Positions 1 through 32,000 of a DNA stretch of 32,000 nt are shown one piece after another. The stretch comes from an uncultured archaeon. Its GTDB lineage: Archaea; Iainarchaeota; Iainarchaeia; Iainarchaeales; Iainarchaeaceae. The translations under genes were made by a program, and so were the position numbers. Position 1 is the stretch's first letter; each line of letters starts with the position of its first letter. The DNA lies in NCBI GenBank assembly GCA_964577555.1, contig CAZNZM010000004.1, forward strand, positions 85,300-117,299, in the 5' to 3' direction. Below the pieces are notes generated by a model. It worked only from the letters and a program-made list of their open reading frames with translations. It did not search any database and was not told the origin of the DNA.

Positions 1-66
1 TTATTTAAAAAAACAATCAGAACAAAAAAAACAATTCTAACCAACTAATTTTGAAAAAAAAATATA

Positions 67-648
67 TCAAAGCAACTTAAAAACATAATACATGTCTAGA
101 GATTTAATAGGAAACTCTTCAAATTTTCCCATATTAGATTGAATTTTTTTAATTAACCGCTCTTCAACAGAATTTGATTCAGGAGTTCTTGAAACAACAC
201 ATAAATCTTTTTGAATTCTATTAACTATTGAAAAATTAGACCCATCTTTACTTGGAACTTGAAACACCAAAAATTTTCTAAAAAAAACGTCAAAAACAAC
301 AAAAAACTTGGTTGAATTTGATTTTACTGATAAACAAACCGTTGGAATTTCATAATTAAAGCCTCCAACTCTAATTTTCAACCTTTCAACATCAAAAATT
401 TTTTTAAAAACACTAAACATTTTCAATTCATTAAAATAAGACAGCCTGCGATTAAGCAATCTAGTAATTCGAACAGCATCCAACTTTACAACATTATCTG
501 GTTTTGTCAAATCATAAAACGACTTGTTTTGAACCGATAAGTTCTCAATTAACTCTTTAAAAGCAGCTTCCGCAACGGCTAATTTTGAAGACAAACCCTT
601 TATCCTTCTTTTTCTTCGACGACTTCTTCTAAAACCGCCAAAAATCAT
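67..648 (-). CDS. hypothetical protein with Arg/Lys-rich N-terminus
   Basis: 193-aa ORF with ATG start (MIFGGFRRSRRRKRRIK...). Coding strand is T/G-rich like the other minus-strand genes. TATA-like box lies upstream. No family recognised. Confidence 0.55.
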   Translation of the reverse strand: MIFGGFRRSRRRKRRIKGLSSKLAVAEAAFKELIENLSVQNKSFYDLTKPDNVVKLDAVRITRLLNRRLSYFNELKMFSVFKKIFDVERLKIRVGGFNYEIPTVCLSVKSNSTKFFVVFDVFFRKFLVFQVPSKDGSNFSIVNRIQKDLCVVSRTPESNSVEERLIKKIQSNMGKFEEFPIKSLDMYYVFKLL

Positions 649-667
649 CCTTCGATTAAATGATTAC

Positions 668-719
668 AAATTTTTATAATGATTTCCAATGGCAATCAAC
701 CTTAATTAGTATTTTAAAG
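668..719. promoter_or_regulatory. divergent promoter region with two TATA-like boxes
   Basis: AAATTTTTATAAT (668-680) lies 20-32 nt from the minus-strand ATG at 648. TATTTTAAAG (710-719) lies 23 nt before ATG 742. Spacing fits leaderless archaeal mRNAs. Confidence 0.35.
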
Positions 720-741
720 ATGGTTTGCCAACTTGTATTTT

Positions 742-1833
742 ATGGAAATTTCTTTTGTAATTGAAAAAACGGTTTCCGCAATACATTCACAAGAAGCAAG
801 AAAAAAATACGTTGCCGAAAAACTGACACACATAAAGAATAACAAACTCGGCTTTGAATGCGAAGGAATTCCTGAAAATTTTATTTCTTTCCAAGTTGAA
901 AAATGGGTCCCCGAAGGAAGCATTGCGGGAGTCGATTCTGGATTTATATCAAAAAAACTTGCTTCAATTGACTTGGTTCTTTTGCGAGCAATAGGAGTAG
1001 TATTCAATTTCAAAAACGGGGTTGTTTCTTCAACCAACTATTACCCTGATTATTTTCACTTTCCAGAACCATACTTGGCAGGAGACTCACTTGAATTCGA
1101 CGAAGTAGAACAAAGCACCAGCCTATTGAGATTAAGAGAAGAAATCAGAACAGCAAAATCCATAATTAAAACATACAAACCCAATTACCTTTTCATTGAC
1201 GGTTCAATAGTGCCACAATACCAAGACAAGCCAAGAAAAGAATCAGCACTTTCAGGCAGATACTCGGACATAATTTCCGAATTTGAAACTTTTTATGCTT
1301 GCGCAGAAGAAAATAATTGCACAATTATTGCGACTGTTGAAGATTCGCGAGGGTCAAGATTCAGACAAATTTTACAGGAAGAACTCCTACCCAAATCAAA
1401 ATTAGCCAAGCCTGAAGAACTTAACGGCTTGTTTGATTCGGCCATTTTGGATTATCTGCTTTCTGTCGGCGAACGCAGCTGCGCATTCACCTATACAAAA
1501 AATATTGCACAACACCCGGTGCTCCAAGATTTTAATTCAAAATGGGCAAAAGCAATTTATGGCATGTACTTAAAACCAAGCCTTTATGACAGACCTTTAC
1601 GCGTAGAATTCATATGCCATGGCGGGCTAAAAGAAAAAGCTGACGAAATAGCTTCAGTTGCAATGGCTCTAAGTTCACTGCATCGCGAATACGCATACCC
1701 TTCAGTATTGATTGATGCAGACATGCATGCAAAACTGAATCCTGTTGAAATAGACATAGTGGTCAACAGAATAATGGACAAACTAGGAAATTCAGTCAAA
1801 TTAAAAATGAGAAGAGACAACAGGCCATTTTAA
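742..1833 (+). CDS. nurA: NurA-family 5'-3' nuclease
   Basis: ORF 733..1833; I prefer ATG 742 (MEISFVIEK) over TTG 733. NurA-like acidic motifs GVDSGF and LFIDGSIVPQ. Lies immediately upstream of herA. Confidence 0.8.
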   Translation: MEISFVIEKTVSAIHSQEARKKYVAEKLTHIKNNKLGFECEGIPENFISFQVEKWVPEGSIAGVDSGFISKKLASIDLVLLRAIGVVFNFKNGVVSSTNYYPDYFHFPEPYLAGDSLEFDEVEQSTSLLRLREEIRTAKSIIKTYKPNYLFIDGSIVPQYQDKPRKESALSGRYSDIISEFETFYACAEENNCTIIATVEDSRGSRFRQILQEELLPKSKLAKPEELNGLFDSAILDYLLSVGERSCAFTYTKNIAQHPVLQDFNSKWAKAIYGMYLKPSLYDRPLRVEFICHGGLKEKADEIASVAMALSSLHREYAYPSVLIDADMHAKLNPVEIDIVVNRIMDKLGNSVKLKMRRDNRPF

Positions 1834-1850
1834 TTACATGGTGAAAAAAA

Positions 1851-1964
1851 ATGATTTGCCCAAAATGCGGTTCAAAAAAATTAAAAAAAACATTTGAAAA
1901 AGGAGTGCAATATAAATGCGAAGATTGCGGTTATGAAGGAAACGTTTTTGAAGATTTATTTTAA
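1851..1964 (+). CDS. small zinc-ribbon protein (37 aa), absent from the ORF track
   Basis: Translated by hand: MICPKCGSKKLKKTFEKGVQYKCEDCGYEGNVFEDLF. Two CxxC pairs 16 residues apart. Fills the nurA-herA spacer. TAA stop at 1962-1964. Confidence 0.55.
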   Translation: MICPKCGSKKLKKTFEKGVQYKCEDCGYEGNVFEDLF

Positions 1965-1991
1965 AAAAACGATTGTAAAGGTGTTAAAACA

Positions 1992-3533
1992 ATGAACGAT
2001 AAAAATGAAATAGGAACAGTCATATCAAGCCCTGAAGGACCATCCCCAAGCTCCCTAGATTTTGTAGTACATTCAGGGATTCTACACAAAGGAATGTTTG
2101 TAGAACTTGACTACTCAGAAGGCACAATGGTATGCCTCGTAACCGATGTAATGAAATCAAACAGATATTTTGAAAGGTTCGAATCAGTCAAAGAATTTGA
2201 AAGCTCTGGAAAAAAATTGTTTGAACAATTTCCTGCAGCGGAATGGGAATATTTAATCGGAATCACCAAACCTCTCGGGGTTTATTCAAACAACGGAATA
2301 AAAAGAGCAACATTCCCGCCATCTCCTGGAATCAAAGTCAGAATTGCCTCACAAAAAACCATTGAAAATTTTTTAGGATTCGACTTAAAAACAGGGTTGA
2401 ACCTAGGCGTAGTAGACCACCATAACGTTCCAGTAAAATTAAATCTTTCAAGGACTTTACAAAAACACTTGGCTATATTGGCAATGTCAGGAGCTGGAAA
2501 AAGCTATTTTACCTCAGTCCTTTTAGAAGAATTGCTTTCAAGAAAAAAAGAAGACGGCAGAATAGCAATAATAGTCATGGACGCCCACGGAGAATACCGT
2601 TCCTTTGCAGACCCAGTCACCGACCAAAAATACGTGGACTTCTCACCAATGACAAGATACATAAAAGGCTCAGAAATACAAATCGGAGTACCAAAACTCA
2701 CAACCACATTTATATCATCAATTCTGCCAGGAATGTCACAAGCACAAGAACGAGACCTTGCACGCATTATTGACAAATTAAAAAAAGAAATGAAAGAAGG
2801 AGCCGGGCCTTTTGACTTTTCTTCAATAAAAGCAGAAATTTACACAGACCAAGAAATGAAAGAAAACACTAAACAAGCACTCGCAGGATGGATAAACTCT
2901 CTAGAACAAATAGGCATTTTCTCAAAAGTTGACAGCCCATCAATTACAGATCTCATAACACCAGGAAAATTAACCATAATAGATTTAAGCGATATAATTG
3001 ACTTGAAAAAAAAACAAATCATAGTATCTTATTACGCACAAAAACTATTCAGCAACAGACGAATTGGCAAAATTTGCCCATTCAACCTAATAATTGAAGA
3101 AGCACACCAATTCGCACCTGAAAAAGTTTCCAGAGAAAATGCAATAAGCAAAAAAATCATTGAAACAATAGCAAGGGAAGGCAGAAAATTCGGAGCATCA
3201 ATATGCCTCATATCACAAAGACCAACACACTTATCTACAACAGCTCTAAGCCAATGCAACACACACATAATATTAAGAGTAACAAACCCATACGATGTAG
3301 AAAACATAGGAAAATTAAGCGAAGGACTTGACAAAAGAAGCCTAGACATGATAACAACACTAAGAGTAGGAGAAGCTCTAATAGTAGGAGAAGCAGTAAA
3401 CTACCCAGTATTCTTCAAGGTTAGAAAAAGACTATCACAAGAATCAAGACACGAAACCACTTTAGAAAAAGCTGCAAGAGAATTCGAAGAAAGACAAACA
3501 CAAAAACAAAAAGACATAGAAAACTACATCTGA
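1992..3533 (+). CDS. herA: HerA-type hexameric DNA helicase/translocase (FtsK-HerA superfamily ATPase)
   Basis: Walker A AMSGAGKSY, Walker B LIIEEAHQF, downstream GRKFG and ISQRP motifs. AGGTG Shine-Dalgarno at 1979-1983, 8 nt before the ATG. Confidence 0.9.
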   Translation: MNDKNEIGTVISSPEGPSPSSLDFVVHSGILHKGMFVELDYSEGTMVCLVTDVMKSNRYFERFESVKEFESSGKKLFEQFPAAEWEYLIGITKPLGVYSNNGIKRATFPPSPGIKVRIASQKTIENFLGFDLKTGLNLGVVDHHNVPVKLNLSRTLQKHLAILAMSGAGKSYFTSVLLEELLSRKKEDGRIAIIVMDAHGEYRSFADPVTDQKYVDFSPMTRYIKGSEIQIGVPKLTTTFISSILPGMSQAQERDLARIIDKLKKEMKEGAGPFDFSSIKAEIYTDQEMKENTKQALAGWINSLEQIGIFSKVDSPSITDLITPGKLTIIDLSDIIDLKKKQIIVSYYAQKLFSNRRIGKICPFNLIIEEAHQFAPEKVSRENAISKKIIETIAREGRKFGASICLISQRPTHLSTTALSQCNTHIILRVTNPYDVENIGKLSEGLDKRSLDMITTLRVGEALIVGEAVNYPVFFKVRKRLSQESRHETTLEKAAREFEERQTQKQKDIENYI

Positions 3534-3690
3534 CAAAAAAAAACAACAAAAACAAAACTCACAAAAAAAACAAGCCACAAAAAAAATCAAAATTTTCATA
3601 AAAAAATAAAAGAATTGACACGCAAAAACAAAAAAACAACACAAACAACAACCTAAAAAAAACAAAAATACAAAACAAGCTTAACAGAAA
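3534..3690. repeat. A/C-rich intergenic island (small member of the family)
   Basis: A-runs broken by C. Contains AAACTCACAAAAAAAACAAGCCACAAAAAAAA, related to 7866-7888 and 25515-25538, and GAATTGACACGC. Confidence 0.6.
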
Positions 3691-3722
3691 CGTATTTAAA
3701 GTAAAAAGTTATTCAATTTTTC

Positions 3723-4121
3723 ATGAAAGCTATTTTTGAAGTCAAAACAATGCAAACACAATGGAAACCACCATTCAAAAAAACTTCAACAGAAAACCAA
3801 TTTAAAGTTTCAGAAGGGGAAAGCTTTGACCATATTAATGCAAACGGCAATGACGAAGACATATTCCAACTCATAAAAATAAAAGGAGACAAAGCACTAA
3901 TAAAGCACAGCAGAGTATTCACAATAAAAAATCCAGCCACGGCACAAGTAGAAAAAGACAGAGGATTATGGCTCACAATTGAAAAAAGCGAAGCACTAAC
4001 ATATTTATGGGGAGAGCAAGGAATAACAAAAATAATAACCTACAAAGGAATTTCTGAAGAACTTGACGAACAAACAAAACAAGAAATAGCGGAAGATCTA
4101 ATTATTCAACAGGCGCAATAA
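3723..4121 (+). CDS. hypothetical protein
   Basis: 132-aa ORF with ATG start. TATA-like ATTTAAAG about 25 nt upstream (leaderless geometry). No family recognised. Confidence 0.55.
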   Translation: MKAIFEVKTMQTQWKPPFKKTSTENQFKVSEGESFDHINANGNDEDIFQLIKIKGDKALIKHSRVFTIKNPATAQVEKDRGLWLTIEKSEALTYLWGEQGITKIITYKGISEELDEQTKQEIAEDLIIQQAQ

Positions 4122-4122
4122 A

Positions 4123-4386
4123 ATGACACAAAGAATATACCAAATTGACTCATACGCCAAAGAATGCGAAGCCACTATAACAAAAGCCGAAGAAAAATTT
4201 GCATACTTGGACAAAACAATATTCTACCCCCAAAGCGGAGGACAACCAAGCGATACAGGAAAAATAATAGACCAAAAAGGCAACGAATACAAAGTAATTT
4301 CTGCAAAAAACAACGGAGAAGACATTATTTTAGAATTGGATAAAGAAGGAATATCAGAAGGAAAAGCAAAATGCATACTAGACTGA
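4123..4386 (+). CDS. alaX: AlaX-M-like alanyl-tRNA editing protein, N-terminal fragment ending at an in-frame TGA
   Basis: LDKTIFYPQSGGQPSDTGKI matches the AlaRS/AlaX N-terminal domain. Ends ...KCILD then TGA at 4384-4386. Same frame as 4405..4827. Confidence 0.75.
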   Translation: MTQRIYQIDSYAKECEATITKAEEKFAYLDKTIFYPQSGGQPSDTGKIIDQKGNEYKVISAKNNGEDIILELDKEGISEGKAKCILD

Positions 4387-4404
4387 GACAGGCGATACAA
4401 ACTA

Positions 4405-4827
4405 ATGAAAATGCACACATCATCACATATACTTTCAGCAATAATAAACCAAGAAACACAAGCACTAATTACAGGAAACCAACTAGAAGAACAAGAATCC
4501 AGAATGGATTTCAACGCAAAAAAAATCGACAAAGAAACAATTGAAAAAATAGAAACCAAAGCAAACCAAATAATAACAAGCAACATAGAAATCAAAATAT
4601 CCTTTGAAAGAAAAGAAATAGCAATGCAAAGGCCAGAACTATTCAAACTAAAAGACGTTCTGCCAAAAAACATTCCGATATTTAGAATAGTTTCAATAGG
4701 AAACTTTGACATACAAGCAGACGGAGGAACACACGTCAAAAACACAAAAGAAATAGGAAAAATAAAAATAACAAACTTCAAAAACAAAGGAGCGGAAAAC
4801 AAAAGAATATACTGGCAACTAATCTAA
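4405..4827 (+). CDS. alaX: AlaX-M-like alanyl-tRNA editing protein, C-terminal fragment (tRNA_SAD / HxxxH editing core)
   Basis: MKMHTSSHIL carries the HxxxH zinc motif. GGTHVKNTKEIGKIKI matches the CxxxH region, but with Asp in place of the Cys. The in-frame codons 4387-4404 (DRRYKL) continue the family alignment. Confidence 0.75.
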   Translation: MKMHTSSHILSAIINQETQALITGNQLEEQESRMDFNAKKIDKETIEKIETKANQIITSNIEIKISFERKEIAMQRPELFKLKDVLPKNIPIFRIVSIGNFDIQADGGTHVKNTKEIGKIKITNFKNKGAENKRIYWQLI

Positions 4828-4887
4828 AATACACAAACCTAAAAAACAAAAGATTAAAATTAAATTAACCTACACGCTAATTCAAAC

Positions 4888-5238
4888 ATGGAATACAAAC
4901 AAATAATAATAATAAGAAATGACTTAAAAATGGGAAAAGGAAAAATAGCAGCACAAGCCGCACACGCAAGCTTAGAAGCATACGAAAAAACACTTAAAGA
5001 AAAACCGGAATGGGTTTCAACATGGAAAAAAACAGGGCAAGCAAAAATAGTGCTCAAAACACAAACAAAAAAAGAACTAACAGAACTATTTGAAAATATA
5101 AAAAAAGAAGTCCCAGCAACAATGATAAAAGACGCTGGAAAAACACAAATAGAAGCAGGAGAACCAACAGCAATAGGAATAGGACCATGCCCAGAAACAA
5201 AAGTTAATAAATTCACAAAAAACCTAAAACTATTATGA
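4888..5238 (+). CDS. pth2: peptidyl-tRNA hydrolase, archaeal Pth2 type
   Basis: 116 aa. IIIRNDLKMGKGKIAAQAAHAS and PTAIGIGP are typical Pth2 motifs. The stop overlaps the next start (ATGA). Confidence 0.9.
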   Translation: MEYKQIIIIRNDLKMGKGKIAAQAAHASLEAYEKTLKEKPEWVSTWKKTGQAKIVLKTQTKKELTELFENIKKEVPATMIKDAGKTQIEAGEPTAIGIGPCPETKVNKFTKNLKLL

Positions 5239-5459
5239 AAAAAAATAAAACAACTTACCTAATAATAGGAATTCTAACAATAATAATTACAATTACACTA
5301 GTCATAACATTAAACGACATGAAAAAAATATTTTTCACAAACAAATTATTTTCAAACCTTAACCCATCCTGGATTTTCATAATAATAGGAACCATGACAA
5401 TATGCGGAGCATACTTATTCAGCATAGCCACAAAAATATTAAAAGAAACAACGAGGTAA
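5235..5459 (+). CDS. small membrane protein (2 predicted TM helices)
   Basis: 74-aa ORF, ATGA-coupled to pth2. Two hydrophobic stretches (YLIIGILTIIITITLVI, WIFIIIGTMTICGAYLF). Confidence 0.5.
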   Translation: MKKNKTTYLIIGILTIIITITLVITLNDMKKIFFTNKLFSNLNPSWIFIIIGTMTICGAYLFSIATKILKETTR

Positions 5460-5464
5460 AAAAA

Positions 5465-6223
5465 ATGAAAAACTGGGAAACAATAAAAAAAGTAATAAAA
5501 GATTCAGACATTGTCATTGAAGTAATAGACGCAAGATTCCCAGAATTAAGCAGAAACACGCAACTTGAAGAAATAATAAAAAAATCAAAAAAAAAACTTC
5601 TCATAGTAATAAACAAATCCGACTTAATATCCAAAAAAAAAGCACAAAAAATAAAAAACAAAATAAAAGAAAACGCAATATTTATTTCTGCAAAAAAAAG
5701 AACAGGAACAATAATTCTAAAAAAAACAATAAAAAAACTTGCTAAAAACGAAAAAACAAAAATAGCAATAACAGGATACCCAAACACAGGAAAAAGCAGC
5801 ATAATAAACATGCTAAAAGGAAAAAAAAGCGCACCAGTATCACCAACAGCAGGATTCACAAAAGGAATGCAAAACATAAAAATAGACTCAAAAATAATGA
5901 TGATAGACACTCCAGGAGTAATACCAATAGAAGAATACAATGAAACCAAAATGGCGATAATATCAGCAAAAAACGTACAATCAATAAAAGACTTAGAATC
6001 AACAGGAATAGAAATAGCAGAAACACTGCTAAAAGACAACAAAACAGAAATAGAAAACCACTATGGAATAAAAGCGGACAACGGCGAAGAACTACTCATA
6101 AAAATAGCTGAAAAAAGAAAACTACTCAAAAAAGGAGGAGAATACAACCTTAACGAAGCGGCCAGAATACTAATAACAGACATGCAAAGAGGCACATTAA
6201 AAATAAAAAAAGGAAAAACATGA
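5465..6223 (+). CDS. circularly permuted GTPase (YlqF/RbgA/MMR-HSR1-like ribosome-biogenesis GTPase)
   Basis: G4 NKSDL precedes G1 GYPNTGKSS and G3 DTPG. I prefer ATG 5465 (MKNWETIKKVIKDSDIVIEVIDAR) inside track ORF 5402..6223. Confidence 0.85.
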   Translation: MKNWETIKKVIKDSDIVIEVIDARFPELSRNTQLEEIIKKSKKKLLIVINKSDLISKKKAQKIKNKIKENAIFISAKKRTGTIILKKTIKKLAKNEKTKIAITGYPNTGKSSIINMLKGKKSAPVSPTAGFTKGMQNIKIDSKIMMIDTPGVIPIEEYNETKMAIISAKNVQSIKDLESTGIEIAETLLKDNKTEIENHYGIKADNGEELLIKIAEKRKLLKKGGEYNLNEAARILITDMQRGTLKIKKGKT

Positions 6224-6230
6224 ATAAGTC

Positions 6231-6896
6231 ATGATATCACAGACATACAAAGAACCAATACAAGTATTTATTGCAATTTATGCAATATTTGGAATAATAA
6301 TATTTTACATAATATTTTCAAACCAAGGATTTGAAATACAGGAAAAATTCAATCAAAACACGAAACAAAAAGAATATTTCCTACAAAACCTCACAAAAAG
6401 AAAAATAAACGACATAAACATCACATACTTAGACAACAAAAACCAAAAAATACTCAAAAACGAGACAATAAAAGAACTTATGCCTGAAGAAAAAAAAACA
6501 CTTAACATAGAATCAATTTCAGCATCAGAAATAAAAATCATAGCAACAAGTACATTCTACAACCAAGCAGAAAAAATCATTCTGTTTGAAACACAAAAAC
6601 CTACAATAAAAACAACATACCCTAGCACAGTAAAATTCGGACAAAGATTCAACTTTATATTAGAATACTGCAACAACGACAATACAGAAACACAAAAAAC
6701 AACAATTGAAGAAAACCACGACAAAATATTTTTCTTGGAAAAACCGATAACAAAAACACTCCAAGTAAAAACAGGAGAATGTGAAAAAATAACATATAAC
6801 TTTTTAGCAGCACACAGAGGAGAAACCAAAATATATTTTAATGTAATAACCCCAAATACTAACCAACAAATAGAAGAAATAATAAGAGTTGAATAA
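6231..6896 (+). CDS. hypothetical membrane-anchored protein
   Basis: 221-aa ORF with an N-terminal TM helix (IQVFIAIYAIFGIIIFYIIF). No family recognised. Confidence 0.55.
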   Translation: MISQTYKEPIQVFIAIYAIFGIIIFYIIFSNQGFEIQEKFNQNTKQKEYFLQNLTKRKINDINITYLDNKNQKILKNETIKELMPEEKKTLNIESISASEIKIIATSTFYNQAEKIILFETQKPTIKTTYPSTVKFGQRFNFILEYCNNDNTETQKTTIEENHDKIFFLEKPITKTLQVKTGECEKITYNFLAAHRGETKIYFNVITPNTNQQIEEIIRVE

Positions 6897-6899
6897 ACT

Positions 6900-7550
6900 A
6901 TGAAGCAAAACAGCAGCATAATAGAAATAATAGAAAAAATGGTCAGGGACGGCGAACCAGAAGAAAAAATATTAAAAACACTCCTCGAGCTCGGCGTGGA
7001 ACCTGAAAAAGCAAAAAAACTGCTTCTGTTGGGGCAAGCAGATACATTTTCACTACTTAAAAGAGAAATAAGAAACATAGTACACGATGAATTAGAAAAA
7101 GAAAAACCAATGCTCAAAAAATTCATAGAAGAAGAAACAATACAAGCAAACTACGAAGCAAGACAAGAACTGACAAAAGCAGTAATAAGCGACCTAAAAG
7201 AATATGAAAAAGACATTTCAGGATACAACAAAACATTCCAAGAAAAAATTGAAGAAAATGTCAGAAAAATAACCGAAATGAACGACAAACTAAAAATAAA
7301 ACTAAACGAAATGGGAGAAAACCTTAGACAAGTACAAATAGACATGGATGAAATGAGAATAAAAGGAATAGGGTCAAGAAACAAACTAATAAGCAACGCA
7401 CTCTGGCTATTAGGACTATTTTTCGGAGTTGGAACATTCTACATTTTCATCACAAGTTTCGGACAAGCACTAACAATCGACAACATAATAGTAATGATAA
7501 CAATGGCGCTAATCACAATAACAATGCTTTTTGTGGCAACAATAATATGA
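6900..7550 (+). CDS. hypothetical coiled-coil protein with C-terminal TM helices
   Basis: 216-aa ORF with long K/E-rich helical segments and two C-terminal hydrophobic helices. Lies 3 nt after the previous stop. Confidence 0.55.
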   Translation: MKQNSSIIEIIEKMVRDGEPEEKILKTLLELGVEPEKAKKLLLLGQADTFSLLKREIRNIVHDELEKEKPMLKKFIEEETIQANYEARQELTKAVISDLKEYEKDISGYNKTFQEKIEENVRKITEMNDKLKIKLNEMGENLRQVQIDMDEMRIKGIGSRNKLISNALWLLGLFFGVGTFYIFITSFGQALTIDNIIVMITMALITITMLFVATII

Positions 7551-7817
7551 AAAAGCCAAAAACAAGTTCAAAAAAAACAAACAAAAAAATTAATTGAAAA
7601 CTAAAAATGAAAACACGCTTCACTAAAAAAAACGGCTCTACAAGAAAAAGACCATAAACGATTGAATTTTAAAATTAAAAATTGACAAAAAAAACTTGGC
7701 TAAAAAAAAACAGACAAACAAAAATTCAAAAAAAACAAAAAAACGGCTCACAAAAACAAACAACAAAAAAAACCAACCAAAAAAAAATAAGAAAAAAAAT
7801 GACTTGCAAAAAAACAA

Positions 7818-7858
7818 AAAAAAATAACAAAAAAACTTGACAAGCAACATCAAAAAAA
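7818..7858 (+). repeat. 41-nt module identical to 25783-25823
   Basis: AAAAAAATAACAAAAAAACTTGACAAGCAACATCAAAAAAA, compared base by base with the 25.8-kb copy. A related copy lies at 21084-21099 (CTTGGCTAGCAATATC). Confidence 0.85.
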
Positions 7859-7860
7859 CA

Positions 7861-7954
7861 AAATTGGCTTGCAAAAAAACAAGCCACAACAAAATAATTG
7901 ACAAAAAAAATCGTCCAACAAAAAAACCAAAAAAACCGCAAAAAAATGGCTCAC
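7861..7954 (+). repeat. ~95-nt module, ~96% identical to 25510-25604
   Basis: Hand alignment gives 3 substitutions (TG/CA at 7870-7871, G/A at 7938) and one A-run length difference. Confidence 0.85.
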
Positions 7955-8018
7955 AAAAAACAAAAAAATAATGACAAAAAAAGGCTCGCCAAAACAAATT
8001 TAAAAAAAATAAAAAAAT

Positions 8019-8141
8019 TCAAGCTTTCTCATAATCCTTCAAATTCTTTAAAGCGTTCTCAAGCAAAATTTTTTTCCTCAAACTTTTTTCCTTAGAAATC
8101 AACCGGTCGATTTCACTTATAATCATTTCAATTTCCAACAT
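8019..8141 (-). CDS. candidate 40-aa helical small protein, absent from the ORF track
   Basis: MLEIEMIISEIDRLISKEKSLRKKILLENALKNLKDYEKA. TATA-like TTTTTAAATT lies on the minus strand (top-strand 8164-8173), 22 nt before the ATG. This patch is top-strand T-rich, against the local A/C background. Confidence 0.35.
   Translation of the reverse strand: MLEIEMIISEIDRLISKEKSLRKKILLENALKNLKDYEKA
8069..8089 (+). terminator. oligo-T tracts: first plus-strand T-runs downstream of gene 6900..7550
   Basis: T7 at 8069-8075 and T6 at 8084-8089. Archaeal termination typically uses oligo-T. These tracts overlap the candidate minus-strand small ORF. Confidence 0.35.
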
Positions 8142-8191
8142 ATTACTAATAAATCATTCGAGCAATTTAAAAATAAAAGCAAAAAAAATAA

Positions 8192-8593
8192 TCAACGCAA
8201 AGTGCTTTGCAAACCACAAAGAACATCAATAGAAACACCAAACTTTCTCGCCTTTTCAAACGAAATAGTATAATACTTTCCCTTGGCAAAATCAGAAGCC
8301 TTAAGAAAAAACCAGCCTTTATTAGGATACTTCCAAGCAATATAAGTTTCACTGCCAGCAATCCTCTCCCACTTTATGAGGTCATTCATTTGAATGGAAC
8401 TAATAGCTAAATAAGGAGCTCTCCAAGCCTTACATTCTATTGAAATATTCCTGCCATTACCAAGCACAATAAGGTCAGGGCTAGGCAAATGATTCTTGCC
8501 AGAACCAGCACTGCGAACAACAGCAAAACCGCGTTCAGCAAAAAGCTCCATAAGTTCACGCTCAGCACTTGCCCCTTTATTATAACGAGCCAT
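8192..8593 (-). CDS. hjc: Holliday junction resolvase Hjc
   Basis: 133 aa. KGASAERELMELFAERGFAVVRSAGSG...PDLIV...ECK matches the archaeal Hjc nuclease core. A T8 tract on the minus strand lies just after the stop. Confidence 0.9.
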   Translation of the reverse strand: MARYNKGASAERELMELFAERGFAVVRSAGSGKNHLPSPDLIVLGNGRNISIECKAWRAPYLAISSIQMNDLIKWERIAGSETYIAWKYPNKGWFFLKASDFAKGKYYTISFEKARKFGVSIDVLCGLQSTLR

Positions 8594-8613
8594 AAAAAAA
8601 CTAACAACACTTT

Positions 8614-8625
8614 CATTTAAAATTT
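8614..8625 (-). promoter_or_regulatory. TATA-like box for hjc
   Basis: The minus strand reads AAATTTTAAATG, centred ~26 nt upstream of ATG 8593 (leaderless geometry). Confidence 0.4.
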
Positions 8626-8817
8626 GAAGCCCGACAAAAAAACCAAAACAAAAACAAAAAAACAGAGCCTACAAGGTTTGACGAAAAATTAAACAGAAAA
8701 AGGCACAACGTCACATTAATATACTTTTTCCAAGCAAAAATAAATACAAGCCCAAAAGGGCATTATGCTTAGAGAATCAGGATTTAAGCTTTTGAAACAA
8801 AAAAAATTGGTTATTGC

Positions 8818-9099
8818 GTGACACAAAAAATCGCAAAAATAGAATTGGAAACAATCCCTAATTCAGACAAATTCAGAATTATGGGTTTCAATCCATGGAC
8901 AGGAAGACTAAGAGTCAAAATAAAATCAAAAGCTCAAAAAGGAGAAGCTAATAAAGAACTTTTATTAGAATTTCAAAAAATATTCAAAAACGAAGCACAA
9001 ATCCTTTCAGGAGAAAAAAGCAGAAAAAAAACAATACTGCTAAAAAACATCTCGGAAAAGGAAGCAAAAGAAACACTTACAAAAAAAAGCAAATCCTGA
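8818..9099 (+). CDS. DUF167 / YggU-family (UPF0235) protein
   Basis: 93 aa with a GTG start. RLRVKIKSKAQKGEANKELLLEFQKIF matches the DUF167 core (K..A..G.AN.EL..FL). Confidence 0.7.
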   Translation: MTQKIAKIELETIPNSDKFRIMGFNPWTGRLRVKIKSKAQKGEANKELLLEFQKIFKNEAQILSGEKSRKKTILLKNISEKEAKETLTKKSKS

Positions 9100-9132
9100 T
9101 TCTAAAAACCAAAAAAAAAGGAGATGGAAAAA

Positions 9133-10542
9133 ATGGCAAAAACATACATAAATGCTGTAAAATACGCAATCAAAATGAGTTTTGAAGTCGACGGAATAGT
9201 TGATAAACCAGACATAATAGGCGCAATATTCGGACAAAGCGAAGGACTGCTTGGAGACGAAATGGACCTCAAAGAACTGCAAAAAAACGGAAAACTTGGA
9301 AGAATAGAAATCAATCACACAACATCAATGGGAAAAACAAAAGGCGAAGTCCTAATACCTTCCTCGCTTGACATGGCCGAAACAAGCCTTTTAGCAGCAG
9401 GAATAGAAACAGTAGACAAAGTAGGCCCATGCGAAGCAAAATTCAAATTAATCGACATAGAAGACACAAGAACAGAAAAAAGACAAGAAATAAAAGACAG
9501 GGCAAAAGAAATACTAAAAATGCTAATGGAAAAATCATCACCAGAAACACAAACACTTTCAGACGAAATAAGAGAAAACGCAAGAGCGGCTGACATAATA
9601 GAATACGGCCCCGACAAACTACCAGCAGGTCCAGATGTTGAAACAAGCGAAGAAATAATAATAGTTGAAGGAAGAGCAGACGTACTCAACATGCTCAAAA
9701 ACCAAATAAAAAATGTAATAGGAATGAATGGCTCAAACATATCTCCAAGCCTTGCACAACTAACCAAAACAAAAACAGTAACAGCATTCGTTGACGGCGA
9801 CAGAGGAGGAATACTCAACGCAAGAAAACTTATGCAAATAGCAAAAGTGGATTTTATAGCACAAGCACCAACCGGAAAAGAAGTAGAAGAACTCACAAGA
9901 AAAGAAATACTGCTTTCACTAAAAAAGAAAAAACCAGCAACAGAAATAGAAGACACAAACACCCAACAAAAAGAATATCAAGGACACATATTCAAAGAAA
10001 GAATAACAGAAAACCAATATAACAGAAGACACCCAAGAAAAAATATGTACAGAGAAACAGAAAGTTACTACAAAAAAAACCAAGAATACAACCTAAATAT
10101 AAGAAATAAAAGAGGAAGACGCATAAACACAAGAAGCACGACAAGATATGCACCATCAATAAGCAGAAACCAAAAACCACAAACAAATTGGGTGCAAAAA
10201 ATAGAAAGAGTACCATTCAACATTGACAACACGGAACCAAAAACAACACCACAAAAACTGTCACAAGACGAAGAAGCAATATTCAAACCGTTTTTTGAAC
10301 AACTTAAAGGAACAATGACTGCAAAAATACTCGGCAAAAAAAACGAAATAATCAAAGAAGCAAAAGTAAAAGACTTAATAAAAGAGCTACCAGAAATCAA
10401 AGAAGCCAACGCAATAATATTCGACGGAGTAATAACAAAAAGACTAATAGAAGCCGCAGAAAAATCCGGAATAAAATACATAATCGGAGCCAAAAAAGGA
10501 AAAATAGAAAATAACAACAATGTAAAAACAATAACACTATAA
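9133..10542 (+). CDS. dnaG: archaeal DnaG-type primase (TOPRIM)
   Basis: TOPRIM motifs IIIVEGRADV and FVDGDRGG. I prefer ATG 9133 (AGGAG at 9119-9123, 9-nt spacer) over ATG 9124. Carries a K/R/N-rich low-complexity insert. Confidence 0.85.
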   Translation: MAKTYINAVKYAIKMSFEVDGIVDKPDIIGAIFGQSEGLLGDEMDLKELQKNGKLGRIEINHTTSMGKTKGEVLIPSSLDMAETSLLAAGIETVDKVGPCEAKFKLIDIEDTRTEKRQEIKDRAKEILKMLMEKSSPETQTLSDEIRENARAADIIEYGPDKLPAGPDVETSEEIIIVEGRADVLNMLKNQIKNVIGMNGSNISPSLAQLTKTKTVTAFVDGDRGGILNARKLMQIAKVDFIAQAPTGKEVEELTRKEILLSLKKKKPATEIEDTNTQQKEYQGHIFKERITENQYNRRHPRKNMYRETESYYKKNQEYNLNIRNKRGRRINTRSTTRYAPSISRNQKPQTNWVQKIERVPFNIDNTEPKTTPQKLSQDEEAIFKPFFEQLKGTMTAKILGKKNEIIKEAKVKDLIKELPEIKEANAIIFDGVITKRLIEAAEKSGIKYIIGAKKGKIENNNNVKTITL

Positions 10543-10621
10543 AACAAAAACCTAAATACAAACAACCTCCAATTTCAAAATAAAAAAAAGCAACAACAAT
10601 AAAATTCCAAAAAAATAAATT

Positions 10622-11083
10622 TCACTTCTTCCTCTTTGCAAAAGGCCTGGCTACTTCAACGACTTGCTTAGACTCCTTCAAATCCCTTATATTTTCCTCT
10701 ATAGGAATTATAACCCTATCAGACTTATAAAACATCCAACCAACAAACAAAACTGCAAGCCAAAAGAAAACATTGGCAATAGGCACCAAAAGACCCTGCC
10801 AAAATTGCCTAATAGTAAGCTCCCTCGAAGAAGGCCTCACAACAACGCCTGTAGAATCATACAAATTTTTAGCACAAACAGCAAACTCCGCCTTCCCATC
10901 ATAAGTCGAATAATCAATATTCTGCGCACACTCTTTATAAGCCTTTAAATTATCCCAAGAATCAAACATTACTGCAGTTGAATGAATAAACATCAACAAC
11001 GCCCATACAACAACAAAAGCACCCACAAGCTTTGGAGTATGAACATCCCTACCAGCAATCCTAAAATAAATAAGCTTCCTCAT
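10622..11083 (-). CDS. hypothetical membrane protein (2 TM helices)
   Basis: 153-aa ORF with ATG start and two hydrophobic helices. No family recognised. Confidence 0.55.
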   Translation of the reverse strand: MRKLIYFRIAGRDVHTPKLVGAFVVVWALLMFIHSTAVMFDSWDNLKAYKECAQNIDYSTYDGKAEFAVCAKNLYDSTGVVVRPSSRELTIRQFWQGLLVPIANVFFWLAVLFVGWMFYKSDRVIIPIEENIRDLKESKQVVEVARPFAKRKK

Positions 11084-11218
11084 CTAAACCTATTTTAATA
11101 CATTAATTTAATATATAAATCTTGCCAAAGACCCCAAAATTATCAAAAAAACCTTTGCTAAAAAAAAACACAAATAAAACACGCAATATAAAGTTTTTGC
11201 TGGAATAAGTCACATAAC

Positions 11219-11226
11219 TTTATAAA
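11219..11226 (+). promoter_or_regulatory. TATA box for tRNA-Val
   Basis: TTTATAAA ends 20 nt before the first tRNA base, which is canonical archaeal spacing. Confidence 0.55.
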
Positions 11227-11245
11227 AAACAACAAAAAAAATAAA

Positions 11246-11318
11246 GGGCCGGTGGTCTAGCGGTTATGACACATCGTTTACACCGATGAGGTCGCAGGTT
11301 CGACTCCTGCCCGGCCCA
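11246..11318 (+). tRNA. tRNA-Val (anticodon TAC)
   Basis: Folded by hand: acceptor GGGCCGG/CCGGCCC, anticodon stem CATCG/CGATG, loop TTTACAC, T-arm GCAGG-TTCGACT-CCTGC, discriminator A. No encoded CCA. Confidence 0.9.
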
Positions 11319-11320
11319 AT

Positions 11321-11494
11321 AAAAAAAACAAAACTGCTACAAAAAAAACAAAAAAAATTTAACCTAAAAAATCGGCTGCAAAAAACACTGACAATACAAA
11401 AAAAATCCAAAAATAACAAAAACCATAAAAACTTAAAAACAACTTAAAAAAAAATTCAAAAACAATAATAATAAGCAAAATAATAATCAGTAAA
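11321..11494. repeat. A/C-rich intergenic island (small member)
   Basis: A-runs carrying AAACTGCTAC, AATCGGCTGCAAAAAAC and CACTGACAATAC. Confidence 0.5.
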
Positions 11495-13153
11495 ATGAAA
11501 AAAAACATAATTGCACTAATCATGCTAATAAACATAGCAACAATAACACAATCAAACGAAATAATTCCAAACACTATAAAATCTGCAGACTTTACAATTC
11601 ATACAGAAACAAAAGGAAACTTCTACGGAAAAATAACAAACGGAGACACCCTAGAAATAAAAATACTACAACCACAAAATAACGAAACACAAAAAATAAT
11701 AGAAGAAGAAAGCTACTTAGAAATAGGAAATGACAAAATACTGCCAACAAAAACAAATGAAAAAGAACTCCAATACCTAACATTCAAAATAAGCAACTTA
11801 TTAAAATACGCAAAAACACCTGAATTCAAAATAAAAAACACTGTAAGAGTGAAAAAAACAACTGACATAAAAATAGGAAAAGATTACAACCTGACAAAAA
11901 CAATAAACAAATACGAAGAATACAAAAAGCCAAGCGAATATGTTGAATCAAACGATCCAACACTGCAAAGCAAAGCAACACTTGAATTTACTTCAGACTC
12001 ATGGATAGAAAATGCAATACAAATATCGGAATGGATTAACTCAAACATAAAATACGACTTTGAAAATTATTACAACGAAACATACAGCGCAAAACAAACC
12101 TACAACAACAAAGCAGGAGTATGCGACGAATTCGCAAACCTAACAATAGCATTCGGCAGAATAAAAGGAATACCTGCAAAATATGTCGCAGGAATAAGCT
12201 TTGACGGCCAAAGATTCGCAAACCACGGTTGGGCAGAATTTTACAACCCTGAAACCGGCTGGATTCCAATAGATACAACTTTTGCAGAAACAGGATACGT
12301 AGATGCGGCACACATAGAATACTCAAAATCGAAAGATGCGAATAAAAACCCAGACATGATAATAATAACAAACAGCAAATACCAAATAGAAGCCTATGCA
12401 ACAACATCAGAACCAGAAGTAACAATAAACTCAATAGAAAGATTCTCAAGAATGACAAAAATAACAGATGAAACCCCAGAAAAAGTATCCCCAAACGAAC
12501 AATTCGAAATCAAAGCAACAATACAAAACATCTCAAACAATGACGGAATATTTCCAATAAAACTAATAATACACCCTGATTTCAAAACAACAAACACACA
12601 AAAACTAATACACTTAAAAGCTGGAGAAACCAAAAAAATAAGTTGGAAAACAACAGCACCAAACGAAAACACCGAAGAAACAGACTACACTTACAAAACG
12701 ATAATAGCCACAATAGACGGAAACATAGAAAAAACAATAACCGTAACAGGAAAAAAAGACGAAACAAAAAAGGAAATATCAATAATAGACATAAACCCAG
12801 AAATAAAAGAAAATAAAATAAAAATCACTATAACACTGGAAAACCCAAACCAAACCCAAAAAATAAAAATAAAATTCCTAAAAGAAAACGAAACAATAGA
12901 AAAAGAATACGAACTGCCAAACCAATCATATTACAAAATTGAAGAAACTTTTGACAACACCAATACAGACACAATAGAAATCAAAATATACTTAAAAGAA
13001 GAAAAAACATACAAAATAACAATTCCAAAACAAAAAGAAGAAACAAACCAAGAAGAACAAACAACGCTTATAGCAAAAATAACAGCTACAATAATTATAA
13101 CAATTACAACAATAATAATTACAGCACTATTAATTGCAAAATCAAGACAATAA
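11495..13153 (+). CDS. transglutaminase-like cysteine protease domain surface protein
   Basis: N-terminal signal/anchor. Cys-His-Asp core in GVCDEFANL, HGWAEFY and WIPIDTT. Ig-like C-terminal half. C-terminal TM anchor ATIIITITTIIITALLIAKSRQ. Confidence 0.8.
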   Translation: MKKNIIALIMLINIATITQSNEIIPNTIKSADFTIHTETKGNFYGKITNGDTLEIKILQPQNNETQKIIEEESYLEIGNDKILPTKTNEKELQYLTFKISNLLKYAKTPEFKIKNTVRVKKTTDIKIGKDYNLTKTINKYEEYKKPSEYVESNDPTLQSKATLEFTSDSWIENAIQISEWINSNIKYDFENYYNETYSAKQTYNNKAGVCDEFANLTIAFGRIKGIPAKYVAGISFDGQRFANHGWAEFYNPETGWIPIDTTFAETGYVDAAHIEYSKSKDANKNPDMIIITNSKYQIEAYATTSEPEVTINSIERFSRMTKITDETPEKVSPNEQFEIKATIQNISNNDGIFPIKLIIHPDFKTTNTQKLIHLKAGETKKISWKTTAPNENTEETDYTYKTIIATIDGNIEKTITVTGKKDETKKEISIIDINPEIKENKIKITITLENPNQTQKIKIKFLKENETIEKEYELPNQSYYKIEETFDNTNTDTIEIKIYLKEEKTYKITIPKQKEETNQEEQTTLIAKITATIIITITTIIITALLIAKSRQ

Positions 13154-13207
13154 AAAAAACCAAAAATTGTTGGGTTTAAAAGAATTTGCCAAAAAAGATC
13201 TTTGCAA

Positions 13208-13279
13208 GCGACCGTAGTCTAGTGGTTATGATTCGACCTTGCCAAGGTCGGGGCCCGGGTTCAATTCCCGGCGGTCGCA
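13208..13279 (+). tRNA. tRNA-Gly (anticodon GCC)
   Basis: Acceptor GCGACCG/CGGTCGC, anticodon stem CGACC/GGTCG, loop TTGCCAA, T-arm CCGGG-TTCAATT-CCCGG. TATA-like TTTAAAAG at 13175-13182. Confidence 0.9.
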
Positions 13280-13899
13280 CCTTTCAAATCAAACTCAGAT
13301 TTAATTATTCTCACAACTTGCGCCTTAACACTTCCAATATCCTTTGACGCATCAATAAAAAAAATTTTTTCAAAAGGAAAAACAGACTTCAAATCCAAAA
13401 AACCACGCCTCACCTTTTCCAAAAAATCTTCCCTCTCAAAAACATCAACATGATTACGCCTGCCTATCCTCTTCAAAGCATCAGCAACAGGCAAATCCAA
13501 AATAAAAACCAAATCAGGAGAAGGTAAACCAGCATGCAAATCAAAAATTTTTTTCAAAGAAATGCCTTGCAAAGCCTGATAAACAAAAGTACTATACTTG
13601 AACCTATCAGACAAAATTATTTTGCCCTCACTCAAAGCAGGAATTATTTCCTTTTCAACATGCTCTCTCCGGTCATATACATACAATTCAAGAAACTGAT
13701 TTGCATTAACAATTGGATCAACATTTGACTTAAGCAATTCCCTAACCTTCTTGCCAAAAAAACCATTAGTAGGCTCGGCAGTTACGATAATTTTTGACCT
13801 AGAAACCCCCATTTCAGTAAACCAAACCTTTATCTCACGAGCCAAAGTCCCCTTTCCAGAACCATCAATGCCGTCAAATACAATCCAAAAACCCTTCAT
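13261..13899 (-). CDS. tmk: thymidylate kinase
   Basis: MKGFWIVFDGIDGSGKGT P-loop and DRF motif. I prefer ATG 13899 over TTG 13905. The last 19 nt overlap tRNA-Gly(GCC) on the opposite strand. Confidence 0.9.
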   Translation of the reverse strand: MKGFWIVFDGIDGSGKGTLAREIKVWFTEMGVSRSKIIVTAEPTNGFFGKKVRELLKSNVDPIVNANQFLELYVYDRREHVEKEIIPALSEGKIILSDRFKYSTFVYQALQGISLKKIFDLHAGLPSPDLVFILDLPVADALKRIGRRNHVDVFEREDFLEKVRRGFLDLKSVFPFEKIFFIDASKDIGSVKAQVVRIIKSEFDLKGATAGN

Positions 13900-14033
13900 C
13901 ACCAAAAATTAAAATGAAAAAGATTAATTAAACCCCCTTATTAAAAAAGAAAACCACAAAAAAAATCAAATAAAAAGCCATGTTAAGACTTTTAACCATT
14001 TCCAATTCATTTTAATTTATAAAACAAAAAAAA

Positions 14034-14104
14034 GCACCTGTGGGGTAGCGGTAGCCTTAGAGCCTTCCAAGCTCTCGGCCCGGGTTCAAATCCCGGCGGG
14101 TGCA
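14034..14104 (+). tRNA. tRNA-Gly (anticodon TCC)
   Basis: Acceptor GCACCTG/CGGGTGC with one G-T pair, anticodon stem AGAGC/GCTCT, loop CTTCCAA, T-arm CCGGG-TTCAAAT-CCCGG. Confidence 0.88.
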
Positions 14105-14129
14105 ATAAACTTCAACTAAAAAGTAAAAG

Positions 14130-14456
14130 ATGAAAAAAATGAAACCTAAAAAAATACAAATTCTCGGACTTGAAAGAATTTACAGACTTTTTGAACTGGC
14201 TGAAAAAGAATTTGAAAAACACCCAGAAAGAAGCAAAAGATACATAGAAATAGCAAGAGAAATAGTAAAAAAAAGCAGGACAAGAATTCCAGACGAACTA
14301 AAAACAAAATTCTGCAAAAAATGCAACGCATTCCTAAAAGAAGAAAAAAACTCGCAAATACAAAAACAAAACAACATGAAAATAATAAAATGCCTAGAAT
14401 GCGGCTTCACAAGAAAAACAGGAAAAAAACCCAAAAAAACAGATTGTATAAAATAA
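14130..14456 (+). CDS. rnp4: RNase P protein component 4 (Rpp21/Rpr2 family)
   Basis: 108 aa. RIYRLFELAEKEF...RYIEIAREI helical N-terminus and zinc ribbon CKKC...CLECG. Confidence 0.85.
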   Translation: MKKMKPKKIQILGLERIYRLFELAEKEFEKHPERSKRYIEIAREIVKKSRTRIPDELKTKFCKKCNAFLKEEKNSQIQKQNNMKIIKCLECGFTRKTGKKPKKTDCIK

Positions 14457-14900
14457 AAAAAAACAAAAAAAATGAAACCAACAAACCAAAAAAAAAACAA
14501 AACTTCAAACAAAAAAAATACCAAACAAAAAATATCAAAAAAATGCCTAACAAAAAAATAAAAAAAATAAAATAGATCAAAAAAAACTACTTGCAAAAAA
14601 ACAAAACCCAATTAAAAAAACAACAAAAAAAACAAATTGAAAAAAAATAAATGAGAAAAAAAATTAAGGCACACAAAGACAAAACAAAAAATAAATACCC
14701 AAAAAAATGAAATCAAACAAAAAAAATAAAGTTGCCAAAAAAAATGGCTTGCAAAAACAAAAAGAAAAAAAAGCAATTTGAATTTTCTTAAAAACAAAAA
14801 AAACACAAAAATCGGTCGACAAAAAAATGCCAAAAAAAACGAGACAAAGAAAAAAATGACACAAAAAAAATAATTAGAAAATGGAAAAGACAAAGCCTCT
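14457..14900. repeat. A/C-rich intergenic island (~445 bp)
   Basis: Words include ACTACTTGC, CCCAATTAAAAAAA (module shared with 21041 and 25761), TAAGGCACAC, GTTGCCAAAAAAAATGGCTTGC, TCGGTCGAC, ATGCCAAAA and ATGACAC. Confidence 0.8.
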
Positions 14901-14967
14901 AAAACAAGCTTTTTAAATGTTTTTTGAGAAACATTAATAACTTCTAATTTTAATTAATTGGAAGTTT

Positions 14968-15026
14968 TTTCGCTTACGCGAAATAAAACGCAATTCAGTT
15001 TTCCCCGAAAGGGGGCTCAAAAACTG
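14968..15026 (+). promoter_or_regulatory. two GC-rich hairpins in the putative 5' leader of the S19e operon
   Basis: Hairpin A: TTTCGC-TTAC-GCGAAA (14968-14983). Hairpin B: CAGTTTT / CCCC-GAAA-GGGG / bulge GCTCA / AAAACTG (14996-15026). AGGTG Shine-Dalgarno at 15033-15037. Confidence 0.45.
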
Positions 15027-15044
15027 AAAAAAAGGTGTGAACAA

Positions 15045-15611
15045 ATGGGAATTTACGACGTGCCAGCATCAATACTGTTGGCAGAAATAGCAAAAGACCT
15101 CAAAACAAAAATAAAACAACCAGAATTTACAAAATACATAAAAACCGGAGCCCATAAGGAAAGAGCACCATACAACCCAGACTGGTTTTACACAAGAATG
15201 GCAAGTATACTATACAGAGTTTATAAAGACGGACAAACAGGAACAGGAGCACTCAGAACATATTATGGCGGAAGACGAAACAAAGGCGTCAAACCGGAAA
15301 AAAAAGTAAAAGCAGGAGGAAAAGCAATAAGGCTCGGTTTACAATTGCTTGAAAAGGAAGGACTAATAAAAAAAGGCAAAAAAGGAAGAACAATCACCAC
15401 AAAAGGAGAAAAATACCTCTTCCAAAAAGCAAAAGAAGCCAACAACATTTTTACTGAACAAATTAAAAAACAAGAAGAAGCAAAAATAGAAAAAGCAAAA
15501 AGAAGAGAAGAACTAAAGACAAAAAAACAAGAAACGACAACATTACAAAACAAAACAATCAAAGAGGAAAAAAATGACGAACGAAGAAGATCTGAAGCAA
15601 AAAAAGCTTGA
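15045..15611 (+). CDS. rps19e: 30S ribosomal protein S19e with K/E-rich C-terminal tail
   Basis: I prefer ATG 15045 (MGIYDVPASILLAEIAKDLK) inside track ORF 14958..15611. Shine-Dalgarno lies 8 nt upstream. S19e motifs DWFYTRMASILYRVY and GGRRNKG. Confidence 0.9.
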   Translation: MGIYDVPASILLAEIAKDLKTKIKQPEFTKYIKTGAHKERAPYNPDWFYTRMASILYRVYKDGQTGTGALRTYYGGRRNKGVKPEKKVKAGGKAIRLGLQLLEKEGLIKKGKKGRTITTKGEKYLFQKAKEANNIFTEQIKKQEEAKIEKAKRREELKTKKQETTTLQNKTIKEEKNDERRRSEAKKA

Positions 15612-15894
15612 GGAACTAAAAGAAGCTTATCAAAAACAACAGGAGGCACAACAAAAACAATTGGAAGCTGAAATACAAGCCAATTCCATTCTAAAAAAAA
15701 TAGTGGATGAAGCAGGCATTGAAAGACTCAACAATGTCAAGCTTGTGAACAAAGAGCTTTATTTCAGCACATTTCAAACAATAATGCAAATGGTGCAAAA
15801 CGGATACATAAGAAAAAAACTCAACGAAGCACAAATAAAAGAAATCCTAATGCGCCTAAAACCAGAAAAAGAAATCAAAATAAAAAGAAAGTGA
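15574..15894 (+). CDS. PDCD5/TFAR19-like DNA-binding protein
   Basis: 106 aa in the conserved position between S19e and L39e. ILKKIVDEAGIERLNNVKLVN matches the family core. GAGG lies upstream of the ATG. Confidence 0.8.
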   Translation: MTNEEDLKQKKLEELKEAYQKQQEAQQKQLEAEIQANSILKKIVDEAGIERLNNVKLVNKELYFSTFQTIMQMVQNGYIRKKLNEAQIKEILMRLKPEKEIKIKRK

Positions 15895-15898
15895 TAAC

Positions 15899-16186
15899 AT
15901 GGGAAGAAAAACACAAGAAGAAAAAGAATTTCTGATTTCACAAAGAAAAAAAACCGGGCCAGGTCTTACAAACGCACCAGTCTGGATAATGCAAAAAGCA
16001 GGCAAAAGAATATACAACAAAAAAGCAAGAAAACACTGGAGAGAAACACACTTTGGACAAGAATTCAAGAAAAAACTAAAAGAACAAGGAAAAATAAAAA
16101 ACACCAAAAAACCAAAAAGCGGCCACAAAAACAAAAGTGCAAAATTTAAACCAAAAAGATTCTACAACACGAGGGAATCAAAATGA
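15899..16186 (+). CDS. rpl39e: 50S ribosomal protein L39e with ~40-aa Lys-rich C-terminal extension
   Basis: NAPVWIMQKAGKRIYNKKARKHWRETHFG matches the L39e core. The ORF continues to a TGA overlapping the L31e ATG (ATGA). Confidence 0.8.
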   Translation: MGRKTQEEKEFLISQRKKTGPGLTNAPVWIMQKAGKRIYNKKARKHWRETHFGQEFKKKLKEQGKIKNTKKPKSGHKNKSAKFKPKRFYNTRESK

Positions 16187-16614
16187 AAGGAGAGCAAGCA
16201 AATTACAACATATCGCTAGCAAAAGCATTTCTATATCCCCCAAAAAAAAGAATAATAAAAGCAATAGGTGTTATAAAAAAATTTGCAAAAAAACACACAA
16301 GAGCAAAAACAATAAATATAGCAAACGAAGTCAATGAGTACCTGCATAAAAATTCGAAAAACTTGCCAAGAAAAGTCAATGCAATCCTATTCAAAGAAAA
16401 CGACAAAATAACAATATTCATGCAAAACGGAAAAGAACTAAAAACATACCTAAAAAAAAGAGAAGAAGAAAAGAAAAAAAAAGAAGAGAAAAAAGAAGAA
16501 CAAAAAAAAGAAAAAAACGAAAAAGAAGAAACAGATAAAATAAAACTTGAAGAAAAAAAGAAAAAAGAAGAAGCCGCGGAAGCCTCACAAATAAAAAGAA
16601 AAACAAACAAGTGA
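16183..16614 (+). CDS. rpl31e: 50S ribosomal protein L31e with K/E-rich C-terminal extension
   Basis: Core YNISLAKAF...KRIIKAIGVIKKFAKKH...ANEVNEYL. GAGGG Shine-Dalgarno 7 nt upstream. Confidence 0.85.
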   Translation: MKGEQANYNISLAKAFLYPPKKRIIKAIGVIKKFAKKHTRAKTINIANEVNEYLHKNSKNLPRKVNAILFKENDKITIFMQNGKELKTYLKKREEEKKKKEEKKEEQKKEKNEKEETDKIKLEEKKKKEEAAEASQIKRKTNK

Positions 16615-16619
16615 ACAGA

Positions 16620-17288
16620 ATGAACTTTGCAAAGGGTACCATAAAAAACAGCCCTTACACAGGCGTCTTTGCAACAGTAACAGACGACATAGCAATAGTG
16701 CCATTCTCAATTACAGAAAAAGAAGAGAAAACAATTGAAAAAACCCTGGAAGTGGAAGTTATCAAAGCAAGCATAGGGGAAACCTCCATGATAGGAATAC
16801 TGGCAAAAGGAATTGGAAAAAAAATTGTTGTTTCATCACTCGCAGAAAACAATGAAATAAAAGCACTAGAACACAAGGGAATAGAAATAATAAAAATAGA
16901 CGCAAATGGATTCACATCAACAGGAAACTTGCTCTGCATGAATCAAAAAGCAGGGATAGCAAGCCAACTATTAGGAAAAAAAAACATTGAAAAAATATCA
17001 AAATTCTTCAAAATAAAATTCAAAACACGAACAATTGCAGGATCAGAACTAGTTGGAGCAGCCACAACAGTAACAAATAAAGGTTTTATCTGCAATCCAA
17101 ATATTAAGCCAAAAGAATTCAAAGAACTTCAAAAAATATTCGGAACACAAGGAAAACCAACTACAGCCAATTTTGGCGACTTGTTTGTAGGAAACAGCGT
17201 AATAGCAAACAGCAAAGGGGCAATAGCAGGAGAAAACACGTCGGGAATAGAAATGCTCAAAATTGATGAAGGCTTAAGAGGAGATTAA
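16620..17288 (+). CDS. eif6: translation initiation factor 6 (aIF6)
   Basis: Repeated eIF6 pseudo-symmetric motifs (SPYTGVFATVTDDIAIVP, TSMIGILAKG, GFTSTGNLLCMN, LVGAATTVTNKG, LFVGNSVIANSKG). I prefer ATG 16620, with AAGTGA upstream. Confidence 0.9.
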   Translation: MNFAKGTIKNSPYTGVFATVTDDIAIVPFSITEKEEKTIEKTLEVEVIKASIGETSMIGILAKGIGKKIVVSSLAENNEIKALEHKGIEIIKIDANGFTSTGNLLCMNQKAGIASQLLGKKNIEKISKFFKIKFKTRTIAGSELVGAATTVTNKGFICNPNIKPKEFKELQKIFGTQGKPTTANFGDLFVGNSVIANSKGAIAGENTSGIEMLKIDEGLRGD

Positions 17289-17474
17289 ATGGAAGAAAAA
17301 ACATACTTAGTAAATTGCGAAATAAAAACAAAAGAAAAAATTACAAAATTAAAAACAAAAGTCAAATCAAAAAATGAAAAACTGGCAAAAGAAAAAGCAA
17401 TGGCAAATATAGGCTCAAGACACAAAATAAACCGACACAAAATCAAAATAACTTCAATAGAAGAGGCCAAGTGA
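17289..17474 (+). CDS. rplX: 50S ribosomal protein LX (L18Ae/L20A family)
   Basis: 61 aa. NEKLAKEKAMANIGSRHKINRHKIKI matches the LX core. GAGGAG Shine-Dalgarno upstream. Conserved position after aIF6. Confidence 0.8.
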   Translation: MEEKTYLVNCEIKTKEKITKLKTKVKSKNEKLAKEKAMANIGSRHKINRHKIKITSIEEAK

Positions 17475-17929
17475 AAAAAAACATGACGGAAGAAAAAACA
17501 ATAAGATTAACAGGAAACCAAATACTACAACTTCTGGCACAAGAACAAGAAAAACTTCGGCAAATAAACGCCACAATTGCTACATATCAAAACATGAAAA
17601 ATGAACTAATCAACGCCAAAGAAACCCTCAAAGAAATATCAAAAGCAAAAAAAGGAACAAAAATGCTAATCACGATAGGCGCGGGAATATTAGTCAACGC
17701 AACAATTGACGAAACAGAAAAAGCGATGTTACCAATGGTAGGAAACGTATTCAAAGAAAAAAAAATACCAGAGCTAATAAAAACACTTGAAACAAGAATA
17801 ATAGAAGTAGAAAATGCAATAGAAAAAAATGGAAACGAGCAAATAAGAACAATCGAAAGAGTAAACAAATTAGAAAACATACTAAACGCAGGAAGAAAAG
17901 CACTCCAACAACAAAAAATAAACCAATAA
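17471..17929 (+). CDS. pfdA: prefoldin alpha subunit
   Basis: Coiled coil / beta hairpin (MLITIGAGILVNATI) / coiled coil architecture, in the conserved cluster position. The start may be ATG 17483 rather than GTG 17471. Confidence 0.8.
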   Translation: MKKNMTEEKTIRLTGNQILQLLAQEQEKLRQINATIATYQNMKNELINAKETLKEISKAKKGTKMLITIGAGILVNATIDETEKAMLPMVGNVFKEKKIPELIKTLETRIIEVENAIEKNGNEQIRTIERVNKLENILNAGRKALQQQKINQ

Positions 17930-17955
17930 AATACTAACTACAAATAAATCATCTA

Positions 17956-19260
17956 ATGTTCGACTTCCTAAAGAAAAAAATAACAAATTTTACAGACAAA
18001 CTCAAAGAAGTACTACAAACAAAAAAAGAAGAAACAACAGAACAAAAAAAACAAATTGAACCTGAAAAAGAACAAAAAGAACCAGAACAAACAATTAAAA
18101 TAGAAAAAAACGAAAAAGAAACACAAGAAACAGAACAAAAACAAACTGAAAAAAAAGAAACAACACAACAAATTCAAAAAACGTTGAAAGAACCAGAAAA
18201 ATTTGAAAACTTAAAAGAAAAAACACAAACAAACATAGAACAAAAACATGAAACAAAACAAGAATCAAAAACACAACCAATAGAAAAAAAAACATTCACA
18301 GAAATCATAAAAGGAATTTTCACGCAAAAACAGCCAACTGAAAAAAAAACAACACAAATAATTGAAGATAAAAGAGAACTCAAAGCAAAAACAGGAATAC
18401 TGCAGAAAGTCACAAGCGCAGTAACTGGCAAAATAAAAATAAACGAAAAAGACACACAAAACTTTTTTGACGAACTAGAACTAAGCCTCTTAGAAGCAGA
18501 TGTAGAACAAGAAACAGCAACAGCAATAGTAAAACAACTCAAAAACCAATTAATCGGAAAAGAAATTTCCGCAAAAGAAGACCTAACCAGCTACCTTAAC
18601 AATGAAATAAGAAAAGCGCTTTCAAAAGTAATGGAAACAGAAAAAATAAACATATCACAAATTGAAAAAAAACCATTAAAAATATTATTCGTTGGCCCAA
18701 ATGGTGCAGGAAAAACAACAACAATAGCAAAAATAGCAAACTACTTCCTGAAAACAAACAAAAGCGTTATAATGGCTGCGGGTGACACTTTCAGGGCCGC
18801 ATCAATAGAACAACTAGAAACACACGCAAACAAACTTGGGGTAAAAATAGTAAAACAAAACTATGGTTCAGACCCAGCAGCAGTAGCATTCGACGCAGTA
18901 AAAGCAGCCGAAGCAAAAAACATAGATGTAGTACTTATAGACACTGCAGGAAGACAAGAAACAAACAAAAACCTAATTGAAGAACTAAAAAAAATAGACA
19001 GAGTAATAAAACCAGACATAAAACTTTACGTAGGAGAAGCATATACAGGACAGGCATTACTAGAACAAGCAAGCGAATTCAACAAAGCAATAGGTATAGA
19101 TGGATTCATACTTACAAAAATAGACGCAGACGCAAAAGGTGGAACAGCAATTTCACTACTTTACACACTCAAAAAACCAATAGTTTTCATAGGAACCGGA
19201 CAAAACTATGACGATTTAATAGAATTCAAACCAGAATTCATAATAGACAGAATAATATAA
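17956..19260 (+). CDS. ftsY: signal recognition particle receptor FtsY with long K/E/T/Q-rich N-terminal domain
   Basis: SRP GTPase motifs GPNGAGKTTT, DTAGR and TKIDADAKGG. Starts MFDFLKKKITNF. Confidence 0.92.
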   Translation: MFDFLKKKITNFTDKLKEVLQTKKEETTEQKKQIEPEKEQKEPEQTIKIEKNEKETQETEQKQTEKKETTQQIQKTLKEPEKFENLKEKTQTNIEQKHETKQESKTQPIEKKTFTEIIKGIFTQKQPTEKKTTQIIEDKRELKAKTGILQKVTSAVTGKIKINEKDTQNFFDELELSLLEADVEQETATAIVKQLKNQLIGKEISAKEDLTSYLNNEIRKALSKVMETEKINISQIEKKPLKILFVGPNGAGKTTTIAKIANYFLKTNKSVIMAAGDTFRAASIEQLETHANKLGVKIVKQNYGSDPAAVAFDAVKAAEAKNIDVVLIDTAGRQETNKNLIEELKKIDRVIKPDIKLYVGEAYTGQALLEQASEFNKAIGIDGFILTKIDADAKGGTAISLLYTLKKPIVFIGTGQNYDDLIEFKPEFIIDRII

Positions 19261-19391
19261 AATATAAAAAAACTAAAAGCAAAAAAATTAAAAACTGTTA
19301 AAAACAAAAATGCAACATGCAACTAAAAAAAACACTTAAAAGTATAATTTTATAAACATTTATTGGTGTTCAATCATTAGCGGGATTCAAC

Positions 19392-19676
19392 ATGAAAGTA
19401 TCGGAACTTAAACCAAAATCAGCAGTGCCAGAAATAACATTAGAAATTGTTTCCAAAGGAGAACCAAGAAAATGGTTAAATGAAAGAGGGGCAGGAACAG
19501 TATGCAACTGCGCAGCAAAAGACGATACAGGGGAAATATCCTTAAGTTTATGGAACGAACAATGCGACACAGTAAATGAAGGTGATAAAATTATAATAAA
19601 AGACGGATGGTGCAACGAATACAAAGGGCAATTACAAATATCAACTGGAAAAAAAGGAAAAATTGAAAAAATTTGA
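19392..19676 (+). CDS. small OB-fold single-stranded nucleic-acid-binding protein
   Basis: 94 aa. GTVCNCAAKDDTGEISLSLWNEQ...GDKIIIKDGWCNEYKGQLQIS is a typical SSB/RPA-type OB fold. Confidence 0.7.
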   Translation: MKVSELKPKSAVPEITLEIVSKGEPRKWLNERGAGTVCNCAAKDDTGEISLSLWNEQCDTVNEGDKIIIKDGWCNEYKGQLQISTGKKGKIEKI

Positions 19677-19860
19677 AACATAAAAAAAACAAAAAAAACT
19701 GAAACAAAACTTGGCTTAAATCAATACAAAAGAAAAAACATTTTTCAATTAAAATAAAAAATTATCCAAATAATAAGCAGGTTAAAACAACAAAAAAAAT
19801 CCAAAAACCAAACAAAAAATAAAAAAAGAAAGTAAAAAAAAACTAATAAAAAGTTTTTTT
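19677..19860. repeat. A/C-rich intergenic island (small member)
   Basis: A-runs containing AAAACTTGGCTTAAATC. Followed by a compositionally normal, non-coding 260 bp. Confidence 0.5.
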
Positions 19861-20126
19861 AACAAAATAAGTTATAAAAAGCCAATAAATTGAAAAATAA
19901 AACATTTTAACGTTTAAAACGGTAAAAAAAAGGAATAATTAGGTTTTAATGTTTGAATCGTTTTTTTTGTTAGACTTTGAAAATCGATGCGTTTAAATAT
20001 TACCTCAACAGGATATTATAAAGGGTTGGATTCAACTATAGCTACTTTTTCAAATGGATTTAAGCATTTGATTAGACGGCTGGGTTGAATTTCATGATTT
20101 AATCATAAATAAGGAGGAAAATAAAG

Positions 20127-20438
20127 ATGGAGAGAAATAACAGAAGAAACAGGTTTGGACCAATACCAGTGAAAGAAGGAGAAGAACAAGAAGTAACAAT
20201 AGAAGGAATAGGAGAAAAAGGAGACGGCATAGCAAAAGTACAAGGCTATGTTATAATTGTTCCTAACACCCAAAAAGGAGAAAGAGTAAAAGTAAAAATC
20301 AAAGCAGTAAGAGGCAAAGTAAGCTTTGCAGAAGTAATAGAAAAACTTGGAACTGCGACACAAGAACAAAACCAAGAATCAAAAAACGAAGAAAATCAAA
20401 GCCTTGAAAATAACTCTGACGAAGAAAACCAAAACTAA
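20127..20438 (+). CDS. TRAM-domain RNA-binding protein with acidic/Asn-rich tail
   Basis: VTIEGIGEKGDGIAKVQGYVIIVPNTQKGERVKVKIKAVRGKVSFAEVI is a TRAM fold signature. Strong AAGGAGG Shine-Dalgarno at 20111-20117. Confidence 0.85.
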   Translation: MERNNRRNRFGPIPVKEGEEQEVTIEGIGEKGDGIAKVQGYVIIVPNTQKGERVKVKIKAVRGKVSFAEVIEKLGTATQEQNQESKNEENQSLENNSDEENQN

Positions 20439-20499
20439 AAAATAATATTTATGTATTAAATCAATTTTAATGCAAATACAAAAAAAAGGAGGGTTGGAA

Positions 20500-20706
20500 A
20501 TGGCAAGCTTAAGCGAACTAATAGGAATTGAACCAAGCGAAGAACTAAGAACAAAACTTCTAAAACAAGAATTCAAACTCAGGAAAAAACAACCTGAAGC
20601 ATGGACAAAAACAAAATACAGGCCATACGCAAACTTCAGGGCAAAGAAAAAAGAAGAAATTACAAACGAAAACAACACAAAAAAAATAGCAATAATTGAA
20701 GCATAA
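20500..20706 (+). CDS. hypothetical small basic protein (68 aa)
   Basis: I prefer ATG 20500 (MASLSELIGIEPSEEL...), with GGAGGG Shine-Dalgarno upstream, inside track ORF 20470..20706. No family recognised. Confidence 0.55.
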   Translation: MASLSELIGIEPSEELRTKLLKQEFKLRKKQPEAWTKTKYRPYANFRAKKKEEITNENNTKKIAIIEA

Positions 20707-20738
20707 ACAAAAAAATAATTTAATGCATACTAAATATT

Positions 20739-20759
20739 CTCGGCACTAAAAGTGCCGGG
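20739..20759 (+). terminator. GC-rich hairpin downstream of the small protein gene
   Basis: CTCGGCACT-AAA-AGTGCCGGG: 9-bp stem with one G-T pair. A T6 tract follows about 55 nt later, at 20814-20819. Confidence 0.35.
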
Positions 20760-20760
20760 C

Positions 20761-21290
20761 TTTACAAAAACAAAATAAAAAAACCCAACTATCAGTATCT
20801 TAAAACACAAAAATTTTTTGCTAGCCAAACTTGAAAAAAAAGGAAAAAACTAAAACCTGACACACAAAAACAAAAAAATAAAATTAACCAAACAAAAACG
20901 AATAACAAAAAATCACTAAAACTACAAAACAAAAAAAAAAGACACAAAATAAAGTTAAATTTCAAAAAAAAAATAATAAAAATAGCATAAAAAAAATTGG
21001 CATACAAAAAAAGGCTCGCCAAAAACAAACAACAAAAAAAACAAAATCCAATTAAAAAAAACAAAAAATAATGACAAAAAAAACTTGGCTAGCAATATCA
21101 AAAAAAACAGCACACAAAAACAAAAAAAACAACTTGACAAAAAAAACAATTAAAAATTAAAAACTGATTTTACAAAACAAAACAGCCACCAACAAAATTT
21201 CGAAAAACATCAAAAAAGCAAAGTAAACCAAAAGAATTATCTGCACTAACCCCTAAAAATGCCGAAAACAATGCAATTTGCTTATTAAAA
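20761..21290. repeat. A/C-rich intergenic island (~530 bp)
   Basis: Words include TTGCTAGCCAA (20818-20828), CCTGACACAC, TTGGCATAC, GGCTCGCC, TCCAATTAAAAAAAA, AATGACA, CTTGGCTAGCAATATC and CTTGACA. Modules shared with 7.9-kb, 14.6-kb and 25.7-kb islands. Confidence 0.8.
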
Positions 21291-21332
21291 ATACATTACA
21301 CATTTAATTTTAAAAGCAAAGAGTGATAAAAA

Positions 21333-22682
21333 ATGGGTTTAGGCGAAAGCCTCAGAAAAGCAGTCGAAAAAATAAGAAATTCAAGCACTCTGGACAGAGA
21401 AACAGTAAAAGAAGCAATCAAGGAACTACAAAGAGCATTAATCTCGGCAGACGTAGAAATAACATTAGTACTAAAACTAAGCAAAGAAATAGAAGAAGAA
21501 GCATTCAAAGACCTACCAGAAGGAATAAGCAGAAAAGAACACGTAATCAAAACAACACACGACAAACTTACAGAAATGCTAGGAGGCACGACAAAACCGC
21601 CACAACAACCAAAAAGAATACTCTTGTTAGGTTTATTCGGGCAAGGAAAAACCACGACAGCAGGAAAATTGGCAAAATGGTACTCAAAAAGAGGAAATAA
21701 AGTAGGGTTGATAGGAGCCGATGTTTTCAGACCTGCGGCAATAGAACAATTAAGAACAATCGCGGAAAAAGCAAAAGCGGAGTTTTATGGCGATGAAAAA
21801 GAAAAAAGCGCCGCAAAAATAGCAAAAACAGGAATTGAAAAACTAAAAAATTGCGACATAATAATATGCGACTCGGCAGGCAGAAGCGCACTAGACCAGG
21901 AACTAATAAAAGAAATAAAAGAAATAAACGAAGCATTCAAACCAGAACAAAAATGGCTTGTAATAAGCGCCGATGTAGGACAAATAGCCAAAAAACAAGC
22001 AAATGCATTCCATGAAGCAATCGGAATAAACGGCGTAATACTGACAAAAACAGACGGCTCTGCAAAAGGAGGAGGAGCACTCGCAGCATGCAAAGCAACA
22101 GGAGCCAACGTTTATTTCATAGGCACAGGAGAAAAAATAGATGACTTCCAAGAATTCGATTCAACAAGATACTTGAGCAGAATAATGGGCTATGGCGACC
22201 TGCAAGCACTACTTGAAAAAGCAAAAGAAATACAAGAAGACCAAGGAATAGAAGAACAAGAATTAATACTAAAAGACTTCAACCTGGCCAATTTCTACAA
22301 ACAACTCAAAACAGCAAGAAAAATGGGGCCAATAAACAAAATAATGGAAATGTTAGGGCTAAGCCAAAAAATGCCAAAAGAACTAATGGAACTAGGAGAA
22401 CAAAAACTAGACAAATACGGTTATATGATAGACTCAATGACAAAATACGAAAAAGAACACCCAGAACTAATTAACAAAAGCAGAATAGCAAGAATTGCAA
22501 AAGGAAGCGGAACAACACAAGAAGAAGTAAGAGAACTACTAAAAAACTTCAAAAAAATGAAAAAAATGTTCAAACAACTAAGCAACATAGACACTGAAAA
22601 AATTGAAAAAGGCGATGCCGAAGCACTGCAAAAAAAACTTTACAACACATTCAAAAAAAAGAAAAAATTCAAAATAAGGTGA
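21333..22682 (+). CDS. srp54: signal recognition particle protein SRP54
   Basis: GLFGQGKTTT, DSAGR and TKTDGSAKGG motifs. Methionine-rich M domain (KMGPINKIMEMLG). Confidence 0.95.
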   Translation: MGLGESLRKAVEKIRNSSTLDRETVKEAIKELQRALISADVEITLVLKLSKEIEEEAFKDLPEGISRKEHVIKTTHDKLTEMLGGTTKPPQQPKRILLLGLFGQGKTTTAGKLAKWYSKRGNKVGLIGADVFRPAAIEQLRTIAEKAKAEFYGDEKEKSAAKIAKTGIEKLKNCDIIICDSAGRSALDQELIKEIKEINEAFKPEQKWLVISADVGQIAKKQANAFHEAIGINGVILTKTDGSAKGGGALAACKATGANVYFIGTGEKIDDFQEFDSTRYLSRIMGYGDLQALLEKAKEIQEDQGIEEQELILKDFNLANFYKQLKTARKMGPINKIMEMLGLSQKMPKELMELGEQKLDKYGYMIDSMTKYEKEHPELINKSRIARIAKGSGTTQEEVRELLKNFKKMKKMFKQLSNIDTEKIEKGDAEALQKKLYNTFKKKKKFKIR

Positions 22683-22686
22683 AAAA

Positions 22687-23490
22687 TTGGAAGAAATCAT
22701 ATTCACAATAAGACAAATAGCAATCATAACTGCAACCGCAATAGGCTCATACACAGACTACAAAACAGGATACATATACAATTGGATAACATACCCCCTA
22801 ATCATAATAGGAATAATCCTAAACATATACGAACAACAATACACAGGATTGGCAATAGGAATAATAGTATATGCAATTGGGTGGCTAAGCTACATCACAG
22901 GAAAATTAGGAGGAGGAGACGTAAAAATATACACTGGCATAGCATTGACAATGCCATTTTACAATGGAACCCCGTTTATAATACCAACAATACTTTTCTC
23001 ATCACTAATAGGCCTTACAATCATATCATTATACTACATTATAAAATACGCCAAAAAAGGCATAGACTACAAATTAAACAAAGACGGAATAAAAAAAGCA
23101 ATCATATTAACAGCAATACTCGCACTATATTTCATAATTTTAATAAAAACAAAAATAATCAGCCAAACACTAATTTTTATAATAACAATTCCAATGATAT
23201 GCGGAACTCTCTACCTGGCATTCGAAAAAGGAATTAAAAAAGAATTCTTTCTGACAAAAATAAAAATAGAACAAGCTGAAGAAGACGAAATAATAGCAAT
23301 CGAATACATAGATAAAAAAACAAAAGAAAAAATAAAAAACATAAAACCACTAATGCAAAAAGATGAAATAGAAAAACTCAAAGAAAAAGGAATCAAAGAA
23401 ATACCAGTATATAGAAACCTTCCAAGATTCGGACCATTCATTTTCATAGGAACAATAACATCAATTCTTTACCCAAACCCATTCTTATAA
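22687..23490 (+). CDS. A24-family prepilin/preflagellin peptidase (FlaK/PibD-like)
   Basis: Polytopic membrane protein with catalytic-Asp contexts TDYKTGYI and KLGGGDVK. TTG start supported by AAGGTG 6 nt upstream. Confidence 0.8.
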   Translation: MEEIIFTIRQIAIITATAIGSYTDYKTGYIYNWITYPLIIIGIILNIYEQQYTGLAIGIIVYAIGWLSYITGKLGGGDVKIYTGIALTMPFYNGTPFIIPTILFSSLIGLTIISLYYIIKYAKKGIDYKLNKDGIKKAIILTAILALYFIILIKTKIISQTLIFIITIPMICGTLYLAFEKGIKKEFFLTKIKIEQAEEDEIIAIEYIDKKTKEKIKNIKPLMQKDEIEKLKEKGIKEIPVYRNLPRFGPFIFIGTITSILYPNPFL

Positions 23491-23506
23491 AACAGGAGAC
23501 ACAAAA

Positions 23507-24568
23507 GTGAACCAAAAAGAAAAATTCATGAAAGAAGCACTTAAAATAGCAGAAAAAGGAACAGGATTAGTACCACCAAATCCGATAGTAGGAGCAATCA
23601 TAGTAAAAGACGGAAAAATAGTTGGAAAAGGTTGGCACAAAAAATACGGAGAAAAACACGCAGAAGCAAACGCAATAGAAAACGCGGGAAAAAAAGCAAA
23701 AGGAGCAGAACTATACGTAACACTTGAACCATGCAACCATTACGGCAAACAACCACCATGCACAAAACTCATAATCAAAGCAGGAATAAAAAAAGTGTAT
23801 GCAGCAATAAAAGACCCAAACAAAAAATCCAAATCAGGCGGAAAAGAACTACAAAAAAAAGGAATACCAATAGAATTCGGACTATGCGCAGACAAAGCAA
23901 CAGAGCAAAACGAAATATTCATTAAAAACATGAAAACAAAAAAACCATTCATAGCACTTAAAATGGCAATGACAAAAAATGGCTATATAACTTGGGGCAA
24001 CGGAAAAAGAAAAAAAATTTCAGGAAAAAAAGCAATGGAATACTCGCAAAAACTCAGAAAAAAATACGACGCAATCCTAGTAGGAGTAAACACTATAATA
24101 AAAGACAATCCAAGGCTTATATACAAAAAAAACCAAAAATACAACCCTGCCAGAATAATACTTGACCCGAAAGCAAGATCCCCGCCAAATTCAAAAATAT
24201 TCAAACAAAAAGGAAAAACAATAATAGTTTGCACAAAAAAAGCAAACAAAGAAAAAATAAAAAAACTAGAAAAAAGAAACGTTGAAATACTCATTGCAAA
24301 AGAAAAAAAAGGAAAAATAAACCTTGAATGGCTACAAAAAAAATTATATGAAAAAGGAATAACTTCAATAATCATAGAAGGGGGAAAAAAAACAGCACTC
24401 GAATTTCTTAAAACAAAATTAATAGATAAATTCTACGCAATAATATCAAACAAAAAAATCAAAACAGGATTAAAAATATTCAAACTCAAAAACTCGGAAA
24501 TGGAAATAACAGAAATAAAAAAACTTGGAAAAGACACTCTAATAATACTTAAAAGGTGCTTGAAATGA
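23507..24568 (+). CDS. ribD: fused riboflavin-biosynthesis protein RibD (pyrimidine deaminase + reductase)
   Basis: Deaminase HAEANAI and LEPCNHYGKQPPC motifs, plus a RibD_C-like C-terminal half. GTG start with CAGGAG 8 nt upstream. Confidence 0.85.
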   Translation: MNQKEKFMKEALKIAEKGTGLVPPNPIVGAIIVKDGKIVGKGWHKKYGEKHAEANAIENAGKKAKGAELYVTLEPCNHYGKQPPCTKLIIKAGIKKVYAAIKDPNKKSKSGGKELQKKGIPIEFGLCADKATEQNEIFIKNMKTKKPFIALKMAMTKNGYITWGNGKRKKISGKKAMEYSQKLRKKYDAILVGVNTIIKDNPRLIYKKNQKYNPARIILDPKARSPPNSKIFKQKGKTIIVCTKKANKEKIKKLEKRNVEILIAKEKKGKINLEWLQKKLYEKGITSIIIEGGKKTALEFLKTKLIDKFYAIISNKKIKTGLKIFKLKNSEMEITEIKKLGKDTLIILKRCLK

Positions 24569-25461
24569 AAATAGCAATAACCGGCAGCGAAGGAATGATT
24601 GGCAAAGAACTTACAAAAAACCTAGAAAGAAAAAACCACAAAATAATCAAATGCACAAAACAAGAATGCAACATACTTGACATTGAAAAACTTAGAAAAA
24701 AATTCAAAGGTTGCAAGATAATTATACACCTTGCCGCACAACTTGACGAAAAAGCAAAAGACTTGTGGGAAGTAAATGTAAAAGGAACAGAAAATTGCCT
24801 CGAAGCGGCAGCAACAAATGGAATTGAACAATTTATTTACATAAGCAGCGTAGGCGTTTTTGGACTACAAAAAGGGCTAAAAGACGAATCAACAGAACCA
24901 AAACCAGAAACACTATACGAAAAAAGCAAATTAGAAGCTGAAAAAAAAGTTCTATCATACCAAGAAGTTTTCCACATAACAATATTGAGGCCTGCAATAG
25001 TAGTTGGAAACAATAAATATTGGAACCAAATAATCAAACTCATAAAAAAAGGTTTCCCAATTATTGGCAACGGAAAAAACCATTGGCAAACAATCTCCAC
25101 AGAAGATGTTGCAAATGCAATTGAATTCTGCATAGGCAACGAAAACACATACGGAGAAACATTCATAATAGCTGAAAAAAAACCGAAAACACTTGAAGAA
25201 ATCGTAAAAATAATAAGAAACGAATTGGAAATAAAAGGAAAAATAATAAAAATACCAGAATGGCTTGGAAAAATATTGGCAAAAATAAACACCATAATAA
25301 AATTCAACAACATACTCAACATAGAATACATTAAAAGGTTGCAAGCTGACAGGCACTATTCAATTTCAAAAATTGAAAAAATAGGATGGAAACCAAAAAA
25401 CAATTTTGAAGAAACAATAAAAAAAGTCATAGAACAAATGAAAAAAGACAACCAATTATAA
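24565..25461 (+). CDS. NAD-dependent epimerase/dehydratase family protein
   Basis: MKIAITGSEGMIGKEL Rossmann motif and YEKSK catalytic motif. ATGA overlap with the ribD stop. AAGGTG Shine-Dalgarno upstream. Confidence 0.85.
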   Translation: MKIAITGSEGMIGKELTKNLERKNHKIIKCTKQECNILDIEKLRKKFKGCKIIIHLAAQLDEKAKDLWEVNVKGTENCLEAAATNGIEQFIYISSVGVFGLQKGLKDESTEPKPETLYEKSKLEAEKKVLSYQEVFHITILRPAIVVGNNKYWNQIIKLIKKGFPIIGNGKNHWQTISTEDVANAIEFCIGNENTYGETFIIAEKKPKTLEEIVKIIRNELEIKGKIIKIPEWLGKILAKINTIIKFNNILNIEYIKRLQADRHYSISKIEKIGWKPKNNFEETIKKVIEQMKKDNQL

Positions 25462-25938
25462 AAAAAATATCGCCAAAACAAAAAAACCAATCAAAAAAAT
25501 AAGAAAACAAAATTGGCTCACAAAAAAACAAGCCACAACAAAATAATTGACAAAAAAAATCGTCCAACAAAAAAACCAAAAAAAACCACAAAAAAATGGC
25601 TCACCAAAAAAAACAAAAATTGTCTAAAAAAAGGCTCACAAAAAACAACAAAAAAACAGCCCGCAAAACAAATCCAAAAATAAAAAAAACAACCAGACAA
25701 AACAAAAAACAAAATTAATTACAAAAAAAAGACCACAAAAAAAATTGGCTCACAAAAAAAACAAAACCAAATTAAAAAAAACAAAAAAATAACAAAAAAA
25801 CTTGACAAGCAACATCAAAAAAAACAAGCCATGAAAAAAAATTCAAATAAAAAACAAATCACTCCTCAAAAAAATGGCTAGCCAAAAAAAAGACGTAAAA
25901 AAAGATTGATTAAAATAAAATCATTGAAAAATAATCAC
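25462..25938. repeat. A/C-rich intergenic island (~477 bp)
   Basis: Words include ATCGCCAA, TTGGCTCAC (twice), CAAGCCAC, TTGACA, TCGTCC, TGGCTCACC, GGCTCAC, CAGCCCGC, CTTGACAAGC, CAAGCCATG and the perfect palindrome TGGCTAGCCA (25875-25884). Confidence 0.8.
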
Positions 25939-26739
25939 TCACTCTTTCTCAGACTTTTCTAATTTTTCCTTGCCGGCCTTTCTAACAGCCGCAACTATTC
26001 TTTGCAATATAGACTTTGCTTTGACAAAATCATTGCTGTGATTCTCTATTGCAGTGCCTATATGCACAATATCAGCCCCGGCTTTAATGCAATCATAAGC
26101 GTATTTCTCATCTCTAACCCCGCCAGCAATTATGAGAGGAACATCAATCATTTTTTTAGTTAACGAAATCATCTCAACCGGAACCGGACTATCAGCACCA
26201 CCACCAGATTCAAGAATAACAAGGTGAGCCCCCATATATTGCCCTCCAAGAGCAGTTATGCCGGCAAGATAAGGCAAATCACGAGGAATTGGCTGAGCCC
26301 TGCCAACCCAACCAACAGCCCTGCCAGGTTCAACAATTATATAAGAAGTTGGAATTACTTCCAAACCAGTCTTCTTCAAAGGATAAGCAGCAACAATTTG
26401 AGCCCCGCTTATATAATAAGGGTCATTGCTATTAAGCATAGACATAAAATAAATAGCATCAGCATGTTTGCTAATACTTGCAATATTGCCTGGAAACAAA
26501 ATAACAGGCAACTTGGAATTGGCTTTCACCTGATTAATGGTGCTATCCAAAAGTTCCCCCTGGGCACCAACAGAACCGCCAACAGCAATAGCATCAACCC
26601 CTGATTCCTCAGCCACCTTTGCTATTTTGCCAGCAACAACAGGCTCTTGATTTGGCGGATCAACAACCAAAAAAACCAAACCGCCCTTCTCCTCAATTCC
26701 TTTCAATATGCTTTTGTATACTTTCCCAAAATGGTTCAT
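25939..26739 (-). CDS. geranylgeranylglyceryl phosphate synthase (PcrB/GGGPS family)
   Basis: 266 aa with a TIM-barrel GGGPS pattern (DAIAVGGS, VILFPGN, ILESGGGA, LIIAGGVRD). Confidence 0.88.
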   Translation of the reverse strand: MNHFGKVYKSILKGIEEKGGLVFLVVDPPNQEPVVAGKIAKVAEESGVDAIAVGGSVGAQGELLDSTINQVKANSKLPVILFPGNIASISKHADAIYFMSMLNSNDPYYISGAQIVAAYPLKKTGLEVIPTSYIIVEPGRAVGWVGRAQPIPRDLPYLAGITALGGQYMGAHLVILESGGGADSPVPVEMISLTKKMIDVPLIIAGGVRDEKYAYDCIKAGADIVHIGTAIENHSNDFVKAKSILQRIVAAVRKAGKEKLEKSEKE

Positions 26740-26773
26740 GGAACAACTATGTCCAAAAGCCTATATAAATTTT

Positions 26774-27433
26774 TCAGATGCCACTATTTTCCAATTCAAC
26801 AAGACAATACTTTATGTTTTCCGCCTGCTTTTTCTCCAAAACAGACCCATGCCCAGGATAAAGATATTTAAAATCCAAACAAGACAACTTACGAATACTT
26901 GCAATCAAATCACTCCTATTTCCGCTTGGCAAATCAAACCTGCCAAAAGCACCATTAAACAAAGTATCACCAGAAAACAAAACCCCGCTTTCTTCATCAT
27001 AAAAACAAACACTGCCCTTAGTATGCCCCGGAGTATCAATAACCTTGAAAACAAAATCAACTATTTCAAAAACCTGCCCAGGCTTATAAAAAAAATCTAT
27101 TTCAGGATAAAAATCCTGCATAAAACTCGAAGACACAGTAAAATAATCGGATTTGGCATTAACAAGCAACCCATCATGCAAACTCATCCACTTTTCAGCA
27201 CGAGGAAACAAAACCGCACCACCAATATGATCGGCATGCCCATGAGTAAAAAGAATCTTATGAATATCAATAGGCTTCAAACCCAATTCAGCCAAAGCCT
27301 TTTGAATATTAAAAGAATCAGACACAAGACCTGAATCAATAAGCACATTCTCAGAACCCCGCACAAGATAAATATTAGAGCCTGAAGAACCAAAAGACAA
27401 CAAATAAATAGAACCAAACAAACTCCTCAACAT
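26774..27433 (-). CDS. MBL-fold metallo-hydrolase
   Basis: HTHGHADHIGG metal-binding motif and a downstream TPGHTKGS motif. Confidence 0.88.
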   Translation of the reverse strand: MLRSLFGSIYLLSFGSSGSNIYLVRGSENVLIDSGLVSDSFNIQKALAELGLKPIDIHKILFTHGHADHIGGAVLFPRAEKWMSLHDGLLVNAKSDYFTVSSSFMQDFYPEIDFFYKPGQVFEIVDFVFKVIDTPGHTKGSVCFYDEESGVLFSGDTLFNGAFGRFDLPSGNRSDLIASIRKLSCLDFKYLYPGHGSVLEKKQAENIKYCLVELENSGI

Positions 27434-27449
27434 AATACAAATACTAAAC

Positions 27450-27464
27450 GCAATATTTAATTGC
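27450..27464. promoter_or_regulatory. palindrome-flanked AT box between divergent genes
   Basis: GCAAT-ATTTA-ATTGC, centred 24 nt from the minus-strand ATG (27433) and 30 nt from the plus-strand ATG (27487). Confidence 0.35.
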
Positions 27465-27486
27465 TGAACGTATTTTCTTAAAGTAC

Positions 27487-28311
27487 ATGACTCAAGAAAA
27501 CCTAAAAAAAATAATTACAAAAATATCAGAAAAAACAGGAAAAACAACAGAAGAAATAAACGAACTAATAAGAGCAAAAAAAAACAAATTTTCAGGACTA
27601 TTGACAGAATTTGGCGCAGCATTCCTCATAGCCAAAGAACACGGAATAGAACTTGAAAACGAACCAAAAAAAAGCACAAAAATAACAGAATTGAAACCAG
27701 GAATGAACAACATAGACATAATATGCAAAATAAAAATAATATTTCCTGTTAAAGAATTTGAAAAAAACGGAAAAAAAAGAAAATTACAAAACATGATAAT
27801 AGAAGACGATACAGGAGAAACAATAGCCACACTATGGAACGGAGACATAGAAAAACTAAAAAATATAAATGCAACAAAAGGAGAAAAAATAAAAATTACA
27901 AACTGCTACGTCTCAGAATACAACAACAAAACACAAATAAGCCTCAATTACAACAGCACAATTAATAGAGAAGAAAACACAAACACAGAAAAACAATTCA
28001 AAAAACTCAAAGAACTTGAACCAGGCCTGCAAAACATAGACATCAAAGCAGAAATTAGAAAAATATTCGGAATGAGAAACTTTGACACTCCAAAAGCAAA
28101 AGGAAAACTAATAACATTTATACTAGGCGACGAAGAAACCGAAATAAAGGCGACAGCATGGAACGAAAAAGCAGATGAAATAGCAAAAATACTTGAAGAC
28201 GAAACAATCATAATTGAAAACGCATACACAAAACAAGGAATCAACGACAACACAGAAATAAACCTTGGAAAAAACGCCAGAATAATAAGGCTGAAAAAAA
28301 ACCAAAACTAA
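27487..28311 (+). CDS. replication protein A-like ssDNA-binding protein (two OB folds)
   Basis: N-terminal helical domain (GLLTEFGAAFLIAKEHGIEL) followed by two OB repeats (IEDDTGETIATLWN, LGDEETEIKATAWN). Confidence 0.8.
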   Translation: MTQENLKKIITKISEKTGKTTEEINELIRAKKNKFSGLLTEFGAAFLIAKEHGIELENEPKKSTKITELKPGMNNIDIICKIKIIFPVKEFEKNGKKRKLQNMIIEDDTGETIATLWNGDIEKLKNINATKGEKIKITNCYVSEYNNKTQISLNYNSTINREENTNTEKQFKKLKELEPGLQNIDIKAEIRKIFGMRNFDTPKAKGKLITFILGDEETEIKATAWNEKADEIAKILEDETIIIENAYTKQGINDNTEINLGKNARIIRLKKNQN

Positions 28312-28445
28312 AAAAAACACACCGGCAAAGAACTACAAATTAATTTATAAATACATAAAAAAAACAATCAATTAAAGCATAGGGAAAAGGCAAGCTAAAG
28401 CCAAAAAGCGAAGCCAAAAAAAACCTGATGCAGGAGGAATCAAAA

Positions 28446-29399
28446 ATGGCGAAACAAATTAAAGAAATACAAGATCTGCCAGGAATAGGACAACAAGCGG
28501 CAGAAAAACTAATTAATGCAGGATACAAAACACTTGAATCAATTGCAGTAGCATCACCAGCCGAACTAATAGAAATAGCAGGACTAGGTGAAGGAACCGC
28601 AACAAAAGCAATCAACGCGGCAAGAGACGCACTAGAAATGGGATACGAATCAGCTGCAGAAATAGCAGAAAAAAGAAAACATGTTGGAAGACTTACAACA
28701 GGAAGCAAAGAAGTAGACAACCTTTTAGGCGGAGGAATTGAAACACAAAGCATAACAGAAATATACGGAAAATACGCAAGCGGAAAAACACAATGGTGCT
28801 TCCAAACAGCAGTAACAGTACAACTCCCAAAAGAAAAAGGAGGATTAGAAGGAGCATGCCTTTACATTGATTCAGAAAACAGTTTCAGACCAGAAAGAAT
28901 CCAAGCAATTGCAGAAGCACAAGGACTTGACCCAGAAAAAGTACTAAAAAACATTTACGTAGCACGCGCATACAACTCGGACCACCAAATACTATTAGCA
29001 GAAAAAGCTGGAGAAATCATAAAAGAAAAAAACATAAAACTAGTAATAGTTGACTCCTTAACATCCCAATTCAGAGCAGAATTCGTAGGCAGAGGAACAC
29101 TCGCGGAAAGACAACAAAAACTCAACAAACACATGAGAACACTACAAAAACTCGCAGAAATGAACAATATAGTAGTACTAGTAACAAATCAAGTAATGGA
29201 AAGACCAGACATACTGTTTGGGGACCCAACAGCACCAATAGGAGGCAACATAGTAGGACATGCAAGCAAAACAAGATTATATCTAAGAAAAAGCAAAGAA
29301 GACAAAAGAGTAGCAAAACTAGTAGACAGCCCACACCTCCCAGACGGAGAAGCAATCTACAAAGTAACGGAAAAAGGAATAGAAGACGTAGAAGACTAA
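28446..29399 (+). CDS. radA: DNA repair and recombination protein RadA
   Basis: HhH N-terminal domain (LPGIGQQAAEKLINAGY), Walker A GKYASGKTQ and Walker B LVIVDS. I prefer ATG 28446, with AGGAGG 8 nt upstream. Confidence 0.95.
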   Translation: MAKQIKEIQDLPGIGQQAAEKLINAGYKTLESIAVASPAELIEIAGLGEGTATKAINAARDALEMGYESAAEIAEKRKHVGRLTTGSKEVDNLLGGGIETQSITEIYGKYASGKTQWCFQTAVTVQLPKEKGGLEGACLYIDSENSFRPERIQAIAEAQGLDPEKVLKNIYVARAYNSDHQILLAEKAGEIIKEKNIKLVIVDSLTSQFRAEFVGRGTLAERQQKLNKHMRTLQKLAEMNNIVVLVTNQVMERPDILFGDPTAPIGGNIVGHASKTRLYLRKSKEDKRVAKLVDSPHLPDGEAIYKVTEKGIEDVED

Positions 29400-29549
29400 A
29401 AAAAACAATAAAAACTCTCCAACAAAAAAAACAAGAACGATTTAATAAAAAAAATAAAAACAGGTTTCTATAGAGTAAAAATACAAAAAAAGAAAAAAAC
29501 AAACCAGATTATTTTTTATTAATGACTCGCCCAATACTTTTTGAACAAC

Positions 29550-29798
29550 ATGAAAAACAATAAAAACACAAAAATAACGATTTATACAACCCCCACATGC
29601 ATATATTGCAAACTTACAAAAGAATTTTTTAAACAAAATGACATAAAATTCAAAGAATACAACGTAGCAAAAGACCTAAAAAAAGCCAAAGAAATGATTG
29701 AAAAATCGGGACAACAAGGAGTTCCGGTAATTGACATAAACGGCAAAATCATCATAGGATTCAACAAAAACGAATTAAAAGAAGCCTTGAATTTATAA
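29550..29798 (+). CDS. glutaredoxin-like protein (YruB/NrdH-like)
   Basis: ITIYTTPTCIYCK redox motif (CxxC) and GVPVIDING motif. I prefer ATG 29550. Confidence 0.85.
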   Translation: MKNNKNTKITIYTTPTCIYCKLTKEFFKQNDIKFKEYNVAKDLKKAKEMIEKSGQQGVPVIDINGKIIIGFNKNELKEALNL

Positions 29799-29808
29799 AG
29801 TGATTTTT

Positions 29809-30726
29809 ATGGAAAAATACGATCTTTTAATAATAGGCTCAGGAATAACAGGGTACTCCGCAGCAATATACGCGGCACGCTTCAAAATGAACACAATAGT
29901 AATAGGAGAACTACCTGGCGGCCTCATAACAACAACCCACCTAGTTGAAAACTGGCCAGGAATAATTTCAATCAGCGGCTTAGAACTAGCAGAAAACCTC
30001 AAAAAACACGCAGAAGCAAACGGAGTGCCTATTATAAACGACAAAGTCATAGACATAAAACAAAAAACAGACTCAACTTTTCAAGTAAAAACTTCAAATG
30101 GACAAGAATTTTCCACAAAAACAATATTATTCGCTACAGGAACTACAAGAAGAAAACTAGGAATCAAAGGCGAAAAAGAATTTGAAAACAAAGGAGTAAG
30201 CTATTGCGCAGTTTGCGACGGAGCACTATTCAAAAACAAAACAGTCGCAGTAATAGGAGGATCTGACAGCGCTGCAAAAGAATCACTTTACCTAGCAGAA
30301 CACGCTTCAAAAGTATATATTATATACAGAGGAGAAAAAATAAGAGCAGAACCAATAAACTACGAAAGAGTAACTCAAAACAAAAAAATTGAAATAATCA
30401 CCAAAAAAAACGTCATTGAAATTTATGGAGACCGAATAGTCCAAGGAGTAAAATTCAAAGAAGGCGGAGAACTAAAACTTGACGGAGTCTTCATAGAAAT
30501 AGGAGCAGACCCAAACAGCGAACTAGCTGCCAAACTCGGAGTCTCACTAAACGAAAAAAAAGAAATCATAATAGACATTGACAGCAAAACAAACATACCT
30601 GGAATTTATGCGGCGGGGGACGTTGCCAACAGACATTTTAAACAAGCAATAACAGGATCTGCTGAAGGAGTAATAGCGGCTTTTTCAGCATACGAATACA
30701 TAAACACGCCAAAAAACAAAAATTAA
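29809..30726 (+). CDS. trxB: thioredoxin-disulfide reductase
   Basis: FAD motif LLIIGSGITG, redox-active CAVCDG, NADPH motif VIGGSDSA and C-terminal GIYAAGDV. I prefer ATG 29809. Confidence 0.92.
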   Translation: MEKYDLLIIGSGITGYSAAIYAARFKMNTIVIGELPGGLITTTHLVENWPGIISISGLELAENLKKHAEANGVPIINDKVIDIKQKTDSTFQVKTSNGQEFSTKTILFATGTTRRKLGIKGEKEFENKGVSYCAVCDGALFKNKTVAVIGGSDSAAKESLYLAEHASKVYIIYRGEKIRAEPINYERVTQNKKIEIITKKNVIEIYGDRIVQGVKFKEGGELKLDGVFIEIGADPNSELAAKLGVSLNEKKEIIIDIDSKTNIPGIYAAGDVANRHFKQAITGSAEGVIAAFSAYEYINTPKNKN

Positions 30727-30734
30727 GTGATATT

Positions 30735-31106
30735 GTGCCATCAATTGCAATAATCGGAGCTTCAAACAACAAAGACAAATTCGGAAACAAATGCGTGAGA
30801 GCATACCTAAGCATTGGCTGGAAAGTCTTCCCAATAAACCCAAAAGAAAAAAACATAGAAGGATTAAAAAGCTATTCATCGATAACCGAATTACCAACAA
30901 AACCAGACAGAGTCTCAATATATCTTCCGCCAAACACAACAATCTCTTTAATACCTGAATTGCTCAAAGCCAAAATAAAAAACATTATACTTAACCCCGG
31001 CGCAGAATCAGAAGAACTCATAAAAGCACTTAACAAAAACGGAATAAAAACAACACTTGCGTGCAGTATAAGACTTGAAGGACTAAACCCAAACGACTTT
31101 CCATAA
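30735..31106 (+). CDS. CoA-binding domain protein (YccU/YneT-like)
   Basis: IAIIGASNNKDKFGNK...VFPINPK pattern. GTG start with AAGTGA upstream. Confidence 0.75.
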   Translation: MPSIAIIGASNNKDKFGNKCVRAYLSIGWKVFPINPKEKNIEGLKSYSSITELPTKPDRVSIYLPPNTTISLIPELLKAKIKNIILNPGAESEELIKALNKNGIKTTLACSIRLEGLNPNDFP

Positions 31107-31161
31107 ACCAAAAACCACATTTAATAAAAATATTTAGACTTAACCCAACCAAAATCATAAC

Positions 31162-32000
31162 ATGCAAAGATTTTCACTAAATGAAATAACAGAACAGGAA
31201 ATATTCAAAACAATCTCAAAAGCAATAACAGAAACAGAATTTTCAACTTTTACAATAGGAATAACCTCAAAAAACCCTGAATTAAAAAACAGCTTCAGCC
31301 AAAAAATCAAAGAATACATGACAACAACACTTTCTAAAAAATTCACAAACAAAAATTTCGAACTGTACATCCTAATCAACATTGACAAAGGAATTTTAGA
31401 AATAAAAACAACACCAATTTTCATATATGGACACTACAACAAATTCTCCAGAAACATTGCACAAACATTCCACTATTGCTTCAAATGCAAAGGAAAAGGA
31501 TGCAAATACTGTAAAGGCACAGGCAAACTCTCAGAACATTCAGTTCAAGAAATTTTAGAAAAGTATTTTATTCCGGCATTTAAAGCCACAAAATCAAAAT
31601 TTCACGGATGCGGCAGAGAAGACGTGGACGTCAGAATGCTTGGTTCAGGCAGACCATTCATAATAGAACTAATCAACCCAATAAAAAGAAATTTTGACTT
31701 GGCTTTGCTTGAAAAAAAAATAAATTCAAAACACAAAAAAATAATTTCCATATCAAATTTAAGATTTTCCGAGAAAAAAGAAGTTGAGCGCATCAAAAAC
31801 TCAGAATTTGAAAAAATATACTCGGCATTGTGTCATTATGAAGGTAATTTAAAAGAAACAACACTTCATGGGTTAATAGGCAAAGAATACCTAATTTTTC
31901 AAAGAACACCTCAAAGAGTGGAAAAGCGCAGAACTGACAAAGAAAGAATAAAAAAGGCAAAATTACTATCAGCAAAAATAATAGGAAAAAACCTTTTTTC
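31162..32000 (+). CDS. pus10: tRNA pseudouridine synthase Pus10 (3' end beyond the window)
   Basis: Translated by hand from ATG 31162. YGHYNKFSRNIAQT, CFKCKGKGCKYCKGTG cysteine cluster and catalytic GCGREDVDVRMLGSGRPFIIE. The frame stays open to the window edge. Confidence 0.85.
   Translation, partial: MQRFSLNEITEQEIFKTISKAITETEFSTFTIGITSKNPELKNSFSQKIKEYMTTTLSKKFTNKNFELYILINIDKGILEIKTTPIFIYGHYNKFSRNIAQTFHYCFKCKGKGCKYCKGTGKLSEHSVQEILEKYFIPAFKATKSKFHGCGREDVDVRMLGSGRPFIIELINPIKRNFDLALLEKKINSKHKKIISISNLRFSEKKEVERIKNSEFEKIYSALCHYEGNLKETTLHGLIGKEYLIFQRTPQRVEKRRTDKERIKKAKLLSAKIIGKNLF

What the first reader, a model, noticed from the sequence alone, without database searches (positions are those of the whole stretch)
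7551..8010. Family of A/C-only intergenic islands punctuated by short G/T words in an otherwise tightly packed genome
Seven intergenic stretches are involved: 3534-3690, 7551-8010, 11321-11494, 14457-14900, 19677-19860, 20761-21290 and 25462-25938. Four of them are about 445-530 bp.

They consist of A-runs broken by C and by short G/T-containing words such as TTGGCTCAC, ATGGCTCAC, GGCTCGCC, TGGCTAGCCA, CTTGACAAGC, AATTGACA, TCGGTCGAC and TCGTCC. They carry no credible ORF. The top strand hits TAA every few codons, and the bottom strand gives only poly-Phe artefacts.

Together they make up roughly 2.4 kb, or 7-8% of a window whose genes otherwise overlap or sit 1-30 nt apart. They share sequence modules in different orders, so they are a repeat family rather than random low-complexity DNA.

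Because this strand drifts toward A/C, the retained G/T words are the best candidates for selected sites.

Possible roles, all inference:
- arrays of binding sites for a dimeric DNA-binding or chromatin protein
- long A/C-rich 3' UTRs or ncRNAs
- bottom-strand oligo-T walls that stop antisense or convergent transcription
- decayed MITE-like elements

I know of no described element matching this.
Basis: partly seen in the sequence, partly recalled or inferred. Interest (0 to 1): 0.7.

Follow-up and report, generated by a model that had tools for sequence, protein, structure and literature searches.

The report
Oriented A-rich repeat filler between archaeal genes
The A/C-rich gaps are real non-coding DNA in a tiny DPANN archaeon: their composition matches the genome's one-sided mutational drift, and their short G/T words belong to a lineage-specific repeat family that is copied between gaps and then erodes, with no sign of position-conserved functional sites.

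Summary
All seven stretches are A 61-69%, C 11-18%, and share G/T-containing words far beyond shuffles.

The host is a DPANN archaeon related to Diapherotrites/Iainarchaeota.

- **Composition is not island-specific.** Four-fold degenerate sites of genes on both strands have the same + strand composition as the islands (A about .65, C .14-.16, G .06-.11, T .13). A-runs pile up at 7-8 nt and stop at 10, in genes too.
- **The words form a strictly oriented repeat family.** GGCTC occurs 14 times in the islands and GAGCC never; TTGAC 12 times and GTCAA never.
- **Copying is recent.** A 95-nt and a 50-nt module are 93-96% identical between two islands 18 kb apart.
- **One island was gained recently.** An 88.5%-identical sister lineage lacks one whole island (a 444-bp clean indel) and keeps the other five at the same places.
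- **Interiors are not conserved.** Sister-lineage island interiors align barely better than shuffled sequence. Orthologous islands share no more words than non-orthologous ones.

The islands are not tandem arrays, MITEs with inverted ends, structured RNAs or genes. My best reading is copy-and-decay repeat filler that accumulates downstream of genes. Function is not excluded. Interest is moderate.

The parts
3534..3690 (+). Island I1, between two + genes (HerA-like gene and the next gene). It holds an eroded copy of module Y (aaaaCTCACaaaaaaaaCAAGCCAC), where TTGG has become AAAA.
   Evidence: family D2. Identical in an independent assembly.
7551..8010 (+). Island I2, 460 nt between convergent genes (+ gene ending at 7550, small - ORF ending about 8012).
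7809..7858 (+). Module X (..AATAACAAAAAAACTTGACAAGCAACATCAAAAAAA), 96% identical to 25774-25823 and 80% to 21057-21106.
   Evidence: (family D12).
7852..7949 (+). Module Y (AAAATTGGCTTGC-A7-CAAGCCACAACAAAATAATTGAC-A8-TCGTCCAAC...TGGCTCAC), 93% identical to 25501-25598. It contains the only good hairpin, TGGCTTG/CAAGCCA at 7865-7886.
   Evidence: (family D2).
10543..10621 (+). Mini-island, 79 nt between convergent genes. It has island composition (A .63, C .19, G .01) and almost no words.
11319..11494 (+). Island I3, from the 3' end of tRNA-Val to the next + gene. Few words (TCGGCTGC, CTGAC).
14457..14900 (+). Island I4, between the RNase P Rpr2 gene and the S19e gene. It shares only single words and A-runs with the others. 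The TATA region of the next gene follows at 14905-14925.
19677..19860 (+). Island I5, the weakest member (T 0.19, one CTTGGCTT word).
20761..21260 (+). Island I6 proper, upstream of SRP54. It is present at the same place in the sister lineage. Only GGCTCGCCAA and AAAATYCAATTAAAAAAAA are kept there.
21013..21093 (+). Composite unit: GGCTCGCC - A-rich - AAAATCCAATT-A8 - AATAATGAC-A8 - CTTGGCTAGC. It is one of 7 copies of this multi-word unit in the two lineages.
21261..21332 (+). Not island: the conserved promoter-proximal region of SRP54 (GCAATTTGCTTATTAAAAATACATTACACAT).
25462..25938 (+). Island I7, 477 nt between convergent genes (epimerase + and GGGP synthase -). It has the richest set of intact GGCTCAC words.
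25467..25910 (+). A 444-bp segment absent from the sister lineage, where the two genes are 21 nt apart. ATAAAA occurs at both edges.
   Evidence: More distant relatives also lack a spacer here.
25501..25598 (+). Copy of module Y (see 7852-7949).
25745..25823 (+). Composite unit (TTGGCTCAC-A8-CAAAACCAAATT-A8 ...) running into a copy of module X (25774-25823).

Best explanation
The islands are non-coding filler DNA of a DPANN archaeal chromosome. They are shaped by two processes.

**1. Strand-wide mutational drift (shown).**
- In this lineage the + strand drifts toward A and, less so, toward C, whatever the direction of the genes. Unconstrained DNA therefore settles at about A .65, C .15, T .13, G .07.
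- A-runs grow to a ceiling of 7-8 nt.
- This alone explains the 'A/C-only' look and the A7-8/C rhythm.

**2. A lineage-specific, one-orientation repeat family (shown to exist and to be copied recently).**
- Short modules are built from a TGGCTCAC/GGCTCGCC/TGGCTAGCC-type word, a CAATT-A8 block and a CTTGACA-type word. Each is followed by A7-8.
- These modules are copied from island to island. They then erode back toward A/C by G-to-A and T-to-C or T-to-A changes.
- At the measured neutral rate a word such as TGGCT has only about a 3% chance of surviving the split between the two known lineages. Both lineages are nevertheless full of the same words, at non-corresponding positions. The vocabulary is therefore regenerated by copying, not preserved site by site.

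**Inferred steps.**
- Copying keeps orientation. I take this to mean template switching or ectopic gene conversion at the ubiquitous A-runs on the same replication arm. A single-strand, IS200/IS605-like, orientation-locked transposition is the alternative.
- Islands accumulate where insertions do least harm: downstream of genes, and especially between convergent genes.

**Side effects (sequence-level fact, function untested).**
- The bottom strand carries a T7-8 run about every 25 nt. That is strong archaeal terminator sequence.
- The top strand has almost no T5+ run, so transcripts of + genes probably read into the islands.
For: **Composition matches neutral sites (third codon positions).**
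- Four-fold sites of + genes: A .661, C .135, G .076, T .128.
- Four-fold sites of - genes, in + strand terms: A .628, C .134, G .110, T .128.
- Islands: A .646, C .159, G .063, T .132.

**A-run lengths.** In the islands A7 runs number 56 (16 expected) and A8 runs 70 (11 expected), with none above 10. Coding DNA shows the same ceiling.

**The family is real.**

**Orientation is strict.** GGCTC 14 against GAGCC 0; TTGAC 12 against GTCAA 0; CTTGC 6 against GCAAG 0.

**Copying is recent.**
- Module Y (95 nt) is 93% identical and module X (50 nt) 96% identical between I2 and I7, 18 kb apart.
- The I2-I7 homology score is 73, against 20.5 +/- 2.4 under shuffles that keep words and A-runs.

**One island was gained.** The 444-bp I7 is a clean indel against a sister that is 88.5% identical over 10.7 kb. 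More distant relatives also have no spacer there.

**Words erode.** I1 carries module Y with TTGG replaced by AAAA. GGCTCGCC, GGCTCACC and GGCTCAC form a G-to-A series.

**No positional constraint.**
- Four-fold site conservation is A .82, C .61, T .58, G .37.
- Orthologous island interiors give A .84, C .53, T .45, G .40, against A .82, C .48, T .43, G .26 for a shuffled partner.
- Cross-species word sharing is the same for orthologous and non-orthologous islands.

**Location.** All islands with both flanks known lie in ++ or +- gaps. None of the five -+ gaps holds one.

**More copies.** Further islands with the same vocabulary occur elsewhere on the same contig and in the sister lineage.
Against: - Five of six comparable islands sit at the same places, with similar lengths, in the sister lineage (283/266 and 449/473 nt). 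That is also what a maintained feature would look like.
- A few blocks are conserved at orthologous positions more than neutral decay predicts: GGCTCGCCAA, AAAATYCAATTAAAAAAAA, and TGACAAAAAAACTYGGCTCACAAAAAA.
- The conservation tests have little power. Low-complexity alignment is near saturation.
- No copying machinery (transposase, RAYT-like gene) was seen in the ~58 kb available.
- Several islands cluster at 444-477 nt, which a purely neutral process does not predict.
- Only ~58 kb from two lineages could be examined. Genome-wide behaviour is unknown.
Confidence: 0.55

Rival explanations
1. Functional arrays with turnover. The words (GGCUCAC, UUGACA, ACUUGC, each followed by A7-8) would be strand-specific signals. 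They could be RNA-level sites in long unstructured A-rich 3' UTRs of + strand genes, or polar DNA sites. Selection would act on their density, not their exact position, as happens with binding-site turnover in enhancers.
For: - Strict single orientation.
- Placement downstream of + genes.
- No T5+ run on the + strand within I2 or I7, so + transcripts probably traverse them.
- Islands persist at 5 of 6 positions with similar lengths in the sister lineage.
- A few word blocks are conserved at orthologous positions.
Against: - Orthologous islands share no more words than non-orthologous ones.
- Interiors align about as well as shuffled sequence.
- One island is absent in the sister, with the two genes 21 nt apart, and absent in all more distant relatives.
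- The long near-identical modules show copying, not convergence.
- Relatives with about 80% identical proteins lack islands entirely.
- There is no expression data.
Confidence: 0.2
2. Discrete non-autonomous mobile element. It would insert in one orientation relative to the replication fork, like IS200/IS605-derived palindrome-associated elements or REP/BIME clusters mobilised by a Y1 (HUH) transposase acting on single-stranded DNA.
For: - Presence/absence of a whole 444-bp island between 88.5%-identical genomes, with clean junctions.
- All copies share one orientation.
- Mosaic of shared modules in different orders.
- Small hairpins or palindromes occur in some modules: TGGCTTG/CAAGCCA, TGGCTAGCCA, CTTGACAAG.
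- Preference for 3' ends and convergent gaps.
Against: - No terminal inverted repeats and no consistent element ends.
- The duplicated ATAAAA at the junction is low-complexity, so it is uninformative.
- Hairpins are few, weak and not compensated between copies.
- No transposase was seen in the Pfam scans of 20 window proteins or in the precomputed Pfam listings for the called genes.
- Islands are not collinear end to end.
Confidence: 0.13
3. Transcription insulators. The islands would exist to stop antisense or convergent transcription through dense bottom-strand oligo-T terminators, and to space convergent genes apart.
For: - A7+ runs (T7+ on the bottom strand) occur at 40 per kb in the islands, against 4.9 per kb in + genes.
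- Four of the islands with both flanks known (I2, I7, L121 4762-5225 and L001 13737-13979), plus the 79-nt mini-island at 10543-10621, lie between convergent genes.
Against: - One T-run suffices for archaeal termination (established knowledge). The antisense of ordinary + genes already carries 20 T5+ runs per kb, so a 450-nt wall adds little.
- The same gene pair functions 21 nt apart in the sister.
- This does not explain the shared words.
Confidence: 0.07
4. Decayed remnants of lost genes that drifted to the strand's equilibrium composition during genome reduction.
For: - In relatives with about 80% identical proteins, other genes occupy the positions of I6 and I7.
- Composition equals that of neutral sites.
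Against: - There is no residual translated similarity to those genes.
- I7 is absent in the closest relative.
- Shared multi-word modules between islands cannot arise from unrelated dead genes.
Confidence: 0.03

Closest known systems
REP/BIME clusters (bacterial interspersed mosaic elements) and other small intergenic repeats of bacteria
   Same: - Short modules are reused in different orders.
- They are confined to intergenic DNA.
- They are enriched at 3' ends and between convergent genes.
- Paralogous copies within a genome are more alike than orthologous regions between species.
   Different: - REPs are G+C-rich imperfect palindromes with GTAG/CGTC heads, often in alternating orientation (PMC3733652, title and abstract only).
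- Here the words are 5-10 nt, mostly non-palindromic, all in one orientation, and embedded in A7-8 runs.
- The host is an archaeon, and no RAYT-like gene was seen.
[quoted passage not shown]
   Same: - Non-coding, intergenic and multi-copy.
- Presence/absence polymorphism between close relatives.
- Size range of hundreds of nt.
   Different: - No terminal inverted repeats.
- No defined ends.
- No unambiguous target-site duplication.
- A single orientation throughout.
A-enriched tandem repeats of Borg extrachromosomal elements of Methanoperedens (PMC9879509)
   Same: - Archaeal and fast-evolving.
- A-enriched on the coding strand at the expense of T.
- Found in both intergenic DNA and ORFs, where they give Lys/Glu-rich disordered segments. 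This window also has such coding segments.
- Absent from relatives.
   Different: - Borg repeats are perfect head-to-tail tandem arrays.
- Here the tandem-repeat scores do not exceed shuffles.
- The copies here are dispersed and eroded.
Strand-asymmetric composition of vertebrate mitochondrial DNA, and the whole-genome G/C strand disparity of the CPR bacterium Ch65 (PMC7143001)
   Same: One strand is A/C-rich and G-poor at neutral sites regardless of gene direction. Non-coding DNA simply takes that composition.
   Different: These are composition phenomena, not repeat families. In Ch65 the disparity is in G against C, with no A/T disparity. Here it is mainly A against T.

Membership tests
MITE | Terminal inverted repeats at both ends of each copy | tested here: not met
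   The inverted-repeat search within islands found only short internal palindromes. No terminal pairs were found.
MITE | Target-site duplication flanking an insertion | tested here: inconclusive
   ATAAAA occurs at both edges of the 444-bp indel, but it is low-complexity sequence in an A-run context.
MITE | Insertions in either orientation | tested here: not met
   All islands and all words are in one orientation across ~58 kb of two lineages.
REP/BIME | 20-40 nt G+C-rich imperfect palindrome forming a stable stem-loop | tested here: not met
   There is one 7-bp stem (7865-7886), and it is not compensated in its paralogue. Whole-island RNA folds give z = -1.9 and -0.6.
REP/BIME | Intergenic, 3'-end or convergent location with a mosaic of modules | tested here: met
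REP/BIME | Cognate RAYT (Y1 transposase) gene in the genome | not testable with these tools
   Only ~42 kb of this genome is available. None was seen in the Pfam scans of 20 window proteins or in the precomputed Pfam listings for the called genes.
Tandem repeat / minisatellite (including Borg-type TRs) | Head-to-tail copies with a consistent period | tested here: not met
   The best TRF scores (61-108, periods 20-37) are matched or exceeded by 34-69 of 100 shuffles that keep words and A-runs. There is no long-range G-G periodicity.
CRISPR array | Identical repeats of 25-40 nt separated by unique spacers of constant length | tested here: not met
   The direct-repeat and TRF outputs show no such structure.
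Structured non-coding RNA (any Rfam family) | Match to a covariance model, or folding energy beyond shuffles | tested here: not met
   Only three tRNAs reach gathering score in the window. There is no hit at E<=1 in 7400-8200 or 19600-21400. Fold z-scores are -1.9 and -0.6.
Protein-coding gene | Open frame conserved in relatives, or homologues in databases | tested here: not met
   Most frames hold 6-9 stops. There were no homologues at E<=0.01. Called ORFs are not conserved in the sister lineage.
Archaeal oligo-T terminator | Run of >=5 T on the non-template strand just downstream of a gene | tested here: met
   This is met trivially for the bottom strand (60 A5+ runs per kb). For the top strand it is rarely met (1.2 T5+ runs per kb). 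Actual termination cannot be tested here.

The most novel reading that the evidence does not exclude
The islands record an orientation-locked copying process tied to the replication strand, in an archaeon whose chromosome has mitochondrial-like strand asymmetry. It could be either a single-strand transposition system without inverted ends, or a template-switching process seeded by A7-8 runs. Alternatively, the words form a strand-specific code in long genome-encoded A-rich 3' tails of mRNAs, maintained by turnover and not by positional conservation.
Probability: 0.2. Interest if true: 0.7.

Novelty: new variant of a known kind. Interest (0 to 1): 0.42.

Why it matters
- **Genome economy.** DPANN archaea are held up as examples of extreme genome economy. 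Here about 8% of a 32-kb stretch is repeat-derived spacer that is gained and rewritten on the timescale of species divergence. Even these genomes therefore carry active 'junk'-generating processes.
- **Neutral read-out.** The islands give a clean view of the lineage's neutral mutational equilibrium. That equilibrium is unusually one-sided: A about .65 and G about .07 on one strand, whatever the gene direction.
- **Practical consequences.** The islands break metagenome assemblies. Several contigs end inside them. They also trigger spurious Lys-rich gene calls.
- **If the rivals hold.** If the copying proves to be strand-locked, or the words prove functional, the family would be a new kind of archaeal repeat system.

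Tried and rejected
- **Motif scan of genome contigs** with AAAANNGGCTCACAAAAAA. The pattern was too short.
- **Motif scan of metagenome contigs** with TGGCWYRCAAAAAAMCAAGCCA. It gave one chance hit inside a bacterial gene. The source contig is not in that collection.
- **Two viral-contig scans**. Only chance hits in coding DNA.
- **Protein search with concatenated island translations**, meant to fish other islands through spurious gene calls. No hits.
- **Exact look-up of the epimerase**. It failed because of its GTG start.
- **The 86%-identical GGGPS relative** (L125). It is G+C-richer, has no A drift, and its contig ends 20 nt after the gene. It was uninformative.
- **Tandem-array reading** (TRF periods 35-37). 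Rejected against shuffles.
- **Dead-gene remnants.** No tblastn signal.
- **Phased A-tract curvature.** The spectral peak is at 15.5-16.5 nt (word plus A-run), not at 10-11 nt.
- **Coding reading.** The frame of I7 that continues the epimerase has only 2 stops in 159 codons, against about 9 expected from the island's base composition. This is not significant after correcting for 21 frames, and it is not seen in other islands.
- **Covariance or sequence model of the composite unit.** Considered and dropped. In this composition any A-rich model would hit the + strand trivially.

Full report
**What the window is.** The proteins are archaeal: RadA, HerA/NurA, GGGP synthase, SRP54/FtsY, and ribosomal proteins S19e, L31e and L39e. 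The nearest database relatives of the GGGP synthase are annotated as Candidatus Diapherotrites or Iainarchaeum MAGs. The window lies on a 64,232-bp JGI metagenome contig. I could read 42.4 kb of that contig, plus about 16 kb from a sister lineage: L003 and L141-L143, 88.5-89.3% nucleotide identity.

**Checking the observation.** They are A 0.61-0.69, C 0.11-0.18, G 0.04-0.08, T 0.09-0.19, and total 2,426 nt. They share G/T-containing words far beyond chance:
- 72 shared 12-mers against 6.4 +/- 4.2 in dinucleotide shuffles.
- TGGCT 10 observed against 0.03 expected; GGCTCAC 6 against 0.

The aligned occurrences give a clear motif, A6-8-(WT/AC/A)-GGCT[CT][AG]C-A5-8-C. Two other word types recur, (C)TTGAC(A) and ACTTGC. 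A multi-word unit, WTGGCTCAC-A8-C-AAAAYYCAATT-A8-10 ... CTTGACA-A8, occurs seven times in the two lineages. The same vocabulary fills further islands on the rest of the contig.

Some details needed correction:
- 19861-20126 is a conserved TATA box plus the leader of the TRAM-domain gene.
- The last ~70 nt of the 20761-21290 island is the conserved SRP54 promoter.
- Several other 49-224-nt gaps exist.

**Composition is not a property of the islands.** Four-fold degenerate sites give the following:

| Sites | A | C | G | T |
|---|---|---|---|---|
| + strand genes | .661 | .135 | .076 | .128 |
| - strand genes, in + strand terms | .628 | .134 | .110 | .128 |
| Islands | .646 | .159 | .063 | .132 |

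The 'A/C-only' look is therefore the neutral composition of this strand, independent of transcription direction.

A-run lengths in the islands pile up at 7 and 8 and stop at 10: 56 and 70 observed against 16 and 11 expected. Coding DNA shows the same excess and ceiling. The resulting word-plus-run rhythm gives a spectral peak at 15.5-16.5 nt, not at the 10-11 nt expected for phased bending. Relatives whose proteins are about 80% identical have 40-51% G+C, weak skew and no islands at all.

**What the words are.** They are strictly one-orientation. In the islands GGCTC occurs 14 times and its complement GAGCC never. TTGAC occurs 12 times and GTCAA never, even though GTCAA is the compositionally favoured form on this strand. 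That argues against scattered sites for a symmetric DNA-binding protein. It argues for oriented copies or a strand-specific role.

- *Hairpins are rare.* There is one 7-bp stem at 7865-7886. Its paralogue at 25514 has lost two pairs without compensation.
- *The RNA would be essentially unstructured.* Whole-island folds give z = -1.9 and -0.6.
- *Rfam finds nothing*.
- *The islands are not tandem arrays.* TRF scores are matched by shuffles that keep words and A-runs.
- *They do not encode conserved proteins*.

**Evidence for copying.**
- A 95-nt module is 93% identical and a 50-nt module 96% identical between islands 7551-8010 and 25462-25938. The two modules appear in a different order in each island.
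- Against shuffles that preserve the words and A-runs, this pair scores 73 against 20.5 +/- 2.4. The 20761 island shows modest multi-word homology to both. The 14457 island shares only single words.
- The 25462-25938 island is missing from the sister lineage. The alignment breaks cleanly around a 444-bp segment, and the epimerase and GGGP synthase genes sit 21 nt apart.
- More distant relatives have these genes overlapping, or a different gene between them. Gain in the window lineage is therefore the parsimonious reading.

**Evidence against positional selection.** Between the two lineages, four-fold sites are conserved at A .82, C .61, T .58, G .37. From these figures, a word such as TGGCT would survive unchanged with probability about 0.03.

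Five of six comparable islands are present at the same places in the sister, with similar lengths. Their promoter-proximal ends, and an embedded tRNA, are well conserved. Their interiors, however, align hardly better than to a shuffled partner: A .84 against .82, C .53 against .48, T .45 against .43, G .40 against .26. G/T-rich 8-mers are shared across species equally by orthologous island pairs (12.97) and non-orthologous pairs (12.44).

Both lineages are nevertheless dense in the same words. The vocabulary is therefore regenerated family-wide, not preserved site by site. Erosion is visible directly:
- Island 3534-3690 carries module Y with TTGG turned into AAAA.
- GGCTCGCC, GGCTCACC and GGCTCAC form a G-to-A series.

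A few blocks are conserved at orthologous positions beyond neutral expectation: GGCTCGCCAA, AAAATYCAATTAAAAAAAA, and TGAC-A7-CTYGGCTCAC-A6. This could reflect constraint, or gene conversion from other copies. I cannot separate the two.

**Where the islands sit.** Every island with both flanks known lies after a + strand gene or tRNA, in ++ or +- gaps. Four of these islands, plus a 79-nt mini-island, lie between convergent genes. The five -+ (promoter-to-promoter) gaps are 53-224 nt and carry no island. This is the pattern expected where insertions are least harmful. It is also what a 3'-end function would give.

The bottom strand of the islands carries 40 T7+ runs per kb. However, the antisense of ordinary genes already carries 20 T5+ runs per kb, so a terminator wall adds little. 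The top strand almost lacks T5+ runs, with none in the two convergent islands. Transcripts of the + genes therefore probably run into them. That last step is inference.

**Most likely mechanism.** The islands are copy-and-decay repeat filler on a strand under strong A/C drift.
- *Shown:* the drift, the A-run ceiling, the oriented family, recent copying, gain of a whole island, and the lack of positional conservation.
- *Inferred:* copying proceeds by same-orientation template switching or ectopic conversion at A-run microhomology, or by a single-strand, orientation-locked transposition. Islands persist because they are nearly harmless.

Rivals and their tests are given in their own sections.

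**Comparison with known systems.** The islands resemble REP/BIME mosaics in placement and mosaicism. They resemble Borg tandem repeats in A-enrichment and rapid turnover (PMC9879509). They resemble MITEs in presence/absence behaviour. They fail the defining features of each: G+C-rich palindromes, perfect tandem structure, and terminal inverted repeats with two orientations. Four literature searches found no description of such elements in DPANN archaea. The nearest report on composition is a CPR bacterium with whole-genome G/C strand disparity (PMC7143001). I therefore rate the family as a new variant of a known kind (interspersed intergenic repeats), of moderate interest. The strand asymmetry itself is arguably the more surprising feature.

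**Limits.**
- Only about 58 kb from two lineages was available.
- Both large motif scans failed to find more members.
- Low-complexity alignments have little power.
- No expression or binding data exist.

Noticed in passing
whole window (and L001, L121, L003, L141): Extreme strand asymmetry that ignores gene direction. At four-fold sites, + genes are A .66 and T .13. The - genes are A .63 and T .13 in + strand terms, so their own sense strand is T-rich. G is only .08-.11. The pattern resembles the A/C-rich L-strand of vertebrate mitochondrial DNA. By the usual deamination logic, the strand carrying about 85% of the genes would be the lagging strand.
   Followed up: partly
whole window; e.g. 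5587, 16474, 18284: Homopolymer ceiling. A-runs are over-represented at 7-8 nt and essentially absent above 9-10 nt, both in islands and in coding DNA. This suggests a length threshold for slippage-driven contraction, or for selection.
   Followed up: partly
19861-20126: This non-island non-coding stretch lies upstream of the TRAM-domain gene (20127-20438). A TTTAAATA box preceded by AAAATCG, and parts of a ~110-nt leader ending in AGGAGG, are conserved in relatives with about 80% identical proteins. It is probably a promoter plus a long 5' UTR. Rfam has no match.
   Followed up: partly
12729-13104, 16403-16578, 17956-18400: Lys/Glu/Gln/Thr-rich low-complexity coding segments, with island-like composition, lie inside real genes: the transglutaminase C-terminus, the L31e-like C-terminus and the FtsY N-terminus. 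The same drift and expansion seems to act inside ORFs, as in the Borg amino-acid tandem repeats.
   Followed up: no
7682-7840, 7898-8095, 25596-25718; L121 4762-4995: The source annotation calls short, very basic ORFs (40-77 aa, e.g. MAHQKKQKLSKKRL...) inside the islands. ATGGCTCAC reads as Met-Ala-His. They are not conserved in the sister lineage and are probably spurious.
   Followed up: partly
25462-25938, frame in phase with the epimerase stop at 25459-25461: This frame has only 2 stop codons in 159 codons, against about 9 expected from the island's base composition. The other two frames have 8 each. This is not significant after correcting for 21 frames, but read-through would add a Lys-rich tail.
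   Followed up: partly
20741-20765: A G+C-rich hairpin (CGGCAC-TAAAA-GTGCCG followed by GGCTTT) lies just after the 78-aa gene ending at 20706. It is bacterial-terminator-like and unusual for this genome.
   Followed up: no
L121 1771-2219 (about 6 kb upstream of the window): A 449-nt island has a tRNA gene embedded on the opposite (- ) strand. The tRNA and the promoter-proximal part are near-identical in the sister lineage, while the surrounding island is not.
   Followed up: partly
ends of L003, L122, L141-L143 and of the source contig (L001 15593-15995): Independent assemblies repeatedly end inside islands. For example, L122 stops 32 nt into island 3534-3690, and L003 ends in islands at both ends. 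The islands fragment short-read assemblies, which may explain why this lineage is known only from short contigs.
   Followed up: partly
7551-8010, 14457-14900, 25467-25910; L121 4762-5225: Several islands cluster at 444-477 nt (460, 444, 444-477, 464). No common end-to-end architecture was found, so the size clustering is unexplained.
   Followed up: partly

What the first reader, a model, noticed from the sequence alone, without database searches (positions are those of the whole stretch)
7818..7954. Near-identical island modules 17.6 kb apart, shuffled among islands
These comparisons were made base by base.
- 7818-7858 is identical to 25783-25823 (41 nt: A7-TAAC-A7-CTTGACAAGCAACATC-A7).
- 7861-7954 matches 25510-25604 with only 3 substitutions and one A-run length change (~96% over ~95 nt).
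- ACAAAAAAAGGCTCGCCAAAA is identical at 7974-7994 and 21004-21024.
- 21033-21110 aligns with 25753-25826 at roughly 85%.
- The core CAAAAYCMAATTAAAAAAA recurs at about 14601, 21041 and 25761.

Module order differs between loci. In the 7.8-kb island the CTTGACAAGC module sits directly 5' of the 95-nt module. In the 25-kb island it sits ~200 bp 3' of it.

This mosaic pattern implies recent duplication, gene conversion or mobility among islands, or strong selection. In such a biased genome, neutral A/C tracts would not stay 96% identical by chance.
Basis: seen in the sequence. Interest (0 to 1): 0.65.

Follow-up and report, generated by a model that had tools for sequence, protein, structure and literature searches.

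The report
Shuffled repeat modules in A-rich spacers
Two long non-coding gaps 17.6 kb apart in a tiny DPANN archaeon really do share near-identical stretches, but these are one link in a genome-wide web of fast-changing A-run repeat arrays that most likely copy pieces of each other by slippage and recombination, not a mobile element or a conserved signal.

Summary
7818-7858 equals 25783-25823 (41/41). 7861-7954 matches 25510-25604 at 95.8%. With gaps allowed, the homology is 7809-7858 vs 25774-25823 and 7855-7994 vs 25504-25644. One contiguous 186-nt stretch of the first spacer is therefore split and reordered in the second, with the breakpoint in an A7 run.

Token-shuffled and Markov nulls never reach the 165-bit match. 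An independent assembler breaks exactly inside the 41-mer from both sides, so this is a true two-copy repeat.

The genome is a Candidatus Iainarchaeum-like MAG (979 kb). It has 134 non-coding arrays built of A7-9 runs and short words. 66 are linked by above-null matches, 64 of them in one network. The arrays also hold tandem duplications of variable period. Strong matches favour nearby arrays. No transposase or reverse transcriptase was found. The 25.5-kb array is missing from the same spacer in three congeners.

Best reading: satellite-like spacer DNA that grows and exchanges segments by slippage, template switching or ectopic conversion at A-runs, then decays under the genome's extreme strand-biased mutation.

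This scan had already noted these arrays elsewhere in the same genome (e1-2519757, e1-979689).

The parts
7551..8002 (+). A-run array ('island') in the convergent spacer between gene 6900-7550 (+) and a small minus-strand ORF followed by Hjc. It consists of A7-9 runs alternating with short words.
   Evidence: tokenised sequence; gene calls.
7809..7858 (+). Module A, copy 1. It contains the exact 41-mer 7818-7858: A7-TAAC-A7-CTTGACAAGCAACATC-A7.
7852..7858 (+). A7 run shared by modules A and B. It is the rearrangement breakpoint relative to the 25.5-kb array.
   Evidence: the two HSPs overlap only in this run.
7855..7994 (+). Module B, copy 1. The 95-nt match of the finding extends to about 140 nt.
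   Evidence: 90.9% of 143 nt, 185 bits; core 107 nt, 95.3%, 165 bits.
7865..7887 (+). Local hairpin TGGCTTG-N8-CAAGCCA inside module B. In copy 2 it is weakened on the + strand and kept only through G-U pairs on the - strand.
   Evidence: There is no general excess of structure in the arrays.
25462..25938 (+). A-run array in the convergent spacer between the epimerase gene (24556-25461, +) and PcrB (25939-26739, -). It is a lineage-specific gain.
25504..25644 (+). Module B, copy 2.
25774..25823 (+). Module A, copy 2. It lies 129 nt 3' of module B.
21032..21109 (+). Older, diverged copy of the chain that contains module A: CAAAATCCAATT-A8-C-A6-TAATGAC-A8-CTTGGCTAGCAATATC.
   Evidence: 88.5% to 25752-25826 and 90.2% to C1:58437-58739.
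20821..21233 (+). A-run array in the tandem spacer 20707-21332.
14457..14909 (+). A-run array in the tandem spacer 14457-14957. It carries the CAAAACCCAATT-A7 word and has no above-null match to the other window arrays.

Best explanation
The two matches are paralogous segments of a satellite-like, non-coding repeat system that fills the long spacers of this Iainarchaeum-like genome.

Each array is a string of A7-9 runs separated by 1-20-nt words, many of them GGCTCRC-type. My reading of how the arrays behave:
1. They grow by local tandem duplication of segments of arbitrary length.
2. They exchange 40-270-nt segments with other arrays, preferentially nearby ones. The likely routes are replication slippage, template switching or RadA-mediated ectopic conversion, primed on the A-run plus word microhomology that all arrays share.
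3. Copies then decay by strand-biased substitution (mostly towards A) and by +/-1 changes in A-run length.

Homology-guided copying automatically keeps the A-rich strand on the same chromosome strand as the rest of the replichore. This explains the strict polarity without an orientation-specific insertion machine.

The 7.8-kb/25.5-kb pair is a comparatively recent exchange (about 4-9% diverged). Its different module order reflects a break in an A7 run of an A-B(-A) tandem unit.

Shown: the paralogy, the network, the tandem duplications, the proximity bias, the lineage-specific gain, the decay direction, and the lack of transposition genes. Inferred: the molecular route (slippage, template switching or conversion) and the absence of a specific function.
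For: - **Above-null homology.** Real arrays give 149 HSPs of at least 80 bits against 0-3 in nulls.
- **Network.** 66 of 134 arrays are linked and 64 form one component. Identities spread continuously over 85-100%.
- **Tandem duplications.** Periods range from 59 to 295 nt at 72-100% identity, with no fixed unit.
- **Proximity bias.** 30% of strong pairs lie on the same contig against 15.6% expected. 53% of those are within 20 kb, against 28% of all same-contig array pairs.
- **Breakpoint.** It lies in an A7 run. The A-B-A arrangement occurs in C10.
- **Graded four-copy family.** TCGTCCCGC changes to TCGTCCAAC or TCATCCCAC, towards A.
- **Decay of the core word.** One-off variants are dominated by G>A and C>A. 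There are 207 indel bases in A-runs beside 406 substitutions over 11.8 kb of paired sequence.
- **Polarity across the switch.** An inverted 99.2% pair (132 nt) spans the polarity switch of contig C1, each copy keeping the local polarity.
- **Lineage-specific gain.** The 25.5-kb array is absent from the orthologous spacer of G001, G002 and G004.
- **Lineage restriction of the word.** The GGCTYRC-in-A-runs pattern occurs 64 times here, 0 times in 30 relatives, and only as 23 singletons in the metagenome collection.
- **Gene content.** No Y1 transposase, TnpB or RT. RadA is present. No MutS was found, and NucS/EndoMS is present. By my own knowledge NucS handles base mismatches, not indel loops.
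- **Location.** Arrays occur in all four spacer classes and are densest in convergent spacers, the least constrained ones.
Against: - The core word GGCTYRC is about 1,500 times over-represented (201 observed, 0.13 expected).
- It is strictly one-stranded (163 vs 0).
- Its fixed positions differ slightly less between paired copies than other word positions do (4.4% vs 7.3%). The HSPs are not independent.
- A-run lengths peak sharply at 7-8 and almost never exceed 10. Congeners G001 and G002 have the same A7-9 architecture with different words. These two facts could reflect selection on the architecture rather than a slippage equilibrium.
- No reads, strain variants or transcripts could be examined, so turnover has not been seen directly.
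Confidence: 0.6

Rival explanations
1. The arrays are selected, strand-polar cis-elements. The GGCTCRC core between A7-8 tracts is the docking site of a lineage-specific protein, or the poly(dA:dT) runs keep histones off. Possible roles are chromosome organisation, fork-direction sensing, boundary elements, stacks of oligo-U terminators for genes on the T-rich strand, or a DNA-uptake-type signal. On this view, module copying is only how the sites spread.
For: - The core word is over-represented about 1,500 times and shows absolute strand polarity.
- The flanks are defined: A7, then [A/T][T/C]GGCT[C/T][G/A]C[A/C], then A7.
- A-run lengths peak non-geometrically at 7-8, and only in non-coding arrays.
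- Congeners with other words share the same architecture.
- The core has a slightly lower mismatch rate.
- The double variant GGCTTAC is rare (4, against about 38 expected if the two variable positions were independent).
- The genome encodes an archaeal histone.
- 87% of genes with sense on the T-rich strand have a T>=5 run within 150 nt downstream.
- There is an analogy with poly(dA:dT) tracts flanking ORFs in Plasmodium (PMC4194402).
Against: - The word family is absent from 30 relatives, including 4 congeners.
- The array at 25.5 kb replaces an ordinary short spacer.
- The core visibly decays towards A.
- Arrays are densest where constraint is lowest.
- A-run spacing is a broad 12-17 nt with no helical phasing.
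- A terminator role cannot explain polarity that ignores gene direction. It also leaves 62% of A-strand genes without a T run.
- Copy-driven amplification of three founder variants explains the rarity of GGCTTAC equally well.
Confidence: 0.22
2. The modules are non-autonomous mobile elements (MITE- or PATE-like). For example, they could be mobilised as single-stranded DNA at the replication fork by an IS200/IS605-type enzyme. Such a mechanism would lock their orientation to the direction of replication.
For: - Copies are dispersed on many contigs.
- Replichore-wide polarity has a single clean switch at C1 about 148-150 kb.
- Some modules have a small hairpin.
- Short words such as TGAC, TAAC and TTAC recur between A-runs.
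Against: - There is no constant length or constant ends. Shared segments range from 40 to 270 nt with different boundaries for different partners.
- No target duplication can be defined.
- No Y1 transposase, TnpB or RT is present.
- Neither strand has excess secondary structure (mean z about 0 over 113 arrays).
- Proximity bias and tandem duplications of variable period fit recombination better.
Confidence: 0.1
3. The matches are chance products of low-complexity A/C-rich sequence, or they are assembly duplication artefacts.
For: - Matches of 40-60 bits, including the 21-nt identity 7974-7994 = 21004-21024, are about as common in token-shuffled arrays as in real ones (3,500-3,640 vs 4,426 HSPs of at least 40 bits).
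- Contig ends and N gaps of this MAG lie in arrays.
Against: - The 165-bit match was never reached in eight null genomes; the null maximum was 99.6 bits.
- An 84-bit match or better occurred only 0-3 times per null among 8,911 array pairs.
- The exact 41-mer has 0 expected matches.
- Two assemblers and two samples agree base for base, and the Logan contigs break exactly at the repeat.
Confidence: 0.03

Closest known systems
BIMEs / REP mosaic elements of enterobacteria (and BOX-type modular repeats of streptococci); comparison from my own knowledge
   Same: - Intergenic.
- Hundreds of copies.
- Built as mosaics of a limited vocabulary of short motifs in varying order and number.
- Lineage-specific.
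- Frequent in convergent or 3' spacers.
   Different: - There is no palindromic unit and no excess structure.
- Motifs are never in alternating orientation; they are strictly one-stranded.
- No RAYT/Y1 transposase is present.
- The motifs are separated by A7-9 runs.
- The host is an archaeon.
Mini- and microsatellite arrays evolving by slippage, unequal exchange and gene conversion
   Same: - Head-to-tail duplications.
- Run-length changes.
- Distance-dependent exchange between arrays.
- Fast turnover and absence from close relatives.
   Different: - There is no fixed unit; periods range from 59 to 295 nt.
- About 134 arrays are dispersed over a 1-Mb prokaryotic genome and share modules across contigs.
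- All arrays have one polarity per replichore.
Poly(dA:dT) tract enrichment flanking ORFs in Plasmodium and other compact eukaryotic genomes (PMC4194402)
   Same: - Homopolymer A/T tracts are far above compositional expectation.
- They are concentrated in intergenic DNA next to ORF ends, in an AT-rich compact genome.
- A histone is encoded here too.
   Different: - Here the tracts have a narrow length optimum (7-9).
- They lie on one strand only, irrespective of gene direction.
- They alternate with recurrent G/C-containing words.
- Nucleosome exclusion is untested.
Archaeal oligo-U (T-tract) transcription terminators
   Same: Read on the T-rich strand, each array is a stack of T7-9 runs immediately after the stop codon of minus-strand genes. 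Examples are PcrB at 25939 and the small ORF/Hjc unit at about 8020.
   Different: - Dozens of runs occur where one or two suffice.
- Polarity ignores gene direction, so most genes on the A-rich strand get none (38% vs 87%).
Replication-associated extreme strand asymmetry (earlier notes e1-2519852 and e1-2519755 on this genome; vertebrate mtDNA-like)
   Same: - Array composition (A 0.64, C 0.14, T 0.14, G 0.08) matches the roughly two-thirds A reported at freely evolving sites.
- Polarity is contig-wide and independent of gene orientation.
   Different: Asymmetry alone predicts geometric A-run lengths and no shared modules. The arrays show a 7-8 peak and a homology network.

Membership tests
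REP/BIME-type mosaic intergenic repeats | An imperfect palindromic unit that forms a stem-loop | tested here: not met
   Central 150-nt windows of 113 arrays gave a mean z of -0.05 on both strands against dinucleotide shuffles. Only occasional local hairpins occur.
REP/BIME-type mosaic intergenic repeats | Mosaic combinations of a small set of motifs in intergenic DNA, in many copies | tested here: met
   Tokenised arrays share word chains across contigs. The network joins 64 arrays.
REP/BIME-type mosaic intergenic repeats | An associated RAYT (Y1-type) transposase | tested here: not met
   PF01797 found no match in the 95.5%-complete genome, while the control genomes were positive.
MITE / IS200-IS605-derived PATE | Discrete element with constant ends and length (terminal inverted repeats or subterminal hairpins), and a target site or target duplication | tested here: not met
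   Shared segments range from 40 to 270 nt, with boundaries that differ by partner. HSP ends always fall at A-runs, so no target duplication can be defined.
MITE / IS200-IS605-derived PATE | An autonomous partner encoding a transposase, TnpB or RT in the genome | tested here: not met
   PF01797, PF07282 and PF00078 all found nothing. An unassembled or extrachromosomal partner cannot be excluded.
Mini-/microsatellite-like tandem arrays | Head-to-tail repeated units inside the array | tested here: met
   TRF found periods of 59-295 nt, 1.8-4.7 copies and 72-100% matches in many arrays.
Mini-/microsatellite-like tandem arrays | Length or copy-number polymorphism among individuals or strains | not testable with these tools
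The other assemblies found are identical over the parts they cover.
Archaeal oligo-T terminators | A T>=5 run on the sense strand shortly after the stop codon | tested here: inconclusive
   Met for 87% of genes on the T-rich strand but only 38% of genes on the A-rich strand. Array polarity ignores gene direction. No transcript ends are available.
Nucleosome-excluding poly(dA:dT) tracts | Over-represented homopolymer tracts flanking ORFs, and histone depletion over them | tested here: inconclusive
   Over-representation and location are met. A histone gene is present. Occupancy is not testable here.
Structured non-coding RNA | A match to a known family, or conserved or stable secondary structure | tested here: not met
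   Rfam at gathering threshold found only three tRNAs in the window. Folding z-scores are about 0.

The most novel reading that the evidence does not exclude
The arrays are a selected, replichore-polar cis-system. A7-8 tracts flanking a GGCTCRC core would be read by a lineage-specific factor tied to the direction of replication or to chromatin, such as a fork-polar barrier, an organiser or a histone-free boundary. Inter-array conversion would be the homogenising mechanism that keeps about 200 sites functional against an extreme mutation bias. That would be an archaeal counterpart of polar chromosome motifs, embedded in dedicated non-coding arrays.
Probability: 0.12. Interest if true: 0.75.

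Novelty: new variant of a known kind. Interest (0 to 1): 0.45.

Why it matters
DPANN genomes are usually described as streamlined. This one spends about 5% of 979 kb on non-coding arrays that are built, exchanged and eroded quickly.

The module network gives a concrete, datable record of illegitimate recombination in an uncultured archaeon that has RadA and NucS but no MutS. It shows how an extreme strand-specific mutation bias and homopolymer slippage can together create ordered-looking DNA: a sharp A7-8 optimum, strict polarity and a recurrent word, all without a dedicated element.

Practically, these arrays are where the assembly breaks. They also leave most genes on the A-rich strand without an oligo-T terminator, which raises a testable question about how transcription ends there.

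If the minority reading is right and the core word is a protein site, the arrays would be a new kind of polar chromosome element in archaea.

Tried and rejected
- **Structured RNA.** Rfam found only tRNAs. Folding of 113 arrays gave z about 0 on both strands. The hairpin in module B is weakened in copy 2.
- **Intrinsic DNA curvature.** A-run spacing is a broad 12-17 nt with no 10.5-nt phasing.
- **CpG hypermutation** as the cause of the CGC/CAC/TGC variants. CpG observed/expected is 1.12 in the arrays.
- **Transposon or retroelement.** No Y1 transposase, TnpB or RT was found.
- **Target-site duplications.** These cannot be assessed, because every homology end runs into an A-run by construction.
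- **Origin-linked polarity.** Orc1/Cdc6 genes at C1 about 60 kb and C4 about 16 kb show no polarity switch. The only clean switch (C1 about 148-150 kb) lies beside a XerA-like recombinase where genes converge. I could not decide between origin and terminus.
- **Other genomes carrying the modules.** An exact scan for module A in metagenome contigs found nothing. The core-word pattern gave only 23 singletons.
- **Exact-protein lookup for the epimerase** found no record.
- **Gene calling.** My first two crude gene callers mis-assigned strands. Only the strand-specific model was used for the spacer statistics.
- **Timing.** The first all-vs-all blast run timed out.

Full report
**1. Context**

The window is G000:C4:85300-117299 of a 979,397-bp, 15-contig assembly that is 95.5% complete.
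- Its genes are archaeal: NurA, HerA, Pth2, Hjc, archaeal DnaG, PcrB and RadA.
- The nearest named relatives of its DnaG are Candidatus Iainarchaeum MAGs, a DPANN group.
- The + strand of the window has an AT skew of about +0.4 to +0.6.
- Earlier notes of this scan describe an extreme, orientation-independent strand asymmetry in this genome. They also describe A-rich spacers carrying a GGCTCAC-type motif.
- I re-tested what I use from those notes.

**2. The observation**

- 7818-7858 and 25783-25823 are identical over 41 nt. No match occurred in 100 shuffles of the window.
- 7861-7954 vs 25510-25604 has 3 substitutions and one A-run indel.

With gapped alignment the homology is longer.
- Module B is 7855-7994 vs 25504-25644 (90.9% of 143 nt; inner 107 nt at 95.3%, 165 bits).
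- Module A is 7809-7858 vs 25774-25823 (48/50, 84 bits).
- In the 7.8-kb spacer, A and B abut and overlap only in the A7 run 7852-7858.
- In the 25.5-kb spacer, B comes first and A follows after 129 nt. The order difference is therefore real, and the breakpoint is an A-run.

The weaker claims grade off.
- 21032-21109 vs 25752-25826 (88.5%, 70 bits) is borderline. A third copy in C1:58437-58739 supports it.
- The 21-nt identity 7974-7994 = 21004-21024 is at null level.

**3. Is it more than chance or artefact?**

I extracted 209 A-rich tracts genome-wide (64 kb). I kept the 134 with less than 30% gene overlap (47.5 kb).
- All-vs-all blastn gave 149 HSPs of at least 80 bits, 66 of at least 100 bits and a maximum of 515 bits.
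- Shuffling the order of 'word plus A-run' tokens within each array gave 0-3 HSPs of at least 80 bits and none of at least 100. This null is deliberately harsh, because it keeps every word.
- A 5th-order Markov null gave none of at least 80 bits.
- Matches of 40-60 bits are mostly low-complexity noise: 4,426 real against about 3,500 in the token-shuffle null at 40 bits or more.

Independent assembly supports the sequence.
- A JGI contig and Logan contigs of SRR12686701 are 100% identical.
- The Logan contigs stop at 7847 and at 25794, exactly 30 nt into the 41-mer from either side. That is the signature of a true two-copy repeat in a k=31 graph.
- A contig from a second sample is also identical over the stretch it covers, 25858-27288.

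**4. What the arrays are made of**

- On the A-rich strand the composition is A 0.64, C 0.14, T 0.14, G 0.08.
- In non-coding arrays A-run lengths are not geometric. The counts are 363 (length 6), 737 (7), 928 (8), 320 (9) and 47 (10).
- A-rich coding tracts and the rest of contig C4 fall off monotonically.
- Runs start every 12-17 nt, without helical phasing.
- Between the runs sit short recurrent words.
- The commonest G-containing word is GGCT[C/T][G/A]C: 201 copies against 0.13 expected.
- GGCTC[AG]C occurs 163 times on the A-rich strand of the arrays, never on the other strand, and 235 times in the whole genome.
- Its context is A7, then [A/T][T/C]GGCT[C/T][G/A]C[A/C], then A7.

**5. Polarity**

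- Array polarity is contig-wide. C4 has 56 A-polarity arrays and none of T polarity. C2 and C3 have none of A polarity and 46 and 33 of T polarity.
- Yet genes on C2 and C3 are split about evenly between the strands.
- Contig C1 has one clean switch between 147,958 and 150,291 that is not at an N gap. A XerA-like recombinase lies there and the genes converge.
- The two Orc1/Cdc6 genes show no switch.
- One local exception exists at C12:11295-11515.
- Polarity therefore follows a chromosome-scale property, presumably the direction of replication, and not transcription.

**6. The module network**

- At 80 bits or more, 66 arrays are linked and 64 of them form a single component.
- Identities spread over 85-100% and lengths over 40-270 nt.
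- The pair in this finding ranks about 15th.
- Module B has further copies in C10:21771-22520 and C1:76487-77402 (85-89%).
- The four-copy alignment shows nested similarity and changes towards A: TCGTCCCGC becomes TCGTCCAAC or TCATCCCAC.
- The 25.5-kb array is a true mosaic. Along its length its best partners are C1:76487, the 7.8-kb array, C10, the 7.8-kb array again and the 21-kb array.
- Inside arrays, TRF finds tandem duplications with periods from 59 to 295 nt at 72-100% identity, so there is no fixed unit.
- C10 carries A-like, B, A-like in tandem. The A-B and B...A orders in the window are therefore most simply different windows and indel derivatives of such a tandem.
- Strong pairs are enriched on the same contig (30% vs 15.6%).
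- Same-contig strong pairs are also enriched within 20 kb (53% vs 28%; median 17.8 vs 41.3 kb), and nearer pairs tend to be more similar.
- A 99.2% pair (132 nt) lies inverted across the C1 switch, each copy keeping the local polarity.

**7. Evolutionary behaviour**

- The A-run-flanked GGCTYRC pattern was found 64 times here and in none of 30 relatives searched, including four of the same genus.
- In the metagenome collection it occurs only as 23 singletons.
- The generic A7-N-A7-N-A7 architecture is abundant here (1,355 hits). It is moderate in congeners G001 (114) and G002 (80) and in one same-order genome (73). Elsewhere it is at background level.
- G002 shares the extreme AT skew (0.41) and has shorter 'A7-9 plus word' spacers with unrelated words.
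- At the orthologous epimerase-PcrB junction, G002 has essentially no spacer. G001 has about 190 nt of ordinary sequence with T-runs on both strands. G004 has about 100 nt.
- The 477-nt array at 25.5 kb was therefore gained in this lineage, built of sequence now shared with other arrays.
- Differences between paired copies are 52% transitions, plus A-involving transversions (406 substitutions in 11.8 kb). There are also 207 indel bases inside A-runs.
- One-off variants of the core word are mostly G>A and C>A.

**8. Mechanism**

- No Y1 transposase, TnpB or reverse transcriptase is present.
- RadA is present. MutS was not found and NucS/EndoMS is present.
- Segment boundaries vary with the partner, and neither strand has excess structure.
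- Together with the tandem duplications, the proximity bias and the A-run breakpoint, this points to slippage, template switching and ectopic conversion using the ubiquitous A-run plus word microhomology.
- Copying is followed by biased decay.
- Homology-guided copying also explains why polarity is never violated by copying.
- The A7-8 optimum may be a slippage focal length or may be selected. I cannot tell which.

**9. Function**

- Arrays occur in all four spacer classes and are densest in convergent spacers. A7-9 runs per kb are 22.7 there, against 15.4, 10.0 and 9.8 in the other classes.
- In tandem spacers they sit next to the upstream stop codon and leave an ordinary promoter-proximal stretch.
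- On the T-rich strand they act as ready-made oligo-T stacks. 87% of T-strand genes, but only 38% of A-strand genes, have T>=5 within 150 nt downstream.
- A histone gene is present, so histone exclusion by poly(dA:dT), as proposed for Plasmodium spacers (PMC4194402), is conceivable.
- The slightly lower divergence of the core word (4.4% vs 7.3%) and its huge over-representation keep a protein-site reading alive, at roughly 20%.

**10. Verdict**

- 'Mobility' as transposition and 'strong selection' are not supported.
- The phenomenon is a lineage-specific, strand-locked, mosaic satellite-like repeat system. It is a new variant of known kinds (BIME-like mosaics, minisatellites) and had already been noticed twice by this scan on other parts of the same genome.
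- This report adds the genome-wide module graph, its statistics, the proximity bias, the lineage-specific gain and the explanation of the module order.

Noticed in passing
G000 contig C1 about 147,958-150,291 (locus L001 about 6,950-9,300): This is the only clean switch of array polarity and AT skew in the assembly. It is not at an N gap. It lies beside a XerA-like tyrosine recombinase (C1:147989-148867), and the genes converge there. The two Orc1/Cdc6 genes (C1 about 60-61 kb, C4 about 16 kb) show no switch. I could not decide between origin and terminus.
   Followed up: partly
whole genome (statistics); in the window, for example downstream of 25461 and 14456: Only 38% of genes whose sense strand is the A-rich strand have a T>=5 run within 150 nt after the stop codon, against 87% of genes on the T-rich strand. 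Most A-strand genes therefore lack the usual archaeal oligo-T termination signal.
   Followed up: partly
G000 contig C12:11295-11515: A genuine array (TGGCTCGCC-A8-C-A7...) has polarity opposite to its neighbours at C12:1-498, 13382-13718 and 16344-16714. The local AT skew is reversed over about 11-13 kb. This may be a small recent inversion.
   Followed up: partly
G000 C1:76487-77402 vs C7:30-460; contig ends of C2, C7, C10, C12, C14; N gaps in C1 (87178-87277, 157842-157941): Contig ends and scaffold gaps sit inside arrays. C7's end is 99.6% identical over 268 nt to the array at C1:76.5 kb. The arrays are where this assembly breaks, and some array-internal order may be uncertain.
   Followed up: partly
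window 8020-8142 (-): A roughly 40-codon minus-strand ORF (MLEIEMIISEIDRLISKEKSLRKKILLENALKNLKDYEKA, my reading of the sequence) lies between the array and Hjc. The metagenome gene calls instead place short + strand ORFs inside the array (7682-7840, 7898-8095), which look spurious.
   Followed up: no
window 3723-7550 vs G002:C2 (loci L031/L032): The block of genes 4888-7550 is inverted relative to Hjc and DnaG in congeners G002 and G001, but not in G004. Spacers that carry arrays here coincide with rearrangement boundaries.
   Followed up: no
G000 C2:7105-8034: This is the largest array. It holds a 295-nt higher-order unit repeated 2.1 times at 88% identity. The chain CAAAATCCAATT-A7-TAATTGAC-A9-GAATTC-A11-G-A5-TGAC-A7-TGGCTCGCC is also found in C10:1-667, C14:1-226 and C1:137407-138122.
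   Followed up: partly
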